NCBI GenBank assembly: GCA_026705925.1
Contig: JAPOZT010000019.1
Location: forward strand, 49,878-113,877
Length of the DNA: 64,000 nucleotides
Direction of reading: 5' to 3'
Source of the DNA: Gemmatimonadota bacterium
GTDB lineage: Bacteria; JAAXHH01
Shown: positions 1 through 64,000 of the stretch, piece after piece
How positions within the stretch are numbered: the stretch's first letter is position 1
Layout: each line of letters starts with the position of its first letter
Made by a program: the position numbers and the translations under genes
The notes under the pieces: generated by a model
What the model was told of the DNA's origin: nothing
What the model saw: the letters and a program-made list of their open reading frames with translations, nothing else
Database searches by the model: none

Positions 1-668
1 ACGGGCACGGCGAAGGCCACGGCGTAGCCCTTGTCCTCCTCCGAGATGGCCCGGGTGGGCAGCACGACCACTTCGTCCACGAAGGCGGTCCCCGTGGTAT
101 GGGCCTTGGCTCCGCGGACCACGATGCCGTCGGGACGGCGTTCCACGATGCGCACGTAGTAATCGGGATGGGTCTGCTGGGACGGCAGGCGGCTGCGGTC
201 CCCCTTGGCGTCGGTCTGGGCCACGGCCATGCTCAGGTCGCGGTCGCGGCATTCGGCGTGGTAGTTTTTCACGCGGTCCAGGTACCCGGTGCCGTATTTC
301 TCGTCGATCTGCCGCGCGACAAGCCTTAGGGAGAACAGGGCGTCCGTGCCGATTTCCTTGATGAGCAGGACCACGCCGCTACCCTCGCGGGTGCTGGTCT
401 CGATCATCTCCCGGCGCTTCAGCAAGTCCTCCGTGTTGGCCGGCGGGAGGAAGTAGCGGCTGACGCGCTCGGTCGTCTCGGGACATATCGCCGTGAACAG
501 GTCTCGGTGAGCTTCGTCCTCGGCGAGGTGATAGTCCAGCGCTGTGTGCTCGGCGCCCACGCGCAGTTCCGGATGTTCCATGAGGTCGGGCACCCGCTCC
601 CCGCGAAAGTAGATCGTCCTGCCGTCCCGCAATCCTTCCAGGTATTGTTCAGCCGTTCTCAAACCCAT
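1..668 (-). CDS. HpaB/AbfD-family protein (4-hydroxyphenylacetate 3-monooxygenase oxygenase component / 4-hydroxybutyryl-CoA dehydratase family), N-terminal part only; gene runs off window
   Basis: Minus-strand ATG at 668 with GGAG 8 nt upstream. N-terminus MGLRTAEQYLEGLRDGRTIYFRGERVPDLMEHPELRV resembles HpaB-family N-termini. Open to position 1. Confidence 0.55.
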   Translation of the reverse strand, partial: MGLRTAEQYLEGLRDGRTIYFRGERVPDLMEHPELRVGAEHTALDYHLAEDEAHRDLFTAICPETTERVSRYFLPPANTEDLLKRREMIETSTREGSGVVLLIKEIGTDALFSLRLVARQIDEKYGTGYLDRVKNYHAECRDRDLSMAVAQTDAKGDRSRLPSQQTHPDYYVRIVERRPDGIVVRGAKAHTTGTAFVDEVVVLPTRAISEEDKGYAVAFAVP

Positions 669-812
669 TTTCGGTCTCCGGTCAGTTTCATGATTTCACT
701 AATACACCTTTTGCTACGCGAATTGTCAGGTCGCGCGTCATCCGCCGTCAGGTCGCGCTCCAACTGCCGTCGACCGTGCGCGGTCCGGCGGCGTTTCGTC
801 CGCCCCATATCG

Positions 813-1601
813 TCAAGCCGCGCTCCAACCGCCGTCGACCATCAACACGGAACCGGTCGTAAAGGATGCCTGGTCGGAAGCCAGATACAGGATGGCTTGT
901 GCCACTTCTTCAGGCGCACCGAAACGGTCCATGGGGTGCTTTTTCTTAAGCCGCTCGTACATGGCGGCATGGGCCTGTACCGATTCCGTCATGGGGGTAT
1001 CCACCCACCCCGGCGCTACGGCATTGACCCGTATCCCGCGATCTGCGAACTCGACGGCAAGGACACGCGTCAACTGGTCAAGTCCCGCCTTGGAGGCACC
1101 ATAAGCCGCCGACTTCTTCATTCCCGATTGCCCGAGGATCGAGCTGACGTTGACGATACTCCCGGCGCTCCTGGAAACCATCCCCGGCAGGACTGCGCGG
1201 ATGAGCCGGAACGCTCCCGACAGATTGGTCCCGATAATCTGGTCCCAGATTTCGTCTGTGGTTCTTTCGGCGTCCATCAATGGGCCAGTCCCCGCGTTGT
1301 TGACCAGTACGTCGATCTTCCCATAGGTGGCCGTCGTCTGGTCGACCATCCGCTGGCAATCTTCGGTGATGGCCACATCCCCTGAAACGGCCAAAGCTCG
1401 TCCGCCCGTAGCCTCTATGGAGGCAACGACTTCTTCCAGCGGGGCCTTCCTGCGCCCTGTAACACAGACGGCCGCGCCTTCCTCGGCAAAGAGTCTCGCC
1501 GTAGCGGCCCCGATTCCCGTTCCGCCGCCCGTGATGAGCGCGACGCGCCCTTCCAGTTTCAATGCCGGCTCTCCCGGAGAGCGATCTCGGTCAGCTGCCA
1601 T
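813..1601 (-). CDS. short-chain dehydrogenase/reductase (SDR, FabG-like)
   Basis: TGGGTGIG Rossmann motif, NNAG, YGASKAG catalytic motif. 11-nt overlap (ATGGCAGCTGA) with upstream PhyH gene. Confidence 0.8.
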   Translation of the reverse strand: MAADRDRSPGEPALKLEGRVALITGGGTGIGAATARLFAEEGAAVCVTGRRKAPLEEVVASIEATGGRALAVSGDVAITEDCQRMVDQTTATYGKIDVLVNNAGTGPLMDAERTTDEIWDQIIGTNLSGAFRLIRAVLPGMVSRSAGSIVNVSSILGQSGMKKSAAYGASKAGLDQLTRVLAVEFADRGIRVNAVAPGWVDTPMTESVQAHAAMYERLKKKHPMDRFGAPEEVAQAILYLASDQASFTTGSVLMVDGGWSAA

Positions 1602-2433
1602 TGTTCAACGTGCTCTCGGCCAGCGCGCCTTTGGTCTGCGCCCCATCGATCAGCTCGCCGCCGGTCAGCGCACCCTCTCCGAAGATGACGGGGAAGGTCT
1701 CGCCCGTATTGACCGCCCGGGTGGACGCGTCCATGTATGCGATGCTGAATGCCCTTCGCGGGTTGCAGGAGGGATTGCGGGCCGACCGGTGCAGGAGCAG
1801 GTTGTTCAGGAGAATGGCCTCGCCCGCCTCCGCCTCGAGGTAGATACAGTCTTCCTCCCGCGCGTACCGGGCCTGGTCGGCCTCCGACGGGAAGTGCATC
1901 TCGTTGATCACGCCGTGCTTGTGGCTGCCCACCACCACCTCCATGCAGCCGTTTTCGACCGTCGCCGCATCGAGGGCGGTCCAGACTGTCGTCTCCGGGT
2001 TCGCATCCAGCCCCCACCCGATGCCGACGTCCTGGTGCCAGGGGAGATGGGTGCCGTGCTCTGCAGGTTTGTTCATGAACATGGCCCGGAAGATGGAGAC
2101 GTTTGGACCGACGAGGGCCTCCGTGACCTCACGGAAGAACGGGTGCTGCATGTATCCCAGGAAAAGCGGATCCAGTTGCAGGTCGTCGATACGCCGGTAT
2201 GTGAGCGTCTCCTCGCTTTCCTCGAAGGTTCTTGTCGGCAGTTCGCCGTACTCGCCTGTATCCGTGTCGCGCTGCATGGGCATGCCCTCGTAGCGGACGT
2301 TGCCCAGCATGATGTCATCGATGCGGTCGCGCATGGCCTGCAGGTGTTCCTCGGAAGCCACCCGGCCCAGGCGCAGGTAGCCTTCCTCGGCAAACCGGGC
2401 CAGTTCGCTCATGCCGAAATTATGTATGGCCAT
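1591..2433 (-). CDS. phytanoyl-CoA dioxygenase (PhyH) family Fe(II)/2OG oxygenase, copy 1
   Basis: PhyH-family architecture (HxD...H). Start moved to ATG at 2433 (MAIHNFGMSELARF), downstream of ORF-track start. Coupled to SDR. Confidence 0.7.
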   Translation of the reverse strand: MAIHNFGMSELARFAEEGYLRLGRVASEEHLQAMRDRIDDIMLGNVRYEGMPMQRDTDTGEYGELPTRTFEESEETLTYRRIDDLQLDPLFLGYMQHPFFREVTEALVGPNVSIFRAMFMNKPAEHGTHLPWHQDVGIGWGLDANPETTVWTALDAATVENGCMEVVVGSHKHGVINEMHFPSEADQARYAREEDCIYLEAEAGEAILLNNLLLHRSARNPSCNPRRAFSIAYMDASTRAVNTGETFPVIFGEGALTGGELIDGAQTKGALAESTLNNGS

Positions 2434-2601
2434 TGTAACCTCTGTTTTTATCGATATCGAACGAGTCGGATACGCAAACCGTATCACGCACGATAACCTT
2501 ATGTCAAGCGATATTCCGAATGACCTTGACACAAGTTACTGTGCTATTACGCTTTACCCAAAATGGCGACGTTTGGCGGTGTGTAGATCACGCAGCAGAG
2601 G

Positions 2602-2997
2602 ATGGAGGAGACCATGACGGAACAGGACGTTCAGAACTGGCTCGAGGTATATGGCCGTGCCTGGGTCGGTAGCGACCCGGACCTGGCGGTCACATTGTTT
2701 GCCGAAACGGCCACTTATCGTGAAACGCCTTTTGATGAACCAATGAGAGGACGACACGAAATACGGGCGTACTGGCAGAAATACGCGGTGGAAACACACG
2801 AGGACATCGAGTTTGAATCTCAGGTCTGGGCGGTCAGGAACGATACCGCGATTGCCGGCTGGCAAGCCCGCTACACCCTGCAGGCCACCGGAGCACGGGT
2901 CAGCCTCGACGGGACGTTCAGACTCGTGTTTTCAAACGAAACGGGTGCTCTTCAGTGCACTGTCCTCGAAGAGTGGTGGCACAGAAAAGAATCTTGA
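2602..2997 (+). CDS. SnoaL-like / NTF2-fold protein
   Basis: 131-aa ORF with GGAGGAG upstream. WQARYTL...FRLVF pattern typical of SnoaL-like ketosteroid-isomerase fold. Alternative start at 2614. Confidence 0.55.
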   Translation: MEETMTEQDVQNWLEVYGRAWVGSDPDLAVTLFAETATYRETPFDEPMRGRHEIRAYWQKYAVETHEDIEFESQVWAVRNDTAIAGWQARYTLQATGARVSLDGTFRLVFSNETGALQCTVLEEWWHRKES

Positions 2998-3027
2998 GCC
3001 GGTGACTCCGGCCGCCACTGTCAGTCG

Positions 3028-3750
3028 TTACAGCACCCCGGCCACCCGAAAGAAGTTCTCCAGGATCTTCCGCCCGTGCGGGTAGACGTCCACGAAGTAT
3101 TCCGGGTGGAACTGCGTGCCGTACAGGGGCCGTTCCCGGTGCCTGATCGCCTGGATCCGGCAGTTTTCGTTCGACGCGATGAGATCGAAGTCCGGGGGTA
3201 CAGTCTTCATCTCAGCGTAGTGCGACTGCCGGACGACCACCGGATCGGGCAACCCGTCAAAAAGCGGATCGGCCTTCACCGGATTCACCGGGTAGAAGCC
3301 CTCTTCACAGAAGTAACCCAGCGCATCGGGATTGGGATCGAGCACGTCGGGCTCGCCGGACCGAAGCGGACGCATCATCTCGTCTTCGAGTTTGGCCAGG
3401 TTGCGAAAACCGTCATTGAACATGAACCCCATGAGCTGGTGGCTGGCGCACAGTCCCATGGTAGGCACGTCCACCATCGCGTTCAGCGTATCTTCGAAGC
3501 CGTAGAATTCCGCCGGTTTGAAATGCTGGAAGAAGGTCCCTGCGCCGCTGAGCAGCATGGCGCGAGGTTTCAGCGGCTCGACGATTTCCGGCGTCATCTG
3601 CTCCTGGTGCAGCATCAGGCACGGCTGCCCGGAGATTTCCTCCAGCCGCCGCTTCAGCCAGAAATCCCGGCCGTCTTTATTGTAGGATTCCAGCGTCCCG
3701 ATGCGAATCCAGATGATCAAGTAGTCATCCGTCCTGTTTGGAAACCACAT
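3028..3750 (-). CDS. class I glutamine amidotransferase-like protein
   Basis: GATase1 signature ...LYGTQFHPE... near C-terminus, GLCASHQL nucleophile-elbow region. Confidence 0.7.
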   Translation of the reverse strand: MWFPNRTDDYLIIWIRIGTLESYNKDGRDFWLKRRLEEISGQPCLMLHQEQMTPEIVEPLKPRAMLLSGAGTFFQHFKPAEFYGFEDTLNAMVDVPTMGLCASHQLMGFMFNDGFRNLAKLEDEMMRPLRSGEPDVLDPNPDALGYFCEEGFYPVNPVKADPLFDGLPDPVVVRQSHYAEMKTVPPDFDLIASNENCRIQAIRHRERPLYGTQFHPEYFVDVYPHGRKILENFFRVAGVL

Positions 3751-3777
3751 GCGTACAATTCAACGAGAGTCAACCTT

Positions 3778-4110
3778 CTAACCCTTGACATCTTCCTCTT
3801 TTCTTGATTCGAGATACCCGATCAGCCCTTCATTGATTTTACCGTATGTAGATTCTGCCCCCTTCATTACCTCGTGAATCGTTTCGACTGGCTGTCCTTC
3901 CAATATCAATTCTGCGATAACAGTAACCAATGCGTCTGGATCGTCAACCTTGCCCGGGTCCCAATCTCTGAGTCTTTCAGATTCCTCAGCCATATGTTTC
4001 TGAAAGTACTCTATCTGATCAACTTTCATATCACAAGCTCGAATGGAGAGGCCGAGAAGTAGGTTTTCAATGGCAATCAGCTTTCCATACACAAATGAAT
4101 CTACTCTCAT
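3778..4110 (-). CDS. hypothetical acidic soluble protein (islet gene A)
   Basis: Low-GC ORF. Start chosen at the ATG that forms an ATGA overlap with the stop of upstream gene B at 4107-4110. Confidence 0.4.
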   Translation of the reverse strand: MRVDSFVYGKLIAIENLLLGLSIRACDMKVDQIEYFQKHMAEESERLRDWDPGKVDDPDALVTVIAELILEGQPVETIHEVMKGAESTYGKINEGLIGYLESRKEEDVKG

Positions 4111-4337
4111 TCGGACCACCTCCATCCATTTCGTAAGCGAGGTTCCCTTCTATCGAGTAAAATCTCCTGCCTTCCCTTCACCTCGACAACCACTTCCTTT
4201 ATCTCCTTCAAGTCGTCACGAATACCTCGGATTCCATCTGTGATTTTTGTCAGATACTGCCCTCTTAGAGTGAGAAAAACCATGATGACCGCACAAATGG
4301 CAATGACGCTGGACGGTATGATACTCAGGTCAAACAT
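4107..4337 (-). CDS. small N-terminally anchored coiled-coil membrane protein (islet gene B)
   Basis: Start at MFDLSI with GGGAGAGGGA immediately upstream. One TM helix (IIPSSVIAICAVIMVFLTL) followed by charged heptad-like region. Confidence 0.45.
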   Translation of the reverse strand: MFDLSIIPSSVIAICAVIMVFLTLRGQYLTKITDGIRGIRDDLKEIKEVVVEVKGRQEILLDRREPRLRNGWRWSE

Positions 4338-4596
4338 TCCCTCTCCCTGTATGTCGTTTCGGCCGTTGTATCCAGCAAGCTGCCCGGCGTGGGTGACTAC
4401 ATGAATCTCAAATAACAAAGTCACAAGGTCGGCAAATTGTCAACGCCGATTTTGTTGGCATCTCGTCAACACTCGTGTATCCCAGCCTTCTCATCTCCTA
4501 TGCCATCAGATCAGAGTTCCCAGGCCGGTTTGATCCCGATGTTCACCGTTCGATATAACCCCCTTTCTTTTTTGTTAACGCGATCCCGGATTCACG

Positions 4597-4857
4597 TTAC
4601 TGATGCTGGGATATCCGTAATCGTCCCTCTACCCGTCCCAGGCGCGTATTCATGTCGTGTATCTCTTCCCGCATTGAGGATAACTCGGTACGTATAGCAG
4701 CCAACTCGGTACGCATTTCCGAGAAGTCGGAACGGATTTCATCCCTGAATTCCTGGTTCAGCTGATTGACAAACGCAAAAACGGTAATGACAAGAACCCC
4801 TGCGGCCGTTATGATCTGGGCGCCGAAGGCCCATTGGTCCCGAGACATCGTGGTCAT
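4597..4857 (-). CDS. small N-terminally anchored coiled-coil membrane protein (islet gene C, paralogous in architecture to B)
   Basis: ATG preceded by AAGGAG-N6. TM helix (IITAAGVLVITVFAFV) then EFRDEIRSDFSEMRTELAAIRTELSSMREEI coiled-coil-like segment. Confidence 0.5.
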   Translation of the reverse strand: MTTMSRDQWAFGAQIITAAGVLVITVFAFVNQLNQEFRDEIRSDFSEMRTELAAIRTELSSMREEIHDMNTRLGRVEGRLRISQHQ

Positions 4858-4994
4858 GTCTGACTCCTTCCAAAGTTGATCCAAATAAGCCTACCGCCGT
4901 TGATCCCACGCTGATATCTTAAGAGTCGCATTTCAAGTTTCCTATCTCGCAGAAAAAACGCTGTTGAACACTATCTTGCGAAAAGGACCACACA

Positions 4995-5927
4995 ATGATC
5001 GTCATGGCAACGAACAACGGCGACGTGGGCATCCGGCAGGCGGTGGCCGCGCTCAGGGAAGGCAAGACCGCGGTGGACGCCATCGAGATCGGCATCCGGG
5101 AGGTGGAGGTGCACCGTCCCGACCGTAGCGTCGGCCTGCACGGCTATCCCAACATCCTCGGCTATCCCCAGCTGGACGCCCTCATCATGGACGGCCGCAC
5201 CCGCGACGTGGGGGCCGTGGGCGCAGTGACGGGATACGACCACCCGATCTCGATCGCCCGCTGCGTCATGGAGAAGCTGATACACGTCTTTCTCGTCGCC
5301 GACGGGGCGGAGCGGTTCGCCAGCGAAATGGGTTTCGAGAAGAGCACCTATGTGGACCCCGAAATGCCCGAGATCTACGCGAAGCACGTGGTCGAACAAC
5401 TCGGCATCGACGACCCCGAAGAACTCCAGCACACCAAAGAGCTGTGGAAGCTGAGCCACCTGGCCGTCGATCCGCAGAAGGCCGGGGGCACGACCAACTT
5501 CATCGCGCAGGACGGCAACGGCGACCTCTGCGTGGGCGTGAGCACGAGCGGTTGGGGATGGAAGTACCCGGGCCGCCTGGGTGATTCGCCGGTCATCAGC
5601 GCGGGCGGTTTCGCCGACAACCGCTACGGCGCCGCGGCGTGTACGGGCACGGGAGAGCTGGCCATCCGGACCGGCGCGGCCCGGAACGTGGTGACCTACA
5701 TGAAGATGGGCATGTCGCTCGAAGAGGCCACGGCCGAGGGGCTTCGGGACATGAACGAGCTGGATTCCCAGCGCGTGGGCGGCGTGCAGATCATCTCCCT
5801 GGATGCCAGCGGCGCCCACATGGCGGGAACCACGAGCGACCGGAAAGGCAGCCACGTCTACATGACGGCCGACATGGACGAGCCCGAGTTCGTCGAAGGC
5901 ATCTCGGTGCCGTACGAAAGTGCGTAG
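4995..5927 (+). CDS. Ntn-hydrolase asparaginase-2 family (isoaspartyl peptidase / glycosylasparaginase-like)
   Basis: GGTTNF...TSTSGWGWK...GAAACTGTGE motifs of plant-type asparaginase/glycosylasparaginase family. Confidence 0.8.
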   Translation: MIVMATNNGDVGIRQAVAALREGKTAVDAIEIGIREVEVHRPDRSVGLHGYPNILGYPQLDALIMDGRTRDVGAVGAVTGYDHPISIARCVMEKLIHVFLVADGAERFASEMGFEKSTYVDPEMPEIYAKHVVEQLGIDDPEELQHTKELWKLSHLAVDPQKAGGTTNFIAQDGNGDLCVGVSTSGWGWKYPGRLGDSPVISAGGFADNRYGAAACTGTGELAIRTGAARNVVTYMKMGMSLEEATAEGLRDMNELDSQRVGGVQIISLDASGAHMAGTTSDRKGSHVYMTADMDEPEFVEGISVPYESA

Positions 5928-6069
5928 GGGAAACCGACCAGGACGTTCGAGGCCGTTCGAGGCCGTTCGGGGCATTGCGAAGGTATCGCGGGCGACCGAG
6001 CGGAGCACCGCGAGGGAATTGCACGCGGCCGCTCGCGGCATCGCGGATGGACCCGGAGGAGCATCCCGG

Positions 6070-6804
6070 ATGAAGCTGGAGAACGCCAAGGCCCATCTCG
6101 ACGAACACGGTTACGTCGTGCTCAAGGATGCGTTGACCCCGGAGCAGGCCGGTGCCCTGCGAGATCGCTCGGCCGAGTTGGCCGCGCACGAAAAAGCCGG
6201 AAGCGGAGAACACGTATACTTCGACGGGCAGGCGCAACGGGTGTGGAACCTGGTCAACAAGGGCCGCATCTACGAGGAGATGATCCAACTGCCGCAAGTG
6301 CTCGCGCTCCACGAACACCTGCTGGGCGACGACTGTATCTTAAGCAGCTTTACCGTGAATCTCATCGGCCCCGGCGCGCCGGCTGGCGGTCTGCATGTCG
6401 ACTTTCCGCTGGGTCGTTTCCCGCAGCCGCCTCCACCCTTCGCCTTCTGCGCCAACACGATCTTCGTACTCGACGACTTCTCGCCCGAAAACGGGGCCAC
6501 GCGGATCGTGCCGGGCAGTTACAAACGCGGATACGCCCCCGATCCGGAAAAGGAATACGACGACGTCATCCAGCTGGACGCCCGCAAGGGTGATATCGTC
6601 ATTATCCACGGCGCGACCTGGCACAGCAGCGGCGCCAATCGAACCCGGGAGGACCGGATGATCCTGCTGGGGTTCTTCTGCCGCTCGTTCATGAAGCCGC
6701 AGCAGGACCAGTTCAGGCTGGCCAGCCCCGAGGTCGTCGAGCGGGCGACGCCGACCCTGAAGCGCCTGCTGGGATTCGAGTCGCAGTCGGGCATGCGGAC
6801 TTAA
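6070..6804 (+). CDS. phytanoyl-CoA dioxygenase family, copy 2
   Basis: PhyH-family pattern (HVDFP...ATWHSSGAN). Start moved to ATG 6070 (MKLENAKAHLDEHGYVVLKD); the 50-codon upstream extension in the ORF track looks non-coding. Confidence 0.7.
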   Translation: MKLENAKAHLDEHGYVVLKDALTPEQAGALRDRSAELAAHEKAGSGEHVYFDGQAQRVWNLVNKGRIYEEMIQLPQVLALHEHLLGDDCILSSFTVNLIGPGAPAGGLHVDFPLGRFPQPPPPFAFCANTIFVLDDFSPENGATRIVPGSYKRGYAPDPEKEYDDVIQLDARKGDIVIIHGATWHSSGANRTREDRMILLGFFCRSFMKPQQDQFRLASPEVVERATPTLKRLLGFESQSGMRT

Positions 6805-6944
6805 ATCACGGTTCCGGGCCGGCTGTTTGTCCGCTGGACTGAGCCACGTACCCGGACCGACGGCCCAGGTCCACCTGTCCGCGTTTCCCCCGTCGTCCAA
6901 TTCGCAATTCAATCGTCACATTTATCCTAAGAGAAAGAACCATC

Positions 6945-7703
6945 ATGTCCGATGCTACATCGCCGAATATCGTCCCCAAGACCTACACCTGCTACCGTGC
7001 CTGCGGCTCGATCGCGATCGACGGAAAGCTGAGCGATCCGTCCTGGATCCGGGCGCCCCGCACCGACCTCTTCGTCGACATCGAGGGCGACCTCAAGCCC
7101 ATCCCGCGCTTTGGCACGCGCGCCATGATGCTGTGGGACGACGAGTACTTCTACGTCGCCGCGGACATGGAGGAACCGGACGTCTGGGGCACACTGACCA
7201 AGCGGGATTCCGTCATCTGTCTCGACAACGACTTTGAGGTGTTTATCGATCCCGACGGGGACACCAATCACTACATGGAGTTCGAGATCAACCCCTTGAA
7301 CACCGCCTGGGACCTGTACCTGCCCAAGCCCTACAGCAAGGGCGGGAAAGCCGATCACGACTGGGACTTCGAGGGCGTGCGGCACGCCGTCCATATCGAC
7401 GGAACGGTCAACTGCTCCCACGACGTGGACCGCGGCTGGTCCACCGAAATAGCCTTTCCCTGGACCAGCATGGCCGAATACGCCGGCGTCGACTGTCCTC
7501 CCAGGGCCGGAGATTCCTGGCGGGTCAACTTCTCACGGGTCGAGTGGGAATTCGAGCGTTACAAGGACGGCTATCTGAAGAAAGAGGGGGTTCCCTGCGA
7601 CAACTGGGTCTGGTCGCCGCAGGGAGAGATCAACATGCATATCCCCGAGATGTGGGGACACGTCGTGTTTTCGGATACCATCGTAGGAACGGCGGCGATG
7701 TGA
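6945..7703 (+). CDS. carbohydrate-binding family 9-like (CBM9/DOMON-like) protein
   Basis: IDGKLSDPSW...FEVFIDPDGD...WSTEIAFPW pattern typical of CBM9-like domains. Confidence 0.55.
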   Translation: MSDATSPNIVPKTYTCYRACGSIAIDGKLSDPSWIRAPRTDLFVDIEGDLKPIPRFGTRAMMLWDDEYFYVAADMEEPDVWGTLTKRDSVICLDNDFEVFIDPDGDTNHYMEFEINPLNTAWDLYLPKPYSKGGKADHDWDFEGVRHAVHIDGTVNCSHDVDRGWSTEIAFPWTSMAEYAGVDCPPRAGDSWRVNFSRVEWEFERYKDGYLKKEGVPCDNWVWSPQGEINMHIPEMWGHVVFSDTIVGTAAM

Positions 7704-7723
7704 CGGTTTGTTGCCTTGCCCGT

Positions 7724-8050
7724 TCAGGTTAGCTTCATCACGGTCAAGATTGCCCCGAAGCCCGTTACGAAAATCCCAATAGACCATCGAAACAGTGTAT
7801 TCGAGTGGGCGATCATTTCCGTTCTCATCCGCTCCATGTCCGTTCTCATCTGTTCCATGTCTGTTCTCAGTACACCTAGATCGTCACGTGTGGCTACATG
7901 CTCCAGTTTCTCCTCGATTCTGGTCAATCGGATCTTGATGTTGTCCGAACTGTAGTACAGATCGTCCTCGATCCGCCTGATGGACGCCGCGATTTCCCGT
8001 GAACTCATCCCGGTATTGCCGGTTGGACGTTTGCTTTTTGACTGGTTCAT
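7724..8050 (-). CDS. DUF1640-like tail-anchored coiled-coil protein (paralog D)
   Basis: N-terminal conserved NxSKSKRPTGxTGMSSREIxASIRRIEDDLY shared with neighbour. (T/R)xDL / RTxM heptad repeats. C-terminal TM helix (WSIGIFVTGFGAILTVMKL). Contains 21-nt in-frame tandem repeat. Confidence 0.6.
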   Translation of the reverse strand: MNQSKSKRPTGNTGMSSREIAASIRRIEDDLYYSSDNIKIRLTRIEEKLEHVATRDDLGVLRTDMEQMRTDMERMRTEMIAHSNTLFRWSIGIFVTGFGAILTVMKLT

Positions 8051-8086
8051 TTTCGTCTAGCGGTCCTCCCATTGACCTCTGTTTGT

Positions 8087-8509
8087 TCAGGTTAGCTTCA
8101 ATACGGCCAAGATGACCCCCATGCAGGAAACAACAACGCCGATTGTCCATCGAAATTGCGTGTGAACTAGGGCGATCATTTCCGTTCTCAATTCTGCAAG
8201 GTCTTCCTGTGTGGCGAATGCCCCCAGATCGTCCTTTGTGGCAAAGGCCTTCAAATCTTCCTTTGTGGCAAAGGCCTTCAGATCGTCACGTGTGACGAAC
8301 GCTTTCAGATCATCACGGGTGGCGAATGCTTTCAGGTCGTCACGTGTGACGACATGCTCCAGCTTCTCCTCGATCCTGGTCAGGCGTATCATGATGTTGT
8401 CGGACCCGAAATACAGATCATCTTCGATCCGCCTGATGGACGCCTCGATTTCCCGCGAACTCATCCCGGTTCCGCCGGTTGGTCGTTTGCTTTTTGGATT
8501 GTTCATCAC
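8087..8509 (-). CDS. DUF1640-like tail-anchored coiled-coil protein (paralog E) with expanded TRDDLKAFA repeat
   Basis: Same N-terminus and C-terminal TM as 7724-8050. Five to six in-frame 27-nt tandem units encoding TRDDLKAFA variants. Confidence 0.6.
   Translation of the reverse strand: MMNNPKSKRPTGGTGMSSREIEASIRRIEDDLYFGSDNIMIRLTRIEEKLEHVVTRDDLKAFATRDDLKAFVTRDDLKAFATKEDLKAFATKDDLGAFATQEDLAELRTEMIALVHTQFRWTIGVVVSCMGVILAVLKLT
8214..8348 (-). repeat. in-frame 27-nt tandem repeat array (about 5 units) inside DUF1640-like gene E
   Basis: Units ggcaaaggccttcaRatcKtcMYKtgt seen directly. Paralog D has a 21-nt x2.5 repeat at about 7820-7875. Confidence 0.8.
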
Positions 8510-8906
8510 ACCTGTCCTTTTTGGTTAGTATGGTGACTCATTGATCATACCGATTTGCATGTGAGACGTAGAAAACGCTCCGGTTTGCTTTCTGCCCTCT
8601 GATTCTCTCGTGCTGTAGCACACCTTCGGGGATCGGCGCCACGAATCCACCGCGAATCCTCCGGATCAACGCCCTATAAATGTTTCAGTAGTAGCGCGCT
8701 CGAGATATCTCGTGTTTTACTTTATTTAAAGGCGGTTGGCACGGCGGAGATCGTGTTCGCGATCATCTCATCGCATCACAAATACGATTTAGTTTTTCTA
8801 TAATTAAAATCTAATTTTGGTTTATATAAAATCAACTTGCGTTTATATGAACACTGATTTATCTTTTTAACTAAAATGAGAAAGAACAACGAATCGTGGA
8901 AATCTT

Positions 8907-9263
8907 ATGACCAGCGACACCGATTTAAATAACGACACTGTTCGGATACCGAACCCGCGTTTACCCGCCCATTGCCCGGGCTGTGCCGCGGCCCTGAAGG
9001 TCACCCGCCTGGACTGCACCGAGTGCGATACGGCCGTGATCGGCGGCTTTCACCTGCCGCCGTTAGCCCGGCTTGCCCCGGAGGATCAGGCCTTTGTGCT
9101 CTGCTTTCTCCAGACCGGCGGCAATCTCAAGGACATGGCCGAACGCTACGGCGTCTCCTACCCCACGCTGCGGAACCGCCTCGATGACCTGGTCGCGCAT
9201 CTGGATTCGTTGGGGGCGGTGGACCATCCAGAGGAAGAACTCGGCGAAGCAAGCAGCTTCTGA
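8907..9263 (+). CDS. DUF2089-like zinc-ribbon + HTH protein
   Basis: CPGC...CTEC zinc-ribbon followed by HTH-like segment (DMAERYGVSYPTLRNRL). Preceded by a 370-bp very AT-rich region. Confidence 0.55.
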   Translation: MTSDTDLNNDTVRIPNPRLPAHCPGCAAALKVTRLDCTECDTAVIGGFHLPPLARLAPEDQAFVLCFLQTGGNLKDMAERYGVSYPTLRNRLDDLVAHLDSLGAVDHPEEELGEASSF

Positions 9264-9305
9264 TGCGCATTTCGTTACACATTTCGATGGGCAATACGTA
9301 GAAGG

Positions 9306-10334
9306 ATGCCAGTCATGGACGCTTCCCACACCCTCGCTTCCCACACACGCGAGTCTTCAGTCCAGCGCACGTGGCGCACGTGGCTGTTCAATCCCTTCCA
9401 CTACCTGGCCGGCGGGACGGCGCTGGCCTGGGGACTGGCATGTATCGTCTTGACCGCCTGGCTTGGCGGCGCATTCGATTACCGTTACACGGGCACGCTT
9501 TCCTTCCAGCTTTCGACACCGACGCCAATCTGGCTCGCCATAACGCAGGGCCTTACGGCGTGGATCGTACCCAGCGTCCTGCTTTACCTCGCCGGGCGCG
9601 GTCTCAGCCGCAGCCGCGTTCGCCTCGTCGACGTCTTCGGCACCCAGGCCCTGGCGCGTGCGCCTGGACTGCTCGTGGCCCTGATCGTGTTGTCACCGCC
9701 CTTTCGCGACCTCACGGCCTCTCTGATTGCCCAGGGCGCCTCGCATTTCTCGGTCGCACAGCTTACGGCCCTCACTGCGATAGGTACGGTGATGGCGTTG
9801 CTGCTGGTCTGGATCGTGCTACTGATGTACCGCGCTTTTTCCGTCTCGTGCCATGTCGCCGGAGGATGGGCAATCGCCGCATTCATCGCCGCCATCGCCG
9901 TGGGAGAGGTGGCCACCGGTGCGACGGGACAGTTCCTGCAGGGCGCCGTCGCTCCTCAGCCCGTTGCCAGCGTAACCGTCCAGTCCGATCAACACCATCG
10001 GGCCGAGCAGCTGGCCACACGGATCCTCCAGGGGTACGAACTGGGCCGCTTTGAAGCCCTGAGCCCAGAGGAGGCCACCGAGGTATTTCGCACGGGTTTC
10101 ACCGCGGAGGTACAGCGCCAGAACCATCAGACCATACGGCTGATGTTCGGCGCCTTCGAGGGTCTGGATTACATCGAAACGCGGTACATGGACAGCCAGC
10201 CGCACCTGCTGATTCACCGCTTCAAAGGCCGGTACGGGAACGCGTCCCGGCCGCCCGAAGTGCGCGTCGTCCTCGACCGGGACGGCAGGCTGGCGGGCCT
10301 CTGGATCAAGCCCTGGCAGGATGAATTGCAATGA
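9306..10334 (+). CDS. Yip1-like polytopic membrane protein with C-terminal soluble domain
   Basis: Five predicted TM helices then about 120-aa soluble tail. ATGA overlap with next gene. Confidence 0.5.
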   Translation: MPVMDASHTLASHTRESSVQRTWRTWLFNPFHYLAGGTALAWGLACIVLTAWLGGAFDYRYTGTLSFQLSTPTPIWLAITQGLTAWIVPSVLLYLAGRGLSRSRVRLVDVFGTQALARAPGLLVALIVLSPPFRDLTASLIAQGASHFSVAQLTALTAIGTVMALLLVWIVLLMYRAFSVSCHVAGGWAIAAFIAAIAVGEVATGATGQFLQGAVAPQPVASVTVQSDQHHRAEQLATRILQGYELGRFEALSPEEATEVFRTGFTAEVQRQNHQTIRLMFGAFEGLDYIETRYMDSQPHLLIHRFKGRYGNASRPPEVRVVLDRDGRLAGLWIKPWQDELQ

Positions 10335-10792
10335 ACACCTATCGCCACACCCAGTTCGGCACGGTCAACGTCGTCATCATTATCGCCATCGCGCCATTGA
10401 CCTTTCTGCCCGCGTGGGTGGCCGGAGCGGCACCGGTCGCCTGGCTGATCCTGATTTTCCTGCTGGGGATCCTGGCGCTGTTCCACAACCTGACTGTCAC
10501 GATCGATGGCCAGGACCTGCACATCAGTTTCGGCATCGGCCTGATCCGGAAGCGGTTCCCCCTGGATCAGATCGAGTCCTGTCAGCCAGTCAGAAACTCC
10601 TGGCTTTACGGTTGGGGTATACGACTTACGCCGTGGGGCTGGCTATACAACGTTTCGGGACTGGAGGCGGTGGAACTGGAGATGAAGAACGGCAAGACCT
10701 GCCGCATCGGGACGGATGAGCCCTGGGTCCTGTCCGCCGCGCTGCAGGAGGCGCTGGACAGGTTGGGCGGCTCGAGCGATGCGTCGGAGTGA
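10331..10792 (+). CDS. small membrane protein (2 TM + PH-like soluble domain)
   Basis: Translationally coupled (ATGA) to the upstream membrane protein. Confidence 0.45.
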   Translation: MNTYRHTQFGTVNVVIIIAIAPLTFLPAWVAGAAPVAWLILIFLLGILALFHNLTVTIDGQDLHISFGIGLIRKRFPLDQIESCQPVRNSWLYGWGIRLTPWGWLYNVSGLEAVELEMKNGKTCRIGTDEPWVLSAALQEALDRLGGSSDASE

Positions 10793-10864
10793 GGTGCTGA
10801 ACGAGCGACCCCAAGTTTCGAGAAAGTGCAGACTGCGGCTCCCGTGCGTCACTGGCACGGCCGG

Positions 10865-11047
10865 TCATGCGGTTGGAAGAGGGTTTTTCCATGCGTACCA
10901 GACTTTATCCTGATATCCGTTCTTCAGTCTGATCTCGACCTCAATACCAAGCACCTCAATCTCTTCGTCGGTCAACAGATCCAGTATTTTGCTTTTCAGT
11001 ATCTCGGCCTTTCGTGGGTCAATCAGCCGACCTTTCTAGTCTACCAT
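10865..11047 (-). pseudogene. small islet gene interrupted by in-frame amber codon at codon 4 (MVD*KGRLIDPRKAEILKSKILDLLTDEEIEVLGIEVEIRLKNGYQDKVWYAWKNP...)
   Basis: AAGGAG-N8-ATG, then TAG at 11036-11038, then 56 open codons in the same frame to TGA at 10865. Confidence 0.4.
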
Positions 11048-11127
11048 AGGAATACTCCTTCAACCCCGCCAAAGTTGGAATATGATGGTTATTAGCCCGC
11101 CGATGATCGCAGTTCCCAGTCCATAGA

Positions 11128-11310
11128 CTACCCTCCGCAGGAATCGGACTCGGCATCAAACTCCGACATCCTCTTGTAGGAATGGTCGATAAGTTTGTAT
11201 ATGCTGACTTCGGTTCTTTCAAGACCGAATAACCTGCTCTTTATATTTTCGTCTTTAAAAAACACTTCATCCAGGAGCTTTTCTGTCTCTCGTGAATTAC
11301 CTGTGTTCAT
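11128..11310 (-). CDS. hypothetical 60-aa protein (possible partner of the amber-interrupted ORF)
   Basis: Low-GC ORF MNTGNSRETEKLLDEVFFKDENIKSRLFGLERTEV... with weak SD. No recognisable family. Confidence 0.3.
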   Translation of the reverse strand: MNTGNSRETEKLLDEVFFKDENIKSRLFGLERTEVSIYKLIDHSYKRMSEFDAESDSCGG

Positions 11311-11498
11311 GTTTCATGACCTTTACAAGTTTGAGTTACAAGTGCTAACTTAAATGGACATCTATACAGAAAAACCGGCGGCGGCGATTCACGCTTAAAC
11401 CCGAACCTTCTATATTAAATGGTCATAGGGAGAACAGATTATCTCGTGTTTTATCTTTCTGATAGTTTGTTAGCCGATCTACATCACAGGAGCGTAAC

Positions 11499-11735
11499 GT
11501 GCCTAAAGTCAGCTCTAAACGACAGATTACGCTTCCGGCGGATCAGTGCCGTTTAGTCGGCATCGAGCCGGGCGACGAGTGCCAGAGCTTCGTGGCCGAC
11601 GGACGCATTACCATAATACGCCAGGAGCCCGGCATCGCCTGGGGATGCCGGGCGCATCTCGAAGGCGATCCGACGGTTTCGGAAGAGGAATCGCGCCAGG
11701 ACGCGATAGAAGGAAAGCGAGAACAGACGCCTTAA
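11499..11735 (+). CDS. vapB: AbrB/MazE/SpoVT-family antitoxin (VapB-like)
   Basis: GTG start with AGGAG 8 nt upstream. MPKVSSKRQITLPADQCRLVGIEPGDE is a SpoVT-AbrB swapped-hairpin signature. Confidence 0.7.
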   Translation: MPKVSSKRQITLPADQCRLVGIEPGDECQSFVADGRITIIRQEPGIAWGCRAHLEGDPTVSEEESRQDAIEGKREQTP

Positions 11736-12130
11736 TCGCCATCGACACCAATGCCCTGCTGCGCTATCTCCTGAGAGACGACGATGGGAAGGCTGAACAT
11801 GCATGTCGCGTGATAGAAGGCGGCGAGCGTGTGCTTATTACGGATATGGTACTGGCGGAAACGGTGAGGACGTTAGCCAGCCCAGGAATCGCGTGACCCG
11901 GGCGGAGCTGATCGACCTGATCAATAACCTGCCGCAAGGTGCAAATCTGCACTTTGAGGATGACGAAGCGGTCTGAAGCGCCCCGCAGGCCTATCGTAGG
12001 ACGAAGGCGGACTTCGCCGACGCCCTGATCGTGTGCAAGGCCGAAAAGCTGGCTGTCGCGGGCGACGAGTTGAGCGCTGTTTACACCTTCGATGACGTCG
12101 CTTTGCAATTGCCCGGTACTGCAAAGCCGT
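11729..12130 (+). pseudogene. vapC: PIN-domain toxin (VapC) disrupted by at least two frameshifts and lacking canonical start
   Basis: Three consecutive frames encode IAIDTNALLRYLLRDD... / RAELIDLINNLPQGANLHFEDDEAV / ADFADALIVCKAEKLAVAG...YTFDD, which are consecutive PIN-domain segments. Confidence 0.6.
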
Positions 12131-12160
12131 AGTACATTTCCGATTCCCTAACGATACCCC

Positions 12161-12937
12161 TTACCCCACCCCAACCTCAATCCCGATCGGACAGTGATCC
12201 GACCCCATGACGTCCGGCATGATCCACGCGTTGGAGACTGAGGGCATCAGGTCCTCGGTCACGTAGAAGTAATCGATGCGCCAGCCCACGTTCCGCTTTC
12301 TCGCTCCGGACATGAGGTGCCACCAGGTGTAGTTGTCCGGCCCTTCGTCGAATTGCCGGAAGGTATCTACGTAACCCATATCAACGATTTTGTCGATCCA
12401 CTCGCGTTCCATGGGAAGGAACCCAGAGATCTTCTCGTTGTCCTTGGGGCGGGCGAGGTCGATCGCTTTGTGGGCCGTGTTCACGTCGCCGCATATGACG
12501 AGTTTTTTACCATCCGCACGGAGCGACTCCCAGTGGGCCAGGATGGCCGCGTAAAAGTCCATTTTGTACTGCAGCCGTTGGGCGTTCTGCTTACCATTCG
12601 GGAAGTACACGTTGAACAGGGTGAAATCGGGGTACTCCAGCACCAGGGTCCGGCCTTCCGAATCGAAACGTTCCTCGCCGAACCCTTTCTCGACGCTGAT
12701 GGGTTCGTGGCGCGTGTAGACGCCTACGCCGCTGTATCCTTTTTTCTCCGCTTCCGACCAGTAACTCGTATATCCTTCGACATCCGTGATCTTGGCGTCC
12801 AGTTGCGACTCCTGGGACTTGGTTTCCTGAATGCAGAGGATGTCCGGCGCCTCCCCCTGGAACCACTCGATGAAGCCCTTCTTCGCCACCGCCCTTACCC
12901 CGTTCACGTTCCAGCTCAACAGATTCCATGAAGACAT
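12161..12937 (-). CDS. xth: exodeoxyribonuclease III
   Basis: MSSWNLLSWNVNG...QETK...GDVN...SDHCP are ExoIII/AP-endonuclease family signatures. Confidence 0.85.
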   Translation of the reverse strand: MSSWNLLSWNVNGVRAVAKKGFIEWFQGEAPDILCIQETKSQESQLDAKITDVEGYTSYWSEAEKKGYSGVGVYTRHEPISVEKGFGEERFDSEGRTLVLEYPDFTLFNVYFPNGKQNAQRLQYKMDFYAAILAHWESLRADGKKLVICGDVNTAHKAIDLARPKDNEKISGFLPMEREWIDKIVDMGYVDTFRQFDEGPDNYTWWHLMSGARKRNVGWRIDYFYVTEDLMPSVSNAWIMPDVMGSDHCPIGIEVGVG

Positions 12938-13042
12938 GAAGATCACCTTTCCTGGTTAATGCTGCTATTTGGATTCCTTTGTGTGGAACTACAGACGAAA
13001 CGATAACCAAAAGGATGGCTAATCAGATTATGATTAACAAAA

Positions 13043-13077
13043 AACCCGACGCTGACAGACACGTCGGGTTTGTTTCA
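13043..13077 (-). terminator. Rho-independent terminator (bidirectional hairpin; T6 tail on minus strand)
   Basis: aaaaaaCCCGACGctgacagacaCGTCGGGtttgttt: 7-bp GC-rich stem, A-tract 5' and T-tract 3' on both strands. Confidence 0.7.
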
Positions 13078-13173
13078 ATGAGATTACGTCCACTCGATCT
13101 AAAGAGAGGCTGTCATTGAAATCACTGTAATTGAGTAACACTGTCTCCAACTTGACAAATATGTGGCTATTCG

Positions 13174-13317
13174 TCATTTACGGCTGTCAGCCGATTTGAT
13201 GGAACTACCCTGATTGGGTGGCTTGGGCCTTGTCGCCCTGTTCGTTAAGGGCTTTGGCCTGTATCCTCTCGTCTCAACATCTCTACGATTAGGTCCGCTC
13301 TTGGGGGACTTACTCAT
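13174..13317 (-). CDS. 47-aa basic Pro/Lys/Arg-rich peptide
   Basis: Perfect AGGAGG 7 nt upstream of ATG, located 20 nt downstream of the 13338-13973 gene and upstream of the terminator. Sequence MSKSPKSGPNRRDVETRGYRPKPLTNRATRPKPPNQGSSIKSADSRK. Confidence 0.35.
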   Translation of the reverse strand: MSKSPKSGPNRRDVETRGYRPKPLTNRATRPKPPNQGSSIKSADSRK

Positions 13318-13337
13318 ACTTGGTCCTCCTGGTCGTT

Positions 13338-13973
13338 TTAACTCGGCAAGAACTCAATAGAGCTTATGTCTCGGCCTGTAAGGTACACACCGTGACCATT
13401 AGTAACCCAATTGTTTTCTTCATCTAGCTCGAATATCTCTTCGATATACAAATCTCGTTCATCGGGATCAGAAGAGATAAACGAATCTGCTCCTAGGAAA
13501 CCGCCAAACATGGAACCGTTATTCAATCTAACCAGTATATACTGTTCATTCAAGTCTGAAAACGTCCAATCCCAAGCACTCGGAGTTGGATGTATGGGAT
13601 TAAGCCTGATTTTCTTTAACGTTTTATACAGTAACGTTCTGTTTGAAACAGCTCCAGTAACAGCACCTACAATGACTGGAATTATAACAAGAAAAACCAA
13701 CCACCTTAGCGTACCTAGTGTTGGACCTTCCCACCATAAATGATTTGCAATCAACACGTCTGTAATTAGGAACAACACAGCCCAGTAAATCGTGGAAACC
13801 GTTAAATAAAGTAAGAATCCTGCTGGATATGGAAGAATCCTTCCTGAAACTAGTTGCGACCTGACAAAAACGATTATGAATCCTGGCGTGACAGCCATAA
13901 TAAAAACCAGCGCTGTGGGATTTACTTTTAGCGAATGCCACCCAGGAAACAATTCACCGATTAGGTTTTCCAT
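13338..13973 (-). CDS. hypothetical membrane protein (4 N-terminal TM helices + soluble C-terminal domain) in about 40% GC islet
   Basis: Long ORF with strongly AT-biased codon usage versus neighbours. No family recognised. Confidence 0.55.
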   Translation of the reverse strand: MENLIGELFPGWHSLKVNPTALVFIMAVTPGFIIVFVRSQLVSGRILPYPAGFLLYLTVSTIYWAVLFLITDVLIANHLWWEGPTLGTLRWLVFLVIIPVIVGAVTGAVSNRTLLYKTLKKIRLNPIHPTPSAWDWTFSDLNEQYILVRLNNGSMFGGFLGADSFISSDPDERDLYIEEIFELDEENNWVTNGHGVYLTGRDISSIEFLPS

Positions 13974-14147
13974 TTTTTAGTACTGTTCCCCTGATATGCT
14001 GCAGGTTTATGGAGCGAAATCCGATTGTGTCTATTATCAGCTCATAGAATCGTGAGTTTTACGATTTATTACGACTTGGAATCTGATCCTCCTTTTAGCT
14101 TTCGAGTGAAACTTCTGACTTATTGGTAGGCTTATTCCTAATGAGTC

Positions 14148-16403
14148 TCAAGATTCCTCTCGAATCTCGTTAACAAACTCCACATCCGCGATACCGACCC
14201 GTTCAATCCGGTCCCCCCTCGCCCGATGGCTTCGAATGGGAAAATCGTCCGCTTTGAGGTACTCGCAGGTTTCCTCCCCGGCCTTCGCGTCCAGAACTTT
14301 CAGCACGATCTCCGGATCGGCCTCCGCCGTGAAATCCAGCAACTCCGAATCCCCGGGCACGAGTTCGTAGAGCTGGTTGATCCGGCAGCGGTCCATGGTG
14401 CAGCGCTTAATGCAGGCGTATCCTTCGAGATCGCGGTAGGCGACGGTGAACACGCGGCCCGGTTCCTCCATGGCGCAGTACAGGATATCGAGATCGACGT
14501 ACATTTTGTCAAGGGTATTGTGGACGCCAGCGACGCCCCCGGATCGGACGATCACGACCCGGTCGTATAGGGAGACGTTGAAGAGCGGCCGGCCGCTCTC
14601 GATGGTGTATCCCATGTACCCGGATTCGGTGTCGTAACGGAGCACCAGGTCGCGGGCTGCGGCGTCGCGTTCCTCTACCGGCGTGAAGGGTTTGACCTCC
14701 GAGCGGCGGGGATGCTCGTCGCGGTAGGTGCGGATGAGCTGCTCCAGGAAATCGATGGCGAATTCCGTCAGGTGATGAAGGTTGTGGAGCACCGTCCTGA
14801 GCTGGCCTTCGAGATCCCGCATCTCGGCTTCGGCCCGGTCGATGCCGTACCGGGTGATGCGGTGGATCGGTATGTCGAGGAGCCGGTCCAGGTCCTCCTC
14901 CGTCAGGTTGTCGGCCGTAATGATGTCTTCCACGGCGGCCATGCGCCGCGTCGCGGTCAGCTCGTGCCGGATCGCCGCCAGCAGCGACCGCACCAGGCGT
15001 CGATGCGGCTCCGGTCCGTGACCGACCGCGTCCAGGTTCCGTGCGATCATCTCGCGGCTCGGTCCGTAGTGCTCGAAATCCAGGCTGCGGTACACGGTAG
15101 TCAGCAGGCTGCGGGCCGCGTCGCGGATCTCCGGCAGCGCGTCGTTGAGTTCGATCATGCCCCGGTCCACGGCGCGGGCCGTGGTCGAAACCGGGCTATA
15201 CTTCGCGATGGCCTCGCGCACGGCGGCGTATACCCCCTCGATGTTATCTATTTCCTCGATGTCCTTGTATATCCGGTTCTCGATGAAGACCTGCTCGAGC
15301 CTGCGGGCGCGGAGCTGGGCGCGCAGGTCCCGCTCCTCGATCTTCAGTTCCGCTTCGAGGATCTCCAGCAGCCGGGTCGTGCTGTGCCGGATCATGTCCG
15401 TCACGGTCATCACGCGGGGATGGCCGCCTGAGATGACCAGCAGGTTGGCGGCGAGGGCGACCTCGCAGGACGTGAAGGCGTAGAGGCCCTGCAGGATGTC
15501 GTTGATGTCCGCGGTTTCCGCGCCGGGGTCCGTCCGGATCTCGATCTCCACGTCGCCGGTGGTGTAGTCCGTCATTCCGGACACCGCGATGCGCTTCGCC
15601 CGGGCCGCCTCCTCGATCGATTTCATCAGGCTTTCGGTCGTCTCGCCGAAGGGCAGCGCGCGGACCATGACCACGCTGTCGTCCCGGGGTTCCAGCCGCG
15701 CGCGGGTATATACGCGCCCGTTTCCGTCCTCGTATTCGCTCACGTCCATGAGACCGCCGGTGGGGAAGTCGGGGTACAGGTGGAAGGGCTCGCCCTTGAG
15801 GCAGGACACCTGGGCTTCCATGACCTCGATGGGGTTGTGGGGCAGGATGCGGGTGGACATGCCCACGGCGATGCCTTCGGCGCCGAGGATGAGCGCCACC
15901 GGCACCTTGGCCGGGAAGACCACGGGTTCGCGGGCGCGGCCGTCGTAGGAGTCCACGTACTCCGTGATCTCCGGGCTGAGCAGCACTTCCCGGGCGAGGG
16001 GCGTGAGCCGGCATTCGATGTAGCGCGCGGCCGAGGCCTGGCCGCCCGTGAGCACCGAGCCGAAATTTCCCTGCTTGTCGATGAACAGGTTCTTGTTGGC
16101 GAGCGATACCAGGGCGCCGAAGATGGACTGGTCCCCGTGGGGATGGAACCGCATGGTCTGGCCGACGACGTTGGCCACCTTGTGGTACTTGCCGTCGTCG
16201 ATCTCGAAGAGGGTGTGCAGGATGCGGCGCTGAACGGGCTTCAGGCCGTCGTCGATCTCCGGAATCGCCCGGTTCTTGACGACGTAGGTGGCGTATTCGA
16301 GGAAGTAGCGGTCGTATAGGGTTTCGACGTCGGCCAAGATCGGACCCCGGCAGTGGCTAGAACACGTATCGGTTTCCGTACGAATGCAGGCCGGAATCTG
16401 CAC
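14148..16403 (-). CDS. type IIA DNA topoisomerase subunit A (ParC/GyrA family, ParC-like: no GyrA box seen)
   Basis: LKPVQRRILH, active-site region, long coiled-coil/tower. Start uncertain (an internal TTG giving MADVETLYDRY is possible). Confidence 0.8.
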   Translation of the reverse strand: MQIPACIRTETDTCSSHCRGPILADVETLYDRYFLEYATYVVKNRAIPEIDDGLKPVQRRILHTLFEIDDGKYHKVANVVGQTMRFHPHGDQSIFGALVSLANKNLFIDKQGNFGSVLTGGQASAARYIECRLTPLAREVLLSPEITEYVDSYDGRAREPVVFPAKVPVALILGAEGIAVGMSTRILPHNPIEVMEAQVSCLKGEPFHLYPDFPTGGLMDVSEYEDGNGRVYTRARLEPRDDSVVMVRALPFGETTESLMKSIEEAARAKRIAVSGMTDYTTGDVEIEIRTDPGAETADINDILQGLYAFTSCEVALAANLLVISGGHPRVMTVTDMIRHSTTRLLEILEAELKIEERDLRAQLRARRLEQVFIENRIYKDIEEIDNIEGVYAAVREAIAKYSPVSTTARAVDRGMIELNDALPEIRDAARSLLTTVYRSLDFEHYGPSREMIARNLDAVGHGPEPHRRLVRSLLAAIRHELTATRRMAAVEDIITADNLTEEDLDRLLDIPIHRITRYGIDRAEAEMRDLEGQLRTVLHNLHHLTEFAIDFLEQLIRTYRDEHPRRSEVKPFTPVEERDAAARDLVLRYDTESGYMGYTIESGRPLFNVSLYDRVVIVRSGGVAGVHNTLDKMYVDLDILYCAMEEPGRVFTVAYRDLEGYACIKRCTMDRCRINQLYELVPGDSELLDFTAEADPEIVLKVLDAKAGEETCEYLKADDFPIRSHRARGDRIERVGIADVEFVNEIREES

Positions 16404-16649
16404 CGGCGCGCATCAGAATCCGGGGGAATAAAGCAATCGCTGCATTGAACTTATACGTTTCCGGGGCGGATTACAATACATTTGTACCGGTGTCATGCGG
16501 TAAGGGTTGCCCGCGGGTTCGTTCACGTGCATAATGGACGAGGTTGTGCGTGGCGTTTCCGCCGCGTGACCCGGGAACCGGTCAAACCGGCCAGAAACCG
16601 GCCGAGATTGCTGGCCGATGTCCAAAAGATCACAAGGAGCCTCAGATCC

Positions 16650-18509
16650 ATGCCTTCCCGTTGGGAACGAATTGAAGAAGGTATCTACCGATTTCAGGAC
16701 AGCTGCATCGTCTATGCCGTCGAAGGACCGGAGGGGGTCGTGCTGGTCAACGCCGGCACCGGCGAGGCCGCGGACCACCTCGACGAGATCGCGGGCGGCA
16801 GGCCGGTGACGGTCCTGCTTACCCACCACTTCCGCGACCACACTGATGGCGCCATCAGGCTGCGCGAGAAGGGGGTCCGGATTCTCGGCCCGTACTGGGA
16901 CCAGGAGTATCTCGTCGACCCGGAACAGCATTTCCGCGAACGGCAGCACTGGAACTCCTACGACAACCGGTGGGACCGCTTCTCGCCCGTCCGGCCCGTG
17001 CCGGTCGACGGCTGGATGATGGATTACGAGACGCGCGGCATCGCGGGGCTGTCGTGGGAGGTCGTGCCCACGCCCGGCATGACCAACGGCGCGAGCAGCT
17101 ACGTTGTCACTGTTGGCGGCCGGCGCATCGGATTCGTGGGAGAAGTGATCTGCGGGACAGGGAAGACGACCCGCCTGGCGCCGCTGCAATACAACTACAA
17201 CGACTATACCGGCGCGTGGAACCTGTACCACGCTGTCAACCGCCTGCTTGCTGCCGAGGCGGACCGTCTGCTCCCGAGCCTGGGGGACCCGGTGGACGAC
17301 CCGGCCGACGCCATCGCGGCCTTCAAGGCGAACCTGAAGCGCCTCGAGGAGATCCAGCCCGGTGTCGCCGAACCGATGGAGGATGCGGACGAGGACGATA
17401 TCGAGGAAGTCCTGCCGCACCTGTACCGCTCGAAGTATGCCGGGGCGGAGACCCATTTCGTGATCAGCGACACGGGCAAGGTCATGTCCATCGACTACGG
17501 CTACAACGTGAAGACCGGGTTCCAGCCCGGCAAGTCACATGTATCCAACCGAAGGCCGATCCTTCACGGGATCAACGGGCTCAGGAAGCGCTTCCGGATC
17601 GACCGAATCGACGCGACGCTCGTCTCCCATTTCCACGACGACCACGTCAACGGCATCCCCATGCTCCAGCGTCTCTACGGGACGGAGGTCCTGGCGGGCG
17701 AACAGTTCAGCGACCTGCTCGAGCACCCGGTGAAATACGACCGGCCTTGTCTCTGGCACGAGCCGATCCGGGTGGCCCGGCACATCCCCAACGGGACGAC
17801 CGTCCACTGGGAGAACATCCCCATCACGCTGTATCCCATGTCGGGACACACCCGCTTCGCCACGTTGATCTGCATGGAGATCGACGGGACCCGCGTAGCC
17901 CATACGGGCGACCAGGCCTTCTTCAACACGGGGGGCGGCGTGGGCTACGAGGCCGGCGCGCGCATGTTCACCAACCACGTATACAAGAACGGGCTCGACC
18001 TGGGGTGCTACAAACGGTTCCTGAAAGATCTGAAACGCTTCGAGCCCGAACTGGTGATCACGGGCCATACCCGCCCCTACCGCACGTCTCCCGAATGGTA
18101 CACCGAGATCGACCGGGCCGCGACGGCCTTCGACGAAGTGCACACCACGCTCATGTTGCTGGATGACGACACGGCCCACTTCGGCGCCGAGTCTCAGGGC
18201 GGCAAGCTGGTGCCGTACCGGGCCCACGCGCCCGAGGGCGGACCGATCGAGTTCAGCGGATGGGTGCTCAATCCCTTCCCCACGGAACAACCGGCTCGCA
18301 TACGGCTGGTGGGTCCCGAAGGCTGGCAGAGCGAGACGGTGACCCTGTCCCTGGGTCCACGGGAACAGAAGGAGATCCGCCTGGTGCTTCACGTTCCGGA
18401 GGGCACGCAATGCCGGCGGCAGCCCGTAGCGCTCAACCTGACGGTGGGCGGGCGGCCCTTCGGGCAGGTGACCGAGGCCCTGGTGACGGTGGGGATGGCG
18501 AAGTGGTGA
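16650..18509 (+). CDS. tandem double MBL-fold metallo-hydrolase
   Basis: Two metallo-beta-lactamase HxHxDH-type motifs (LLTHHFRDHTDG and VSHFHDDHVNG). Start moved to ATG 16650 with AAGGAG-N9. Confidence 0.65.
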   Translation: MPSRWERIEEGIYRFQDSCIVYAVEGPEGVVLVNAGTGEAADHLDEIAGGRPVTVLLTHHFRDHTDGAIRLREKGVRILGPYWDQEYLVDPEQHFRERQHWNSYDNRWDRFSPVRPVPVDGWMMDYETRGIAGLSWEVVPTPGMTNGASSYVVTVGGRRIGFVGEVICGTGKTTRLAPLQYNYNDYTGAWNLYHAVNRLLAAEADRLLPSLGDPVDDPADAIAAFKANLKRLEEIQPGVAEPMEDADEDDIEEVLPHLYRSKYAGAETHFVISDTGKVMSIDYGYNVKTGFQPGKSHVSNRRPILHGINGLRKRFRIDRIDATLVSHFHDDHVNGIPMLQRLYGTEVLAGEQFSDLLEHPVKYDRPCLWHEPIRVARHIPNGTTVHWENIPITLYPMSGHTRFATLICMEIDGTRVAHTGDQAFFNTGGGVGYEAGARMFTNHVYKNGLDLGCYKRFLKDLKRFEPELVITGHTRPYRTSPEWYTEIDRAATAFDEVHTTLMLLDDDTAHFGAESQGGKLVPYRAHAPEGGPIEFSGWVLNPFPTEQPARIRLVGPEGWQSETVTLSLGPREQKEIRLVLHVPEGTQCRRQPVALNLTVGGRPFGQVTEALVTVGMAKW

Positions 18510-18614
18510 AGCTGCCGAGGCGGTCGTGTATAAAGTTCAGTTATTTCAATAATTTATAGCTGATATTCACGGAAGTTATAACTGGTATCGTCAACAACCC
18601 GAAAGGAAGGATCC

Positions 18615-19697
18615 ATGATCGGTCAGACCAGCTTGGCGTCGCTGCCCTCGCTGCGCGTTTACGACAGCCGCCGGATTTCCAGCTGGAATACTTCAGGTGA
18701 AAACGCCGATTTCTGGCGCATCGAAGCCGGCGAGAAACGGGTCATCGGCGAGATCAACGAACCGGGATGCATCAAGCATCTGTGGATGACGCTGGGGCTG
18801 CCGGCCGAGGACTACTGCCGCCGCATCGTGCTGCGCATGTACTGGGACGGCAGCGCGGAACCGAGCGTGGAGTGCCCCATCGGTGATTTCTTCGGCCTCG
18901 GCCACGGCATGCGCAAGGACTTCATCACCGCCCCGCTGCAGATGAGCCCGCAGGACGGCAAGGGGTTCAATTCCTGGTGGCCCATGCCCTTCAGGGACAA
19001 GGCCGTGATCGAAGTGGAGAACCAGGGGACCGAGGGATACAACCACTATTTCTACATCGATTACGAGACGTATCCCACGGCCGAAGCGGTGGCCGATCAG
19101 GCGTATTTTCACACGCAGTGGCGGCGGGAAGCCAACACCCGGGGATGGGCCTACGAGGAAGGACTCAAGCCGGAAGCCTACCGGAACGACCCGCGCTGGG
19201 CAAACTTAAGCGAGCGGGAAAACTACGTCATCTGCGACGTCGAAGGAAACGGCGTCTACTGCGGCGCCCACCTGGACATCGACTGCTTCCAGCGGAATCC
19301 GAACGACTGGTACGGCGAGGGAGACGACATGATGTTCATCGACGGCGAGGCGTGGCCGCCGTCGCTGCACGGGACCGGCACCGAGGACTGGTACCATTGC
19401 GCCTACTGCCCGACCGACGAGTACAACGCGCCCTATCACGGCATCATCCTCTACAGCGGCAACGACGAGTGGCGGTGGAAGGGCAAGAACACGGTCTACC
19501 GCTACCACATCGAAGATCCGATCCGGTTTCGAAAGAGCTTCCACATCTCCATCGAGCACGGTCACGCGAACAAGCTGAGCAACGATTACTCAAGCACGGC
19601 GTACTACTACCTCTCCGAACCGCGGCACGGCGGACCGGCCCTGCTGCCAGTCGAGGACCGGATTCCGCGTCCGGACGAACCGCACTACGGAGAGTGA
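18615..19697 (+). CDS. DUF2961-like protein (glycoside hydrolase family 172-like), copy 1
   Basis: 360 aa, RISSWNTSGEN...GPGCIKHLWMT... No signal peptide. Family assignment from memory, moderate. Confidence 0.5.
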   Translation: MIGQTSLASLPSLRVYDSRRISSWNTSGENADFWRIEAGEKRVIGEINEPGCIKHLWMTLGLPAEDYCRRIVLRMYWDGSAEPSVECPIGDFFGLGHGMRKDFITAPLQMSPQDGKGFNSWWPMPFRDKAVIEVENQGTEGYNHYFYIDYETYPTAEAVADQAYFHTQWRREANTRGWAYEEGLKPEAYRNDPRWANLSERENYVICDVEGNGVYCGAHLDIDCFQRNPNDWYGEGDDMMFIDGEAWPPSLHGTGTEDWYHCAYCPTDEYNAPYHGIILYSGNDEWRWKGKNTVYRYHIEDPIRFRKSFHISIEHGHANKLSNDYSSTAYYYLSEPRHGGPALLPVEDRIPRPDEPHYGE

Positions 19698-19735
19698 CGG
19701 GCGGACCACGTCCACAAACCTGCAAGGGAGGATCC

Positions 19736-20815
19736 ATGATCGGTCAGACCAGCCTGGCGTCGCTGCCCACGCTGCGCACGTACAGGAGCCACCGGATTTC
19801 GAGCTGGGACACGACGGGCGCCAACACCGACGCCTGGCGGATCGAGGCCGGTGAGAAACGCGTCATCGGGCAAATCGACGGCCCCGGCTGCATCAAGCAT
19901 ATCTGGATGACGCTCGGGATCCCGTCCGAGGACTACTGCCGGCGCATCGTGCTGCGCATGTACTGGGACGGCTGCGCGGAGCCGAGCGTGGAGTGTCCCA
20001 TCGGCGATTTCTTCGGCCTGGGTCACGGCATGCGCAAGGATTTCATCACCGCCCCACTGCAGATGAGCCCCCAGGACGGCAAGGGTTTCAATGCGTGGTG
20101 GCCCATGCCATTCAGTGAAAAGGCCGTGGTGGAAGTGGAAAACCAGGGCGACGAAGGCTACTTCCACTACTTCTACATCGACTGCGAAGCCTATCCCACC
20201 GTTGACGCGGTGGCGGATCAGGCGTATCTTCACGTACAGTGGCGCCGGGAAGCCGACACGAAGGGCTGGGCCTTCGAGGAAGGGCTCAAACCCGAAGAAT
20301 ACCGGAACGACCCGCGCTGGCTGAATACGAGCGACCGGGACAACTACGTCATCTGCGACGTCGAGGGTGACGGCATCTACTGCGGCGCCCACCTGGACAT
20401 CGACTGCTTTCAGCGGAACCCGAACGACTGGTACGGCGAAGGCGACGACATGATGTTCATCGACGGCGAGGCGTGGCCCCCGTCGCTGCACGGCACGGGT
20501 ACCGAGGACTGGTATCACGGCGCGTACGGCCCTACGACGGAGTTTCAGGCGCCGTACCACGGGATCATTCTCTACAGCGGCAACCCGGACTGGAGATTCA
20601 AGGGAAAGAACACCGTCTACCGGTATCACATTGAAGATCCAATCCGGTTTGAGAAGAGTTTCCGCATGTCCATCGAGCACGGCCATGCGAACAAGCTGAG
20701 CAACGATTACTCCAGCACGGCCTACTACTATCTTTCCGAGCCACGGCGCGGCGGTCCGGCCCTGCTGCCGGTGGAAGAACGCCTACCGCGGCCGAACGAG
20801 GAGCGGTACGGCTGA
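19736..20815 (+). CDS. DUF2961-like protein, copy 2 (tandem paralog, about 85% aa identity to copy 1)
   Basis: Same N-terminus MIGQTSLASLP and same RBS context (gaRggatccATG) as copy 1. The ORF-track long ORF 18977-20815 is an out-of-frame run-through of copy 1. Confidence 0.5.
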   Translation: MIGQTSLASLPTLRTYRSHRISSWDTTGANTDAWRIEAGEKRVIGQIDGPGCIKHIWMTLGIPSEDYCRRIVLRMYWDGCAEPSVECPIGDFFGLGHGMRKDFITAPLQMSPQDGKGFNAWWPMPFSEKAVVEVENQGDEGYFHYFYIDCEAYPTVDAVADQAYLHVQWRREADTKGWAFEEGLKPEEYRNDPRWLNTSDRDNYVICDVEGDGIYCGAHLDIDCFQRNPNDWYGEGDDMMFIDGEAWPPSLHGTGTEDWYHGAYGPTTEFQAPYHGIILYSGNPDWRFKGKNTVYRYHIEDPIRFEKSFRMSIEHGHANKLSNDYSSTAYYYLSEPRRGGPALLPVEERLPRPNEERYG

Positions 20816-20844
20816 GGGCAAGCAGTCCCATCACGGAGGTTCAG

Positions 20845-21699
20845 ATGTTATCCCAGGAGCAGGTTGAGTTCTACCACGAGAACGGTTACATGACCGTCGA
20901 TAAAGTGCTTTCCGACGCTGAGGTCGCGGATCTCCAGCAGGTGACGGACGAATTCGTTCAGAAAGCGGCCGCCTTTACCGATCACACGGATTTTTACGAT
21001 CTCGAGCCGGGTCACACATCGCACGATCCACAGGTGCGCCGCCTGAAGAGCCCGATCGACCATCACGACGTGTACATGCGCACCATCAAACACGACAACA
21101 TCCTCGACATCGTGGCGCAGTTGATCGGCGACGACATCCGGACCAACGGCAACAAGCTGAACATGAAGTCCGCCGACTACGGCAGCCCGGTGGAGTGGCA
21201 CCAGGACTGGTCCTTTTATCCCCACACCAACGACGACATTCTGGCCGTGGGCGTCTGCATCGATGAGATGACCGAAGCCAACGGCGCCCTGCTGGTGATT
21301 CCGGGCTCCCACAAAGGCCCGACTTACAATCACCACCAGGACGGACGGTTCTGCGGCGCGGTGACCGATCCCGATTTCACCGCGGAAAACGTCGTGGCGC
21401 TCGAAGTGCCCGCGGGAGGTATATCCATCCATCACGTCCGGACACTGCATGGTTCAGCGCCGAACTATTCGGGCGCACCACGGCGCTTGCTCTTGTTCCA
21501 GATGGCTGCCGCCGACGCGTGGCCGCTCACGGGAGCGGGCGACTGGGACGCCTTCAATGGCAACCTCCTCCGGGGCGAACCGACCAACGTGCCGCGCATG
21601 GCCGACCTGCCCGTACGCATGCCTCTGCCTGGTCCGGAACGAGGCGGCTCGATCTACGAGACCCAGTCGGTCCTCGAGAACAAGACCTGGGCCCGGTAA
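20845..21699 (+). CDS. phytanoyl-CoA dioxygenase family, copy 3
   Basis: WHQDWSFYPHTNDD...PGSH...HHVRTLHGSAPN: 2-His-1-carboxylate PhyH pattern. Confidence 0.7.
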   Translation: MLSQEQVEFYHENGYMTVDKVLSDAEVADLQQVTDEFVQKAAAFTDHTDFYDLEPGHTSHDPQVRRLKSPIDHHDVYMRTIKHDNILDIVAQLIGDDIRTNGNKLNMKSADYGSPVEWHQDWSFYPHTNDDILAVGVCIDEMTEANGALLVIPGSHKGPTYNHHQDGRFCGAVTDPDFTAENVVALEVPAGGISIHHVRTLHGSAPNYSGAPRRLLLFQMAAADAWPLTGAGDWDAFNGNLLRGEPTNVPRMADLPVRMPLPGPERGGSIYETQSVLENKTWAR

Positions 21700-21739
21700 C
21701 CAACCTCTGCGGTAACGGAATCGGCCCGGTGAAGGACGC

Positions 21740-22228
21740 GTGGTGGTGATCGACTCGGCCCACAGTGAAGCGGAACGCAGGCAGCCGATCCTGTTTTTCG
21801 ATGGCGTGTGCGGTCTCTGCAACCGGTTCGTCGACTTCATGCTGTGGTCGGATAGCCGGCATCGGTTCCGGTATGCGCCACTGCAGGGCGTAACCGCTCG
21901 ACGCCTGCTGGGGGTGGACGGCGAGGCCGGGGACCGCCAGCCCGAGGGCGGCAAGGCAGGCGACCAACAGGCCGGCCGCGAGGCGGTCGAACCCCGATCT
22001 TTCATTTTCCTCGATACAGACAGGTGTTTCGAACAGTCCAATGCCGTTTTGCACGCCATGGTACGACTGGGCGGTGCATGGCGGCTAATTGCCGTGCTCT
22101 ACGTTTTTCCACGTCCCCTGCGCGATTTCGTCTATCGCGTCGTCGCGCGCAACCGGTACCGCTGGTTCGGCAGGCGCGACGCGTGCAGGCTGCCTACACC
22201 CGATGAGCGTGCTCGGTTTCTGCCGTGA
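21740..22228 (+). CDS. DCC-family thiol-disulfide oxidoreductase (DUF393)
   Basis: ILFFDGVCGLCNRFVDFMLWSD...RFRYAPLQG signature. Confidence 0.7.
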   Translation: MVVIDSAHSEAERRQPILFFDGVCGLCNRFVDFMLWSDSRHRFRYAPLQGVTARRLLGVDGEAGDRQPEGGKAGDQQAGREAVEPRSFIFLDTDRCFEQSNAVLHAMVRLGGAWRLIAVLYVFPRPLRDFVYRVVARNRYRWFGRRDACRLPTPDERARFLP

Positions 22229-22314
22229 CGGGCGACACCGGTTGAAGTTTCGAACAACGGTTCGTGTCCTGACCATTCGGCCTGTGTCGTCCCTCTCCTC
22301 GCGATCATTCCATC

Positions 22315-23196
22315 ATGACCGCCAGATACACTTCTGATAATCATCCCTTCGTGACCCCCGACCGGGTCAACGTGCTTCCGAGCAAGCCCGCGGATGTCCG
22401 ATCGTCTTACGGTTCAGAGCCGCCCCAATTCGGTGAACTGCGGTTGCCGGCCGGGCGCGGTCCTCATCCGGTGGCCGTGGTCCTGCACGGTGGCTGCTGG
22501 CTTTCGGTCTACGCGGACCTGCGCAACGCGGATGCGCTGGCCGACGCAATTCGGGACGAGGGCGTCGCGACCTGGAACGTCGAATACCGGTGCGTGGACC
22601 AGGAAGGCGGCGGATGGCCGGGGACCTTTCTCGACGCCGGGAGCGCGACAGACCACCTGCACTCGCTGGCCGCCGATCACGACCTCGACCTGAACCGCGT
22701 CATCACCATCGGTCACTCGGCGGGCGGCCACCTTGCCCTCTGGACGGCGGCACGCCACCGGCTGCCTGAGAAAAGCCCGCTCTGGACCGCGGACCCGTTG
22801 CCATTGCGCGGCACCGTCGTACTGGGCGGCCCCGGGGATCTGAAGCGATTTGTTCCTCAAGCGGACGCGGAGTGCCGGCAAGGCGTCGTATCGGAACTGC
22901 TTGGGTGTCCTGGCGTATCATCCGAAGAGCTTGAGCAGCGCGTGGAAGGGCGATTCAGGTGCGGATCTCCCGCGGATTTGTTGCCCCTGGGCCTTCCGCA
23001 GGTCATGATCAGCGCGGAACACGACTGGGTTGTGCCGCCCGAACTGGGTGAGGCCTACGCGACGGCGGCCCGTTTGGCCGGTGACCCTGTCGAGCACGTC
23101 ATCATCCCGAATGCCGGCCACCACGAGTTCATGGTACCGGGTTCCGTGACGTGGCCCGCCGTACGCCAGGCCGTGCATTCGTTGATCGAACACTGA
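22315..23196 (+). CDS. alpha/beta-hydrolase fold esterase
   Basis: VVLHGGCW oxyanion region, GHSAGG nucleophile elbow, C-terminal His. Confidence 0.7.
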   Translation: MTARYTSDNHPFVTPDRVNVLPSKPADVRSSYGSEPPQFGELRLPAGRGPHPVAVVLHGGCWLSVYADLRNADALADAIRDEGVATWNVEYRCVDQEGGGWPGTFLDAGSATDHLHSLAADHDLDLNRVITIGHSAGGHLALWTAARHRLPEKSPLWTADPLPLRGTVVLGGPGDLKRFVPQADAECRQGVVSELLGCPGVSSEELEQRVEGRFRCGSPADLLPLGLPQVMISAEHDWVVPPELGEAYATAARLAGDPVEHVIIPNAGHHEFMVPGSVTWPAVRQAVHSLIEH

Positions 23197-23282
23197 AACA
23201 GTTTGCTGGCCCGGTCGATAACTGTCTGCTGGTCCGGTCTACTAATCTCTGAATGTCAGGTCCATTATCGAAAGGCCAGGTC

Positions 23283-23669
23283 ATGCCCAACATCACCGTT
23301 AAACCCGACTGCAAGAACGCGCCGAAAAAGGCCCTGTTGCGTGACTTCATCTCCGCCTTCGCGCACGCCGATATCGACGGGGTCCTGTCGCCGATGAGCG
23401 ACGATATCGTCTGGAACCTGGTGGGTGACAGCGTGATCGAGGGAAAAGATAATGTCCGCGCATTGCTGGAAGCGATGAAAGGCGTTGGAACGAGCGACCT
23501 GGTCATCGAATCCATCATCACCCATGGCCGGGAAGCGGCAGTCAACGGCGTGATCCGATCAAACTCAGGCCAGGCCCACGCCTTCTGCGACGTCGTTCAG
23601 TTTACCAGTGCGTCGAGCATGAAGATAAAGACCATGACCTCCTACTCAATCGCCCTAGACGATGAGTAG
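23283..23669 (+). CDS. SnoaL-like / NTF2-fold protein, copy 2
   Basis: About 128 aa, alpha+beta cone pattern. Alternative upstream start at 23253. Confidence 0.45.
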   Translation: MPNITVKPDCKNAPKKALLRDFISAFAHADIDGVLSPMSDDIVWNLVGDSVIEGKDNVRALLEAMKGVGTSDLVIESIITHGREAAVNGVIRSNSGQAHAFCDVVQFTSASSMKIKTMTSYSIALDDE

Positions 23670-23795
23670 GCCTAGCCGACCAGGAACGCCCCGTACGAGG
23701 TGGACGCGTACCTGTCCTAGCTTCCGGAAGCGCAAACGGAGAAGGCCTGCGGGCGCGTCTATTGGAGTTGGAGGTTGTAAAAAGGAGGACCCAAA

Positions 23796-23999
23796 ATGAC
23801 AGAACGAAGATCCCGTCCCCAAATGCCCGCATTCGTGAAGGCTTTGGTCGCTATGATGTTCGGCATCCTGGCCGGCGGCGCGATCAATTTCATGCTGGGC
23901 GAGCAAGGCGCGGATACGCCTGCCTTCGCGATCTACGGTGGGGCGCTTGCGCTCGTGATCTACGTTATTCAGGCCAGGCTAAGGTCGCGTAGAAAGTAA
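23796..23999 (+). CDS. small 2-TM membrane protein
   Basis: AAGGAGG 7 nt upstream of ATG. Two hydrophobic helices. Confidence 0.5.
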   Translation: MTERRSRPQMPAFVKALVAMMFGILAGGAINFMLGEQGADTPAFAIYGGALALVIYVIQARLRSRRK

Positions 24000-24055
24000 C
24001 TGCCGGATGTCTGCGGCTGGTGACCCTGGGCTGGCGATCACTGTTCGGCCGAACG

Positions 24056-24508
24056 CTACGTATCGAGTCTCAGCGTCCAGTTGTTCCACTTGCAGTCCGG
24101 CTGTCCACCCAGGGACCGGTAGAATGCCTCGGCGTCGACGTTCCCGGTCATGACTGTCCAGATGACTTCGGACGCGTCCATAGACCGGGCATGCGCAGTC
24201 ACCAACGCCATCAATGCCTTTCCCACGCCCATACTCCGGGCAGCCTCGGCAACAAACAGCTCTTTGAGCACGAGCTTCGGACGCAAGGTGTAGGTCCAAT
24301 GGATCGGATAGGTGACCGCCATTCCGACCAGTTCATCGTCGTGTTCGGCAACGAACGCGGTGAACAGCCGCTCATCGCCAAATCCGTGCTCGAGGATGCT
24401 CTCCCGCGTCACGGCGAACTGGTCGATGTAGTCTTCGTACCGCGCCAGCCCCATCATGAGTTCGAGCAGGCGATCGGTGTCTTCCGGAACGGCTTGTCTG
24501 ACGTGCAT
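24056..24508 (-). CDS. GNAT family N-acetyltransferase
   Basis: RSMGVGKALM acetyl-CoA binding motif. Immediately downstream of hisC. Confidence 0.65.
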   Translation of the reverse strand: MHVRQAVPEDTDRLLELMMGLARYEDYIDQFAVTRESILEHGFGDERLFTAFVAEHDDELVGMAVTYPIHWTYTLRPKLVLKELFVAEAARSMGVGKALMALVTAHARSMDASEVIWTVMTGNVDAEAFYRSLGGQPDCKWNNWTLRLDT

Positions 24509-24538
24509 GTGGAATCGTCCGACTTCGGGGGAACGCAC

Positions 24539-25630
24539 TCAATCCTGCGTGGCCAGCACTTCCCGCAGCGCCTCGAGAAAGGCGTCATTTTCTTCCGGCA
24601 GTCCGATCGTCACGCGCATGCCCCGCTCCAGCATGGGATAGCGGCTGACGTCGCGGATGAGCACGCCCCGTTCGATGAGGCCGTGAAAAACCCCGGCGAC
24701 CAACCGGTCCGTCTCGAACAGGACGAAGTTGGCGTGGGAAGGATAGGGCTTGATGCCCGGCAGGTCCCGCAGGGCTTCGAAGACCCGTTGCCTTTCCGAC
24801 CGGATCAACGACGTACGTTCCTCGATCAGTACATCCTGGCCGATCAGCATTCGTGCCGTGATCAGGGAAATGATGTTGACGTTGTAGGGAAGTTTGACTT
24901 TCTCGATCTCCCGCGCCACGGCAGGATCGGAGACGAGATATCCCAGCCGAAGGCCGGCCGCGCCGAGGGCTTTCGAGAAAGTGCGCGTGATCACCAGGTT
25001 GGGATGGCGTTCCAGCAGTTCAATGCACGATACGCCGACGAACTCGAAATAGGCCTCGTCCACCACGACCAGGCCCGCGGTCGCGTCGGCGATCCGCGCC
25101 GTATCTTCCGGTGTGATCATCGAGCCGGTCGGGTTGTTCGGCGAACACAGCACCACCAGCCTGACGTCCGAATGAGCGCTTTCTTCCGCCAGCCGATCGA
25201 CGTCGAAGCTCAAGTCGCGCTTGAGGTGTACCGTTCGGATCTCGGCGCCCGCGATCCTGCCCATGAGCGCGTACAGGGTGAAGGTCGGCGCGGGCAGCAC
25301 GACCGCATCGCCCGTCGAGACCGTCGCCTGGAAGATCGACTGGATCAGTTCGTTGGAGCCGTTACCGATCAGGACGTGCTCGGGACCCAGCCCGTGCCGC
25401 TCGCCGATGGCCGCCTTGACCTCGCCGGGCACAAAACTTGGATATCGGCCCCAGTTGCTCGCCAGGGCCTCGTCCACGATCTCCCGCTTGAGTTCCTCGG
25501 GCACGTCGAAGGGGCATTCGTTCTGGTTGAGCTTGACCGGGCAGTCCGGCTGGACCAGCGTGTAACCGGACATGGCGCGGACCGCCGCCTTCACCCCGGT
25601 AACGTCGGCCTTTCGAAGCTTCTGATCCAT
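24539..25630 (-). CDS. hisC: histidinol-phosphate aminotransferase
   Basis: Class-II aminotransferase with LNQNECPF, NPTG, TFSKA(L/Y)GLAGLRLGY lysine motif. Confidence 0.85.
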   Translation of the reverse strand: MDQKLRKADVTGVKAAVRAMSGYTLVQPDCPVKLNQNECPFDVPEELKREIVDEALASNWGRYPSFVPGEVKAAIGERHGLGPEHVLIGNGSNELIQSIFQATVSTGDAVVLPAPTFTLYALMGRIAGAEIRTVHLKRDLSFDVDRLAEESAHSDVRLVVLCSPNNPTGSMITPEDTARIADATAGLVVVDEAYFEFVGVSCIELLERHPNLVITRTFSKALGAAGLRLGYLVSDPAVAREIEKVKLPYNVNIISLITARMLIGQDVLIEERTSLIRSERQRVFEALRDLPGIKPYPSHANFVLFETDRLVAGVFHGLIERGVLIRDVSRYPMLERGMRVTIGLPEENDAFLEALREVLATQD

Positions 25631-25643
25631 GGTGCGGCCACCG

Positions 25644-26513
25644 TCAGTAAATCACCTTGTTCAGCGGATATTCCACCAGGCCCTGGGCACCGGCCCTTTT
25701 GAGCGCCGGGATCAGCTGCCGGATGGTGTGCTCCTCGATCATCACTTCGATGGCCACCCACTCCTGATCGGCCAGGGGGGATATGGTCGGGTTCTGCAGC
25801 GCGGGCAGCAGGGCGGACACGGCGTCGAGGTCGGTACGCTTCACGTTCATCTTGAGGCCGACCATCTCCTCGGCGAGCATGGCGCCTTTGAGCAGCAGGG
25901 CGATGTTCTCGATCTTGCGCCGCTTGTCCGGATCCTGCCAGCTCGTCTTGTTCGCGATGAGCCGGTTGGTGGACACCATCAGGGTATCGATGATCCGAAG
26001 CTTGTTGGCCCGGATCGAGCCGCCCGTTTCGGTGATTTCCACAATCGCGTCCGCCAGTTCCGGGGCCTTGGCCTCCGTGGCGCCCCAGGAAAACTCCACC
26101 TTCGCGTTCACACCGTGTTTCTTCAGGTAGTCTTCCGTGATGTTGACGACTTCCGTGGCGATGCGCTTGCCTTCCAGGTCCTGGACACTGTGGATGTCCG
26201 AGGCCTCGGGCGCGGCCAGCACCCATCGCAGGGGCTGCCGGGTATGCTTGGCATAGACCAGCTCCGCCACCTCCACCACGTCCGCCCCGGTCTCCACGAT
26301 CCAGTCCTTGCCCGTTAGCCCCGCGTCGAAGACCTCGTCCTCGACGTAACGGCCGATCTCCTGCGCCCGGATCAGCATGATCTCCAGTTCTTCGTCGTCC
26401 ACCCAGGGGGAATAGGACCGGCTGCTGACCGTGCAATGAAAACCCGCCTTGCGCATGAGCTCGAAGGTGGATTCCTGCAGGCTTCCTTTCGGCAGCGCCA
26501 GTTTGACTAACAT
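25644..26513 (-). CDS. hisG: ATP phosphoribosyltransferase, long form
   Basis: [13 protein letters not shown]-terminus, catalytic core, C-terminal regulatory domain. 13-nt gap to hisC. Confidence 0.85.
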
Positions 26514-26691
26514 CTTAGTATGCTCCTCGTGACTCTTGTAGGGATCGATTCCCTTTGTTACCTTCTATGATCTGCCCTTCACAAAGCCGCCTGAAAATAG
26601 CACGACACGCCGGGAATGTCCATTACTATTGAAATCAGCACCCAATCGGGATCGATCACCTCTTCACGCTGACGCCGCATCATTCGAACAA

Positions 26692-27357
26692 ATGAAACCA
26701 ACAAACACCGCCGTGATATTCGATATCGACGGGACCCTGGTCGAGAGTTCCGGTTTCGAAGACGACTTGTACATCGCCGCCGTAAGAGATGTATTGGGAG
26801 ATGTGTGCATCCGCAAAGCGTGGAATACATACAGACATGTAACCGATTCAGGCATTCTGCGTCAGATCATGGAAGAGCACCGGATTCGCGGCAAGGACCG
26901 AATTCGGGAGGTCCGCTCCAGGTTCGGCGACAAGGTCGGCCAGTACTTCCGCGACGGAGGCGAATGCAACCCGACGATTGGGGCGATCGACCTGATCGAC
27001 GAGCTTCGCGCAGCCCCCGGATTTGCCGTCGGATTCGCCACCGGTGGATGGGGCCAAACCGCCCGAATGAAACTCGAACATGCTGGATTCAACCTGAAGC
27101 ACGCCGTCCTGGCTTCCAGCGATGACGGCCACGAACGGACGGTGATCATGCGGAAGTGCCTGGATACGCTGGATGCCAAGGGGAACTCCTTCCAGCGAAT
27201 CGTATACGTAGGCGATGCCGAATGGGATGTTCGGGCGACCCGGGAACTGGGATGGCATTTCATCGGCGTCGGACCGCGGCTTAAGGGCAGGTGTACATGC
27301 TGGGTCGAAGACTTTTCGAACCAGAAGGTATTTATGGAGATGCTGCATGCTCGTTAA
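26692..27357 (+). CDS. HAD-superfamily hydrolase, copy 1
   Basis: FDIDGTL motif I, GDAEWD motif IV. Confidence 0.7.
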   Translation: MKPTNTAVIFDIDGTLVESSGFEDDLYIAAVRDVLGDVCIRKAWNTYRHVTDSGILRQIMEEHRIRGKDRIREVRSRFGDKVGQYFRDGGECNPTIGAIDLIDELRAAPGFAVGFATGGWGQTARMKLEHAGFNLKHAVLASSDDGHERTVIMRKCLDTLDAKGNSFQRIVYVGDAEWDVRATRELGWHFIGVGPRLKGRCTCWVEDFSNQKVFMEMLHAR

Positions 27358-27369
27358 CGGAGTCGCGCT

Positions 27370-29772
27370 TTGCTGAAACACTACTTCACGATCAGTGCGA
27401 GGCATCTGCTCAGGCACAAACCCTATGCCGCGCTCAATATCCTTAACCTGGCCGTCGGCATGGCCTGTGCGGTCCTCATCGGCCTGTATATACAAGACGA
27501 ACGGGCCTATGACCGGTACCATGCGAACGCGGAACGGATCTACCGCATCGTGAACGGGACCAATGCGAAGACGACCCCCGCCCTCGGTCCCGCCATCCAT
27601 GAACTCCTTCCTGAAGTCCAGTCATACGCCCGCATAAGTCCGCCCTTCGGAGGGTGGATCATACGCTATGAAGACCAATCGTACTTCGAAGACCGCGTGT
27701 TCTGGGCGGATCCCGATCTCTTCGAGGTTTTCTCCTTTCCACTGGTGCGGGGCAATCCCGCACAGGCGCTGCAGGATCCGGGGACGGTCGTCATCACCGA
27801 GTCCATGGCGCGCAAGTACTTCGGAAGCGCCGACCCCCTCGGCGAGACGGTATCGCTGGATACGTATCCCTTCACCGTCACCGGGGTGATGCGGGATATG
27901 CCCGAGCACTCGCATTTCCAGGCTGACTTTTTCCTCGGGATCGAGGGGTCGCTCGGTATCCTGGGAGATGATTACCTGGAGCAGTGGGATTGGCCTTCGT
28001 TTTATACCTACCTTTTGCTGTCACCGGATGTAGATCCCGTCGACTTCGCGCGGAAAATGCCGGATGTGCTCGAAGAAAGGTTTGGCGCCCGGTGGGAAGC
28101 CGAGAACATCACGATGGACCTCCGGCTGCAGCCGCTGACCGACATCTACCTTTACTCCCAACTCGAGAACGAGGCCGGCGAGAACGGCAACGGCACGTAC
28201 CTGCTGCTCCTCGGCGCCCTGGCCGTCGTCATCGTCCTGCTGGCCTGTTTCAACTTCATGAACATGGCGACCGCCCGCTCTCTCACGCGTAACCGCGAGG
28301 TCGCGCTTCGGAAGGCCTTCGGCGCGAACCGGGGTCAGCTGGTCCGCCAGTTCATGGGCGAATCCTTCGGCATCACCTGCGTCGCCATCGTGACCGCGCT
28401 GATCCTCGTCGCGCTCAGTCTGCCGTTCTTCCAGGACCTCACCGGAAAGACCATCGCGCTCGACATCTTTAGGTCCTGGCAGTTCTGGATGGGCATCGCC
28501 GCGGTAACCCTCCTGGTGGGGTTCGTTTCCGGCAGCTATCCCGCGTTTTTCACGGCGGCCTTCACGCCGGCAGCACACCTGAAGGGCAGGACCGGAACCG
28601 GCGCAACCCGCCACCTGGTACGCAGGCTGCTGGTCATGGGCCAGTGCATGATGGTAATCCTGCTGCTCGGCAGCACCTGGGTATTCACCGCGCAGCTGGA
28701 CTACATACAGGCCAAACGGCTGGGCCTGCAGCCGGAACGAGTGCTCGTCGGACCCTCCAGTTTCCCGGCCTTCGTGGATCAGTATCCGGTTTTCAGGGAA
28801 ACACTCGAGCAGTATCCCCGGATCGAAAGCGTCGGTACCACCCTGATGCTGCCTGGCCGCACGGGGCGCAAGGGTTTGCTCGCCACGACGGGGACGCGGC
28901 GGACCGACCGGCCGCAGACGGAAGCGCAGAACCTGCTCGACTGGGCGATCACCGACGATTTCGTCGAAGTATTCGGGATGGAGCTGCTGGCCGGCCGGAG
29001 TCTTTCCAGTTCGCGTCTGGCGGATCGGAGGGAAGCCGTGATGATCAACGAAACCGCCATGCGGCAGCTGGGATGGAACGCGCCCGAAGAGGCCATCGAT
29101 CAGGAGGTCCTGATCCACATCGGCCATCCCTGGGTACACGATCGCCGGATCATCGGCGTGATCGCGGATTTCCACATGCGGTCGCTGCACCATCGCATCG
29201 AGCCGATGATCATCCGGCATTGGCCCAGGGAGAACTTGCCCTTCTACGCGATCCGCATCCGATCCGATGACGTGACCGGCACGGTCTCATGGATCCAGGA
29301 AACCTGGAAGCGACAGATGCCGGACGTTCCCATGGTGTATTCGTTTCTCGATGAGGATTACGGGCGGCTCTACGCGGCCGAGGCGACGCTCCGCGAGGTC
29401 TTCGGCGTTTTCTCGTCCGTGGCGGTCTTCATGGCCTGCGCCGGGCTGTTCGGCCTGGCCTCATTCATGTCGGCGCGGCGTACGAGGGAAGTAGGCATGC
29501 GGAGGATTCTCGGGGCCTCAGTCGTCCAGACGGCGGGTCTGCTTCTGAGGGAATTCGTCTACCTGGTCCTGATCGCTACGGTACTGGCCGCGCCCATCGC
29601 CTACTTCGCCATGCGGCAGTGGCTTCAACTGTTCTCCTACCGTGCGGACGTCGGTCCCGTAGCCTTCTTCGCCGCTGGCGCGGTCGTCCTGGTCATCGCC
29701 CTGATGACGGTGAGTCTCCGTGTCGTCGGCGTGGCCCGGGCGAACCCGGTGGACACGCTGAGGTATGAGTAG
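27370..29772 (+). CDS. FtsX-family (MacB-type, two FtsX domains) ABC transporter permease, 800 aa
   Basis: N-terminal TM, large periplasmic domain, four TM, repeated. Characteristic FtsX loop motifs. No ATPase gene adjacent. Confidence 0.75.
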   Translation: MLKHYFTISARHLLRHKPYAALNILNLAVGMACAVLIGLYIQDERAYDRYHANAERIYRIVNGTNAKTTPALGPAIHELLPEVQSYARISPPFGGWIIRYEDQSYFEDRVFWADPDLFEVFSFPLVRGNPAQALQDPGTVVITESMARKYFGSADPLGETVSLDTYPFTVTGVMRDMPEHSHFQADFFLGIEGSLGILGDDYLEQWDWPSFYTYLLLSPDVDPVDFARKMPDVLEERFGARWEAENITMDLRLQPLTDIYLYSQLENEAGENGNGTYLLLLGALAVVIVLLACFNFMNMATARSLTRNREVALRKAFGANRGQLVRQFMGESFGITCVAIVTALILVALSLPFFQDLTGKTIALDIFRSWQFWMGIAAVTLLVGFVSGSYPAFFTAAFTPAAHLKGRTGTGATRHLVRRLLVMGQCMMVILLLGSTWVFTAQLDYIQAKRLGLQPERVLVGPSSFPAFVDQYPVFRETLEQYPRIESVGTTLMLPGRTGRKGLLATTGTRRTDRPQTEAQNLLDWAITDDFVEVFGMELLAGRSLSSSRLADRREAVMINETAMRQLGWNAPEEAIDQEVLIHIGHPWVHDRRIIGVIADFHMRSLHHRIEPMIIRHWPRENLPFYAIRIRSDDVTGTVSWIQETWKRQMPDVPMVYSFLDEDYGRLYAAEATLREVFGVFSSVAVFMACAGLFGLASFMSARRTREVGMRRILGASVVQTAGLLLREFVYLVLIATVLAAPIAYFAMRQWLQLFSYRADVGPVAFFAAGAVVLVIALMTVSLRVVGVARANPVDTLRYE

Positions 29773-29800
29773 GCGTAAAGCGGCTGCGGAGAGCAACCGC
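29773..29800. terminator. possible bidirectional terminator hairpin between convergent genes (no T-tract)
   Basis: GCGGCUGC-GGAGA-GCAACCGC, 7/8-bp stem. Confidence 0.3.
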
Positions 29801-30784
29801 TCAAAGTAATCCGGCGTGGCCAAGTCGTATTCTCAAACCTTCGATTCCGTCCTCCACCAGATCCGACTTTCCTTCTTCCAAACCGTAGATGACCTCGTGA
29901 CAGGAAGCCATCCAGGTGTAGAACCGGAGCCTGTTCACGAAGTTGACGTCCAGTGCGCGATGGATGCATGACGTGTGCTGGACGACGGATGCGCCCTGGA
30001 CGTCTGACTCGCGCTGATAACCGGTTCGTATCCTTTCAACGGCCTCCATGCCGTAAGTAACATAAATACCGACGAAATCGATCGCCGGATCGCCGATGGT
30101 CGCGTCTTCGAAGTCAATCAGCCCGGTCACGGCCATCCCGTCCTCGACGATCAGGATATGCTCGCAACCCAGGTCGCAGTGCACCAGGGCGACGTCATCA
30201 AGCGTCGTGAGTTCCTCGTCGAGAAACCGGTTGAAACCGCGTTCGACCGCGTTGAGTGTGCGTGTATCCAGTAAGCGCGAAACCGTGGCGCGTACCGTTT
30301 CCCTCAACTCTTGGTAGCGCTGCCGCCATGCCTCGACGGTGGCTTCAACGCCACAGGCCTCAGCGACCAGCGAGGCGGGAATGGCATGAAGTGAGGAGAG
30401 CGCGGCCGCTATGGATCCGGCCAATTCAGCAGCGAGCTTGACGCCGGACATTTGGAGGCTGGACAGAGGACGACCCGGAATCCGCCAATACCCCGCATAG
30501 GGTTGATCACGCCAGGTTCCCACATATTCGAAACACGGTACGGCGAACTCGACCTGTGGAGCGACTACTGACAGAACCGTATGCTCTTTTTTCAGGTTTT
30601 CAGCGACGACACTGTTTTTTGGAAATCGAAAGATCCAGCCCGGAGTCGTGGACACGGCCTGCTCATCGTGGCTCCTGTGCTTGACTTCGAAGGTCCAGTA
30701 CGACCAGCCACCCGCGATGGGATGGACCCGTCCGTGATCCAGTCCGAGGCTGATGAGCAGGTTTTCAACATCACGGATTGTCAC
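29801..30784 (-). CDS. aminoglycoside/choline-kinase-type phosphotransferase (APH family), copy 1
   Basis: HCDLGCEHILI catalytic loop and IDFEDATIGDPAIDF Mg-binding motif. Confidence 0.7.
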   Translation of the reverse strand: MTIRDVENLLISLGLDHGRVHPIAGGWSYWTFEVKHRSHDEQAVSTTPGWIFRFPKNSVVAENLKKEHTVLSVVAPQVEFAVPCFEYVGTWRDQPYAGYWRIPGRPLSSLQMSGVKLAAELAGSIAAALSSLHAIPASLVAEACGVEATVEAWRQRYQELRETVRATVSRLLDTRTLNAVERGFNRFLDEELTTLDDVALVHCDLGCEHILIVEDGMAVTGLIDFEDATIGDPAIDFVGIYVTYGMEAVERIRTGYQRESDVQGASVVQHTSCIHRALDVNFVNRLRFYTWMASCHEVIYGLEEGKSDLVEDGIEGLRIRLGHAGLL

Positions 30785-30976
30785 AAACGGGTACTGTATG
30801 ATCGATCCGCCTTTCTTCTCTGGTGAGTGTGGTCATCAGAAGGAGCGGCAATGTATCTGGCGATTTGGTCAAAATGGGCCCAGAACAGTCTTAAACTATA
30901 CAACACAGAACCGGGCTTAACGCTGCTGTCCATCTCCGGGCAATAACTCCGTCCAGGTAGATTACAATCTGACCAG

Positions 30977-31013
30977 TTGACGTAGCATGGATGCGGGGCT
31001 ATTATGCTATAAT
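30977..31013 (+). promoter_or_regulatory. sigma70-like promoter of higBA (TTGACG-N17-TATTAT), -10 region abuts the start codon
   Basis: Hexamers read directly. Predicted TSS at about 31012, implying a leaderless or near-leaderless higB mRNA. Confidence 0.4.
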
Positions 31014-31305
31014 GATAATGTCGTTCCGCAGTAAAGGAACTGAAGATATCTTCGATGGACGCGAAACACGTGCTGCGCGCTCCACATGTCCGTCCTCACT
31101 ATGGTCTGTTGCTGTACGTAAACTTGAACAGTTGGATTCGGTTGATAAACTACATGACATGAACAAACCCCCAGGCAATCGTCTCCAGTCCCTGCGAGGT
31201 GCGCGTTCCGGGCAGTACAGCGTTCGAATCAACGACCAGTACCGCGTGTGCTTCGTCTGGTCGGATGCTGGACCGCGGGATGTTGAAATCGTCGACTATC
31301 ATTAA
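31012..31305 (+). CDS. higB: HigB toxin (RelE/ParE superfamily, plasmid-maintenance killer protein)
   Basis: MIMSFRSKGTEDIFDG...PPGNRLQSL...YSVRINDQYRVCFVW...DVEIVDYH matches HigB family. Confidence 0.75.
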   Translation: MIMSFRSKGTEDIFDGRETRAARSTCPSSLWSVAVRKLEQLDSVDKLHDMNKPPGNRLQSLRGARSGQYSVRINDQYRVCFVWSDAGPRDVEIVDYH

Positions 31306-31326
31306 AACAAGTTAGAGGTGTTTATT

Positions 31327-31641
31327 ATGGTACGTGTTCCTACAAATCGCATTCCAACCCATCCGGGTGAAATGCTGCTGGAAGAGTTCCTGATACCTAT
31401 GAAGTTGACGCAGCGTGAATTGGCTGACGCACTTAACGTTCCCTACCAGCGCGTGAACGAACTGGTAAACGCCCGTCGCGGTATTACACCCAGCACAGCG
31501 CTGCGCCTGGCCAAGTACTTCGACGTGTCGCCCTCATTCTGGCTGAATCTACAGCTACGTTGGGACTTGTATCACGCTATGCGGTCAGAAGCCCGCGAGT
31601 TGGCGGCGATCGAGCCTCGGCGCATAGGCGTCGAAGCGTAA
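31327..31641 (+). CDS. higA: HigA antitoxin (XRE-family HTH addiction-module antidote)
   Basis: HPGEMLLEEFL...LTQRELADALNVPYQRVNELVNARRGITPSTALRLAKYF. Confidence 0.75.
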   Translation: MVRVPTNRIPTHPGEMLLEEFLIPMKLTQRELADALNVPYQRVNELVNARRGITPSTALRLAKYFDVSPSFWLNLQLRWDLYHAMRSEARELAAIEPRRIGVEA

Positions 31642-31711
31642 ATGGCAGGCAGGAATCAGACCAGTTATCGGATTTGTGAGTTTCCCAGTTCGGCCTCACC
31701 CTTGTTCGGCC

Positions 31712-34114
31712 TCACCCGGTACGCAACGCGTCGACTGGATTGGCCGTGGCGGCCTTCAACGCGTGGTATCCCACCGTCAACCAGGTAACAAGTAGCGTTG
31801 CAAGGCCGGCAAACACGAAAACCCACAGGCTCAGTTCGATACGATAGGGAAAGTTTTCCAGCCACGTCTGCACACCGAAGAAACCTGCCGGAGCGCCGAT
31901 CACGAATGCGAGCAGGACCAGCTTAGTGTAGTCCCCGGACAACAGCAGTATGACGTTCGAAATCGTAGCGCCGAGGACCTTGCGTACGCCGATTTCCCTG
32001 GTCCGCTGCTCCGCCATGTAGGCTGCCAGTCCCAGAAGTCCCAGGCACGCGATCAGAATGGAAAGCACCGCGCCGGCGACGAAGACGGATCCCAGCCTTT
32101 GCTCGGCATCGTACTGTCGCTCGAGTTCCTGGTCCAGGAAGTAGAAATCCATGCCGGGATGGCTTTGATACGTTGTCCGCCACCGGTCCTGTAGGATTTC
32201 AAGTCCGCGGGGCAGGTCCTGTCCCTGCAGCCTGACCACCATAAACCTGCCTTCTGGCCAGTACATTACGATCAAGGGCTCAATGCGTTGATGCAGCGAT
32301 TGGTGGTGATAATCCGCCATCAGGCCGATGACGTTCCTGGATGGAGCAGTATCTGGTGCGCCCGGCTGCCTGAAGGTCTTTCCGATCGGGTCTTTCCATC
32401 CAAAAGTGCGTGCGGCAGTTTCGTTGATCACGACGGCGTCGTTGTCGGAGGTGAAAGTCCGCGAAAACGAACGGCCGGACTTGATCTCGATGTCCAGTGT
32501 TTCCAGGAAGTCGAAGTCCGCCCAGATCGTGGCGACCAAAGGCGTCTGATCCTCCGGGAATCCTTCTGGTTGAATCGAATTGAGCGAGGGTGCCGTCCCG
32601 GGTACGCTGGCCGATGAACTCACGTTTAAGATTTCCGGATACTGCATGACCTCGCGCTTGAATACCGGATAACCAAGCACAGCCTCTCTATCGGGAAGTC
32701 GTATGACTACCACGTGTTCTTTATCGAATCCCAGCTTCTTGTTCCGCATGTACTCCACCTGCCCGAGCACGGTAGCCGTTCCGATAATCACGACAATCGA
32801 GACGATGAACTGGAAGGTGATCAGCGCTATTCGCAGAAAGGACAGGGAGCCCCCCGCTTTCAACTCGCCACTCAGTACGGCAACCGGCCTGAAGGACGAA
32901 AGGACGAGTGCGGGATATCCGCCGGCAGCGATTCCCGTAAAAAGGATTATCGCCCCGAGGGTCGGCACCAGCCATGTTGACTGATAGTCCATTTCCAGCG
33001 CTTTACCGGACAACTGGTTGAACTGCGGCAGGAGCAGGTGGACCAGTGCGAGTGCGACGATCAGCGCGATCAGGGAAAAGAAGACCGACTCTCCGATAAA
33101 CTGCTTGATCAGCTGGACCCGGTGGGCACCCAGTACTTTCCGGATGCCGACCTCCTGCGCCCTTCTGACGGCACGGGCGGTGGCCAGGTTCATGAAGTTG
33201 ACGCAGGCAATCAGCAAGATGAAAGCGGCCAGGGAGGAGAAGATGTAAACATACCGTACGTCGCTGTTCGCTTCGATCTCGAGCTTCAGATGGGAGTGCA
33301 GATGTATGTCGGTGAGCGACTGCAGGAACGGTCTCATTTCCATGCCCAGTGCCTTCAGTTGCTCACCCACATGTCTATCCAGAAACTGAGGGAGTTTCTT
33401 CTCCAGATCTTCGGCGGCACGTCCTTCCTTGAGCAGAAGATACGTGTACATGGAGGAGTTCAGGTTCCTCATCGTGGTCGGCTCGAAGTATATGCCATCC
33501 ACCGCCATGGTGGCGAAGGAGGCCAGGAAGTCGGCGTGGAAATGCGAATTTGCAGGCATGTCCCGCATGATCCCCGTAACCGTAAAGTTATACTGGTCGT
33601 CAGCAGCGATGACTTTTCCAATCGGATTTTCATCTCCGAAATACTTCTCCACCATCGCTTCCGAAACCACCACGGCGTGCGGTTCCGCCAGGGCTGTCTT
33701 TGGATTTCCCTGAACAAGGGGGATAGTGAAAATGTCAAAGACCGACGAATCCGCGAAGACGAAATACTTCTCATAGGACCGATTATCGCCGTAGCGAACG
33801 AGCCAACCGGTGTTCGGCGGCTTTATCCGCGTGTAGTGTTCGATTTCAGGGAATTCCGACGCCAGTACAGGGGCCCAGGACGGAGGCGACATCGCCCATT
33901 CATCCGGTTTGCCACCCGCCATCTCGGAGATCGCCAGGCGATAAATCCGTTCCTTCTTCTCGTGGTGCTGGTCGTAGCTGAGTTCGTCCTGCACATAGAG
34001 CATGATCAACACGCAGGAGGCTATACCGATAGCCAATCCAAGCACGTTGATCGCCGAATAGCCTCTGTACTGGAGCAGATGCCTTATGGCGGTGTTCAGG
34101 TAGTTTCTGAACAT
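31712..34114 (-). CDS. FtsX-family (MacB-type) ABC transporter permease, 800 aa, paralog of 27370-29772
   Basis: Same architecture and N-terminus (MFRNYLNTAIRHLLQYRGYSAIN versus MLKHYFTISARHLLRHKPYAALN). Confidence 0.75.
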   Translation of the reverse strand: MFRNYLNTAIRHLLQYRGYSAINVLGLAIGIASCVLIMLYVQDELSYDQHHEKKERIYRLAISEMAGGKPDEWAMSPPSWAPVLASEFPEIEHYTRIKPPNTGWLVRYGDNRSYEKYFVFADSSVFDIFTIPLVQGNPKTALAEPHAVVVSEAMVEKYFGDENPIGKVIAADDQYNFTVTGIMRDMPANSHFHADFLASFATMAVDGIYFEPTTMRNLNSSMYTYLLLKEGRAAEDLEKKLPQFLDRHVGEQLKALGMEMRPFLQSLTDIHLHSHLKLEIEANSDVRYVYIFSSLAAFILLIACVNFMNLATARAVRRAQEVGIRKVLGAHRVQLIKQFIGESVFFSLIALIVALALVHLLLPQFNQLSGKALEMDYQSTWLVPTLGAIILFTGIAAGGYPALVLSSFRPVAVLSGELKAGGSLSFLRIALITFQFIVSIVVIIGTATVLGQVEYMRNKKLGFDKEHVVVIRLPDREAVLGYPVFKREVMQYPEILNVSSSASVPGTAPSLNSIQPEGFPEDQTPLVATIWADFDFLETLDIEIKSGRSFSRTFTSDNDAVVINETAARTFGWKDPIGKTFRQPGAPDTAPSRNVIGLMADYHHQSLHQRIEPLIVMYWPEGRFMVVRLQGQDLPRGLEILQDRWRTTYQSHPGMDFYFLDQELERQYDAEQRLGSVFVAGAVLSILIACLGLLGLAAYMAEQRTREIGVRKVLGATISNVILLLSGDYTKLVLLAFVIGAPAGFFGVQTWLENFPYRIELSLWVFVFAGLATLLVTWLTVGYHALKAATANPVDALRTG

Positions 34115-34298
34115 GGCGCTATGCCGACATTCTCGGATATCCCGGGCGTTCCGGGTATTTCGAGTAAAATGATGCGGAAGGGTTCAAACTGGCGTAGTCC
34201 CGTCTGTTAGACGATTCTCATCGAACACATTTCAAATATAAACTCAAACGACTCGTAGCGTCTATCCGCAAATCACACCCGGCAGCCCTTCGCCCTGG

Positions 34299-35570
34299 CT
34301 ACAGCTTGTAGTTCCCGGCGTTGATGGTGAGCGTTCCGTCTTCGTGTTCCTCGTGCTCCTCGTGTTCCTCCTGCTCCTCTTCGTTACTTTCCGTCCCTTC
34401 GGCCGCATCGTGCATCGTGCCTTCATTGACGACCATTCTGGCTTCAACTGCGCTCATCTGGTCCGGAAAGCAGGTTATCGTTCCCCAATTGTAAACTGCG
34501 GCCAGACGATCATGAAGTTGCCCGGCGTCTACGTCTTCTTCAATGGTCAGGTTTCCCGAATTGTACAGTGTGGCGGTCCAATCGATCAGATCCAGGCGCG
34601 ACTGGCGAAGCGTGAGGTCGGTTTCCACGACCCAGAGGGCGCCCTCATAGAAGGCGACATCGGTGTTCAAAGTATCGCAGGTGCCCGAAAAGACTTCGCT
34701 CAGCGGTTCCGGGCACAGGACCCTGCCCGTACAGACGAGACCATCGAGCGCCCGGTCCAGTGCGTCTGCGTCTATGTCGTCATGAATCGTGACGTCCCCG
34801 TTAGCGTAGATCTTCCTCCCCTTCCACGACCGGATGCTTCCGGCGGTCAGGGACAGGTCGCGTTCGACCAGTTCATGGTCGTCGGGCACGACGGTCGTCT
34901 GCGGAGTACCGGCCCCGGGATCATATTTGGAGCGAAGCATACGAACGTTTCCCGCGCGGCAGAGGACATCGCCCCTGACGTGGACCGTATTGAGCTTCCG
35001 GTCGAGCGCGTCGTTCGGCACGGGCTCCGGAATCCTGAGATTCCCGGTGATGACCAGGTCCACGCCATCGGGCAGTGTCGCCAGATAGACTTCATCCAGC
35101 ACGACGTCGCCGTTAATAAGTTGCGCGGAGGTCCTGTACGAAGCGAGGCCTCCCATATTGGACGTCAGTTTGTTCGTGATCGGTCCGGCCACGTGTTCCG
35201 GGTACAGGATGTTCCCCATGTTGATGATTTCACTCCATGAACCTTCCACTCCTTCAGCGGTGACATCCGGTTCCAGTGTGATGTTGCTCATATTCAGGAT
35301 AAGAAACGGCTCTGGTTCACCTGAAAACGCATCCCTGCCCAGGATCTCATCTGCCATGACCGTCTTCAGCCTGACCTCTTTGGGGACTTCGATCAGGGTT
35401 CCCATGTTATTGGAAAACATCGACAGGAAATCTCTGGTTTCAGGCGTCACCAGTACGGTGCCGGCATTGACATGCAAGATCCTGGACGCTACCTGTTCCG
35501 TGGTTTCCCGCATGTCCAGTGTGCCGCAATTGATTCGAACCGAACGGGGGGCGCGCTCTTCGAGTTTCAT
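34299..35570 (-). CDS. soluble repeat protein (beta-helix-like xNGDVxIxxDxD modules) with C-terminal Glu/His-rich tail, downstream of ECF sigma
   Basis: AGGAGG-N6-ATG. At least three internal repeats (LINGDVVLDEV..., YANGDVTIHDDIDADALDRALDG..., YNSGNLTIEEDVDAGQLHDRLAA...). Tail EEQEEHEEHEEHED. Confidence 0.5.
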   Translation of the reverse strand: MKLEERAPRSVRINCGTLDMRETTEQVASRILHVNAGTVLVTPETRDFLSMFSNNMGTLIEVPKEVRLKTVMADEILGRDAFSGEPEPFLILNMSNITLEPDVTAEGVEGSWSEIINMGNILYPEHVAGPITNKLTSNMGGLASYRTSAQLINGDVVLDEVYLATLPDGVDLVITGNLRIPEPVPNDALDRKLNTVHVRGDVLCRAGNVRMLRSKYDPGAGTPQTTVVPDDHELVERDLSLTAGSIRSWKGRKIYANGDVTIHDDIDADALDRALDGLVCTGRVLCPEPLSEVFSGTCDTLNTDVAFYEGALWVVETDLTLRQSRLDLIDWTATLYNSGNLTIEEDVDAGQLHDRLAAVYNWGTITCFPDQMSAVEARMVVNEGTMHDAAEGTESNEEEQEEHEEHEEHEDGTLTINAGNYKL

Positions 35571-35672
35571 GGTCTTCCTCCTGTCCTTTGGTGTGGCATG
35601 CATCCGCAACCGGGAACCAGTAACTGAGGTACCTCGGCATTGTGCTCTCGGGGATTCGATACCGACGCATCG

Positions 35673-36185
35673 TCAGGCGAATCGGGATTTTCGCGCACGC
35701 AGTTTCCTGATGGCCACATGCAGGCGAAAACGGACCGTCGAAGCCGGAATTCCCGTCCGACTGGCGATTTCCTCGCTGGTCATTCCCGTTACGAAACGCA
35801 TATGAAAGAGATCGTGATCTTTCTCCGGTATGTGCCTCATCATCTCCGGTATGCTGATCGTTTCGAAAATGTGTGCATCCGTATCAGACCGCCATCCGGC
35901 GGTTTTATGGATCGACTCCTCCTTTAGGATTTGGTGTAGTGTCCCGAGGAATGCCCTTTCTCTCCGCCGGGCACGTTGCTTGTCCACGAACAGATTGCCC
36001 ATGGTCCTGAACATCCAGGCACGCCTCCGGTGGGGCGACAGCGATTTGAGCAGACGCAGGTTTCTCATGGCTCTCATGAACGTCTCCTGAAGCAGATCGT
36101 CCGCGTTGTCTTCGTCCGCTGTCAGCCGTCGAGCGTGCTTCATCAGTTGAGCGGCATACGTTTCATAAAGATCATCGACAGTCAT
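35673..36185 (-). CDS. ECF-subfamily RNA polymerase sigma-70 factor
   Basis: Region 2 (DDLLQETFMRAMRNL) and region 4 HTH (MTSEEIASRTGIPASTVRFRLHVAIRKLR). Confidence 0.8.
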   Translation of the reverse strand: MTVDDLYETYAAQLMKHARRLTADEDNADDLLQETFMRAMRNLRLLKSLSPHRRRAWMFRTMGNLFVDKQRARRRERAFLGTLHQILKEESIHKTAGWRSDTDAHIFETISIPEMMRHIPEKDHDLFHMRFVTGMTSEEIASRTGIPASTVRFRLHVAIRKLRARKSRFA

Positions 36186-36583
36186 CCGCGAATCCGATCA
36201 TCAACCTGAGAGCAATTAAAATCGAAGCAGTTCTCATGCCTATGGCAGTCTGGCGTCCAGGGTGTTTGCCACAGTTGGCGTTCCTTCGCTGATGCCGCGC
36301 TGCCGCGGGTGATGCTCCGGCGTCCAGGGCGCTCCACCGAGTGTGGCATTCTGTCACAGGTTACGCTCCACCGTGGGTGACGGCCTTTCACGGGTGGCGC
36401 CCCGCCGCGGGTGGCCGTCTACTATCTACGACGATCCACGATGAGGAACCGTTTGAAAAAAGAATGTAAATCCGTGTAGACGAAACCAAAACCCGGCCAG
36501 GCAAGTCAATACAGTGCGGGACGTGGCGATCATCCTGTCAGAAACGGTCATTCCATCGTACGAGATATCGGTCAGGAGGGTAT

Positions 36584-38244
36584 ATGTGGCCAGCGTTGCG
36601 GGATTTCCTGGACGTACCTGAAGAGTTGACGGGAAAGGGCGTCCGTATCGCCATTGTCGACGGCGATTTCCCGAATCATCCAGATATCACTACGAACCAA
36701 CACCGTACTTCCCACAAAGTAATGGTGATGGATCCAGATCTGGTTCCGAAGGAGTTTAACGTTGAATCCGGACCGTGGAAAGGCGGTGCCCACGGTCTCT
36801 GGGCCGCGGCCTCCGCGGCAAGTTCCGGCGCCGAATCCAGGGGGCTGTACAAGGGTGTGGCCCACGATGCGGATCTGTTTCTCGTCGCCCGTTATTTTCC
36901 CGGACAGAGCCGGCAACCGGGAAAATAGATGAAGCGCATCTCAGGTCCCTGGAATGGATCCGGGACAATTGGCGGAAGTATGAGATTCGCGGAGTTTTAA
37001 CGGCCAGAAAAAGCGCTTTGGACGCAAGCCTTCTACCCTGGCAGTCGGACCCAGTCAGGGTATTGTGCGAGGAAATCGCGTCCGAGGGGGTTCTTGTCGT
37101 ATCCGGTTCGGGAAACCTATCTGACCGGACGGCCGCTTTGGCAGAAGCAGCGGCTCCTTCCGCTCTTTCTGTCGGCGGGGTCGTGATTCCATCGAATGGA
37201 GATCCTGGGAGCGCGGATGTTTTTCCCGGATGCCGGGGAACGACCTTCGAAGGGAAGTGGATACCCGAAATCCTGGCGCCCGCAGCGAACATCGTGCTGC
37301 CGCATGGAACCGATAAAGAGATTGAGCACCACTACTACGGGAAGATCGACGATCTGCCCCGTCGATACGCGCGACTGCACGGCACCTCGTTCGCCGGACC
37401 GATAGTCCTTGGCGTCGCGGCCTGTCTGTGGCAGGCGCGACCCGAATGGACGAGCCAGGAAATGAAGTCGGCCCTCATCGAATCGTCCATACAACAGCCG
37501 GGATGGACCGACCTGCGCGCCGGTCTCGTTTCGGTCCGCGCCGCCCTGGGCTCAACGCCATCAGCAACCCGTCGTGACCACGGAATCTGGCCCCGCCAGC
37601 CCTGGACCGTGTTACGCTCGCTATCCGTAGCGTCCAGACTGGGGATGCTGGGAGATAGCGATCCGGAACACGTTATAGCAGCCATTCTCTCTTTTGTCGG
37701 AGACGAGAACGCGCTCCCTGACAATGTATTGATACCCTTCCGGACGTGTTTGCGACATACGGATCCCCGCGTCCGAGCCGCTGCGTCGTGTGCCCTGGCC
37801 ATGGGACGCTCCTCGATAAACGCTTCCGAGATCATCGAAGCGTTCAGGGACGATTCTCCTTTCGTCCGCGCCGCCATCATATCTCTGCTGCGTAAACATT
37901 CGGATCTCTGGACAGAATGCACCACGGCGTTACCCGACCTCTTCAATGATACGAACCCGGATGTCCGCTACGCGGCCCTCCAGCTTGCCGTACAGATGGC
38001 GGATCCGCGAATGGCCTGTGCAATCCTGGCCGGCCTGGAGGAGGACGCCCGGGCGAATCGAATTTCGAGCTTTGCAACTCGAAGGAATGCGCTGGAAGCA
38101 ATAACGGCTCACCGGCTGGAAATGACGCCGCCTTACAGGCATGGAGAGCCGTTCTACTCCGACGACCTCCGTGCATCGCGGCTGGATCTTGCGCGCCGAT
38201 GGAATGAGTGGATCCGGGAAGAGTGGCTGCCGGAACGTGCGTAG
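36584..38244 (+). pseudogene. S8 subtilisin-family peptidase fused to C-terminal HEAT-like repeats, split by a +1/-1 frameshift near 36895-36915
   Basis: Frame A carries Asp (IAIVDGDF) and His (HGLWAAASAASSG) motifs. Frame B carries Ser motif (GTSFAGPIVLG) and HEAT-like repeats (PDVRYAALQLAVQMADPRMA). Junction in tttt/ccc run. Confidence 0.6.
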
Positions 38245-38397
38245 CGTCTCAGCCATTCATACACAAGTAAGAGACCATAAGTAGCAAGGCGACATTCAGC
38301 AGGTCGCCTGGAGCACGAAGTTCGGCCTCATCCAGGGACTAAGTTGGTGACAAAGGCCTGAGGACTTGATGTGCCAGCAATGGTCAATCACTACGGT

Positions 38398-38610
38398 TCA
38401 CTGCTCAAGATTCGTAATCTTCTCTTCAACAAACACCTGCTCAATCGGCATATCAAATAACCTGGAGATCTTGAAGGCCAGGGACAGGCTCGGGTCATAC
38501 TTGCCTTTCTCAATGGCATTCACTGTCTGCCTCGAGACTTTCAAACGATCCGCCAATTCGGCCTGGGTCCAGTCCCTTTCGGCGCGCAATACCTTCAGAC
38601 GGTTTCTCAT
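38398..38610 (-). CDS. XRE-family HTH transcriptional regulator (70 aa), cassette 1
   Basis: MRNRLKVLRAERDWTQAELADRLKVSRQTVNAIEKGKYDPSLSLAFKISRLF, Cro/C1-type HTH. Confidence 0.8.
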   Translation of the reverse strand: MRNRLKVLRAERDWTQAELADRLKVSRQTVNAIEKGKYDPSLSLAFKISRLFDMPIEQVFVEEKITNLEQ

Positions 38611-39005
38611 CGGTACTTCCTACCGGCGACGAGTTGCCCCATACTCCAAAGCAGAATCATGACAAAGCCAACCCACATCGTGTTGAAGGAAGGAAATCCC
38701 ACGTTTTCCAGCAACCCGTAGCTCAAACAGAAAATCAGGGTGGCAATGTACGCGATCACAACCGCTTCAAGATGTAAGTGCCTGAGCATTTCATCCATAC
38801 GCCGAACGAAACGAACCACGGCCAGCATCATGAACACGAAGGGGATCACCGGCGCCACCGTAACCGGGATCCGCCAGGGTGAATCGAGGTTCTCTCTCAG
38901 AAACATCAGCGACGCTACCTGTACGACTACATAGGCCAGCATGGAGCCGCCGAATTCCAGCAAATAACGTATTGTAGTTTGTCTCATCGTGTGCTGCCTC
39001 CTCAC
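38607..39005 (-). CDS. small polytopic membrane protein partnered with XRE regulator, cassette 1
   Basis: ATGA overlap with downstream HTH gene. Four hydrophobic helices. TTGACA-type promoter upstream. Confidence 0.55.
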   Translation of the reverse strand: MRRQHTMRQTTIRYLLEFGGSMLAYVVVQVASLMFLRENLDSPWRIPVTVAPVIPFVFMMLAVVRFVRRMDEMLRHLHLEAVVIAYIATLIFCLSYGLLENVGFPSFNTMWVGFVMILLWSMGQLVAGRKYR

Positions 39006-39212
39006 TCGAAGATTGAATTTGTAATGTACTGAAGTAATCGCCGTGTCGAGTTATTATGACATAATGTAAATATATATAATCATTTTGTCAAGTTTTATAT
39101 ACATTATTTACAGGGTGATCCCTACTTCCTAATACTGTACTTTAGGCTGAAGTGCGATTTTCCGGTCTAAATCTGTCTGTATGGCTTTCACCGAAGCTAC
39201 CTGGGGTAAACC

Positions 39213-39905
39213 GTGAACATCACCGCAATCTCCTTCGACGTCGACCAGACCCTGATCGACACAGACCTGGTCATCATGCGATCCATGGAATCCGTTCGTG
39301 AGGAACTGATAAAGCGCGTACCGGGCGAGCGATCCCAGAGCCTGACGGTTGAGCAGATGTGGTCTATTCGTGACCGGGAAGAGAAAGATTACGTGGGAAA
39401 GGTAAGAGACTTCGACGAGATACGGCGGAGGTCCTTCCTCAGGATGCTTGATCATGTCGGATACGCGGGTCCCGATCTGTCGGCGCGTCTCAACGAAGTA
39501 TATCTGAAACACCGGTACAACGACATCAGACCTTACGAGGACGTCGTGCCCATGCTCGATGCCCTTGCCCTGCGTTTCAAACTCGGGCTGCTGTCGAATG
39601 GCAACAACTATCCGGAGTACTTCGGGCTCGCTGACCGTTTTGACTTCGCCGTCTACGCCCAGGATATCGAAATCGAGAAACCGGATCCGAGGGCGTTTCA
39701 GATCGCGGTGGAACGGGCGGGTTGTAGCCAGAACCAACTGCTACACGTGGGAGATTCGCTGGAAACGGACGTCGAAGGCGCACAGGCGGTTGGTGTGCGT
39801 GCGGTATGGTTGAATCGCAATGGCGCATTCAATGATACGGGAATAGAACCCGATTATCAAATCGCTACATTGACCGACCTCCCTGCCCTGTTAAGTCTGG
39901 ATTGA
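39213..39905 (+). CDS. HAD-superfamily hydrolase, copy 2
   Basis: SFDVDQTL motif I, GDSLETD motif IV. Confidence 0.7.
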   Translation: MNITAISFDVDQTLIDTDLVIMRSMESVREELIKRVPGERSQSLTVEQMWSIRDREEKDYVGKVRDFDEIRRRSFLRMLDHVGYAGPDLSARLNEVYLKHRYNDIRPYEDVVPMLDALALRFKLGLLSNGNNYPEYFGLADRFDFAVYAQDIEIEKPDPRAFQIAVERAGCSQNQLLHVGDSLETDVEGAQAVGVRAVWLNRNGAFNDTGIEPDYQIATLTDLPALLSLD

Positions 39906-39959
39906 GACTGGTTCGAAACGTATTCACGTGAAATCAAGGTCAGGGAACATCATCCGGAC

Positions 39960-40541
39960 ATGCCAGATCACTTTGCCGGGCACCAGGTCCATCTGCAAAC
40001 CGCGCGCCTGCAACTTCGTCCTTTCCGGGAGGCAGATTTCGAGATCGCGGAGGCCTACTACCGGGATCCCGAATTCCTGAATGCCATGGAAGGAGAACCG
40101 CCGGCCGATCCTCCGACGGCGGATTCGCTCACGCGGGTGGGCAGGATCATGGCAGAGCAAAGGTTTCTTTTTGCCATCGTGGAAAGGGCGAGCGACCGGA
40201 CGATCGGCGAGGTATGCCTTCAGTGGATGAATCTGGACCGCGCAAAGATTCCGGACGAGAAGGTGATGCGCATGCCGATCGGGATTTGGGACAAGTCCTT
40301 GTGGGGCCGAGGATATGGCAGGGAAGTAGTATGCTGTTTGATGGATTACGCGTTTGAGGTGCTGGAAATAGACCGGCTTCGTCCCTTAGATGTTTCCGAG
40401 GACAACGCCCGTTCCGTCGCGCTATGGCGGGCCTGCGGACTGAGGATCGCCTGCGAATCGTCGGACAGAAAGCTGGATTTCGAGATCACGCGGTCGGAAT
40501 ACGTCCGGCAACGCCCGATTCATCCCGATCAGAATCCATAA
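39960..40541 (+). CDS. GNAT family N-acetyltransferase (RimJ/RimL-like), copy 2
   Basis: LRPFREADFE..., WGRGYGRE motif A. Confidence 0.65.
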   Translation: MPDHFAGHQVHLQTARLQLRPFREADFEIAEAYYRDPEFLNAMEGEPPADPPTADSLTRVGRIMAEQRFLFAIVERASDRTIGEVCLQWMNLDRAKIPDEKVMRMPIGIWDKSLWGRGYGREVVCCLMDYAFEVLEIDRLRPLDVSEDNARSVALWRACGLRIACESSDRKLDFEITRSEYVRQRPIHPDQNP

Positions 40542-40595
40542 GGCAGGCTCAACGAAAGAACCTTCAGAGCGACTCGATGGGTGAACTGATCCGAT

Positions 40596-41081
40596 CTACT
40601 CCACTCGGCTGAACGCCAGGCGCTCTCCGGCGAATCCTTCGCGCCAGACGCTCATGCACGCCTCCACCATCTCCTCGAGATTCTCTGTAATCTCGCCGAA
40701 GCGATTGCCGGGAACCAGGCCCATGTTGGGGGACAGGATCAGATTGTCCCGTCCGTAGAAGATCGCGAGATCGACCAGACCCGTACTGAACGCGGCCTCG
40801 CGCAACGATGGCACATTGACGGCGCCGGGGGGAAAGAAGAAGTAAAGCAGATCGCCGGTGATCGGCGTAACTGTGGGATTCTCCATACCGATCTCGCTTG
40901 GCGCGAAGGAAGGGACGAGGGTATAGACTTCGTTGCTCGCGTACTTGGCGTGATAGGCATCATTCTCCTGCGGCAAGGCATTCCACACCGCCTCGCACGT
41001 CTTCGGCGCGAGGTCGTCCAGCAATCGTGCTATGCAGCTCACACCGCGTTTCTTCAAGGTCACTTCAATATAACGATCCAT
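40596..41081 (-). CDS. hypothetical protein (last gene of ADC-like / racemase-family operon)
   Basis: 161-aa ORF co-oriented with and 29 nt downstream of 41110-41835. Confidence 0.4.
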   Translation of the reverse strand: MDRYIEVTLKKRGVSCIARLLDDLAPKTCEAVWNALPQENDAYHAKYASNEVYTLVPSFAPSEIGMENPTVTPITGDLLYFFFPPGAVNVPSLREAAFSTGLVDLAIFYGRDNLILSPNMGLVPGNRFGEITENLEEMVEACMSVWREGFAGERLAFSRVE

Positions 41082-41109
41082 GCGGTTCTCCTTTGGTATC
41101 CGTCAAACG

Positions 41110-41835
41110 TCATGCGGTGACTTCCATCAACCGTCCCAAACCGGACTGCTGTGTCAGACGGTTCGCAAGCCGCAGGGCCTCCCACATCGTCACCTGGTTC
41201 GCCGTCAGTACCGTTTTGCTGACTGCCGTCTCGAGTTCAGACAGGAAACCCACGGTGTGCAATGCGGTGTCGGGAATCAGGACTGCTTCTGCGTCTGGAT
41301 GATCGTTGGCTCGTGCGAAGCGCAGGACCTCGTCGCGATCAATGAGCGCGGACTCATCCCCCGTCCAGACCTCGAGACATCCCATGTGGACTACTTCGAG
41401 GCCGTCTGCCTCGAGAAAAGTGCGAAAGGCCTTCGACAGCTCTTGCGGATAGGTCGCCGCTACCGCAACCCGTCTTAGCCCGAGGGCTTTGCAAGCACTC
41501 AGGTACGCCAGCGACGTACTCGATGACGGTACGCCGAGTGCATCGGCAAGATCCTGTGCCTGGCGCCGGGCTCCATCGAGGCCGAAGACGAAACTCCCGC
41601 TCGTGCACGCCCACATACAGACGTCGACGTCGTGAGAACGCAGTTCGTCCACGCCCGCCAACAGGTATTCCCGGCTTCCTGTGATCTGAGTCTCGTCAAT
41701 ACGATGCAGGTTCGGACTGTCGGTATGGATCACCCGGACCTCCACTGCGGGCTTCAGCGCGGCAGCGAGGCGAGGGTAGTCGTCCTCCGCGGAATGCGCG
41801 GGATAGAGGACTCCGATTTTCAGCCTGTCTTCCAT
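41110..41835 (-). CDS. Asp/Glu/hydantoin racemase superfamily protein (maleate isomerase / arylmalonate decarboxylase-like)
   Basis: About 240 aa with two Cys-containing half-site motifs (CTSGS...). Overlaps upstream gene by ATGG. Confidence 0.55.
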   Translation of the reverse strand: MEDRLKIGVLYPAHSAEDDYPRLAAALKPAVEVRVIHTDSPNLHRIDETQITGSREYLLAGVDELRSHDVDVCMWACTSGSFVFGLDGARRQAQDLADALGVPSSSTSLAYLSACKALGLRRVAVAATYPQELSKAFRTFLEADGLEVVHMGCLEVWTGDESALIDRDEVLRFARANDHPDAEAVLIPDTALHTVGFLSELETAVSKTVLTANQVTMWEALRLANRLTQQSGLGRLMEVTA

Positions 41836-41838
41836 CGA

Positions 41839-42672
41839 TCACGGTTCCTCGCTCAGATAGTCGTAAACAACCCGGGCGTACCCTTCGGTGTAGCTGCTCT
41901 CCATGTGGAAGGCGTCGCCGTATTCGAGCGGCGCGAGCGGCGTGAGGTCGCACCGCGGGGAAGCGCCGAGTTCGATAGTGCCCTTCCCCTGCGCGAAGGC
42001 GTGCACTTCCACGTCCTGTGTCGTTTCGCTGCAATCGATCAACTGTTTGAGGGCAAGTCCCGGACCGTCAGCCCGGGGTATGATCTTCAGACGCCAGGCC
42101 GGGGTCAGGGCGGGCATCGCGGCGTGGCCAGCACCGGCATCGGGCGCGGTACAGGTGCCGGGCGCGGCGCCGACATCCTGCGAAGCGCCGGCGGCCTGGC
42201 CGGCAACGGCATCCCGGGGAACGCCGGTTTCCACGCTTGAGGCAATGCGCAATACCGGCACCCCGCCATAGGAGGTCTCCGTCACCATGTACCGGTCCTC
42301 ATGGATCACCCTCATGTCCGCATACACCTTCGGCGTCCCGTAGATCTCCCTGCCCGCGGCGATGCCGGCGGGTCCGTTGTGGAAGACATGGGAACAGTAG
42401 AACCCGGTCTGATCTTGGAAATGGCACTTCATCACGATAAACGACTCTTCGAAGGGACCGTAGTTCTCACAGTGAGGCACCTCCAACCCGGAGGCCACGC
42501 ACAACCCGTCCTCCGCCGCCTGCAAGGGCTCGGGGAGAAAGTCCTGTACGGCGGACGGCGCGGCGTGAAAGAAGACGAACTGGAACCGCACATTTCGATA
42601 GACCGCCGGAAGCGGGGGATAGAAGGGGCTTCCCGCCGGGATGTTCCATCCGTCGTCTTGTTTGAGTCTCAT
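41839..42672 (-). CDS. acetoacetate decarboxylase (ADC) family protein
   Basis: N-terminal YPPLPAVYRNVRFQFVFF pattern of ADC-fold proteins. Start moved to MRLKQDD. Confidence 0.5.
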   Translation of the reverse strand: MRLKQDDGWNIPAGSPFYPPLPAVYRNVRFQFVFFHAAPSAVQDFLPEPLQAAEDGLCVASGLEVPHCENYGPFEESFIVMKCHFQDQTGFYCSHVFHNGPAGIAAGREIYGTPKVYADMRVIHEDRYMVTETSYGGVPVLRIASSVETGVPRDAVAGQAAGASQDVGAAPGTCTAPDAGAGHAAMPALTPAWRLKIIPRADGPGLALKQLIDCSETTQDVEVHAFAQGKGTIELGASPRCDLTPLAPLEYGDAFHMESSYTEGYARVVYDYLSEEP

Positions 42673-43002
42673 GTCCGGGTCTCCAGCGACACGGTCCGGG
42701 ACCATGCGACACGGTCCGGGTCTGGGCCCGCACCCAGGGCAATTCGAGTTGCCGCGCCGGATTCAATTCCGCGAAAGTAAGATTCAGGATTCGTCTGCGA
42801 CCTTGCAACTTGTCATTAACTTAATCGATCGACATATTAGGTACAGGATGAATCCGCCAGCATTTTCGTCAACGTCTCAGACAACGTCTCTGTCAACGTC
42901 TACACCTGTGTCTGCGACTGCCATTTCAGCCGGCGGTTGCGAGACCGTATCAACCGGAAGCAGGTGGCCCCGGACCGCTTCCCTTATCGCCAGAATCTAA
43001 CC

Positions 43003-44508
43003 ATGCCCACTTCCACGCCCAACATCATCTACATCCTCGCCGACGACATGGGATACGGCGACATGGGGTGCAACAACCCCGATTCGAAGATCCCGACGCC
43101 CCACCTGGATTTGCTCGCCGGGGAAGGCATGCGCTTCACCGACGCCCACGCCCCTTCGAGCGTGTGCACGCCGAGCCGGTACGCCCTGCTGACGGGCCGC
43201 TACTGCTGGCGCACGCCCCTGAAGAACAGCGTCCTCTGGCCCTACGACCCGCCCCTGATCGAGCCCGGACGCCTTACCGCGGCGGAATTGCTTCGCCAGC
43301 AGGGCTACCGCACCGCGTGCATCGGAAAATGGCACCTCGGCTGGGAATGGGCCACCCTGGACGGGAAGCCCGCCCACGAGGGCACGGCGGTGGGCAGGCT
43401 GGACCGGGAACTGAGGGAGGAACGGGAACGGCACGTCGATTTCAGCACGCCCATGCGCGGGGGGCCGGTCGACTGCGGATTCGACACGTACTTCGGCGTG
43501 GATGTGCCGAATTTCCCGCCCTACACCTGGTTCGAGCAGGACCGGCTCGCCGGGGAGCCGACCGTACCCAAGCCCGACGACATGTTCGGATGGCCCGGCA
43601 TCATGAAACCCGGCTGGTCGCTCGAGGAGATGATCCCCGCGTTCATACGCCGCGTGGTCAACTACATCGAATCGTCCGGACCCGATCCGTTCTTCCTCTA
43701 CTTCCCGCTCACTTCGCCCCACACGCCCATCGTGCCCAACGCGCCGTTCATCGGAAGGAGCGGCTCGGGGCTCTATGGCGATTTTGTGTGTGAAGTGGAC
43801 TGGGTGGTGGGCCAGATCATGGCGGCCCTCGAGCGCCGCGGCATCGCCGACGACACCTTGCTGATCTTCACGAGCGACAACGGACCGGAGTGCGCCCCGG
43901 CCGCGGACGGCGGGAGCTACGAACACGCACGAATTCATGGCCACTACAGCATGGGGAACCTGCGCGGCGTCAAGCGCGACGTGTGGGAGGGCGGGCACCG
44001 CGTCCCCTTCCTCGCTCGGTGGCCGGGCGTTGTGCCCGCCGGCGCGGTCTGCGACCAGCTCACCACCCTGGGCGACTTCATGGCGACCTGCGCCGACCTG
44101 ACCGGCTTCGATCTCGGGGAGGACGAAGGCGAGGACAGCGTGAGCATGCTGCCGCTGTTGCAGGGGGAGACCGGTGATCCGGTGCGAGACTTCGCCGTGC
44201 ACCACAGTTGCCACGGGACCTTCGCCATCCGCAGAGGCAAATGGGTCTTCATCGATGCCCCGAACGGAGACGACAACCGCGAGCCCGACTGGTTCAAGGA
44301 AGAGCGTGGCTATACCGCCCACGATTTCCCCGGCGAGCTCTTCGATCTCGATAAGGACCTATCGGAACGGGTAAACCGATACGGCGACCATCCGGAACTC
44401 GTCCGGGAGATGTCACGGATGCTGGAACAGGTGAAGTCGGAAGACATCGCGGTAAGGCCTTCGCCCGCGGTACCTTTCTGTAATGATGACCGTGAACGGA
44501 AAGCATGA
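43003..44508 (+). CDS. arylsulfatase-family sulfatase (formylglycine-dependent)
   Basis: ILADDMGYGD, C-T-P-S-R formylglycine motif (SVCTPSRYALLTGR), GKWHLG. No obvious signal peptide. Confidence 0.85.
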   Translation: MPTSTPNIIYILADDMGYGDMGCNNPDSKIPTPHLDLLAGEGMRFTDAHAPSSVCTPSRYALLTGRYCWRTPLKNSVLWPYDPPLIEPGRLTAAELLRQQGYRTACIGKWHLGWEWATLDGKPAHEGTAVGRLDRELREERERHVDFSTPMRGGPVDCGFDTYFGVDVPNFPPYTWFEQDRLAGEPTVPKPDDMFGWPGIMKPGWSLEEMIPAFIRRVVNYIESSGPDPFFLYFPLTSPHTPIVPNAPFIGRSGSGLYGDFVCEVDWVVGQIMAALERRGIADDTLLIFTSDNGPECAPAADGGSYEHARIHGHYSMGNLRGVKRDVWEGGHRVPFLARWPGVVPAGAVCDQLTTLGDFMATCADLTGFDLGEDEGEDSVSMLPLLQGETGDPVRDFAVHHSCHGTFAIRRGKWVFIDAPNGDDNREPDWFKEERGYTAHDFPGELFDLDKDLSERVNRYGDHPELVREMSRMLEQVKSEDIAVRPSPAVPFCNDDRERKA

Positions 44509-44520
44509 GGGAAGCTGAAG

Positions 44521-46221
44521 ATGATTGACAATTTCGATTTCGATCCGGGATCAGGACGCATCGCGCTGCTGTGCCGGGGCGTCACCGGTGAGCGGTGGAT
44601 CGAGATACGAAATCCGGCCGGGGAGGCAATTCGCCGGATCCCACCGAACTATCTGCCCCATCACCCGCGCTGGTCTCCGGACGGCAAGAAGTTGACCTTC
44701 TCGGGTAACGACGGACGAATTGCCGTACATGACGTTTCCAGGGACGAAACCACGATCATATACGACGACAGTGTATTGAAAGCGGGATTCAGCAGGTGGT
44801 CACACGATGGATCTCATCTTTCCTTCACCGCGTCTGGCCGGCATATCACGGAGCACGGTTTCACCCGGCCTCCGGACCTGTTCCGCCATGAAATCGCGAC
44901 GGGAGTTACAGAGAGGCTGACTAATTCGGACAACTTCGTGGACCGGTTTCCCGCATGGTCGCCTTCCGGCAGACAGATCGCATTTCACCGGGGAGACCTT
45001 GATGAAGACGAGAAGCCCCAGGAGGCCTGTATTTATGACCGGACACGGGAATCGGTCCGGCCCGTTCTGAAAGGAACCACCAGTCAGCATATCGGCCTGT
45101 CTCCCTGGTCCGCCGACGAGAGATGGTTCTCACTCAGCGAACGTACCGAATCGGGATACCGCACCCGCGTCGTCGATCTTTCCGGGCAGGCTGCCGATTG
45201 CCTGGAATTTCCCGGGAGGGAGGGTGTATTTTCGTCCGAACCGGGTTCGACCGAGCTGCTTTGCATTGACACGGGCGAGGTGGCCTGGCACGAGGTTCCC
45301 TCCGGGCGAAAGTGCGCGTCAATCCAGCTCCCGCCAGGAGTCGAAGTAGCGAAGGAATTGACCTGGCACAAGGTCGCCTTCGGGGATCATGGCCGGTGTG
45401 TGTATTTTATCGGTACGGACGGCAAGGTTTATTTCGGGGAGAAAGGAGCCGGGTGCGCCGTATTCGCCGAATACGATGAACCGGCGCCGGAATACAGCCT
45501 GCAGGAGTTCGTCGTCACCGCGTCCGACGGGCTGAAATTGCCCGCGCAGCGCCTGGTACCCGCCTCTCCGCGCAATGTGGCCGTAGTATACGTCCACGGA
45601 GGCCCGGGGGGTGACCTGAACCGGACCGACTCGTGGGCGATGTGTCTTGTGCGCGAAGGGTTTGAAGTGGTCCGCGTGGCGTATCGCGGATCGCGAGGAT
45701 TCGGCGACAATCTGTTCCAGGCAAACCGGGGCGTCGCGGGAGTCAAAGACGTCCAGGATGTGATCGATACCGGGATTGCATGGCATAATCAATTCGGCGC
45801 AGGCCGCGATCTGGCGCTGTTCGGAAACAGCTACGGCGGGTATCTCGGCATGATGGCTGTCAAGCATCCTGAATCGCCATTTTCGTGCGTCGTAGCGACC
45901 TGTTGCTGCATGAATCTCCGTGTGCTGCCTGGTCGCCACGGCACGTTGCTTCCGCCAGGCGCAATCGAGCGGGAGAGGGCGCTGGAGGAAAGATCCGTAC
46001 GGCGTAACGTCGAAAGGATCAGAGTACCTGTATTGCTCTTTCACGGAGAGCTGGATACCGTAGCATCGACGAGTGACATGCGCCGGTTGCATGAAAGCAT
46101 CAATGAATCGGGCGGCGACTGTTCCCTGGTGGTCTACCCCGACGACACGCACAACCTCGCGAAACATCGGGCCGAGATCTTCGCGAAGGTCTCGCAATTC
46201 GTCGATCGTAACGCGGCGTAA
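44521..46221 (+). CDS. S9 prolyl-oligopeptidase family peptidase (beta-propeller + alpha/beta-hydrolase)
   Basis: N-terminal propeller repeats (WSPDGKKLTF), GNSYGG nucleophile elbow, C-terminal Asp/His. Confidence 0.8.
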   Translation: MIDNFDFDPGSGRIALLCRGVTGERWIEIRNPAGEAIRRIPPNYLPHHPRWSPDGKKLTFSGNDGRIAVHDVSRDETTIIYDDSVLKAGFSRWSHDGSHLSFTASGRHITEHGFTRPPDLFRHEIATGVTERLTNSDNFVDRFPAWSPSGRQIAFHRGDLDEDEKPQEACIYDRTRESVRPVLKGTTSQHIGLSPWSADERWFSLSERTESGYRTRVVDLSGQAADCLEFPGREGVFSSEPGSTELLCIDTGEVAWHEVPSGRKCASIQLPPGVEVAKELTWHKVAFGDHGRCVYFIGTDGKVYFGEKGAGCAVFAEYDEPAPEYSLQEFVVTASDGLKLPAQRLVPASPRNVAVVYVHGGPGGDLNRTDSWAMCLVREGFEVVRVAYRGSRGFGDNLFQANRGVAGVKDVQDVIDTGIAWHNQFGAGRDLALFGNSYGGYLGMMAVKHPESPFSCVVATCCCMNLRVLPGRHGTLLPPGAIERERALEERSVRRNVERIRVPVLLFHGELDTVASTSDMRRLHESINESGGDCSLVVYPDDTHNLAKHRAEIFAKVSQFVDRNAA

Positions 46222-46403
46222 GTCTTCTCACAGCTCGATCTGATTGTTTCCCTTCTATCGCTTTCTCATTGGAACCTGTACACCATACCCGGCGGGCATA
46301 TCGAACTCGGTGAGACGACGGAAGAAGCGCTGACACTTCCTGTCGACCGGTACACGGCCCGCGCCGTCGAAGCCCTGCTCGCAAGGCGGAGATCCAACAA
46401 GTA

Positions 46404-47102
46404 ATGACCCGGTTTGTCCTCTTCGACCTGGATGGAACGCTGATCGACACGTTGAACCTGTATGTACGGTCGGTCGTCCAGACGCTGCAGGCGACCGGAC
46501 ACAACCTGTTGTCCCTGGAAGAAGTACTGGCGCTCCGCCTGAATTCCGAACCGCGCCTGATGGCCCATTTCTATCCGCCGGATGAAGTTGAAAGCGCCCA
46601 TCGGCGATTCCTGGAAAACTACCGAGGCCTACACGCCAGTTACTTCGATGGTGTGTATCCCGGTGTCGACGGACTGTTGACATCGCTGCGTAGTCGCGGT
46701 ATCAAGATGGGTATCGTTTCCGGCAAGAGCCGGGGTGCCTGGGCGATCACCCGCGAACACGCCCGGTTGGGCGCATTCGATACGCTGGTCTTCGATGACG
46801 ATGTATCCGCGCCCAAACCGGATTGCGAAGGTCTCGTGAAGGCGATGAGCAACCTGGGCGCTTCACCTTCTGATACCGTCTACGTCGGCGATTCCGTCGA
46901 TGACCTGGAAGCCGCGACGGCCGCGGGGGTCTCTTTCTATGCGGCCCTGTGGTCGAAATCCGAATCGGAAACGCTGGCGTTCGAGCAGGCCGCTGCCGGG
47001 ATCGGCCCGTATGCAGGCGTGGACCATCCGGGGAAGGTTGTACAGATGGTATATGACGCTGGAAGGCGACAGGGCGGTTACCGTCCGAGGGCGGAACTGT
47101 AG
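46404..47102 (+). CDS. HAD-superfamily hydrolase, copy 3
   Basis: FDLDGTL, VGDSVDD. Confidence 0.7.
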   Translation: MTRFVLFDLDGTLIDTLNLYVRSVVQTLQATGHNLLSLEEVLALRLNSEPRLMAHFYPPDEVESAHRRFLENYRGLHASYFDGVYPGVDGLLTSLRSRGIKMGIVSGKSRGAWAITREHARLGAFDTLVFDDDVSAPKPDCEGLVKAMSNLGASPSDTVYVGDSVDDLEAATAAGVSFYAALWSKSESETLAFEQAAAGIGPYAGVDHPGKVVQMVYDAGRRQGGYRPRAEL

Positions 47103-47173
47103 TGGAGTACGCTACGTTGAAACAGACCCCGACGGAGGAAACCGAGACGGAGGAAACCGCGACGGAGCACACC

Positions 47174-48040
47174 ATGCCGGATTACAACTATCATTTTGAT
47201 CGAGACGACATAGAGGCGGCCCTGGCCTGCCTGGATAAGTACGGCTTCTGCGTCATCCGGCAGCTGATCGACCGGGACATGGTCGCCGCATTGAAGGATT
47301 CCATCGACCGGCACCTGGATCCGGAGGGTGACCTGGCCCCGGCGTCCAACCGGTACCACATGTCCTTCGCCGAGGACAGCGAACCTGTCTGGGACCTGGT
47401 CGACCACCCGGCCTACATGGGATTCATTCGCACTATCCACGGCACCGACGACCTCTGCCTGCATCGGTCCGCGGCCATCCTGCGCACTCCGGGCGAGGGC
47501 ATGGGCCGCTGGCACCAGGACCACCGGGGACACATCGACAATCCGCAGCGGGCCAATGACGTCCTCAACCGCTATCCCATCCCCAGCGGCTGCTGGTTCT
47601 ATCTCAACGGAAGCCATCCGGACCGCAGCGGTATCGCGGTCATCGAGAAGTCCCACCATCTCGAGTGGGACGGTCCCGACGGGTTCGTCATGGGACCGAA
47701 CCGGGTCGGTCTGTACCCCGAAGGTGGTACGCCCGATACGCCCTACGACCCCATGTCCGTGCCCGGCTGCGTCCCGGTCCTCGCCGACCCCGGCGACCTG
47801 ATCTGCTTCGCCGCGCTCACCTGGCATGCCAACATGGCCACCCGCGAAAGACGCTACTCCTGCGGCATCGGTTTCCGCCCGAAAGCGTGGCGCATCGACG
47901 CGCCGTGGCCCCTTCCCGCTTCGGCCGCCGCCCTCGCCGAACGGCTTCCCGATCGTCTCAAGCATTTCACCGACGGATATACGGGTTTCGACGGGTTGTG
48001 GAGGGCGGAGGAAACAGCGGACGCATCCAGGCACGGCTGA
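47174..48040 (+). CDS. phytanoyl-CoA dioxygenase family, copy 4
   Basis: WHQDHRGH...H pattern. Start moved to ATG 47174; the upstream 24 codons are a 15-nt tandem repeat. Confidence 0.65.
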   Translation: MPDYNYHFDRDDIEAALACLDKYGFCVIRQLIDRDMVAALKDSIDRHLDPEGDLAPASNRYHMSFAEDSEPVWDLVDHPAYMGFIRTIHGTDDLCLHRSAAILRTPGEGMGRWHQDHRGHIDNPQRANDVLNRYPIPSGCWFYLNGSHPDRSGIAVIEKSHHLEWDGPDGFVMGPNRVGLYPEGGTPDTPYDPMSVPGCVPVLADPGDLICFAALTWHANMATRERRYSCGIGFRPKAWRIDAPWPLPASAAALAERLPDRLKHFTDGYTGFDGLWRAEETADASRHG

Positions 48041-48100
48041 CGTGCGACCAGATTCCTCCTCGCAGACGAATCCTGATTTGTGATCCCCGGTTGGACCTTG

Positions 48101-48787
48101 ATGACTACAACGTTGTTCTTCGATATCGGTGAAACCATCCTGGACGCCGGACCACAGATGGACGCGTTGATGGAAGTGCATCGAAACGCCCTGGAGGACT
48201 TCGGCTTTTCCATATCGCAGGACGAATACCGGCAGCTGGATGATGCGATGATAAGGTCCTTCGTGCCCAGTGCGATGCATGCGATTACGTGGCATTTTGC
48301 GAAATCGGATAAAGGCCTGCACGACGACATTACCCGCAAGATACGTTCGCATTATGATGAGATCAGGCAGATTGAAATCAGACTCAATCCCGGCGTAGAT
48401 AGGCTACTGGAAAAGTTGGCCGACGCTTATACGCTTGGTCTTGCCGGAAACGCGCCCGCATCGGTTCGAGAACTTCTGGAGGAACTTGGCATATTACACC
48501 GGTTCACCCACACCGACGTATCCGGGAGTATCGGAGTAAAGAAACCGGATCAACGCTTCTTTGAGACCATCCTCGCGAATGCGGACACGAAGGCGTCCGA
48601 AGCAATCATGATCGGAGACCGGCTCGACAACGACATCATACCGGCCAGGCGAATCGGCATGAAAACGATATGGTTACGATGGGGGCGTTATCGTATGATG
48701 GAACCTCGCACACCGGATGAGGCTCCTGATACGACCGTGGCCGATGTGCGCGAAGTTTCGGACGCGGTAAACTCGCTAGCTAGCTGA
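48101..48787 (+). CDS. HAD-superfamily hydrolase, copy 4
   Basis: FFDIGETI, IGDRLDND. Confidence 0.65.
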   Translation: MTTTLFFDIGETILDAGPQMDALMEVHRNALEDFGFSISQDEYRQLDDAMIRSFVPSAMHAITWHFAKSDKGLHDDITRKIRSHYDEIRQIEIRLNPGVDRLLEKLADAYTLGLAGNAPASVRELLEELGILHRFTHTDVSGSIGVKKPDQRFFETILANADTKASEAIMIGDRLDNDIIPARRIGMKTIWLRWGRYRMMEPRTPDEAPDTTVADVREVSDAVNSLAS

Positions 48788-48858
48788 CTCCCTGTGCCGA
48801 ATCGTAATAACCTCCTGCAGCCTCCTGCATCGATTGCCTGCAGTTTTAAGAGAAAACC

Positions 48859-49671
48859 ATGCGTTCCCATCCGCCTACTCCGAATAGCCTTCCCGATCCC
48901 GTCCGTGATCGCCTGAGGGGATACAAGTCTGACGGCCGCAATCAGAGGACCGAATCCTGTTCGGACGTCTTCCTCTATACGCACCCCTTGAAGAGCGGCC
49001 TGATCCTGAAGACACGAGACGTCCGATTGAGGCTGCAGGAACCGGACCTGCTGGCGGAGACCGTGGCCCTGACCTGGTTGCAAGACAAACTGCCCGTACC
49101 CGAGTACCGGTGTTTTCACGTGGAAGGCGATATCCAGTACCTGCTCATGACGCAGTTGGAAGGCGTAACAGGGATACATCCGGACGTGACCGGCGATCCT
49201 GCGCATCTCGTGGCGGAATTCGCACGGGGCCTGCGCGAAATACACGCACAGGACATCGGATCCTGTCCCATGGATTGGCGCATGTCGCGGTTCTTTCAAT
49301 GGGCGGAGGACCTGATCGACGGTGGTGTGTTTGACGATCGGATCCCGGCAGGCGGTACCAGAGACGGTCTAAGGGAAGAACTCGACGCGATCAAAACCGC
49401 TCTGCCCGAGGAGGAAGACCTGGTCTTCACACACGGCGACTACTGCCTGCCCAACGTCCTGTTCAAGGACGGCGAACTGACCGGATTCATAGACCTTGGT
49501 TACGCGGGTGTCGGCGACAGGTACCTGGATTTCGTGTCCGCGACCTGGACGATACAGAGAAACCTGGGCGAGGAGTGGATCTCCCGGTTTTTCCACGCCT
49601 ATGGCCTCGAGCATCCCGATCGGGAGAAAATGAAGACCTGGCAGAGCGTGTTCGAGTTTGTTTTTCGATAG
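48859..49671 (+). CDS. APH(3')-type aminoglycoside phosphotransferase family protein
   Basis: VFTHGDYCLPNVLF catalytic loop and GFIDLGYAGVGDRYLDF motif match APH(3') signatures. Whether it confers resistance is not inferable. Confidence 0.7.
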   Translation: MRSHPPTPNSLPDPVRDRLRGYKSDGRNQRTESCSDVFLYTHPLKSGLILKTRDVRLRLQEPDLLAETVALTWLQDKLPVPEYRCFHVEGDIQYLLMTQLEGVTGIHPDVTGDPAHLVAEFARGLREIHAQDIGSCPMDWRMSRFFQWAEDLIDGGVFDDRIPAGGTRDGLREELDAIKTALPEEEDLVFTHGDYCLPNVLFKDGELTGFIDLGYAGVGDRYLDFVSATWTIQRNLGEEWISRFFHAYGLEHPDREKMKTWQSVFEFVFR

Positions 49672-49707
49672 GAAATTGGCACGCACACGACACCACGACG
49701 GGAGACG

Positions 49708-50532
49708 ATGTACGTGAATATACCCCACGCCCAGGTCGAAGCCCTTCTTCGCGAAGCCACCGAGCAAATCGTCATGCCGTTCTGGAGGAATCTGGGTCGA
49801 GACGACATCACCGAGAAGAGTGCGGGCGATGTGACCACGTCGGCCGATACCCGGTGCGAGGCTTTCCTGACATCTCAACTACCCGGTTTAATCGAAGACT
49901 CGCTGGTCCTGGGCGAGGAGAGCGTCCATGACGATCCCGGTCTGTTGGCCGCGCTCCAGACGGATGCGCCTGTCTGGGTAATCGATCCCCTGGATGGCAC
50001 AAAGTACTTCGCGGCAGGCCAACCGGAGTTTGCTATCATGGTTTGCCTCATTCAGTCGGGCTTGACGATAGGAGCGTGGATACTCAACCCGATAGACGGC
50101 CAGTTGACGAGTGCGGAACGGGGGTGCGGGGCCTTCCAGGGAGACAGGCCCCTGACCGTTGACCCATCCTCCGTTCCCCTGGATCGTATGCGCGGCGTGG
50201 TGGCGACATGGTACCTGCCTGATTCCTTGCGACCCACCGCCGAAGCGGTACTGGGTTCCTTCCTGTACATCGAACGTACCCGGTGCGCCGGCTATAACTA
50301 TCCTTCCTTCGCAAAGAACGAACTGCACTTCCTGTTCTTCTATCGCACCCTGGTCTGGGATCACGCGCCGGGCGCGTTGATCGCGCAAGAGGCCGGCGGT
50401 TTCGTGCGCAGACTGGATGGGAGGGAGTATTCGCCGGTGGATGACCGCAAGGGGCTGCTGTGTGCCAACAACCCGGAAACGTGGAAATCGGTACAGCGGA
50501 CGCTGGTGCCGTCAGTATCGGTAGTCGGTTAG
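49708..50532 (+). CDS. inositol monophosphatase family protein
   Basis: WVIDPLDGT metal-binding motif, LGEES upstream motif. Confidence 0.75.
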   Translation: MYVNIPHAQVEALLREATEQIVMPFWRNLGRDDITEKSAGDVTTSADTRCEAFLTSQLPGLIEDSLVLGEESVHDDPGLLAALQTDAPVWVIDPLDGTKYFAAGQPEFAIMVCLIQSGLTIGAWILNPIDGQLTSAERGCGAFQGDRPLTVDPSSVPLDRMRGVVATWYLPDSLRPTAEAVLGSFLYIERTRCAGYNYPSFAKNELHFLFFYRTLVWDHAPGALIAQEAGGFVRRLDGREYSPVDDRKGLLCANNPETWKSVQRTLVPSVSVVG

Positions 50533-50669
50533 GCTCCGCGTAAGGCTCTGCTACGACTTTAGGTGCCGGACAAATACTGATGTCAAAAATTCTTGACACG
50601 CCAGTTAATGTCTAGTATTTTTTACACCATGTCAAGTATATCAGTCATATGATCCGCATTGGGAGACGC

Positions 50670-51089
50670 ATGAACATGTCCTTCGAAGAGAAGAGTGTCT
50701 GGGTTGAATTCGTCAGTTACTTCATCGGCCTGGGCGGCTACCTGATTGTCGCCGGCCGCATGCTGTCAAACGGTGTCAGTGCCTTGCCACCCTACGTGCC
50801 GGTCTTCGCCGTGGCGGTCGTCTTCATCGTGGCTGTAAATATCGTAGGACACATCGTCGCGGCAGCCACCAGCCGGTCGGACGAGGTCGACGAGCGTGAT
50901 CGGCTCATCGGCTGGCGCGCGGAAAGCGGGTCGTCGTGGATCCTGGGCTTCGGCGTCATCGGCGCGATCACTGCGCTGATCTTTTCGGTCGGCAGCGTCT
51001 GGGTGGCTCACCTGCTTCTCATCTCGTTGTTCGTATCCGAAGTGACGAAGAACGTGTTGCAGATCGTCTACTACCGCCGGGGGATCTGA
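50670..51089 (+). CDS. small polytopic membrane protein partnered with XRE regulator, cassette 2
   Basis: GGGAG 4 nt upstream of ATG. TGTCAAaaattcTTGACA inverted repeat / -35 box upstream. Paralogous in layout to 38607-39005. Confidence 0.55.
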   Translation: MNMSFEEKSVWVEFVSYFIGLGGYLIVAGRMLSNGVSALPPYVPVFAVAVVFIVAVNIVGHIVAAATSRSDEVDERDRLIGWRAESGSSWILGFGVIGAITALIFSVGSVWVAHLLLISLFVSEVTKNVLQIVYYRRGI

Positions 51090-51091
51090 AC

Positions 51092-51331
51092 GTGGCTAGA
51101 TCGAGAGTGAGCATCCGCAACCAGATCCGGATCCTGCGGTTCCGCCACGGCGAGATGACGCAGCAGCAACTCGCCGACCAGGTCGGTGTCACCCGGCAGA
51201 CGGTCAACGCGATCGAGGGCGGCAAATACTCGCCGTCGCTCGAAGTCGCGTTCCGGATAGCCCACGTATTCGGGGAGCCGCTCGAAGAAGTGTTTCAGTT
51301 CGTCGATGCAGAGCCCGGGCGTCGCGGATAG
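51092..51331 (+). CDS. XRE-family HTH regulator, cassette 2 (GTG start 2 nt after partner stop)
   Basis: ...IRNQIRILRFRHGEMTQQQLADQVGVTRQTVNAIEGGKYSPSLEVAFRIAHVF aligns with 38398-38610 product. Confidence 0.7.
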   Translation: MARSRVSIRNQIRILRFRHGEMTQQQLADQVGVTRQTVNAIEGGKYSPSLEVAFRIAHVFGEPLEEVFQFVDAEPGRRG

Positions 51332-51342
51332 GCGCAAATAAT

Positions 51343-51519
51343 CACGGACCAGGCGTCCTGATTGCGCAGGAGGCGGGCGGTTTCGTGCGAAGGTTGGACG
51401 GCACCGAGTACACCCCTGTGGATGACCGCAAGGGGCTGCTGTGTGCCAACAATCCGGAGATGTGGAAGTCGGTGCAGCGGACGCTGGTGCCGTCCGTCGA
51501 GATCGACGGCAAAATCTAG
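51343..51519 (+). pseudogene. 3' fragment duplicate of the inositol monophosphatase gene (last about 58 codons)
   Basis: About 85% nt identity to 50356-50532, translating to HGPGVLIAQEAGGFVRRLDGTEYTPVDDRKGLLCANNPEMWKSVQRTLVPSV.... Forms direct repeats flanking cassette 2. Confidence 0.75.
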
Positions 51520-51636
51520 CACCTACTCTTCTGTGGAGTTCATGGATAACGTGGCCCCGCGACTTCCACGGGGCCACGCCTGGCCGCGAAATGCCGGTTC
51601 ACGATGCGAGGCGCCACTTCACCTCGAGACGTCCTT

Positions 51637-52431
51637 TTACCTCGTGGTCTGGAACGGTCGAACTGTTCCGGAGAAAGGTAACGGCGGATCAAGTCGCCAA
51701 ACCCGGGATACAGCCGCAATTCTGGCCAGTTTTGCATACGCTCCGTCAATCGAATCGTATTCGGCTTCAAACCGGTCAATGGTACCGGACGTTTCACCAG
51801 GATGTTCTCCCATAGATTCGGAGTGCGACGTATTCCCGGTGGATGCGTCATACACCAGTGAAAGGTTGAATAACACCGGTTTGCCTTCCGATTTGCCGTC
51901 ACTGGCGAAGATGACCGCCGGCAGTACGGGAACGATACCGACGTTTCCGTATACAGACGCAAATTCAGCCGGCGTTACGGAACTCCGGGGCCGGATGATG
52001 AATCGACTGCCATACCGATCGACACAGAGCAGCGCTTCCTCGGGGGATCGAATGCCCAGCCTGCCGGGAATCGCGATACCGAACCGGTAGGTAATAACAT
52101 CCTTCTCATAGTCCGACGCCGGATCCCCCTCGAACTCCAGTTCCGTCCCGGGACCCGCAGGGAACTGGACGACGCGAGAACGATCATAGACCGGGTCGTT
52201 TACGACCGGAGGGTGGTTAGGACCGTGGTGCACGGGCCGGACCAGGGACATCGCATTGAAGACGGCCGGTGCCGGCTTCCAATGCAGCGCCGGCTGCACC
52301 TGCTGCGCCGGCTTCGTCGACTGCTTCACCTGCGGTGACGTCGTGGAATCCGAGAATCCGATCCAGGCGACCACGAACGTGACCGCGAGTAAAGGAACCA
52401 GAAAGTAGGAAACCAGGGTTGACCGTGACAT
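51637..52431 (-). CDS. hypothetical protein with N-terminal signal-anchor/TM
   Basis: 264-aa ORF. Hydrophobic N-terminus (LVSYFLVPLLAVTFVVAWIGF). Confidence 0.45.
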   Translation of the reverse strand: MSRSTLVSYFLVPLLAVTFVVAWIGFSDSTTSPQVKQSTKPAQQVQPALHWKPAPAVFNAMSLVRPVHHGPNHPPVVNDPVYDRSRVVQFPAGPGTELEFEGDPASDYEKDVITYRFGIAIPGRLGIRSPEEALLCVDRYGSRFIIRPRSSVTPAEFASVYGNVGIVPVLPAVIFASDGKSEGKPVLFNLSLVYDASTGNTSHSESMGEHPGETSGTIDRFEAEYDSIDGAYAKLARIAAVSRVWRLDPPLPFSGTVRPFQTTR

Positions 52432-52834
52432 GGGTAGCTCCCTTGTTGCTGTGTGAATGAGAACAGGAAGGAACTACGGACATGTGGTCATGGAGGAGAT
52501 CTCGACTGCCAGCTGCTGCGTATGACATCTGGCAATCCGTGTTTTGTGTGTGAATCGTCATCGACGAAAATGACCGGTGCCGAAGAGACAGGTAGCAGGA
52601 TCTTGCGAGACAACGAGTTGACGTGCAGACCGCACAAATCCACCAACCCGTCCAGAGACAGCCTGTCCTGCAAAAAAGAGAAGCATTTGCACACCCAGAT
52701 CCTGATCATGGCCTTTCCTCTCGGACACGTCGAGGTTGACGGCGTCTCTACCCCGTTTTACGACCATGGCAATTCACAGGTTCCCGGGAAAGCGTGAACA
52801 GACGCAAACCGGGCCGGTTTTTTTTGGACGCCAT

Positions 52835-54058
52835 TCAGGAATTGGAAATCTGCGGCGGCCGCAATCCGGTGTATCTGGCCCGCGGCCGGATGAGCTGGTC
52901 CCTTTCGTACTGTTCGATCGCGTGTCCGATCCAGCCGGCCGTGCGGCCGAGGGCGAACAGGGCCATGGCGCTGCCTTCGGGCATATTCAGGACGCGCACC
53001 AGCGCCGTGAGGGCCAGGTCGATGTTGTAACGGTCCGGGACCAGACGATGGGTTGTTTCGATGATTTCCCGCGCGAGTAGCAGGTCCTTCGATCCCGGAA
53101 ACCGATCTTCCAGCTTGCGCAACAGCAGGCTTGCCCGCGGGTCCACGTCGCGATAGACGGCGTGGCCGAACCCGGGGATCTTCTCACCGATCCGCAACCG
53201 ATTGGCGATCGCCCGTTCAACGCTGCCGATCGATTCCGCCTCTTGAAACAGCGCTTCGACCCGCTCGCTGGCCGCGCCGTGTTTATAGCCGCGCAGTGCG
53301 GCGAGACCCGCGCAGACCGCACTGTAGGGCGTCGTTCCCGCCGATGCGGCGCATCGCACCGTAAAGGTCGATACATTCAATTCGTGATCCGCGAACAGCA
53401 CCAGGGTCGTATTGATCAGCTCCGCCGCGCCTTCAATGTCCGGCGCCCAGGCCCTTCGCAAGGCCTGGGCGATCCCACCCATCGGGTCTTCGCCCGTGGC
53501 CACACCCGTCATGAACCAGAGAATCCGCATGCCCGTGGCGGCGACCGTGTCCCGCCGCAGGTCCAGTGCGGCCAGGTCATCCGCCTCGGCCAGGGGAAGC
53601 AGCGTCTGGAAGCGTTCGACGGGTTTGAGGTTGTTCAATTTCAACCAGCTTTCGCGGTAGTCTCTCTGATAGGTGTTCGAGAAAATGGGAAAGGAGAATC
53701 GCTTGTCATTGGTCCAGATCAGGGCCGCAACGCGCTCGAACGATTCGTTTGCCGCCAGGATCGTCGCGTCCCGGCCCCGGTAGAACAGCCGCTCGTCCGT
53801 GATCAACGTAATCGCCGATTCCAGGATAGGATCCCCCGTGTACAGGGCTCGTTTTACCGCCCAACCCGGATTCCGGCGGGATCTCTTGCGGGCTTTCAAC
53901 CGCTCGATGTCTTCACTGCGATACAACCGCTTCCGTCTGCCGTCGCCGCTTTCTTCGGACCGGATCATGCCGCGGCTAACATACGCATAGAGCGTAGATG
54001 GACTGACATTCAGCGCGGAAGCCGCTTCGGTGGATGTCATGTATCTTCTGCTGTTCAC
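52835..54058 (-). CDS. HTH (MerR/excisionase-type) fused to citrate-synthase-like domain
   Basis: N-terminal MTSTEAASALNVSPSTLYAYVSRG HTH. Citrate-synthase motifs ADHELNVSTFT, YKHGAASE (His), GFGHAVYRDVDPRA (His), GRTAGWIGHAIEQ. Confidence 0.7.
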   Translation of the reverse strand: MNSRRYMTSTEAASALNVSPSTLYAYVSRGMIRSEESGDGRRKRLYRSEDIERLKARKRSRRNPGWAVKRALYTGDPILESAITLITDERLFYRGRDATILAANESFERVAALIWTNDKRFSFPIFSNTYQRDYRESWLKLNNLKPVERFQTLLPLAEADDLAALDLRRDTVAATGMRILWFMTGVATGEDPMGGIAQALRRAWAPDIEGAAELINTTLVLFADHELNVSTFTVRCAASAGTTPYSAVCAGLAALRGYKHGAASERVEALFQEAESIGSVERAIANRLRIGEKIPGFGHAVYRDVDPRASLLLRKLEDRFPGSKDLLLAREIIETTHRLVPDRYNIDLALTALVRVLNMPEGSAMALFALGRTAGWIGHAIEQYERDQLIRPRARYTGLRPPQISNS

Positions 54059-54077
54059 TGCAATGTCCTCTCGTATA

Positions 54078-54145
54078 TACGGCCCGTTGTGGGTTACGGC
54101 CCGTTGTGGGTTACGGCCCGTTGTGGGTTCCGGGCCGTTGTGGGG
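54078..54145. repeat. 17-bp tandem repeat x4 (tacggcccgttgtgggt) in divergent promoter
   Basis: Read directly. Followed by palindromes TCAATATTGA and TGACA-ata-TGTCA at 54166-54215. Confidence 0.85.
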
Positions 54146-54257
54146 TGTCCCATTTCAAGAATATATGTTGATTGATATTTTAATCAATATTGACAATATG
54201 TCAAATCACCTTTTGTTAGATACGGACGGGACAACTGCCTGATAAAGGAGGAACGAC

Positions 54258-55337
54258 TTGCACCAGATCGCCGTGCTGCCCGGAGACGGGATCGGACCTG
54301 AAATAACCCGCGAGGCCGTTAAGGTTCTGAAGGCTGTAGGGGAGCGACACCAACTGGATCTCGATTTCTCCCACCACCTGGTCGGGGGAGCGCTGCTCGA
54401 TGCGCAGGGCGTCGCCTTGTCCGATGAACTCGTGGAGGCTTGCAGGCGCAGCGACGCGGTACTCTTCGGCGCGGTGGGCGGGCCAAAATGGGACCACCTG
54501 GACATGCAGGACCGGGCGGACCATGCCCTGATTCGACTACGGCAGGAACTAAACGTCTACGCGAATCTACGGCAGTTCCGATTGTACGCGGGGCTGGAAG
54601 ACGCGTCCGCAGTCAAAGCCGATCTCATAAGCGGGGGTGTTGATTTCATCATACTGCGCGAGCTTTCCAGCGGCGCCTACTACGGACGGCCCAAGTTCAG
54701 CGAAGTCACCTCCAGCGGCCGGCGGGCCGTCGATACCATCGAGTACTACGATTTCCAGGTCGAACGACTGGCCCGCTACGGATACGAACTGGCGCGGCAG
54801 AGGCGTGGGAGGCTGACCTCGATGTCGAAGTGGAATGCCCTGGAATCCTCCAGGCTCTGGCGCGATGTCGTCGATGAAGTGGCCCCGGTATATCCCGATG
54901 TCGATACACGGCATGAAATCGTCGACGCAGGCGCCATGAACCTGATCCAGCGGCCCGCCGAGTACGACGTGATCGTCATGCCCAACATGTTCGGTGATAT
55001 ACTGGGCGACGAGGCGGCCGTTCTTGCCGGGTCTATCGGAATGGTCCCGTCCGCGGAGATCTCGCTGGACGGCACCTCGCTGTATGAGCCGATACACGGG
55101 AGTGCGAATGACATCGAAGGCAAGAACATCGCGAATCCCATCGGAACGATCCTGAGCGGCGCCCTGATGTTCCGGTACAGCCTGGACTGTCCCGACGGCG
55201 CCGACGAGATCGAACGCGCGGTCGGCAGGGTGATCGAAGAAGGATACAGGACCGCGGACATCCTGAGGTCGCCCGGTCAACAGAGGGTATCCACGTTGGA
55301 AATGGGCGATCTGGTGGTTGAAATGTTAAGGGAGTGA
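54258..55337 (+). CDS. isopropylmalate/isocitrate/tartrate dehydrogenase family (IPMDH-like)
   Basis: TTG start with AGGAGG-N7. IAVLPGDGIGPEI, NLFGDILSD-like (NMFGDILGDEAA) motifs. Confidence 0.75.
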   Translation: MHQIAVLPGDGIGPEITREAVKVLKAVGERHQLDLDFSHHLVGGALLDAQGVALSDELVEACRRSDAVLFGAVGGPKWDHLDMQDRADHALIRLRQELNVYANLRQFRLYAGLEDASAVKADLISGGVDFIILRELSSGAYYGRPKFSEVTSSGRRAVDTIEYYDFQVERLARYGYELARQRRGRLTSMSKWNALESSRLWRDVVDEVAPVYPDVDTRHEIVDAGAMNLIQRPAEYDVIVMPNMFGDILGDEAAVLAGSIGMVPSAEISLDGTSLYEPIHGSANDIEGKNIANPIGTILSGALMFRYSLDCPDGADEIERAVGRVIEEGYRTADILRSPGQQRVSTLEMGDLVVEMLRE

Positions 55338-55339
55338 TC

Positions 55340-56470
55340 ATGTCTTACTCACCTGGACTCAAGGACGTCGTAGCGGCGGAAACCCGCCTGAGTCATGTCG
55401 ATGGCGAAGCCGGCATACTGGTCATCGGGGGATATCCACTCGAGGAGATTGCCGAAAGGGCGACTTACGAGGAGATGGTATACCTCCTTTGGCACGGGAG
55501 GCTGCCCACCGAGGCTGCCCTCGAGGGATTCGCTGGCGAACTGGCTGCGAGCCGCCCGCTGCCCGGTGTCACCCACGATCTGTTGCGCGGCGCGGCGAAG
55601 GAACGCCGACCTGTCATCGACGTGGTTCGCATGGCCGCGGCCTCCCTTCCTTCCATCGACGACACAGCCGACGCCCGGTCCCTGGTGGCCGGCCTGCCGA
55701 CCATCGTGGCGGCCTACTGGCGCCTTCTTCACGGCAAAGAACCGGTAGCACCCGACGCCAGTCTCGGCCACGCGGCCAATCTGCTGTACATGCTGGACGG
55801 CGAAAACCCCGGCGGTGATCGCGTACGGGCACTGACGACCTATCTCAACACGGTGATCGACCACGGCATGAACGCTTCCACCTTCACGGCGCGGGTTATC
55901 GTTTCCACGCGTTCGGACTTCGTTTCTGCCGTTTCAGGTGCGATCAGCGCGCTCAAAGGACCCCTCCACGGCGGCGCACCCGGCCCCGTCATTTCCATGC
56001 TCGAAGCGATCGGCGACGCCGATAACGCCGAATCCTACCTTCGCGAACGGCTTGAGTCCGGTGAACGGCTCATGGGTTTCGGTCACGCGGTATACCGGGT
56101 TCGCGACCCGCGGGCCGACGTCCTTTCGCGCGCCGCGCGCGCCTTCTTCGACCATGAAGACGACGACCGTGAAGACGACCTGTACGACCTGTACGACCTG
56201 GCCGTGCACGTCGAGAAAACCGCCCTCGAACTCCTCGAAGAATACAAACCCGGCCGGCGCCTGCAGACCAACGTCGAGTTCTACACCGCTCTTCTCCTCA
56301 AGGGGCTGGGGCTCCACCCGGACCTCTTCACCCCCATGTTCGCCGTGGGACGCGTCGCCGGCTGGACCGCACACTGCATCGAGCAGCGGGCCGTCGATCG
56401 TATCTTTCGTCCGGAATCTCTTTACTCGGGCGAGATGGCCAGACAGTGGACGCCCCGTGATGAGCGGTAG
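55340..56470 (+). CDS. citrate synthase (short about 375-aa type; could be 2-methylcitrate synthase)
   Basis: GPLHGGA, GFGHAVYRVRDPRA, GRVAGWTAHCIEQ. Acidic insertion with 9-nt tandem repeat. Overlaps upstream gene stop. Confidence 0.8.
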   Translation: MSYSPGLKDVVAAETRLSHVDGEAGILVIGGYPLEEIAERATYEEMVYLLWHGRLPTEAALEGFAGELAASRPLPGVTHDLLRGAAKERRPVIDVVRMAAASLPSIDDTADARSLVAGLPTIVAAYWRLLHGKEPVAPDASLGHAANLLYMLDGENPGGDRVRALTTYLNTVIDHGMNASTFTARVIVSTRSDFVSAVSGAISALKGPLHGGAPGPVISMLEAIGDADNAESYLRERLESGERLMGFGHAVYRVRDPRADVLSRAARAFFDHEDDDREDDLYDLYDLAVHVEKTALELLEEYKPGRRLQTNVEFYTALLLKGLGLHPDLFTPMFAVGRVAGWTAHCIEQRAVDRIFRPESLYSGEMARQWTPRDER

Positions 56471-56609
56471 CTTATTGCCACGGGTACTCATCTACTTAAC
56501 GCTGGCATAACGTGTCCGAATCTCGCATAATACCATCTTGAGACATCTATACGGTTGAGGACATGACTTCAGGTTGATCTTGCGGGCAATACCGGGAGAG
56601 GAACAGGCT

Positions 56610-57500
56610 ATGGCGATGGTCGACATGAAGCAGATCCACGCGCTGGAAGATGCGACGGACCTGCTGAGACGCCCCGACGAACTGCGGCAACGCGCCGCGG
56701 AGCACGGCTGCCTGTTCTTTCGGCGACTGCTCGATCCGGCGCGCGTGATGGAGGTCCGGCGCCAGGTGCTCGGTGTGTGCCGGGAACACGGGTGGCTTGC
56801 CCCCGGTTCGGATCTCATGGACGGCATCGCGAATCCCGAAATCAGCGTGTTCGAAGGCGACGACCCGCGCTGGACTGCTTTCTACGACGATGTCCAGCGG
56901 ATCCGCGACTTCCACGCACTGGCCCTCGACCCCGCAATCATCCACATGCTCGAAGTGCTGTTCGGAGAACCCGTGCTTGCCCACAGCCGGAACATCTGCC
57001 GGCTCGTATTCCCGGACACGAACACCCACTCGACCCCGCCGCACCAGGACAACTATTTCATCGGCGGTTCGGACGAGACGTGGACGGGCTGGATTCCGCT
57101 GGGAGACTGTCCGGAGGAACTCGGCGGACTCGCCGTCAACCGGAGATCCCACCGTAGCGGCATGCTGGAAACGACCGAGGGCGTGGGGCCGGGCGGGCGG
57201 CAGGTTCCCGTAGAGGACGATTCCGCCTGGGTCGGCGGCGACTACGCCTGCGGCGACGTGATTATCCTGCACAGCCTGACGATTCACCAGGGCCGGGACA
57301 ACATGACCACGGATCGTCTCCGGCTGTCCTCCGACTATCGGTACCAGCCGAGAAGCCACCCCGTCCGGGAGGATTCTCTCCAGCCCCACATGAACTGGTT
57401 GACATGGGACCAAGTTTACGAAAACTGGGAGGAGGACGATCCGGTGAGGTACTATTGGCGGGATTGGCCCCTGGACGTGGTCAAGCGGGAGCCGCAGTAG
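56610..57500 (+). CDS. phytanoyl-CoA dioxygenase family, copy 5
   Basis: HTPPHQD...H pattern. Confidence 0.6.
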   Translation: MAMVDMKQIHALEDATDLLRRPDELRQRAAEHGCLFFRRLLDPARVMEVRRQVLGVCREHGWLAPGSDLMDGIANPEISVFEGDDPRWTAFYDDVQRIRDFHALALDPAIIHMLEVLFGEPVLAHSRNICRLVFPDTNTHSTPPHQDNYFIGGSDETWTGWIPLGDCPEELGGLAVNRRSHRSGMLETTEGVGPGGRQVPVEDDSAWVGGDYACGDVIILHSLTIHQGRDNMTTDRLRLSSDYRYQPRSHPVREDSLQPHMNWLTWDQVYENWEEDDPVRYYWRDWPLDVVKREPQ

Positions 57501-57617
57501 GCGGCCCGCGCCTGGACTTGCCCGCGCCTGGACAGGCCCTTGGACACGGTCCGCCTACGGCCACGCCGGCGCCTGGGCCTGTATCTGGACACTGCCCGCA
57601 CCAGGACACCCCCGGAT

Positions 57618-58733
57618 ATGCCCAATCCAGTTATCAAAACCGCCCAGCACCTGGTGCGCATGTTCCTCCCCAAACCGATGGCAGCGCTGGTCGATATGTC
57701 GGGGCGCTACGTGATCGTGACCGGGGCGTCACCCGGTTCGCTCGGGTACGAAACCGCGCGGGTCCTCGCGGGCTGGGGGGCCAAGGTCGTGGCGACCCGG
57801 GTCCGGCACGTAGCCCTGATGGAAGCGGCGCTGAAAGACGACCTTCGCAGGCGCGGCGACGACGCGGACAACCTCACGGCACACGCACTGGACCTCTCCG
57901 ATGCGCACAGCGTCAACGCCTTCGCCGCCTGGTACCGCGACCGACACCAGGGCAAGCTCCATGTGCTGATCAACAACGCGGGCATCCACAGGAAGACTTT
58001 GGCCCCGCGCAGCGAAGTGCCTTTGACCGAAGATGGCTTCGAAGTGCACTGGCGGACCAACTATCTCGGCGTCTTTCACCTGACCCGGGTGCTGCTGCCC
58101 CTCCTTCAACAATCCGGTATCGAAAGCGGCGACGCACGGGTCGTCAACGTGTCCTCCGGCCTGCACGACAGGGTAGGGAACGCGGACCTGTTCGACGAGG
58201 GGCCGAACCCCGACGGGTCGGGCCGCCACCAGCCGAACCGCTACCGGCCGCGCGGCGATTCAACACGCCGTAACTTGCCGAACGGCAACTTGCCGAACGG
58301 CAACTTGCCGCAACGTGATTTGTCACCCCGCGATAGGCCGCGCTACCACTCCTGGGACGCCTATGGGAAGTCGAAACTGGCGATGAATCACCTGGCCTTT
58401 GAAATCGAAAGGCGATTCGCCGAATCCCACAACCTGCACGGGATGGCCGTACACCCGGGCGTCGTCATGACCAACCTGACCCTGCCGCAAGCGTTTGAAG
58501 GCTGGATTGGTAAGGCACTCCATCGTATCAGTTCCGCGCTGGCCTCGCTGGTCCTGCTGTCCCCGAATGCCGGGGCGCAGACCATCGTGATGTGCGCGAG
58601 CCAGCGTCCCCTGCAAGGGGGAAGATACTATGAGCGCTGCGACATCGCCGAACCGAGCACGGACAGCCTCGACACCGACGCCTCGAAACGCCTGTGGGAA
58701 CAGTCGGAACAGTGGGTCGGGACGCTTGTGTAA
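57618..58733 (+). CDS. SDR family oxidoreductase (retinol-dehydrogenase-like) with low-complexity NLPNGNLPNGNLP insertion
   Basis: VTGASPGSLG, NNAG, YGKSK. 15-nt tandem repeat x2.6 at 58271-58313 encodes the insertion. Confidence 0.7.
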   Translation: MPNPVIKTAQHLVRMFLPKPMAALVDMSGRYVIVTGASPGSLGYETARVLAGWGAKVVATRVRHVALMEAALKDDLRRRGDDADNLTAHALDLSDAHSVNAFAAWYRDRHQGKLHVLINNAGIHRKTLAPRSEVPLTEDGFEVHWRTNYLGVFHLTRVLLPLLQQSGIESGDARVVNVSSGLHDRVGNADLFDEGPNPDGSGRHQPNRYRPRGDSTRRNLPNGNLPNGNLPQRDLSPRDRPRYHSWDAYGKSKLAMNHLAFEIERRFAESHNLHGMAVHPGVVMTNLTLPQAFEGWIGKALHRISSALASLVLLSPNAGAQTIVMCASQRPLQGGRYYERCDIAEPSTDSLDTDASKRLWEQSEQWVGTLV

Positions 58734-58855
58734 GGACGTGGTGCTCGCGCGGCCAACCATGCGGCACACAACGCAAACCGCGCTGAACATGTAGACAATT
58801 CGTAATCAACCCGGGTGAATCAACCCACGGGAATCAAGCTACAGGACAGCCCACT

Positions 58856-59626
58856 TTGGACAACGAACTATTAAAACGGGGGTTCTCACCCCGGCCGCTG
58901 ACGTCCGCGCAACGCAAGGCGCTGGACACCGATGGCTTCATCGTACTGGAGGAGATCATCTCGCCGGACTGGCTCGTCGGGCTGCGCCAGGCTTTCGATG
59001 AGATTCATGACCGCGAAGGCGAAAAGGCCGGAGAGGAGGTCGCCCAGATGGAAGGGGTACGCCGGCTTGCCGATCTGATTAACAAGGGATCGGTTTTCGA
59101 CGCGGTCTACCTGCAGCCCGAGCTCTTGACGGCGGTCTTCCATGTCCTGCAGCGGCCGTTCAAGCTGCACTCGCTCAACGGGCACGACCCGCTGCCGGGA
59201 AGCGGGCTGCAGATCCTGCACGCCGATTGGGGACAACCGACCGCACCCGGCGGACCCTACCACGTCGTCAACTCCATGTGGATGCTCGACGATTTCACCC
59301 GGGTCAACGGTGCGACGCGCTGCGTACCCGGCAGCCACCGAATATCCGGAAGGATTACCGACCATGTAGCTGATCGCCTGGCGGACCACCCCGGACAGGT
59401 CTACCTGACGGGCCGCGCCGGTTCGGTGGCCGTATTCAACGGCAGTCTCTGGCACAGTTCTTACATCAACCGCAGCGACGCCCCCCGGCGAGCCCTGCAC
59501 TGCGCCTTCATCGCCCGTGAACACCCCCAGCAGACGAATCAGCGCGAGTACCTCCGGCCCGAGACGGCTCTACGCCTGTCCCCGCTGGCGCGCTACATCC
59601 TGGACGTCGAGGACGACCCGCGGTAA
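58856..59626 (+). CDS. phytanoyl-CoA dioxygenase family, copy 6
   Basis: LHADW...PGSH...WHSS pattern. Confidence 0.6.
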   Translation: MDNELLKRGFSPRPLTSAQRKALDTDGFIVLEEIISPDWLVGLRQAFDEIHDREGEKAGEEVAQMEGVRRLADLINKGSVFDAVYLQPELLTAVFHVLQRPFKLHSLNGHDPLPGSGLQILHADWGQPTAPGGPYHVVNSMWMLDDFTRVNGATRCVPGSHRISGRITDHVADRLADHPGQVYLTGRAGSVAVFNGSLWHSSYINRSDAPRRALHCAFIAREHPQQTNQREYLRPETALRLSPLARYILDVEDDPR

Positions 59627-59683
59627 CTCATTTAGCAAGCAGGTGCGATCGTCCGGCAACGCCTGCTATCCAGACAGCTCCTG

Positions 59684-61111
59684 CTATCCAAACAGCTCCT
59701 GCACCAGTACCCGCGCCCGATCGATCACGGTTTCGAGGCAGCCGGGTGCCAGCTTTGCCCAGTAGGTGACGTCTTCGTTGGCCTCGTGCCCACCGCGGGG
59801 ATAAGCCTCCCGCGTAGGCAGGTAGCCGACATAGTGCGACGTGAGATGTGCCGGAAACAGATATGAAGCCGGCGAATTCAGTTTGAGCGACAGTTGCCCT
59901 TCCACGAAAGGTTCCCCGGGAAGGCCAATAATACAGAGGTCGCCCACGCGAAATGCCTGGATCTCATAGCTGAACGCGCCGTCCCGCTGCCTGCACAGCT
60001 CGACGCTGCGGGTAGACGCCGCCCGGAACCAGCGTGGGTCTACCTGCCCGTCCGCTTCCCGCGGTGGCTGGGGATGCTCGGCGAGGATCGCATCGACTTC
60101 GCGCAGACGCTCTTCCGGAATCTCGCGAAAAGGCAGGCCGATCGTTTCGATCCGGGTATCCAGAGCGGCTTCGCCCGAAAAGTTGCCGGCGTACGTCATG
60201 TCGTGCACGATACGCTCGCTCAAACCAGACAGTTCGCGGCCCATTCGAAGGTGGTCCGGCCGGAAATCCGGGTCGTAAGGATGCCAGGGGTTGATGTTGC
60301 CGCAACACCCGTTGACGACCAGCGGCACGGCATCGGGACCGAAGGCCTGCTGCATCTCCCGGGACCAGGCGCCGGGCCAATCCGCCGACGCGGCCAGGAA
60401 GGTCTCGCTGTTACCGTACGCATTGACCGGGTGGCACGTGTAGTGCAGCAGAAAGGCGAGCGGCTTACCTGTCATGTCCTGGATACAGCAAACCCCCACT
60501 TCCGGATCGATAGGTCCTTCCAGGTAACACACCTCCGAGATACCGAATGGCTGCTGCTCCCGACCCTGCGGCCTGGGCATGAATAAGGTGCCGTCCCGGC
60601 GTATGCCGCGCCGGTTGAAAGCCAGGTCGCCCATCACGCCGCGACCCAGACCGATGCGCGCGGGCTCAAGCCTGCCCGCCGCTTCGATCGCGGCCTCCAC
60701 GGCAGCGGCTGCGGCCCGGTCACCATAGGCGCGCTCGGCGCCGCGCAGATACTCCGTCTCCTCGGTGGTCTCCAGCGGAAAATCCGGATCCAGCATGAAG
60801 TAGCCGAGGCTCGGGGCGGAATGGGTCTGCGTCGCCTGGACCATGATCGCGTCCCGTTCAATGCCCGTCTGCTCGTGGATCTCCGCGCGGATCCGGTCCG
60901 TGTAGTCGCCGGTAACGATGATGAGATCCAGGATCACCAGGCAGACGCGGCGCCCAGCCACCTCAAAGACGATGGCCTTGGCAAAGAGCGGATCCAGGAC
61001 GGTACTGGCCGGACGGTGGTCACCGGCTCCGCTGCCCCCCAGATGTGTCCCAACCGAAGGGGAGATGTCGATCATCGCCGCACCGGCGCTCAGCTGGTTT
61101 GACGCGTTCAT
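59684..61111 (-). CDS. hypothetical protein, possibly neutral/alkaline ceramidase-like family
   Basis: 475-aa soluble protein. Weak recollection of ceramidase-like N-domain. Low certainty. Confidence 0.4.
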   Translation of the reverse strand: MNASNQLSAGAAMIDISPSVGTHLGGSGAGDHRPASTVLDPLFAKAIVFEVAGRRVCLVILDLIIVTGDYTDRIRAEIHEQTGIERDAIMVQATQTHSAPSLGYFMLDPDFPLETTEETEYLRGAERAYGDRAAAAAVEAAIEAAGRLEPARIGLGRGVMGDLAFNRRGIRRDGTLFMPRPQGREQQPFGISEVCYLEGPIDPEVGVCCIQDMTGKPLAFLLHYTCHPVNAYGNSETFLAASADWPGAWSREMQQAFGPDAVPLVVNGCCGNINPWHPYDPDFRPDHLRMGRELSGLSERIVHDMTYAGNFSGEAALDTRIETIGLPFREIPEERLREVDAILAEHPQPPREADGQVDPRWFRAASTRSVELCRQRDGAFSYEIQAFRVGDLCIIGLPGEPFVEGQLSLKLNSPASYLFPAHLTSHYVGYLPTREAYPRGGHEANEDVTYWAKLAPGCLETVIDRARVLVQELFG

Positions 61112-61201
61112 GGCGGTCCTTTCTTCGTTTCCCTTTCGTTCCTGGATGATTCAGACTAACATAAAGCATCCACATCACATTTTAGAAAGGGGAATTCGAT
61201 C

Positions 61202-62341
61202 ATGATCGAATGGCTGGGTATCGAACACCTTTTCGAACTGTCCCGGACGGAAGCGATCTGGGGATTCTTCACCCCGCTGATCGTCTACGCCGCGTTTTTT
61301 GTGGTCCAACTCATGCTTCCCGGCAGGTGGGTCCCCGGCTACGTCGTCAACCCGGCGACCGGCGAACCCCGAAACTACCGCCTGAACGGCATGCTCGTGT
61401 TCTTGATCGCGATCGTCGTGTGGGCGCTCGAACTCACCGGGCTTCCCCACGACTGGTTCTACCGGTCCTCGGTCTATGCCGTGGCCGGCGGAACGGTCTT
61501 CAGCATAATCTTCACCCTGATCGCCGTGTTTACCCAACCGGAAGGCAAGGTGAAAAACAGGTTCCTGGCGTGGTGGTTCGGCCGTGCGCAGGAGATTTCG
61601 TTCTTCAACGAACGCATCGACGTGAAGATGTACATGTATGTCGTCGGGGGAACGATGCTGTCGCTCAACGCCCTTTCCGGCGCGGTGTATCACTACGAAC
61701 TCTTCGGCGAGAAAGCCAATCCGGGCGTCATCCTCTACGCGGCGTTCTTCACCTTCTACATCATGGACTACATGGTCTTCGAGCGCGTACAGCTCTATAC
61801 CTACGACCTGATCCACGAGAATGTCGGCTTCAAGCTGATCTGGGGCTGCCTCGTGGTCTACGGCTGGTTGTTCATCCTGCCGCTGTGGGGCATGGCCGCG
61901 TACCCGAACCCCGGGTTCTCACCCGCCTGGACGAATGTCTGGCTCATCGGCGCGTCCGCGCTGTTCCTCTTCGGCTGGGGCATCTCGCGCGGCGCCAACC
62001 TGCAGAAATACACCTTCAAGCGATGGCCGGACCGCAAGTTCCTCGGCCTCATCGCGCCGAAGTACATCCAGGCCGGCGAACGCAGGATCCTGTGCAGCGG
62101 CCTGTGGGGCGTCGCCCGTCACCTCAACTACATGGGCGAGGGGTTCCTTGCCCTGTCCATCGCCCTGATATTCGGTTGCTTCACCAACTTCTGGGCGTGG
62201 ACCTATTTCATCTTCATCGTGTCCCTGTTCGTCTACCGGCAGTGGGACGACGACCGTCACTGCGCCGAGAAGTACGGCGCCGAAAATTGGGCGGAATACA
62301 AGGAGCGGGTGAAGTACCGGATCGTGCCGGGGATCTACTAA
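61202..62341 (+). CDS. sterol-reductase family polytopic membrane protein (ERG4/ERG24/DHCR7-like C-terminal signature)
   Basis: LWGVARHLNYMGE...YRQWDDDRHCAEKYGAENWAEYKERVKYRIVPGIY closely resembles the conserved C-terminus of eukaryotic sterol C14/C7/C24 reductases. Confidence 0.6.
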   Translation: MIEWLGIEHLFELSRTEAIWGFFTPLIVYAAFFVVQLMLPGRWVPGYVVNPATGEPRNYRLNGMLVFLIAIVVWALELTGLPHDWFYRSSVYAVAGGTVFSIIFTLIAVFTQPEGKVKNRFLAWWFGRAQEISFFNERIDVKMYMYVVGGTMLSLNALSGAVYHYELFGEKANPGVILYAAFFTFYIMDYMVFERVQLYTYDLIHENVGFKLIWGCLVVYGWLFILPLWGMAAYPNPGFSPAWTNVWLIGASALFLFGWGISRGANLQKYTFKRWPDRKFLGLIAPKYIQAGERRILCSGLWGVARHLNYMGEGFLALSIALIFGCFTNFWAWTYFIFIVSLFVYRQWDDDRHCAEKYGAENWAEYKERVKYRIVPGIY

Positions 62342-62398
62342 GGGAGGGTCGAAGCATTTGTATTCCAGGCACTTCTCGTTCCGACAGCCATCAAGGAG

Positions 62399-63115
62399 AT
62401 GCCGCCAATGGCCTCCAGCAGCACACAGGAATTTCTGAGGTTACTGCACTCCGTGAAGGACAAATACAATGGTCCTGAAGAACTTGATATTCGAAAAGGT
62501 GAGCTGAAAAACGGTATCCGGGAGGCGGAACAGGCGTTCGTGGGAAAGTTCCCGAAAAACAGTCGCCTTCTGGACATTGGTTGCGCGTCGGGACGATTGT
62601 GCTTCGCACTTGCGCGGCAGGGATACGACGTCACCGGTATCGATGTCGCCGAAAATCAGATTGAACAGGCAAGACGTACCGCGGAAGCGGAAGGCGTCGA
62701 CGTGACGTTCCTACAGTACGAGATGCCGAATCTGCCTTTTCCCGACGCCTCATTTGCCGCTGCATTTATGGGAAACGTTTACTGCTATGTCCCGTACCGC
62801 GCGTCACGTATCGCTTTTCTGGAAGAGATCGCGCGGGTGCTATATCCGAATGGCGAGGTGTTTCTTTCGCAGACTGTCCTGGATTCCGTACTGGAGAGTT
62901 ACGATGACCTCTGCGATGACAACCATCGTAAGTTCGCTCCCGATTACGAGACCCTGGAGGAGGGAGACGGATTCGTGCTGGGAGCGCCCCAGTTTCTGCA
63001 CTTCTTCTTCGCCGATGATCTCATGGCAGAACTGGAAACATCTTCATTTCATGTGGCGAGTCCAGAATTGAAGAAGTCAGATTTCAAGTGTGTTTTACGT
63101 AAGCGCAATATATGA
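62399..63115 (+). CDS. class I SAM-dependent methyltransferase
   Basis: LLDIGCASGR motif I, GYDVTGIDV motif II. Lower GC than flanks. Confidence 0.7.
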   Translation: MPPMASSSTQEFLRLLHSVKDKYNGPEELDIRKGELKNGIREAEQAFVGKFPKNSRLLDIGCASGRLCFALARQGYDVTGIDVAENQIEQARRTAEAEGVDVTFLQYEMPNLPFPDASFAAAFMGNVYCYVPYRASRIAFLEEIARVLYPNGEVFLSQTVLDSVLESYDDLCDDNHRKFAPDYETLEEGDGFVLGAPQFLHFFFADDLMAELETSSFHVASPELKKSDFKCVLRKRNI

Positions 63116-63146
63116 GCCGTGCGGTTACATTGTTTCAATGTGCTTT

Positions 63147-63884
63147 TCACACCTTCCTCGCCACGTGTCGATCTTCGTATATCCCTTTAAGGAACTTCTC
63201 CGGATTGAGTTCTTCAGGCATATAATGCCAGGCCGTGCTGTAACGGGTGCGGGTGCTGTGGTTGTCGTAGGCGCCGTGCAGGAGATTGGCGGAAAACAGC
63301 ACGACCGTGCCCGCGGGTATAACCAGGTCCACGGCCTGCGCTTCATCGACCTTTGTCCAGCTGCCATGCCTGCTTAGCTCACTGCGGTGCTCGACGATCT
63401 CACCGATCCGGTGGCTACCTGGCACCACCCGCAGGCAACCGTTCTCCACGTCCGCATCTTCCAGGTAGATCCCGCAACTGACGATGCGATCCGTATCGGT
63501 CCCGAAATAGAAATTGTCCTGGTGCCAGCCCGTCGACGTGCCTCCATCGGGCAATTTCGGAAAGAACTTGGTGCCGAACACGTCGAGATTCTCGCCGATC
63601 AACTCAGCCACGCGGTCTACAATCGCCGGTTCCCGCGCCAGTTCCAGCACGCGGTCGTCGACCACGCATACGCCCTGGACTTTGTGCAGCAGACCCGCCC
63701 TGGGTTCGCCGCCTTCGTCCAGCTCGAGTGACCAGTGCGGGGTCTGCTCATTCAACCGGCTGCCCTGTGTGACAAGTTCATCGAATACCTGCTTGTACCA
63801 GGCCAGTCGCTCGCTCTGTATCAAGGATTCAAAAACGAGAAACCCGTCTTCCCGGTACTGTATTACTTGTTCGTCGGTTAACAT
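63147..63884 (-). CDS. phytanoyl-CoA dioxygenase family, copy 7
   Basis: WHQDNFYF...PGSH...LLHGAYDN pattern. Confidence 0.65.
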   Translation of the reverse strand: MLTDEQVIQYREDGFLVFESLIQSERLAWYKQVFDELVTQGSRLNEQTPHWSLELDEGGEPRAGLLHKVQGVCVVDDRVLELAREPAIVDRVAELIGENLDVFGTKFFPKLPDGGTSTGWHQDNFYFGTDTDRIVSCGIYLEDADVENGCLRVVPGSHRIGEIVEHRSELSRHGSWTKVDEAQAVDLVIPAGTVVLFSANLLHGAYDNHSTRTRYSTAWHYMPEELNPEKFLKGIYEDRHVARKV

Positions 63885-63896
63885 GAGCACCTCTTT

Positions 63897-64000
63897 GGAA
63901 TGGCGTGATCAACCGCCTTGCGTCTCCTCGAGCGTCTCCAGCCAGCGGTAACCGTAAACCGGAACCAGGGGCGATCCGGTCATGCCATCGGGTGATCCGG
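63897..64000 (-). CDS. C-terminal end of an unidentified ORF running in from beyond the window
   Basis: Open frame ending ...YGYRWLETLEETQGG* at 63897. Too short to classify. Confidence 0.2.

What the first reader, a model, noticed from the sequence alone, without database searches (positions are those of the whole stretch)
34299..36185. ECF sigma factor followed by a soluble beta-helix-like repeat protein with a Glu/His-rich tail (candidate non-canonical anti-sigma or metal-sensing partner)
About 100 nt downstream of an ECF sigma gene lies a 423-aa ORF with an excellent RBS, no TM segment, at least three internal repeats of the form (Y/L)xNGDVxIxxDIDAxxLxxxL...CPEP, and a C-terminal EEQEEHEEHEEHED tract typical of Ni/Zn-binding tails. 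Canonical anti-sigma factors of ECF systems are membrane proteins. A cytoplasmic repeat protein with a metal-binding tail in this position is unusual. The 390-bp region upstream of the sigma gene (36186-36580) also contains degenerate GC-rich repeats (CGGGTG-containing units).
Basis: partly seen in the sequence, partly recalled or inferred. Interest (0 to 1): 0.55.

Follow-up and report, generated by a model that had tools for sequence, protein, structure and literature searches.

The report
ECF sigma with conserved soluble repeat partner
A small alternative sigma factor gene is followed by a gene for a very acidic, membrane-free 423-residue repeat protein, and this pair sits behind one shared self-activating promoter motif in at least eight bacterial phyla, so it is probably an undescribed kind of sigma-factor regulator.

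Summary
On the minus strand, an ECF sigma gene (35673-36185, 170 aa) lies 102 nt upstream of a 423-aa ORF (34299-35570). That ORF has an AGGAGG ribosome-binding site, no membrane segment, internal repeats and an acidic His-containing tract.

The sigma genes share an ECF-type promoter, AACACTT-N13-CGTTnTa (window copy 36431-36455). The partner consists of five tandem repeats of about 81 aa that form an alpha/beta solenoid. Covariation links its invariant C-terminal strand to the three N-terminal rungs.

The His residues are not conserved (6 of 190 members), so metal sensing is at most local to this clade. My best reading is a new structural class of cytoplasmic anti-sigma, or sigma-binding, partner (confidence 0.55).

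The parts
36431..36455 (-). ECF-type autoregulatory promoter: CAAAC (-35) at 36451-36455, a 16-nt spacer, then TCGT (-10) at 36431-36434, preceded by a T-tract
   Evidence: Pattern match. The site is conserved in position and sequence upstream of the sigma gene in Gemmatimonadota relatives. Twenty-six sites with a fixed 17-nt AAC-to-CGT spacer align to the consensus CaAACACTT-N13-CGTTnTa. The window site scores 32.7 bits in the position-weight matrix; the next best site in the 64 kb scores 13.5.
36186..36430 (-). Leader of about 245 nt between the promoter and the sigma start codon. It carries the degenerate GC-rich repeats (CGGGTG on the plus strand, CACCCG on the transcribed strand) at 36276-36413.
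   Evidence: Repeat family D1 has 4 copies and D2 has 2 copies. Similar units occur in close relatives L058 and L060 but not in L010, L009 or L001. No RNA structure is significant: z = -0.08.
35673..36185 (-). ECF sigma factor gene, 170 aa, pI 10.6, sigma-2 and sigma-4 domains only
   Evidence: The closest solved relative is M. tuberculosis SigL, 60 bits. The acidic sigma-2.2 motif NADDLLQE is present (read).
35571..35672 (-). 102-nt spacer between the sigma and partner genes, with AGGAGG at 35577-35582
   Evidence: The spacer is 87-108 nt in Gemmatimonadota but has a median of 15 nt across the family, with 7 overlaps.
34299..35570 (-). Partner gene: 423-aa acidic (pI 4.42, net charge about -40) cytoplasmic alpha/beta solenoid protein
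35307..35546 (-). Super-repeat R0 (aa 9-88). Its three rungs carry the NxG motifs N14, N35 and N55.
   Evidence: hhalign R0-R1 96.4%, R0-R2 88.2%. Covariation ladder 16/37/57.
35064..35306 (-). Super-repeat R1 (aa 89-169)
   Evidence: hhalign R1-R2 and R1-R3 both 99.1%.
34818..35063 (-). Super-repeat R2 (aa 170-251)
34575..34817 (-). Super-repeat R3 (aa 252-332)
34395..34574 (-). Super-repeat R4 (aa 333-392), shortened
   Evidence: hhalign R1-R4 98.5%.
34332..34400 (-). Disordered acidic linker (aa 391-413) holding the EEQEEHEEHEEHED tract
   Evidence: pLDDT below 50 for residues 391-405. The linker is acidic across the family, with a median D/E fraction of 0.38. His is enriched in only 6 of 190 members.
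34302..34331 (-). Conserved C-terminal strand (aa 414-423, TLTINAGNYKL). The protein always ends here.
   Evidence: N417 and L423 are nearly invariant. The top covarying pairs are G37-G419, G16-G419 and G57-G419. It is modelled as a long continuous strand, like the three N-terminal rungs.
31712..34114 (-). Downstream ADOP/MacB-like duplicated ABC permease, 800 aa. It may be co-transcribed. The link is specific to this lineage.
   Evidence: MacB_PCD and FtsX each match twice; TIGR03434 scores 295 bits. It follows the pair in the window, L001, L010, L058 and L061 (and, after an ATPase gene, in L009) but not in L060, and not outside this phylum.

Best explanation
The two genes form a self-contained regulatory module.

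The ECF sigma factor transcribes its own operon from an AAC/CGT promoter at 36431-36455. The co-transcribed 423-aa protein is its cognate cytoplasmic partner and most likely binds and holds the sigma factor inactive, that is, it acts as an anti-sigma factor. It would belong to a structural class not described before. It has no helical anti-sigma domain, no zinc motif and no membrane anchor. Instead it is a strongly acidic alpha/beta solenoid of five repeats of about 81 aa. Its C-terminal strand appears to pack against the N-terminal rungs.

An unknown cytoplasmic cue would release the basic sigma factor. In this Gemmatimonadota lineage the operon probably continues into an ADOP/MacB-type ABC permease, which suggests an export or detoxification output. 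The His-rich insert in the acidic loop may add metal sensitivity in this clade only.

**Shown:** the gene pair, the promoter, the repeats, the family and the strict co-occurrence. **Inferred:** physical binding, the sign of regulation, the signal and the regulon.
For: 1. **Co-occurrence.** An ECF sigma gene lies immediately upstream on the same strand in 46 of 47 non-redundant partner loci. These come from Gemmatimonadota, Latescibacterota, Chloroflexota, Spirochaetia, Bdellovibrionota/Oligoflexia, Bacillota (Paenibacillus, Halalkalibacter, Evansella), a locus with Por_Secre_tail genes, and marine metagenomes. A further member is named Candidatus Muiribacteriota. Three contig-end cases still show the sigma C-terminus.
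2. **No third partner.** No other gene recurs in more than 6 of 36 loci. No shared small ORF hides in the few long gaps.
3. **Tight coupling.** The gap from sigma stop to partner start has a median of 15 nt. It is 30 nt or less in 30 of 40 loci and overlaps in 7.
4. **Co-divergence.** Pairwise identities of sigma and partner correlate at r = 0.86, and 0 of 2000 Mantel permutations reach that value.
5. **One coherent, self-activating sigma group.** A promoter with consensus CaAACACTT-N13-CGTTnTa and a fixed 17-nt AAC-to-CGT spacer was found upstream of 26 sigma genes. Chance expectation is about 0.08 per locus.
6. **The sigma looks intrinsically active.** It keeps the acidic sigma-2.2 motif (NADDLLQE; DAED-type). 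Loss of that motif marks ECFs that need activation rather than inhibition (PMC8999054).
7. **The partner looks like a binding scaffold, not an enzyme.** The AF2 model has pLDDT 85.6 and is a repeat solenoid. Solved structures give only weak solenoid, LRR or L-domain matches. Family pI is 4.3-5.9, against a sigma pI of 10.6.
8. **Position.** In ECF systems the +1 gene is typically the anti-sigma factor, and the authors of the ECF classification state that further soluble types probably exist undetected (PMC7826278).
Against: - There is no direct evidence of binding.
- The partner has none of the defining features of known anti-sigma factors.
- Gene position alone cannot give the sign of regulation.
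- At about 400 aa, the partner is large for a pure sequestering protein.
- Covariation between the N- and C-terminal rungs hints at ring closure or self-assembly, which could point to a structural rather than regulatory role.
- No signal-sensing feature is conserved.
- The regulon is unknown. The only strong promoter match in the 64 kb is the operon's own.
Confidence: 0.55

Rival explanations
1. The partner is the main product (effector) of the sigma-dependent operon, not its regulator. It would be a self-associating cytoplasmic scaffold or filament whose C-terminal strand docks on the N-terminal rung of the next molecule. The sigma factor would be controlled elsewhere, for example by transcription or by the neighbouring XRE-type regulators.
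For: - The C-terminal strand covaries with the three N-terminal rungs (top MI-APC pairs). Yet it lies only 11-35 residues (median 21, about one rung) after the last repeat rung. This fits head-to-tail contact.
- Neither end of the solenoid has a recognisable cap.
- HTH_3 genes neighbour the pair in Gemmatimonadota.
- ECF groups without anti-sigma factors exist (PMC8999054).
Against: - An effector would not be expected to stay glued to its sigma gene, often with overlapping stop and start codons, across at least eight phyla while every other neighbour changes.
- The XRE genes are not conserved outside Gemmatimonadota.
- The covariation fits intramolecular closure equally well.
Confidence: 0.18
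2. The partner binds the sigma factor but acts positively. It would be a co-factor, stabiliser or adaptor that sigma needs to engage RNA polymerase or its promoter. This would resemble other non-inhibitory ECF partners, such as the Cas12f-derived proteins reported to guide Bacteroidetes ECF sigma factors.
For: - The same strict pairing, coupling and co-divergence apply.
- A non-inhibitory ECF partner has a precedent: 'Exapted CRISPR-Cas12f homologs drive RNA-guided transcription' (PMC13472631, listed; only its title and abstract were read).
- The promoter is unusually well conserved across phyla.
Against: - The sigma has ordinary sigma-2 and sigma-4 regions with the acidic 2.2 motif and a normal AAC/CGT promoter, so nothing suggests it needs help.
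- The partner has no nucleic-acid-binding feature and is strongly acidic.
- Most +1 partners of ECF sigmas are inhibitors (PMC7826278).
Confidence: 0.12
3. One reading: the partner is a metal sensor. Ni, Zn or Co binding to the Glu/His-rich tail would control release of the sigma factor.
For: - The window protein and its closest relatives (78% identity or more) carry EHEEHEEHE-type tracts.
- Two unrelated members, P0053 and P0121, also have His-rich inserts at the same loop.
- The downstream ABC permease could export a metal or a chelator.
Against: - Three or more His in the linker occur in only 6 of 190 members. Relatives at 55-63% identity in the same phylum have acidic linkers without His.
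- The tract has only four His, lies in a loop of variable length and is predicted to be disordered.
- The protein has no conserved Cys/His cluster, and neither CxxC nor HxxxCxxC is present (read).
Confidence: 0.1

Closest known systems
ECF sigma / cognate anti-sigma two-gene modules with soluble anti-sigma factors (RpoE-ChrR, SigR-RsrA, SigH-RshA; ECF11, 12 and 14)
   Same: - A positively autoregulated ECF sigma gene is followed by a co-transcribed, often translationally coupled, cytoplasmic partner.
- The promoter is of the AAC/CGT type.
- The pair is inherited as a unit.
   Different: - There is no helical anti-sigma domain, no HxxxCxxC zinc motif and no cupin domain.
- The partner is a 400-aa acidic alpha/beta repeat solenoid.
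- Binding and inhibition are untested.
Pfam PF17723 (RHH_8, 'Ribbon-Helix-Helix transcriptional regulator family')
   Same: - 49 of 70 diverse family members give weak matches.
- Three tested members (P0162, P0168, P0137) pass the 25.4-bit gathering score.
- All matches fall on profile positions of about 40-119, roughly the length of one super-repeat.
   Different: - The N-terminal part of the profile, about 40 positions, is never matched. By the family's name that is presumably the RHH part, though I could not check this.
- The window protein gives no match at E up to 1.
- I found nothing written about PF17723.
Leucine-rich-repeat and L-domain solenoids (plant LRR receptor ectodomains, insulin receptor L1, BT_1240)
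   Same: - The rungs are short, 21-27 residues, with a beta-strand, a conserved Asn/Gly turn (an NxG ladder) and a helix.
- These are the best, though weak, structural matches.
- They are typical protein-binding scaffolds.
   Different: - No Pfam LRR model matches.
- The rungs are organised into three-rung super-repeats of 81 aa.
- Covariation suggests contact between the C-terminal strand and the N-terminal rungs.
Acidic solenoid DNA mimics (pentapeptide-repeat proteins MfpA/Qnr)
   Same: - It is a strongly acidic, elongated repeat solenoid in the cytoplasm.
   Different: - There is no pentapeptide repeat and no Pfam match.
- It contains helices.
- This resemblance comes from my own knowledge and is a lead only.

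Membership tests
ECF (group IV) sigma-70 factors, for the upstream gene | Sigma-2 and sigma-4 domains only, about 150-200 aa | tested here: met
   Sigma70_r2 aligns to residues 6-75 and Sigma70_r4_2 to 112-162 of 170 aa. TIGR02937 scores 77.9 against a cut-off of 42.9.
ECF (group IV) sigma-70 factors, for the upstream gene | Bipartite AAC (-35) / CGT (-10) promoter upstream of its own gene (autoregulation) | tested here: met
   CAAAC-N16-TCGT lies at 36431-36455 and is conserved across phyla. Use of the promoter by this sigma factor is inferred, not shown.
A named ECF group or equivalog (SigW, SigM, SigZ, SigV, SigL and others) | Score above the curated cut-off of a group-specific model | tested here: not met
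   The best specific model, PRK09645, scores 82.8 against a cut-off of 202, and all equivalogs fall far below theirs. The ECF Hub group models were not available.
Class I anti-sigma factors (anti-sigma domain; ZAS subgroup) | N-terminal helical anti-sigma domain (zf-HC2, RskA or similar), with HxxxCxxC in ZAS proteins | tested here: not met
   There is no Pfam or NCBIfam match at E up to 1. The N-terminus is predicted as beta strands 11-19 and 31-41. No CxxC or HxxxCxxC is present (read).
Membrane-anchored ECF anti-sigma factors | At least one transmembrane helix after the cytoplasmic domain | tested here: not met
   The highest 19-residue hydropathy mean is 1.29. The family median is also 1.29.
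Functional anti-sigma factor (any class) | Direct binding to the cognate sigma factor and inhibition of its transcription | not testable with these tools
The evidence is indirect: co-occurrence, coupling and co-divergence.
Pfam PF17723 RHH_8 | Whole-protein score at or above the 25.4-bit gathering cut-off | tested here: not met
   The window protein has no match. Some distant family members pass, but only on profile positions of about 43-118.
Leucine-rich repeat proteins | Match to LRR sequence models, or a close structural superposition | tested here: not met
   No Pfam LRR model matches. The best Foldseek result is E 0.012 with TM 0.14-0.17.
His-rich metal-binding tails (as in Ni/Zn chaperones) | A His cluster conserved among orthologues | tested here: not met
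   Three or more His in the linker occur in 6 of 190 members and are absent from relatives at 55-63% identity.
ADOP duplicated permease (TIGR03434), for the downstream gene | Score above the 622.3-bit cut-off; duplicated MacB_PCD + FtsX architecture | tested here: inconclusive
   The architecture is met: MacB_PCD and FtsX each match in two stretches. The TIGR03434 score is 295.1, below the cut-off.

The most novel reading that the evidence does not exclude
The partner may be a new fold-level class of sigma regulator. It would be a strongly acidic alpha/beta solenoid whose last strand closes onto its first rungs, either forming a ring or linking molecules head to tail. Its length and charge would let it mimic promoter DNA spanning the -35 to -10 interval and so sequester the basic ECF sigma factor. 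This would define a whole ECF group, spread over at least eight phyla, with a regulatory principle not yet described.
Probability: 0.12. Interest if true: 0.8.

Novelty: new variant of a known kind. Interest (0 to 1): 0.6.

Why it matters
ECF sigma factors are among the most abundant bacterial signalling devices, yet many groups have no known regulator. This locus would define one such group.

- The group shares one promoter motif.
- It shares one strictly linked partner family with no entry of its own in the Pfam, NCBIfam or PADLOC copies searched.
- It is present in cultivable Bacillota, where it can be tested.

If the partner is an anti-sigma factor, it adds a new structural solution for sigma sequestration. 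It would also show that searches based on the anti-sigma domain or on membrane helices miss real regulators. If it is not, the pair is an unexplained obligate sigma-effector unit.

Either way, the conserved promoter gives an immediate handle for reporter assays and for predicting the regulon.

Tried and rejected
1. I built a 21-row paired alignment of sigma, a (GGGGS)6 linker and the partner.
2. **Library unavailable.** The afdb50 Foldseek library was not on the machine.
3. **Too-diverse alignment.** The search for related loci with the diverse alignment A2 failed for lack of a conserved stretch. A sub-alignment, A3, worked.
4. **Two wasted protein searches.** The profile search with A2 returned only close relatives because of the word pre-filter. 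A single repeat unit returned nothing.
5. **Literature.** Searches for RHH_8, PF17723, solenoid or LRR anti-sigma factors found nothing relevant. The supplement of the ECF classification paper is not held, so the ECF group number could not be assigned.
6. **Hidden small anti-sigma peptide: rejected.** The 47-aa ORF in L012 and the ORFs in the long gaps of L020 and L023 share nothing.
7. **Structured RNA in the leader: rejected.** The fold z-score is -0.08.
8. **Second promoter in the window: not found.** The next best position-weight-matrix score is 13.5 bits. The relaxed pattern gave 5 hits against 2.1 expected, and the hit I examined, at 4331, lies at the 3' end of a coding region.
9. **Anti-phage defence: rejected.** PADLOC gave no match.
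Full report
**What is in the sequence.** On the minus strand, a 170-aa ORF (35673-36185) is an ordinary ECF sigma factor.
- It has Sigma70_r2 and Sigma70_r4_2.
- TIGR02937 scores 77.9 against a cut-off of 42.9, but no group-specific NCBIfam model comes near its cut-off.
- The closest solved relative is M. tuberculosis SigL at 60 bits.

After a 102-nt spacer, and 6 nt after an AGGAGG site, a 423-aa ORF runs from 35570 to 34299.
- The ORF has no hydrophobic segment; the highest 19-residue hydropathy mean is 1.29.
- It is very acidic (pI 4.42, net charge about -40), whereas the sigma factor has pI 10.6.
- It matches nothing in Pfam, NCBIfam or PADLOC.

An 800-aa duplicated MacB_PCD/FtsX permease of the ADOP type follows at 31712-34114.

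**The partner's architecture.** The AlphaFold2 model, built from a 26-sequence alignment, has mean pLDDT 85.6 and pTM 0.68. It shows a regular alternation of short strands and helices.
- Profile-profile comparison of alignment segments shows five tandem super-repeats of about 81 aa: R0 9-88, R1 89-169, R2 170-251, R3 252-332, and a shortened R4 333-392. Probabilities reach 99.1%.
- Each super-repeat holds three rungs that start with an NxG turn.
- Mutual information on 143 sequences gives ladders spaced 21-24 residues apart (16/37/57; 72/94/118/139; 74/96/120/141). This is the signature of a solenoid.
- Foldseek against the PDB gives nothing below E 0.012; the best hits are plant LRR ectodomains at TM about 0.15.
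- A profile search of PDB sequences finds nothing.

The fold is thus a solenoid of no described family, mixed alpha/beta rather than a classical beta-helix, and it carries no enzyme signature.

**The tail.** The Glu/His tract lies in the only low-confidence stretch of the model, residues 391-405. It is a loop, not the end of the protein: a conserved strand, TLTINAGNYKL, follows, and every family member ends there.
- The loop is acidic throughout the family, with a median D/E fraction of 0.38. Three or more His occur in only 6 of 190 members. Relatives at 55-63% identity in the same phylum have none.
- The spacing from the last repeat rung (G384) to the terminal motif (N417) is 11-35 residues, median 21, which is about one rung. 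The window clade therefore has an expanded loop.
- The strongest covarying pairs in the whole protein join position 419 of the terminal strand to positions 37, 16 and 57 of the first three rungs, and 416 to 13.
- In the model, strands 11-19, 31-41, 53-61 and 414-422 are the only long continuous ones.

I read this as contact between the C-terminal strand and the N-terminal rungs. The contact could be within one molecule (closure) or between molecules (head to tail). I could not tell which, because model coordinates are not returned. A phylogenetic artefact is not fully excluded.

**The family and its context.** A full scan of 1.84 billion cluster representatives finds 371 proteins at E up to 0.001, and 218 at E up to 1e-10. 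Nearly all are about 400 aa long and match along their whole length. The only names any source gives are 'hypothetical protein'.

I collected loci by exact look-up and by pattern scans of genomes and metagenomes. After clustering partners at 90% identity there are 47 distinct loci.
- An ECF sigma gene lies immediately upstream on the same strand in 43 of them.
- Three more are cut by a contig end but still show the sigma C-terminus (E about 1e-14).
- The single exception, L057, is an 18-bit marginal relative.
- The hosts include Gemmatimonadota, Latescibacterota, Anaerolineae, Chloroflexia, Dehalococcoidia, Spirochaetia, Bdellovibrionota, Oligoflexia and cultured Bacillota (Paenibacillus solani, P. 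faecalis, Halalkalibacter, Evansella clarkii). Candidatus Muiribacteriota appears as a member's name only.
- No other gene family recurs in more than 6 of 36 loci. The ADOP permease is confined to Gemmatimonadota, and even there it is absent directly downstream in L060.
- The gap from sigma stop to partner start has a median of 15 nt. It is 30 nt or less in 30 of 40 loci and overlaps in 7. The three long gaps contain no shared small ORF.
- Sigma and partner identities co-vary across 21 pairs at r = 0.86, and 0 of 2000 Mantel permutations reach that value.

**The promoter.** Aligning the regions upstream of the Gemmatimonadota sigma genes shows a conserved block, TTTTTCAAAC-N16-TCGTC.
- The same architecture appears upstream of the sigma gene across the phyla sampled. 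Twenty-six sites with a fixed 17-nt AAC-to-CGT spacer align to the consensus CaAACACTT-N13-CGTTnTa. Several of the remaining loci carry one-mismatch or variant forms.
- Chance expectation for the fixed-spacer core is about 0.08 per 330-nt upstream region.
- The window copy is at 36431-36455. It scores 32.7 bits against the position-weight matrix, and the next best site in the 64 kb scores 13.5.
- These sigma factors therefore form one coherent group with a shared promoter specificity, and they very probably activate their own operon.

They lie in the leader of about 245 nt between this promoter and the start codon. They occur in close relatives only, and the leader shows no RNA structure beyond chance. 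I regard them as a lineage-specific leader expansion of unknown role.

**Interpretation.** Strict pairing, translational coupling, co-divergence and autoregulation together form the pattern of an ECF sigma factor with its cognate regulator.
- The sigma factor keeps the acidic 2.2 motif (NADDLLQE). ECFs that need activation lack this motif (PMC8999054), so negative control is the simplest expectation.
- The ECF reclassification paper states that its method can recognise soluble anti-sigma factors only by similarity to known ones, and that further soluble types probably exist (PMC7826278).
- Neither that paper's main text nor the 2022 review of non-canonical ECFs mentions a repeat or solenoid partner.

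I therefore favour a new structural class of cytoplasmic anti-sigma or sigma-binding factor, at confidence 0.55. The alternatives are:
- an obligate effector or self-assembling scaffold (0.18);
- a positive co-factor (0.12);

**What remains untested.** Binding, the sign of regulation, the signal and the regulon are all untested.

**Comparison with known families.** The nearest curated entry is Pfam PF17723 (RHH_8).
- 49 of 70 diverse members give weak matches, and three tested members pass the gathering score. All matches fall on profile positions of about 40-119, roughly one super-repeat.
- The N-terminal part of that profile is never matched, and the window protein itself gives no match.
- This suggests that short proteins exist which carry one copy of the repeat. 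I could not examine them.

**Verdict.** It is a widespread, unannotated partner family of ECF sigma factors with a shared promoter. The metal-tail argument is weak. I rate it a new variant of a known kind, with interest 0.6.

Noticed in passing
window 36584-38244 (+): A subtilase (Peptidase_S8) gene with C-terminal HEAT repeats is transcribed divergently from the sigma operon. It is split into two overlapping ORFs. Compared with the intact 567-aa homologue at the same position in L010, there is one frameshift near 36920-36930. It is either a pseudogene or an assembly error. The gene is absent at this position in the closest relative, L058.
   Followed up: partly
window 30991-31641 (+): A HigB-like toxin gene (104 aa, PF05015) and an HTH_3 antitoxin-like gene (107 aa) lie just downstream of the ADOP permease. 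In related loci, HTH_3 genes of 104-106 aa repeatedly flank ADOP permease genes.
   Followed up: partly
window 38398-39005 (-): A 132-aa ORF with no family match overlaps by 4 nt with a 70-aa HTH_3 regulator gene. The pair is syntenic with L001 and L058.
   Followed up: no
window 36186-36215 (-), and the equivalent positions in L058, L060, L010 and L009: A conserved block, GGTTGATGATCGGA, lies about 10 nt upstream of the sigma start codon in Gemmatimonadota. No clear Shine-Dalgarno sequence is present there. It may be a translation-initiation or regulatory element.
   Followed up: no
L012 5846-5989: In a locus with Por_Secre_tail genes, a 47-aa acidic ORF lies between the sigma and partner genes. 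It has no counterpart in the other loci with long gaps.
   Followed up: partly
L029, L030 and L004, upstream of the sigma genes: Three loci, two from Paenibacillus and one from a marine metagenome, share a variant -35 region, ATCCATCAGTTT, in place of AACACTT. They keep the AACGT(T/C)(A/T)ATA -10 region. This may be a sub-group with altered -35 recognition.
   Followed up: no
L015 3346-5253: A 635-aa protein that combines sigma-70 r2/r4 domains with HEAT repeats is encoded near one pair. HEAT repeats also occur in the S8 protease next to the window pair.
   Followed up: no
L057 2959-3839: This is the only weak relative of the partner (18 bits, 25% identity) with no adjacent sigma gene. It may belong to a different branch of the repeat family.
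   Followed up: no
L061 5394-5903: The source's gene calls list no sigma gene upstream of the partner, but tblastn finds an intact one at 85% identity. This is a gene-calling gap, not a loss.
   Followed up: yes

What the first reader, a model, noticed from the sequence alone, without database searches (positions are those of the whole stretch)
50356..51519. Membrane-protein + XRE-regulator cassette flanked by a ~175-bp duplication of the inositol-monophosphatase 3' end; a paralogous cassette at 38398-39005
The last about 58 codons of the IMPase gene (50356-50532) recur at 51343-51519 at about 85% nt identity, with a different C-terminal tail and its own stop codon. Between the copies lie only a TGTCAAaaattcTTGACA inverted repeat/-35 region, a 4-TM membrane protein and a 79-aa XRE HTH regulator starting 2 nt after the partner stop. 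A second cassette of the same composition (membrane protein ATGA-coupled to an XRE HTH) sits at 38398-39005 in the opposite orientation in another low-GC islet. The pattern looks like a tiny mobile or recombining cassette that targets or carries a gene 3' end, as integrative elements do with tRNA 3' ends, but no integrase is present.
Basis: seen in the sequence. Interest (0 to 1): 0.7.

Follow-up and report, generated by a model that had tools for sequence, protein, structure and literature searches.

The report
Recombination scar beside an imported two-gene cassette
A small horizontally shared operon (membrane protein plus XRE repressor) sits between an intact inositol-monophosphatase gene and a leftover copy of that gene's last 175 bases; the leftover is most likely the scar of a one-sided, illegitimate recombination between two alternative versions of a variable locus, and there is no sign of a self-mobile element that targets gene ends.

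Summary
Bases 50360-50516 recur at 51341-51497 at 83% identity, in frame, with a separate tail and stop. Only a promoter/operator, a 139-aa four-helix membrane protein and a 79-aa XRE regulator lie between the copies.

Related sponge- and coral-symbiont genomes show three layouts:
- B, without the cassette: IMPase | hyp264 | citrate synthase.
- A, with the cassette and no duplication: IMPase | cassette | citrate synthase.
- The stacked layout seen in this window.

The downstream fragment continues into the B-type sequence. The in-gene 3' end belongs to the A allele class. The 12 bases at the junction are the A-type 3' flank of citrate synthase, joined to IMPase position -175 through a 7-nt microhomology. 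The two copies differ mostly at synonymous sites (dN/dS 0.06), so they diverged as working alleles and not by decay in place.

A third lineage carries the same cassette next to a 48-nt IMPase remnant, so the insertion point is not fixed. I found no integrase, terminal repeats or att core.

The cassette is 83-92% identical in nucleotides across MAGs labelled Latescibacterota/Gemmatimonadota, Bacteroidetes and Gammaproteobacteria.

In the "paralogous" cassette only the regulator is related (52%). That cassette keeps its position in relatives.

Verdict: an ordinary recombination scar. Interest is low to moderate.

The parts
49708..50532 (+). Intact inositol-monophosphatase-family gene (274 aa). 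Its 5' half and the neighbouring APH 3' end are closer to relative L004 (92-97%) than to L003 (85-92%).
   Evidence: PF00459 E 1.7e-37; sliding identity
50359..50532 (+). Copy 1: the in-gene last 57 codons plus stop. It is allele class A: PGALIAQ, DGREY, tail VSVVG*, followed by GCTCCGC as in L004, L009 and L010.
50533..50578 (+). Spacer between the IMPase stop and the cassette promoter. The first 7 nt are the class-A downstream sequence. 50545-50562 resembles the left flank of the cassette in L021.
50581..50621 (+). Promoter/operator. Palindrome TGTCAA-N6-TTGACA (50581-50598), -35 TTGACA (50593-50598), -10 TATTTT (50616-50621). Further ATGTCAA-like half-sites lie downstream. The region is conserved in cassette copies from the other MAG groups.
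50670..51089 (+). Membrane protein, 139 aa, four long helices (an alternative upstream ATG lies at 50649). It has a conserved DERD motif, no Pfam family above threshold, and weak DUF2178 hits on some homologues.
51092..51331 (+). XRE/HTH_3 regulator, 79 aa, GTG start 2 nt after the membrane gene's stop.
51332..51351 (+). Junction spacer GCGCAAATAATCACGGACCA, shared with L004. Its last 12 nt correspond to the native 3' flank of citrate synthase in layout-A genomes (L004, L009, L028). It contains the microhomology (G)AYCACG with IMPase.
51352..51519 (+). Copy 2: the displaced class-B IMPase 3' fragment (the reading frame runs from 51340; tail VEIDGKI*). It is continuous with the downstream DNA of cassette-free relative L003.
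51551..51577 (.). Conserved GC-rich hairpin GTGGCCCCG-N9-CGGGGCCAC between the IMPase end and the hyp264 end. It is present at the same place in cassette-free relatives.
51637..52431 (-). hyp264, a 264-aa protein of unknown function. It is the accessory gene of layout B and is absent from layout-A genomes L004 and L028.
52835..54058 (-). Citrate-synthase-like gene, the conserved right anchor of the variable interval. It is 93-96% identical in nucleotides to L003 and 69-82% to L004.
38398..39130 (-). Second, analogous operon: AT-rich promoter with TTGACA/TGTCAT motifs, membrane protein (38607-38987, 126 aa) overlapping by ATGA the XRE (38398-38610, 70 aa). Not part of the scar; a syntenic resident in relatives.

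Best explanation
The IMPase-citrate synthase interval is a variable spot in a recombining group of sponge- and coral-associated bacteria. Their MAGs are labelled Latescibacterota or Gemmatimonadota. Two alternative fillings exist. Layout A is IMPase | membrane-protein/XRE operon | citrate synthase. Layout B is IMPase | hyp264 | citrate synthase.

The window carries a stacked recombinant made of an A-type left arm and a B-type right arm. The left arm holds the APH 3' part, a complete A-type IMPase, the cassette, and the last 12 nt of the A-type citrate-synthase flank. The right arm holds the last 168-175 nt of the B-type IMPase, the hairpin, hyp264 and citrate synthase.

The two arms are joined by an illegitimate crossover at a 7-nt microhomology (GACCACG). 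The other crossover was ordinary homologous recombination in a conserved flank. This is homology-facilitated illegitimate recombination. The IMPase fragment is therefore a non-functional scar, and neither an attachment site nor part of a mobile element.

Which arm was the incoming DNA is not resolved. Either the cassette came in with an A-type IMPase, or hyp264 came in with a piece of B-type IMPase.

The cassette itself is a self-contained operon. By inference, the XRE protein represses its own TTGACA promoter through the TGTCAA-N6-TTGACA operator. The role of the membrane protein is unknown. My guess is a signal-sensing or anti-repressor partner, or the effector of a stress or addiction-like module.

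Shown: the anatomy, the empty and donor-type layouts, the allele classes, the junction sequence, the synonymous divergence, and the near-identical copies in MAGs labelled as different phyla. Inferred: the recombination pathway, its direction, and all function.
For: 1. Layout B without the cassette exists in L003, L005, L007 and L008. Window 51343-51699 aligns continuously with L003 6676-7013, which covers the gene end, the hairpin and the hyp264 end.
2. Layout A without any duplication exists in L028 (IMPase, 88 nt, cassette, 65 nt, citrate synthase). L004 has it too, with an extra 407-aa gene and a deleted membrane gene.
3. The junction reads ...GCGCAAATAATCACGGACCA|GGCGTCCTG. L004 has ...GACGCAAGTGACCACGGACCA|TCA, where TCA is the citrate-synthase stop. 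The motif CCACGGAC(A/C)(A/G) immediately before that stop is also native to L009 (cassette-free) and L028. The B-type IMPase reads GGGACCACGCGCCG|GGCGTCCTG at that position.
4. Copy 1 has the tail and first 7 downstream nt of the L004/L009/L010 allele class. Copy 2 has the tail of the L003/L007/L008 class.
5. Copy 1 against copy 2 gives dN 0.057 and dS 0.91 (ratio 0.06). Their 18% nucleotide divergence exceeds that of either copy to L003 (12-13%). They therefore diverged as functional alleles in separate lineages.
6. Mosaic arms: window 49270-49870 is 92-97% identical to L004 and 85-92% to L003. Citrate synthase is 93-96% identical to L003 and 69-82% to L004.
7. A second, different junction exists. 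In L020-L022 the cassette is followed by a 48-nt IMPase remnant (SVQRTLVLSVEIIETI*), then the same hairpin and a hyp264 homologue, while the in-gene tail there is of the L006 class.
8. The structure is present in three independent assemblies that differ by 1-10% in the flanks: the window, L001 on a 3.8-Mb contig, and L002.
9. Precedent: displaced 3' ends and orphan genes left by one-sided recombination in Vibrio cholerae T6SS and Rhs loci (PMC5361080).
Against: - Textbook homology-facilitated illegitimate recombination usually deletes recipient DNA. A duplication is what a single crossover with a circular molecule produces (PMC3240628).
- Two independent junctions both fall inside the last 175 nt of IMPase. 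I explain this by selection to keep hyp264 and its hairpin intact, but that is an argument and not a test.
- No genome with exactly the inferred A-type parent was found, that is, tail VSVVG*, the 46-nt spacer, the cassette, then citrate synthase.
- The left crossover is not mapped, and identity to L004 falls to 79-88% in the IMPase 3' half.
- Some other copies of the cassette family are also flanked by direct repeats: 59-92 nt in L044/L072, and 16-24 nt in the Rhodothermales MAGs and in L035. This hints that duplication on insertion may be more regular than a chance scar.
Confidence: 0.68

Rival explanations
1. Campbell-type integration. A circular DNA of about 981 bp carried the A-type IMPase 3' end, the spacer and the cassette. 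It integrated by a single homologous crossover in the IMPase 3' end and so duplicated the homologous segment. Recombination between the two copies could excise it again and leave an intact, in-frame IMPase, because the offset of 981 is 3 x 327.
For: A flanking direct duplication of the homologous segment is the expected product of a single crossover with a circle (PMC3240628). The two copies do exchange sequence. Window copy 1 differs from L001/L002 copy 1 in a cluster of positions where it carries L003-like states, and L001 copy 2 carries copy-1 states at several positions. Other family members have flanking direct repeats.
Against: Copy 1 is class A along its whole length, and copy 2 is class B from base 12 to its end. 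The crossover would therefore have to lie in the first ~10 nt of a 175-nt stretch that is only 82% identical. The L004-like tract extends about 1 kb to the left of the repeat, which a 981-bp circle does not explain. The first 12 nt of copy 2 are citrate-synthase flank and not IMPase.
Confidence: 0.14
2. A tiny integrative cassette is inserted by a recombinase supplied in trans. It targets the IMPase 3' end and brings a replacement 3' end, as tRNA-targeting islands do.
For: The layout matches that of such islands: an element-borne 3' end restores the gene, and the native 3' end is displaced. The cassette lies next to an IMPase remnant in two lineages. It is shared between MAGs labelled as different phyla.
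Against: There is no integrase in or beside the cassette. No repeated core is present at the two ends beyond a 7-nt microhomology. The junction positions differ, at -175 and -48. L028 and L004 hold the cassette at this locus without any IMPase duplication. Copies in the Bacteroidetes- and Gammaproteobacteria-labelled MAGs lie in unrelated sites with no IMPase sequence. No homologue was found in viral contigs, phages or plasmids.
Confidence: 0.07
3. Local tandem duplication of the IMPase 3' end or of the whole gene, followed by decay of one copy. The cassette was inserted or retained between the copies.
For: Direct repeats in tandem orientation are what a duplication leaves behind.
Against: The copies differ at dS 0.9 with dN/dS 0.06, and they are further from each other than either is from L003. 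Their tails belong to different allele classes that exist as single genes in different relatives. No relative has two IMPase genes here.
Confidence: 0.03
4. An assembly chimera that joins two co-existing strains, one with layout A and one with layout B.
For: The source is probably a metagenome-assembled genome from a community with several related strains.
Against: The same junction occurs in three independent assemblies with diverged flanks, one of them on a 3.8-Mb contig. The sequence shared at the junction is only 7 nt, too short to mislead an assembler.
Confidence: 0.01

Closest known systems
Homology-facilitated illegitimate recombination (HFIR), with displaced 3' ends or orphan modules as in Vibrio cholerae T6SS effector-immunity arrays and Rhs/CDI loci (PMC5361080; the primary HFIR work of de Vries & Wackernagel 2002, Prudhomme et al. 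2002 and Meier & Wackernagel 2003 is cited there)
   Same: A conserved gene acts as the homologous anchor. The other end joins at a short GC-rich microhomology. New genes are added without loss of the old downstream gene. A truncated, displaced 3' end of the anchor gene is left downstream. Alternative fillings of one locus exist in related strains.
   Different: The anchor here is a housekeeping-type phosphatase and not a polymorphic toxin. The inserted module is a regulator plus a membrane protein and not an effector-immunity pair. Only one displaced fragment is present and not an array. The process is inferred from comparative sequence and was not observed.
Integrative elements that target the 3' end of tRNA or protein genes and carry a replacement 3' end (own knowledge)
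   Same: The gene is kept intact by an incoming 3' end. The native 3' end is displaced to the far side of the insert. The result is a direct repeat.
   Different: There is no integrase, no identical att core and no fixed insertion point. The insert is under 1 kb. The foreign tract continues upstream of the repeat.
[quoted passage not shown]
   Same: The gene order is membrane protein then a short XRE-type HTH, with tight coupling (2-nt gap or ATGA overlap). The leader is AT-rich and has an inverted repeat over the -35 box. Both cassettes in the window fit this architecture.
   Different: Neither membrane protein matches DUF2975. The first shows only weak DUF2178 hints through homologues, and the second has no family. 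The HTH proteins score best with HTH_3 rather than HTH_26. No experimental function is known for any of these.
Mobile insertion cassettes and MITE-like passenger elements (own knowledge)
   Same: A small unit that carries passenger genes without a transposase and is found in several genomes.
   Different: There are no terminal inverted repeats and no fixed-length target duplication. The 30-bp inverted repeats beside the gammaproteobacterial copies are palindromic REP-like hairpins absent from the other copies, so I take them to be host sequence.

Membership tests
Gene-3'-end-targeting integrative element (integrase-mediated) | Integrase or recombinase gene inside or next to the element | tested here: not met
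   Only a membrane protein and an XRE HTH lie between the repeats. The neighbours are APH, IMPase, hyp264 and citrate synthase.
Gene-3'-end-targeting integrative element (integrase-mediated) | Identical core (att) sequence at both junctions | tested here: not met
   The left boundary of the repeat shows only a 7-nt microhomology, and the copies are 83% identical with no exact core at the ends.
Gene-3'-end-targeting integrative element (integrase-mediated) | Same insertion point in independent insertions | tested here: not met
   The junction is at IMPase -175 in the window, L001 and L002, and at -48 in L020-L022. L028 and L004 have no IMPase duplication.
Gene-3'-end-targeting integrative element (integrase-mediated) | Incoming DNA restores the 3' end of the target gene | tested here: met
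   The in-gene 3' end is of a different allele class from the displaced fragment.
Homology-facilitated illegitimate recombination product | One junction at a short microhomology between otherwise unrelated sequences | tested here: met
   Layout-A citrate-synthase flank GTGACCACGGACCA against B-type IMPase GGGACCACGCGCCG: 7 consecutive matches, 10 of 14 in all.
Homology-facilitated illegitimate recombination product | The other crossover lies in homologous flanking sequence, giving a mosaic of parental types | tested here: inconclusive
   The left arm is closer to L004 and the right arm closer to L003. The exact crossover and the true parents are not identified, and the whole region is mosaic.
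Homology-facilitated illegitimate recombination product | Both parental layouts exist | tested here: met
   Layout B is found in L003, L005, L007 and L008. Layout A is found in L028 and L004.
Homology-facilitated illegitimate recombination product | Demonstrated dependence on DNA uptake and RecA | not testable with these tools
   The organisms are uncultivated, so only comparative sequence is available.
Transposon, MITE or mobile insertion cassette | Terminal inverted repeats and a fixed-length target-site duplication | tested here: not met
   No inverted repeats occur at the cassette ends in the window. Cassette similarity between contexts begins at the promoter and ends at the XRE stop. Where flanking repeats exist, their length ranges from 16 to 175 nt.
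Integron gene cassette | attC recombination site at the 3' end and an intI/attI platform nearby | tested here: not met
   The repeat search found no imperfect palindrome after the XRE stop, and no integrase ORF lies in the surrounding 6 kb. No dedicated attC model was run.
Pfam DUF2178 (PF09946) | Match to the family profile above the gathering score | tested here: inconclusive
   The window protein and 18 aligned relatives have no PF09946 hit at E <= 0.1 in the current Pfam. About 20 of the 120 listed homologues carry a precomputed PF09946 hit.
YoaS-YozG-type operon (DUF2975 + Cro/C1 HTH) | Membrane protein of family DUF2975 | tested here: not met
   Neither membrane protein has a DUF2975 hit.
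YoaS-YozG-type operon (DUF2975 + Cro/C1 HTH) | Gene order membrane protein then small HTH, with an AT-rich inverted-repeat leader | tested here: met
   description of the architecture.
Type II toxin-antitoxin module with an XRE antitoxin (HigA, HipB or Y4mF type) | Antitoxin reaches the curated family score and is paired with a recognised toxin | tested here: not met
   The best hit, TIGR03070, scores 43 bits against a cut-off of 71.65. The membrane partner matches no toxin or defence model.

The most novel reading that the evidence does not exclude
The membrane-protein/XRE operon would be a recombinase-free hitch-hiking cassette that spreads between phyla in sponge microbiomes. It would insert with variable-length duplications of the target: 16-24 nt in the Rhodothermales MAGs and L035, 48 and 175 nt at IMPase, and 59-92 nt in L044/L072. 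The route could be excision as a circle by recombination between the flanking repeats, followed by short-homology Campbell re-integration using host recombination. In that case the IMPase repeat would be a working, reversible attachment device and not a dead scar. The offset of 981 nt keeps IMPase in frame after excision.
Probability: 0.1. Interest if true: 0.65.

Novelty: new member of a known kind. Interest (0 to 1): 0.3.

Why it matters
This is a clean natural example, in uncultivated sponge and coral symbionts, of how two alternative accessory fillings of one locus become stacked. The join is a one-sided homologous crossover plus a microhomology junction, and it leaves a gene-end fragment that dates and orients the event. 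Such scars can be mistaken for attachment sites of mobile elements.

The case also documents a small autoregulated operon of unknown function that is 83-92% identical in nucleotides in MAGs labelled Latescibacterota/Gemmatimonadota, Bacteroidetes and Gammaproteobacteria from sponge samples. That operon is a useful marker of recent gene flow within the sponge microbiome and a candidate for functional study.

It does not reveal a new kind of mobile element.

Tried and rejected
- Terminal inverted repeats. A perfect 30-bp inverted repeat flanks the gammaproteobacterial copies. It is a palindromic REP-like hairpin and is absent from the other copies, so I rejected it as a cassette end.
- Homology between the two membrane proteins in the window. 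BLASTP and profile-profile comparison were both negative.
- Pfam, NCBIfam and PADLOC assignment of the membrane proteins, hyp264 and the L004 407-aa ORF. Nothing was found.
- Structure. The AF2 model is a four-helix bundle with pLDDT 73. Foldseek against the PDB gave no match with E <= 0.001. The afdb50 library was unavailable.
- Vectors. The membrane protein has no relative in viral contigs, phage records or plasmid records.
- Rfam. No family reached its gathering score anywhere in the window.
- Literature. No paper mentions DUF2178.
- A general test for flanking direct repeats in 43 dereplicated contexts. Strong repeats occur only in the window group and in L044/L072. Several weak ones look like terminator or REP-like sequence.
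- An empty site for the Rhodothermales copies. MurQ homologues led to L114 and L115, which carry other DNA at that position, so the test is inconclusive.
- Direction of the recombination event. It cannot be decided, because the window is not consistently closer to L003 or to L004 outside the locus.
Full report
**1. The observation**

The direct repeat exists. Bases 50360-50516 and 51341-51497 are 83% identical over 157 nt without gaps, with an offset of 981 nt. The next-best ungapped match of this 157-mer anywhere in the window is 41%, against a background of 26 ± 3.7%.

Copy 2 stays in the IMPase reading frame from 51340 to its own stop at 51519 (…VEIDGKI*). The gene at 49708-50532 ends …VSVVG*. 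It is an inositol-monophosphatase-family gene (PF00459, E 1.7e-37).

Four features lie between the copies:
- a 46-nt spacer;
- the palindrome TGTCAA-N6-TTGACA (50581-50598), which overlaps a TTGACA-17-TATTTT promoter match;
- a membrane protein whose likely start is 50670, because all homologues are 139 aa, and whose AF2 model has four long helices;
- a 79-aa HTH_3/XRE protein that starts 2 nt after the membrane gene's stop.

**2. Relatives supply the empty site, a donor-type layout and a second junction**

A scan of one genome per species with the IMPase protein returned 11 loci. They come from sponge- or coral-associated MAGs labelled Gemmatimonadetes or Latescibacterota.
- L001 and L002 (96-98% IMPase identity) carry the same cassette and the same fragment.
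- L003, L005, L007 and L008 have IMPase followed directly by the convergent hyp264 and citrate-synthase genes. I call this layout B.
- Window 51343-51699, which covers the fragment, a conserved hairpin and the hyp264 3' end, aligns continuously with L003 6676-7013. The fragment is therefore a B-type gene end still attached to its native downstream DNA.
- L028 has IMPase, 88 nt, the cassette, 65 nt, then citrate synthase, with no duplication and no hyp264. I call this layout A. Its close relative L011 lacks the cassette.
- L004 is also layout A, with an extra 407-aa gene and a 169-nt deletion inside the membrane gene.

**3. The junction**

In the window, the XRE stop is followed by GCGCAAATAATCACGGACCA and then GGCGTCCTG…, which is IMPase sequence. 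L004 has almost the same 20 nt after its XRE stop, but they run straight into TCA, the stop codon of citrate synthase.

The motif CCACGGAC(A/C)(A/G) immediately before that stop codon is also present in L028 and in the cassette-free L009. It is therefore native citrate-synthase flank in layout-A genomes.

They resemble it (GACCACG-GACCA against GACCACG-CGCCG), and that resemblance is the microhomology at which A-type DNA was joined to the B-type IMPase 175 nt before its stop.

**4. The two copies are diverged alleles and not a gene with its decayed duplicate**

- Copy 1 carries PGALIAQ, DGREY and a short tail, followed by GCTCCGC, like L004, L009 and L010. Copy 2 carries PGVLIAQ, DGTEY and a tail two codons longer, like L003, L007 and L008.
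- Over 53 codons, dN is 0.057 and dS is 0.91.
- The copies are 82% identical to each other but 87-88% identical to L003.
- Most of their divergence therefore accumulated under purifying selection in separate lineages, which excludes a local duplication followed by decay.
- The copies have since exchanged patches. Window copy 1 carries L003-like states where L001/L002 copy 1 do not, and L001 copy 2 carries copy-1 states.

**5. Mosaic arms**

- Left of the cassette, window 49270-49870 (APH 3' end and IMPase 5' half) is 92-97% identical to L004 and 85-92% to L003.
- Right of the cassette, citrate synthase is 93-96% identical to L003 and 69-82% to L004.
- The IMPase-plus-cassette block (about 49585-51100) is 99-100% identical between the window and L001, while their flanks are about 90% identical. 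This block seems to have been exchanged recently between lineages.
- Outside the locus the window is not consistently closer to L003 or L004. I therefore cannot say which arm was the incoming DNA.

**6. A second, independent scar**

In L020-L022 the order is IMPase (L006-class tail), a HIT gene, 283 nt, the cassette, and then GTACAGCGGACCCTTGTGCTGTCTGTCGAGATAATCGAAACCATTTAG. That last stretch translates to SVQRTLVLSVEIIETI*, the last 16 codons of a B-class IMPase. The same hairpin and a hyp264 homologue follow.

The junction there lies at -48 and not at -175, and the right end of the cassette is a different variant. A fixed attachment site is thus ruled out.

Why both breakpoints fall in the IMPase 3' end is most simply explained by selection. 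Any joint that keeps hyp264 and its hairpin intact must lie just upstream of them, and that is the end of IMPase. This is an inference.

**7. Mechanism**

The simplest account is a one-sided homologous recombination with an illegitimate microhomology joint between layouts A and B. It stacks both accessory contents and leaves a gene-end fragment. The same model was proposed for orphan modules and displaced 3' ends in V. cholerae T6SS and Rhs loci (PMC5361080).

A single crossover with a circular intermediate also yields duplications (PMC3240628). It fits less well here for three reasons:
- each copy is of one allele class along its whole length;
- the first 12 nt of copy 2 are citrate-synthase flank;
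- the A-like tract extends about 1 kb to the left of the repeat.

An assembly artefact is excluded by three independent assemblies and by a shared sequence of only 7 nt at the junction.

**8. The cassette itself**

- From the promoter to the XRE stop (50580-51328) it is 83-92% identical in nucleotides across several contexts: the Latescibacterota-like lineages; MAGs labelled Bacteroidetes, where it lies between a TPR gene and a gene whose homologues are annotated as Rhodothermales MurQ; and MAGs labelled Gammaproteobacteria, where it lies between NUDIX and PhyH genes.
- Similarity starts at the operator and ends at the XRE gene. There are no terminal repeats.
- The palindrome and further ATGTCAA half-sites are conserved in these copies. 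This fits autorepression by the XRE protein, which is an inference.
- In 88 of 104 loci that hold a relative of the membrane protein, an XRE gene follows directly. Ten of the other 16 contigs end within about 80 nt of the membrane-gene match.
- The membrane protein has no assignable family or fold, and no copy was found on phage, viral or plasmid records.
- The architecture resembles the widespread YoaS-YozG operons, but the defining DUF2975 domain is absent.

**9. The second cassette (38398-39130, minus strand)**

It has the same architecture, and its XRE protein is 52% identical to the first. Its membrane protein belongs to a different, small, largely clade-restricted family. It lies next to the same HAD gene in relatives L032 and L033. 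It is a resident analogue and not a transposed copy. No repeat flanks it.

**10. What remains open**

A screen of 43 dereplicated contexts found strong flanking direct repeats only in the window group and in L044/L072, where they are 59-92 nt and cover the upstream region and start of the downstream gene.

Short repeats of 16-24 nt flank the Rhodothermales-type copies and L035. In the Rhodothermales-type copies the left and right repeats co-vary between genomes. My attempt to find an empty site for that locus was inconclusive.

These observations keep alive, at low probability, the idea that insertion of this cassette regularly duplicates its target.

**11. Verdict**

The inference of a 3'-end-targeting mini-element is not supported.

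The feature is a new instance of a known kind of recombination scar. Interest is low to moderate (0.3).

Noticed in passing
window 49585-51100 compared with L001: The IMPase-plus-cassette block is 99-100% identical between the window and L001, while the flanks on both sides are only about 77-93% identical. This suggests a recent exchange of this block between lineages.
   Followed up: partly
window 50460-50500 and 51340-51500; L001 7634-7813; L002 7633-7812: Sequence states are shared in patches between copy 1 and copy 2 within and between genomes. This looks like gene conversion or allelic recombination between the repeats. Differences among the three copy-2 fragments are mostly synonymous although the fragment should be non-functional.
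   Followed up: partly
L013 3894-3916 / 4707-4729; L024 3891-3906 / 4668-4683; L027 3894-3915 / 4707-4728: Copies of the cassette in Bacteroidetes-labelled MAGs (neighbouring gene homologous to Rhodothermales MurQ) are flanked by a 16-23-nt direct repeat (AAGCCYRTAA...). Its left and right copies resemble each other more than they resemble their counterparts in other genomes. No empty site was found.
   Followed up: partly
L044 799-857 / 1945-2003; L072 876-967 / 1916-2003: In two metagenome contigs with the same layout (apparently the same locus), a more distant relative of the cassette is flanked, together with a short lysine-rich ORF in L044, by direct repeats of 59 nt (98%) and 92 nt (82%). 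In L072 the repeats cover the upstream region and start codon of the downstream gene.
   Followed up: partly
L017 3856-3885 / 4671-4700 (also L016, L018): Gammaproteobacterial copies are bracketed by a perfect 30-bp inverted repeat. It is itself a palindromic hairpin (GGGACGGG-N-CCCGTCCC) and looks like a host REP element or terminator. The XRE stop codon lies inside the right copy.
   Followed up: partly
L004 7079-8302 (minus) and 8525-8855: A 407-aa ORF with no PADLOC match (Pfam was not run on it) lies between IMPase and the cassette. The membrane gene there has an in-frame internal deletion of about 169 nt relative to the window, while the XRE gene is intact.
   Followed up: partly
L021 2930-3029: The IMPase gene of this 3.8-Mb contig has a frameshifted C-terminus (…KGYCVLRTGKCGRLYKRG…), unlike L020 and L022. 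This is either a real pseudogenisation or a long-read homopolymer error.
   Followed up: no
L019 162-1006: One gammaproteobacterial contig has the cassette cut off right after the membrane gene. A fragment of an ABC-transporter ATPase gene on the opposite strand sits where the XRE gene should be.
   Followed up: no
window 7722-8506: A low-GC stretch holds several direct repeats: 173 nt at 86% (7878/8334), 106 nt at 74% (7722/8085), and a 27-nt periodic array at 8202-8363. It may be a repetitive protein-coding gene.
   Followed up: no
window 18596-18895 and 19717-20016: A 300-nt direct repeat at 84% identity, 1121 nt apart. It may mark tandem paralogous genes.
   Followed up: no
window 27864-29078 and 32394-33593: Three collinear inverted-repeat pairs (47-70 nt, 72-79% complementary) suggest two divergently or convergently oriented paralogous genes about 3-5 kb apart.
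   Followed up: no
window 39213-39905 and 48080-48787: Both membrane-protein/XRE operons have a HAD-family hydrolase gene nearby, one adjacent and one about 1.8 kb upstream. The HAD gene next to cassette 2 is conserved at that position in relatives. I saw no sequence link between the two cassette sites.
   Followed up: partly

What the first reader, a model, noticed from the sequence alone, without database searches (positions are those of the whole stretch)
52835..56470. HTH-citrate-synthase fusion divergent from an IPMDH-like + citrate-synthase operon, with repeat-rich shared promoter
The 407-aa protein at 52835-54058 joins a MerR/excisionase-type HTH to a full citrate-synthase-like domain that keeps both catalytic His contexts (YKHGAASE, GFGHAVYRD). 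It is transcribed divergently from a TTG-initiated IPMDH-like gene and a bona fide short citrate synthase. The 200-bp intergenic region holds a perfect 17-bp x4 tandem repeat directly upstream of the fusion gene start, plus two palindromes (TCAATATTGA; TGACA-ata-TGTCA) that look like operator sites. This is the layout expected for an enzyme-derived transcription factor sensing oxaloacetate, acetyl-CoA or citrate-like ligands and controlling a small 2-oxoacid pathway. I know of no characterised example of this fusion.
Basis: partly seen in the sequence, partly recalled or inferred. Interest (0 to 1): 0.75.

Follow-up and report, generated by a model that had tools for sequence, protein, structure and literature searches.

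The report
Citrate-synthase-derived regulator with conserved operator
This gene joins a DNA-binding domain to a citrate-synthase-like body and belongs to a large, apparently unstudied family of probable metabolite-sensing regulators; across more than a dozen bacterial phyla these sit beside a citrate synthase gene and share one near-identical DNA site with it.

Summary
The fusion is real. ORF 52835-54058(-) encodes a winged helix-turn-helix (Pfam HTH_17 and MerR_1), a flexible linker and a complete citrate-synthase (CS) fold. It is divergent from a leuB-type gene and a CitA-type CS.

The tandem repeat is 3 perfect copies plus 1 degenerate copy, not 4 perfect. It is a hypervariable 5'UTR repeat that differs even among relatives whose fusion proteins fall in the same 90%-identity cluster. 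It is not an operator.

The AT-rich palindrome is part of a site, GTCAATnTTGATT-N4-AATCAA(TAT), that is close to invariant:
- It occurs in 59/59 intergenic regions of fusion/CS pairs.
- It occurs upstream of 75/80 fusion genes from species genomes.
- In a motif-first metagenome scan, 57/72 testable hits have the fusion gene directly downstream.

The conserved partner is the CS (57/80 adjacent), not IPMDH (0/80). In other loci an unrelated HMGL-like Claisen enzyme (Re-citrate-synthase-like) takes the partner position.

In the CS-like domain the oxaloacetate/citrate-binding and catalytic residues are kept. A CoA-binding loop is deleted, and a CoA-side Arg is Pro in 63/77 members.

Best reading: a dimeric, CS-derived sensor-regulator of citrate-synthesis genes and of itself. 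No paper on it was found. The ligand, the sign of regulation and any residual catalysis are untested.

The parts
52835..54058 (-). HTH/citrate-synthase-like fusion gene (407 aa, GTG start; RBS GAGAGGA 8 nt upstream)
   Evidence: ORF. Pfam HTH_17, MerR_1 and Citrate_synt. More than 100 full-length homologues with the same architecture. The AF2 model has pLDDT 89.6. The start is supported by an ATG at the same position in relatives.
53873..54043 (-). Winged helix-turn-helix (residues 6-62): strand, helix 9-16, recognition helix 20-28 (STLYAYVS), beta-hairpin wing 34-47, helix 48-62
   Evidence: AF2 secondary structure, block pLDDT 77-93. Y24, Y26, V27, S28, R29 and G30 are invariant in 87 homologues.
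53828..53872 (-). Basic helix and flexible linker (residues 63-77)
   Evidence: Residues 68-77 have pLDDT below 50.
52859..53836 (-). Complete citrate-synthase fold (residues 75-400). The oxaloacetate/citrate site is kept: H225, N228, H260, H299, R308, D347, R372, R391. The loop before D347 is shortened by 7 residues.
   Evidence: Pfam. Foldseek against PDB gives (methyl)citrate synthases with target-normalised TM about 0.7. Residue counts. Loop deletion.
54078..54145 (.). 17-bp tandem repeat, 3 perfect copies plus 1 degenerate copy, inside the 5'UTR of the fusion gene; a hypervariable (VNTR-like) segment
   Evidence: It is replaced by other short repeats in L087, L088, L091 and L001, while the operator block stays invariant. 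The UTR folds with z = -3.7. No Rfam family matches it.
54172..54194 (-). Conserved operator. On the - strand it reads GTCAAT-A-TTGATT-AAAA-TATCAA (1 mismatch to the family consensus GTCAATnTTGATT-N4-AATCAA). An extra TTGA at 54168-54171 results from a short duplication.
   Evidence: It is the only match in the 64-kb window. The same motif occurs in 59/59 adjacent-pair intergenic regions and upstream of 75/80 fusion genes. Logo. Motif-first metagenome scan.
54190..54195 (+). TTGACA, a -35-like hexamer pointing towards leuB/CS and lying 2 nt from the dyad
   Evidence: In other loci this hexamer reads TTGAC in 53/58. A TAnnnT -10 follows 16-18 nt further on in 30/58. In the window itself no canonical -10 follows.
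54177..54204 (-). Promoter-like site for the fusion gene: TTGACA, 16 nt, TAAAAT (11 of 12). Its -10 lies in the centre of the dyad.
   Evidence: This is a consensus match only.
54258..55337 (+). leuB-type 3-isopropylmalate dehydrogenase gene (TTG start, AGGAGG 6 nt upstream), inserted between the operator and the CS gene in this lineage only
   Evidence: TIGR00169 scores 425.3 against a cut-off of 353.2. It is present in the window, L001, L086-L091 and adjacent in 0 of 80 other genomes.
55334..56470 (+). CitA-type citrate synthase, the conserved partner and target; it carries Glu in place of the catalytic Asp (NVEFY)
   Evidence: PRK12350 scores 351.3 against 332. The best PDB hit is 2C6X, B. 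subtilis citrate synthase 1, which has the same NVEFY. Glu occurs at this position in 61/63 partner CSs.

Best explanation
The 407-aa protein is a transcription factor whose effector and dimerisation module is a citrate-synthase fold.

Shown:
- It has a winged HTH tethered by a flexible linker to a complete CS-like domain.
- A two-fold symmetric site, (AT)nTTGATT-N4-AATCAAn(AT), has half-site centres 10 bp apart. It accompanies this gene in almost every genome and lies 2 bp upstream of the -35 hexamer of the divergent citrate-synthase promoter.

Inferred:
- Like all citrate synthases, the protein dimerises through the CS domain. This would place two HTHs on successive major grooves of the dyad.
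- Occupancy of the preserved oxaloacetate/citrate pocket would drive the open-to-closed domain movement typical of citrate synthases. That movement would change the HTH geometry and therefore DNA binding.
- The output would be control of the divergent CitA-type citrate synthase (in this window the leuB-CS operon) together with autoregulation.
- I favour oxaloacetate or citrate as the ligand, not acetyl-CoA.
- I favour a non-catalytic sensor that represses by overlapping the -35 and its own promoter. The sign of regulation and the ligand are not established.
For: Architecture and fold.

The N-terminal half alone matches 1392 50%-identity clusters at E<=1e-10.

Partner gene in 80 species genomes:
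- A CS is divergent and adjacent in 57.
- One gene intervenes in 7.
- An HMGL-like Claisen enzyme takes the position in 5.
- A family III CoA-transferase takes it in 3.

Operator:
- It scores at least 9/12 in 59/59 adjacent pairs, with 34 perfect.
- It is present upstream of the fusion gene in 13/16 loci that lack a CS.
- Only 7 hits occur elsewhere in 860 kb. Four of these belong to the module in loci where an extra gene separates CS and fusion (3 beside the CS start, 1 inside the L038 fusion gene), and 1 is a duplicated copy.
- Information content is close to 2 bits at GTCAA, TTGAT and ATCAA.
- It is invariant among close relatives while the flanks vary.

Motif-first scan of metagenomes:
- The fusion gene is directly downstream in 57/72 testable hits.
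- The upstream divergent gene is a CS in 42/69 and HMGL-like in 18/69.

Other points:
- The recognition helix TLYxYVSRG is invariant, which matches the invariant operator.
- Ligand site in 77 fusions: H225 73, N228 73, H260 76, H299 73, R308 77, D347 72, R372 76, R391 77.
- CoA site eroded: the residue equivalent to pig Arg324 is Pro in 63/77. A 7-residue deletion occurs in 72/77 in the loop before the catalytic Asp. That loop (365-369) binds CoA in solved CS complexes (bioRxiv 10.1101/2024.11.06.622199).
- CS promoter: TTGAC in 53/58 and TAnnnT at 16-18 nt in 30/58.
Against: - Nothing was tested experimentally. DNA binding, dimerisation, the ligand and the sign of regulation are all inferred.
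- The catalytic triad is as well conserved as the binding residues, so residual catalysis cannot be excluded. The window's own clade keeps Arg303.
- In 14/75 loci the start codon follows the dyad by 3 nt or less, so the promoter of the fusion gene is not understood there.
- In the window no canonical -10 follows the TTGACA pointing at leuB/CS.
- The HTH alone has no significant sequence match among solved structures.
- In relatives L002-L004 the CS is only a remnant, yet the regulator and operator are intact. The CS therefore cannot be its only purpose there.
Confidence: 0.75

Rival explanations
1. It is a bifunctional 'trigger enzyme'. The CS-like domain would still catalyse a citrate-synthase-type or citryl-CoA-type reaction, and turnover or substrate occupancy would gate DNA binding, as in PutA or BirA.
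For: The full triad H260/H299/D347 and all oxaloacetate-binding Arg/His residues are conserved in 72-77 of 77 members. The window's clade keeps Arg303. Weak matches to citryl-CoA lyase models exist.
Against: The CoA-binding loop is shortened by 7 residues in 72/77 and the Arg324 equivalent is Pro in 63/77. The protein fails every NCBIfam CS cut-off (best 157.8 against 421.3). A separate, intact CS is nearly always encoded next door, so a second synthase seems redundant.
Confidence: 0.18
2. It is a canonical MerR-type activator. The dyad would sit inside an over-long 19-20 bp spacer (TtGTCA-N19-TATat) of the fusion gene's own promoter, and the ligand-bound protein would activate by untwisting the DNA.
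For: MerR_1 is matched above its cut-off. The consensus TtGTCA-AT-n-TTGATT-N4-AATCAA-TATat gives a 19-bp spacing, or 20 bp with N5. The half-sites are separated by 4 nt, as in the mer operator (own knowledge).
Against: A strict TAnnnT follows the dyad in only 12/75 sites, and in 14/75 the start codon overlaps that position. 'TAT' is equally well explained as the outer arm of the palindrome. No long coiled-coil helix follows the wing. The better-supported promoter, towards the CS, has a normal 17-bp spacer with the dyad upstream of -35.
Confidence: 0.1
3. The fusion protein works mainly through protein-protein contact. It would form heterodimers with the neighbouring paralogous CS, either as a regulatory subunit or so that free CS titrates it off the DNA.
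For: The two are paralogues of an obligately dimeric fold and are encoded side by side in 57/80 genomes.
Against: The partner position is taken by a non-homologous HMGL-like enzyme in 5/80 genomes and in 18/69 motif-first loci, and by a CoA-transferase in 3/80. Another 13/16 loci without a CS still keep the operator. The fusion gene persists where the CS has decayed. Fusion and partner are only about 29% identical.
Confidence: 0.05
4. There is no regulatory role. The N-terminal domain would be an excisionase or mobile-element remnant, or the 17-bp repeats would be the real binding sites.
For: HTH_17 is the excisionase-type family. The repeat is conspicuous.
Against: No integrase or mobile-element genes lie in the neighbourhood. 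The architecture is fixed across more than 13 phyla together with a cognate dyad. The repeat is not conserved even among relatives in the same 90%-identity protein cluster.
Confidence: 0.02

Closest known systems
Bacillus subtilis citA-citR pair (a LysR-type repressor divergent from the minor citrate synthase CitA; own knowledge, Jin and Sonenshein 1994)
   Same: A dedicated regulator is transcribed divergently from a CitA-type citrate synthase. The window's CS is closest to B. subtilis CitA (2C6X) and shares its unusual NVEFY motif, with Glu in place of the catalytic Asp.
   Different: CitR is a LysR-type protein with a periplasmic-binding-protein-like effector domain. Here the regulator has a MerR/excisionase-type winged HTH and a citrate-synthase fold, with no LysR domains. 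The two are functional analogues, not homologues.
MerR family / HTH_17 (excisionase-type) DNA-binding proteins
   Same: An N-terminal winged HTH is matched by Pfam MerR_1 and HTH_17 above their cut-offs. The operator is a dyad with a 4-nt centre.
   Different: There is no long antiparallel coiled-coil dimerisation helix. Dimerisation and effector sensing would be done by a 330-residue enzyme fold. The dyad lies upstream of a normally spaced promoter and not inside a 19-20 bp spacer.
Transcription factors with enzyme-fold effector domains (MocR/GabR/PdxR aminotransferase fold, NrtR Nudix fold, RbkR riboflavin kinase; RbkR in PMC5397151, listed but not read here, the rest own knowledge)
   Same: The design is the same: an HTH fused to a domain recruited from the enzyme family of the pathway it controls. 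The ligand pocket is kept while catalysis is reduced or repurposed.
   Different: The fold is different (citrate synthase), the HTH type is different, and the target is entry into the TCA cycle. I found no report of a CS-fold regulator.
Trigger enzymes PutA and BirA (own knowledge)
   Same: One polypeptide combines a DNA-binding domain with an enzyme domain from the regulated pathway.
   Different: PutA and BirA are fully active enzymes. Here the CoA-binding elements are eroded and a separate CS is encoded alongside.
Citrate-responsive LysR-type regulators CcpC and CcpE (abstracts of PMC13288900 and PMC11315280)
   Same: They control TCA-cycle entry genes in response to citrate.
   Different: The protein families are unrelated. 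Those regulators occur in Firmicutes, whereas this family is found in Chloroflexota, Acidobacteriota, Gemmatimonadota, Proteobacteria, Deinococcota and others.
Caulobacter CitA, a citrate synthase that controls the cell cycle independently of catalysis (PMC7083601)
   Same: A citrate-synthase fold is used for regulation and not only for catalysis.
   Different: Caulobacter CitA has no DNA-binding domain and acts through a different, non-transcriptional route.

Membership tests
MerR family transcriptional regulators | N-terminal winged helix-turn-helix of MerR type | tested here: met
   PF13411 MerR_1 scores 34.4 bits against a cut-off of 21.6. PF00376 MerR scores 21.3, below its cut-off of 28.2. 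AF2 shows strand-helix-helix-hairpin-helix over residues 6-62.
MerR family transcriptional regulators | Long C-terminal coiled-coil helix that forms the antiparallel dimer, followed by a small effector site | tested here: not met
   After the wing there are only helices 48-62 and 64-73, then a low-confidence linker (68-77) and a 330-residue CS fold.
MerR family transcriptional regulators | Operator dyad inside a 19-20 bp spacer of the regulated promoter | tested here: inconclusive
   The consensus allows TtGTCA-N19-TATat, but a strict -10 is present in only 12/75 sites. Towards the CS the dyad lies upstream of a 17-bp-spaced promoter.
Citrate synthase (Si-type) enzymes | Citrate-synthase fold | tested here: met
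   Pfam Citrate_synt scores 206.8 bits over residues 75-393. Foldseek top hits are (methyl)citrate synthases with target-normalised TM 0.64-0.75.
Citrate synthase (Si-type) enzymes | Catalytic His-His-Asp and the oxaloacetate-binding His/Asn/Arg residues (pig H238, N242, H274, H320, R329, D375, R401) | tested here: met
   H225, N228, H260, H299, R308, D347 and R391 are present in the window protein and in 72-77 of 77 family members. Residue roles come and own knowledge.
Citrate synthase (Si-type) enzymes | CoA-binding elements (the loop before the catalytic Asp, and the basic residue four positions after the second His) | tested here: not met
   The loop is 7 residues shorter in 72/77 fusions than in 63/63 partner CSs. 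The Arg324 equivalent is Pro in 63/77, although the window clade keeps Arg303.
Citrate synthase (Si-type) enzymes | Score above a curated CS model cut-off | tested here: not met
   The best NCBIfam hit is TIGR01800 at 157.8 bits against a cut-off of 421.3. All 21 CS and citryl-CoA lyase models are below their cut-offs.
Citrate synthase (Si-type) enzymes | Citrate synthase activity | not testable with these tools
   This needs an enzyme assay.
Enzyme-fold transcription factors (functional class, not a homology family) | A DNA-binding domain fused to an enzyme-family domain, a cognate operator at genes of the same pathway, and conserved co-localisation | tested here: met
LysR-type CitR/CcpC regulators of citrate synthase genes | HTH_1 plus LysR_substrate domains | tested here: not met
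   No such Pfam domains are found in the fusion protein.

The most novel reading that the evidence does not exclude
The protein would be a catalytically live, flux-sensing citrate-synthase-type enzyme. It would read the oxaloacetate/acyl-CoA supply by turnover and convert that directly into promoter occupancy at a universal, phylum-spanning operator. The same regulator-operator cassette would have been moved between genomes and wired to whichever citrate-forming enzyme the host uses, either a Si-type CitA-like CS or an HMGL-type Re-citrate-synthase-like enzyme. That would make it a portable control module for entry into the TCA cycle and a ready-made oxaloacetate/citrate biosensor.
Probability: 0.2. 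Interest if true: 0.85.

Novelty: new variant of a known kind. Interest (0 to 1): 0.72.

Why it matters
Citrate synthase gates carbon entry into the TCA cycle. Dedicated regulators of it are known in only a few model organisms (CitR, CcpC/CcpE, HgtR).

This family would be a widespread alternative. It occurs in at least 596 species genomes across more than 13 phyla, many of them uncultured soil, sponge and wastewater lineages. Public annotation calls it only 'citrate synthase family protein' or 'MerR family transcriptional regulator'.

The evidence gives a clear, testable case of an enzyme fold recruited as a sensor. The operator is defined to the base pair. The same operator also sits in front of an unrelated citrate-synthase-like (HMGL-type) enzyme. 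This argues that the control logic follows the reaction and not the gene family.

In practice, the protein-operator pair is a candidate oxaloacetate/citrate biosensor. The motif also allows regulon prediction in thousands of genomes.

Tried and rejected
1. The 17-bp repeat as operator: rejected. It is not conserved among relatives in the same 90%-identity protein cluster.
2. IPMDH as a conserved partner or a 2-oxoacid pathway as the target: rejected. It is adjacent in 0/80 genomes. Other lineages have inserted different genes under the operator: PALP, an aminotransferase and a methyltransferase.
3. A MerR-type long-spacer promoter for the fusion gene: weak, with 12/75 strict -10 elements.
4. 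Heterodimer with the partner CS: disfavoured, because non-homologous partners occur.
5. A riboswitch or known RNA in the intergenic region: no Rfam match.
6. Clustering of all neighbouring ORFs in the 80 loci to find further conserved partners: nothing beyond the CS and the fusion recurred widely. A family III CoA-transferase cluster was found in 8 loci. The clustering was polluted by antisense ORFs in these GC-rich genomes.
7. Additional operator copies in the 64-kb window: none.
8. Sequence search of the HTH alone against PDB: nothing significant.
9. The afdb50 fold library was unavailable.
10. Nine literature searches found no paper on the fusion. Subscription-only papers are not covered.
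11. The identity of the HMGL-like partner as a Re-citrate synthase could not be tested, because no reference sequence was at hand. It is below all NCBIfam equivalog cut-offs, and its best hit is the nifV model.

Full report
THE OBSERVATION

The ORF at 52835-54058(-) is real. Pfam matches it to HTH_17 (34.9 bits), MerR_1 (34.4 bits) and Citrate_synt (206.8 bits, residues 75-393). NCBIfam places every citrate-synthase and citryl-CoA-lyase model far below its cut-off; the best is 157.8 against 421.3.

The divergent TTG-initiated gene at 54258-55337 passes the leuB equivalog cut-off (425.3 against 353.2). The next gene, 55334-56470, overlaps it by 4 nt and passes the PRK12350 citrate synthase cut-off.

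The 17-bp tandem repeat (54078-54145) has three perfect copies and one copy with three mismatches, not four perfect copies.

THE PROTEIN

An AlphaFold2 model built on 87 homologues has mean pLDDT 89.6. It shows three parts:
- a winged helix-turn-helix: strand 6-8, helices 9-16 and 20-28, hairpin 34-47, helix 48-62;
- a low-confidence linker (68-77);
- a citrate-synthase fold, whose best PDB neighbours are (methyl)citrate synthases. None of them carries an HTH.

The HTH alone has no significant sequence match among solved structures.

I aligned 77 family members with 63 neighbouring 'plain' citrate synthases.
- The fusion family keeps the residues that bind oxaloacetate/citrate and carry out catalysis in citrate synthases: H225 73/77, N228 73, H260 76, H299 73, R308 77, D347 72, R372 76, R391 77. 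These correspond to pig H238, N242, H274, H320, R329, D375 and R401. The roles come and my own knowledge.
- The CoA side is eroded. The basic residue four positions after the second His (pig Arg324) is Pro in 63/77, against Lys/Arg in 58/63 partner enzymes.
- The loop just before the catalytic Asp is 7 residues shorter in 72/77 fusions than in all 63 partners. In solved CS-CoA complexes this loop (365-369) holds CoA.
- The window's own clade keeps Arg303 but has the loop deletion.

HOW WIDESPREAD, AND WHAT IS NEXT TO IT

The top 120 database hits are all proteins of about 400 aa with the same architecture. Sources name them only 'citrate synthase family protein'. Members of the window's 90% cluster are called 'MerR family transcriptional regulator' in Gemmatimonadota MAGs.

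The N-terminal 215 residues alone match 1392 50%-identity clusters at E<=1e-10. The 80 loci kept span Chloroflexota, Actinomycetota (Rubrobacter), Acidobacteriota, Gemmatimonadota, Latescibacterota, Binatia, Myxococcota, Verrucomicrobiota, Deinococcota, Spirochaetia, Alpha-, Beta- and Gammaproteobacteria and others. They include cultured Reyranella, Paraburkholderia and Deinococcus.

The neighbour upstream of the fusion gene in those 80 loci:

| Divergent neighbour | Loci |
|---|---|
| Plain citrate synthase, directly adjacent (intergenic 44-279 bp) | 57 |
| Citrate synthase with one gene in between | 7 |
| CS fragment at a contig end | 1 |
| HMGL-like enzyme (NifV/LeuA/CimA family, below all equivalog cut-offs) | 5 |
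| Family III CoA-transferase | 3 |
| Other or untestable | 7 |

IPMDH is adjacent in none of the 80. It occurs only in the window and its close relatives. The partner synthases form a distinct type with Glu in place of the catalytic Asp (NVEFY, 61/63). The window's copy is closest to Bacillus subtilis CitA (2C6X), which has the same motif.

THE OPERATOR

Every one of the 59 intergenic regions of adjacent pairs contains TTGATT-N4(5)-AATCAA. All score at least 9/12 and 34 are perfect. The aligned consensus is TtGTCAAT.TTGATT.aa..AATCAATATat, with close to 2 bits per position at GTCAA, TTGAT and ATCAA. The symmetric part is (AT)nTTGATT-N4-AATCAAn(AT), and the half-site centres are 10 bp apart.

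- The motif is present upstream of the fusion gene in 13 of 16 loci that have no CS.
- Only 7 other matches occur in 860 kb of locus sequence. Four of them belong to the module in loci where an extra gene separates CS and fusion (3 beside the CS start, 1 inside the L038 fusion gene), and 1 is a duplicated copy.
- Overall, 75 of 80 testable fusion genes have it within 330 bp upstream.

In the window it lies at 54172-54194 with one mismatch, and it is the only match in 64 kb. Among the window's close relatives the operator block is invariant while the adjacent DNA varies.

As an independent test I searched metagenome contigs for the motif alone. Of the 80 loci fetched:
- 57 of 72 testable loci have the fusion gene's N-terminus within 330 nt downstream, and three more have it after an inserted gene;
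- the divergent upstream gene is a CS in 42/69, an HMGL-like enzyme in 18/69, and neither in 9/69.

Re-citrate synthases belong to the HMGL/homocitrate-synthase family and are commonly misannotated as such (PMC12016533). The HMGL-like partner is therefore plausibly a citrate-forming enzyme too. I could not test this.

PROMOTERS

Read towards the CS, the motif ends in TTGACn (53/58), 2 nt after the dyad. A TAnnnT hexamer follows at 16-18 nt in 30/58, and matches to TATAAT peak at a spacing of 17-18. The dyad therefore abuts the -35 of the CS promoter, with its centre near -45.5, and the outer arm of the palindrome touches the -35.

Read towards the fusion gene, the consensus could be a MerR-style TtGTCA-N19-TATat promoter. 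However, a strict -10 is present in only 12/75 sites, and in 14/75 the start codon follows the dyad within 3 nt. I do not adopt that reading.

In the window, a promoter-like TTGACA-16-TAAAAT (11/12) points at the fusion gene, and its -10 lies in the centre of the dyad. No canonical -10 follows the TTGACA that points at leuB. The insertion of leuB has evidently changed that side.

THE TANDEM REPEAT

L086 has the identical fusion protein and carries the same repeat. L087, L088 and L001 have two copies of a different unit of about 16 nt. L091 has about three copies of yet another unit. All these relatives fall in the window's 90%-identity protein cluster.

The segment lies between the operator and the ribosome-binding site, in the 5'UTR. 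It is a fast-evolving slippage-type repeat. The window's version folds stably (z = -3.7), because the degenerate copy is complementary to the others. No Rfam family matches it. It is not a conserved regulatory site.

MECHANISM

Shown:
- the domain architecture;
- the conserved pairing with a citrate-forming enzyme gene;
- a cognate two-fold symmetric site next to the target's -35 and upstream of the regulator's own gene;
- an invariant recognition helix (TLYxYVSRG) that matches the invariant site;
- a preserved oxaloacetate/citrate pocket and a degraded CoA site.

Inferred:
- the CS-like domain dimerises, as all citrate synthases do, and presents two HTHs to the dyad;
- ligand-induced domain closure alters DNA binding;
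- the output is control of the CS gene plus autoregulation.

I favour a non-catalytic sensor of oxaloacetate or citrate acting as a repressor. I put 0.75 on the transcription-factor model as a whole, and only about 0.5 on either the ligand or the loss of catalysis.

Rivals, in order of likelihood:
- An active trigger enzyme (0.18), supported by the intact triad.
- A MerR-type activator (0.1).
- A heteromer with the partner CS (0.05). This is disfavoured because the partner can be a non-homologous enzyme, and because the regulator persists where the CS has decayed.
- No regulatory role (0.02).

COMPARISON WITH WHAT IS KNOWN

Functionally, the closest system is B. subtilis citR-citA, a dedicated regulator divergent from a CitA-type synthase. 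CitR, however, is a LysR-type protein.

In design, it resembles regulators with enzyme-fold sensor domains (MocR/GabR, NrtR, RbkR) and trigger enzymes (PutA, BirA).

By homology, it has a MerR/excisionase-type HTH but lacks the MerR coiled coil and promoter geometry. It has a CS fold but fails the CS model cut-offs and lacks the CoA-binding elements. I therefore do not file it as a member of either family.

Nine full-text searches returned no paper on this fusion. Subscription-only literature is not covered.

VERDICT

The finding is a genuine, widespread and apparently uncharacterised regulator family, with an unusually well-defined operator. The repeat and the IPMDH link do not. Novelty: a new variant of a known kind (an enzyme-fold transcription factor). 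Interest: 0.72.

Noticed in passing
window 61202-63115 (also 56574-59626): An ERG4/ERG24 sterol-reductase-family gene (379 aa, Pfam 135.9 bits) is followed by a SAM methyltransferase. Several PhyH dioxygenases lie nearby, as does an SDR with an odd NLPNGNLPNGNLPQRDL insertion. The same gene set occurs in relatives L001 and L002. This may be a sterol or isoprenoid-lipid modification cluster in a Gemmatimonadota MAG lineage.
   Followed up: partly
L001 7551-8693; L002 7544-7810: In a 98%-identical relative the partner citrate synthase is split into 2-3 ORFs. In 79%-identical relatives only an 88-aa CS remnant is left and leuB is absent, yet the fusion gene and a perfect operator are intact.
   Followed up: partly
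L020, L021, L054, L073, L075; L104, L113, L166, L171 and others: An HMGL-like enzyme of about 435-460 aa (best model nifV homocitrate synthase, far below its cut-off) replaces the citrate synthase as the divergent partner of the operator. It may be a Re-citrate synthase. In L171 it carries the operator with no fusion gene within 7 kb.
   Followed up: partly
L067 2628-4070, L085 4464-5858, L017 1-540: A family III CoA-transferase is the divergent partner in Paraburkholderia and in one Chloroflexota locus. Such transferases also recur near the module in L020, L034, L048 and L053.
   Followed up: partly
L014, L015, L023, L128, L103: A PLP-dependent (PALP, threonine-dehydratase-like) gene of about 320 aa is inserted between the operator and the fusion gene in a Chloroflexota-type lineage. 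An aminotransferase (L009) and a methyltransferase (L006) are inserted on the CS side. These parallel the leuB insertion in the window.
   Followed up: partly
L025 6062-6410: A second copy of the operator lies next to a 90-aa citrate-synthase fragment, 2.5 kb from the main module. It looks like a partial duplication.
   Followed up: no
window 54050-54172 (- strand RNA): The 5'UTR of the fusion gene folds more stably than shuffled controls (z = -3.7). This is because the degenerate fourth repeat copy (ACGGCCCG) is complementary to the other copies (CGGGCCGT).
   Followed up: partly
window 51637-52431 (-): A 264-aa ORF downstream of the fusion gene has no Pfam match. Equivalent genes of 261-264 aa without annotation follow the fusion gene in L086-L090.
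   Followed up: no
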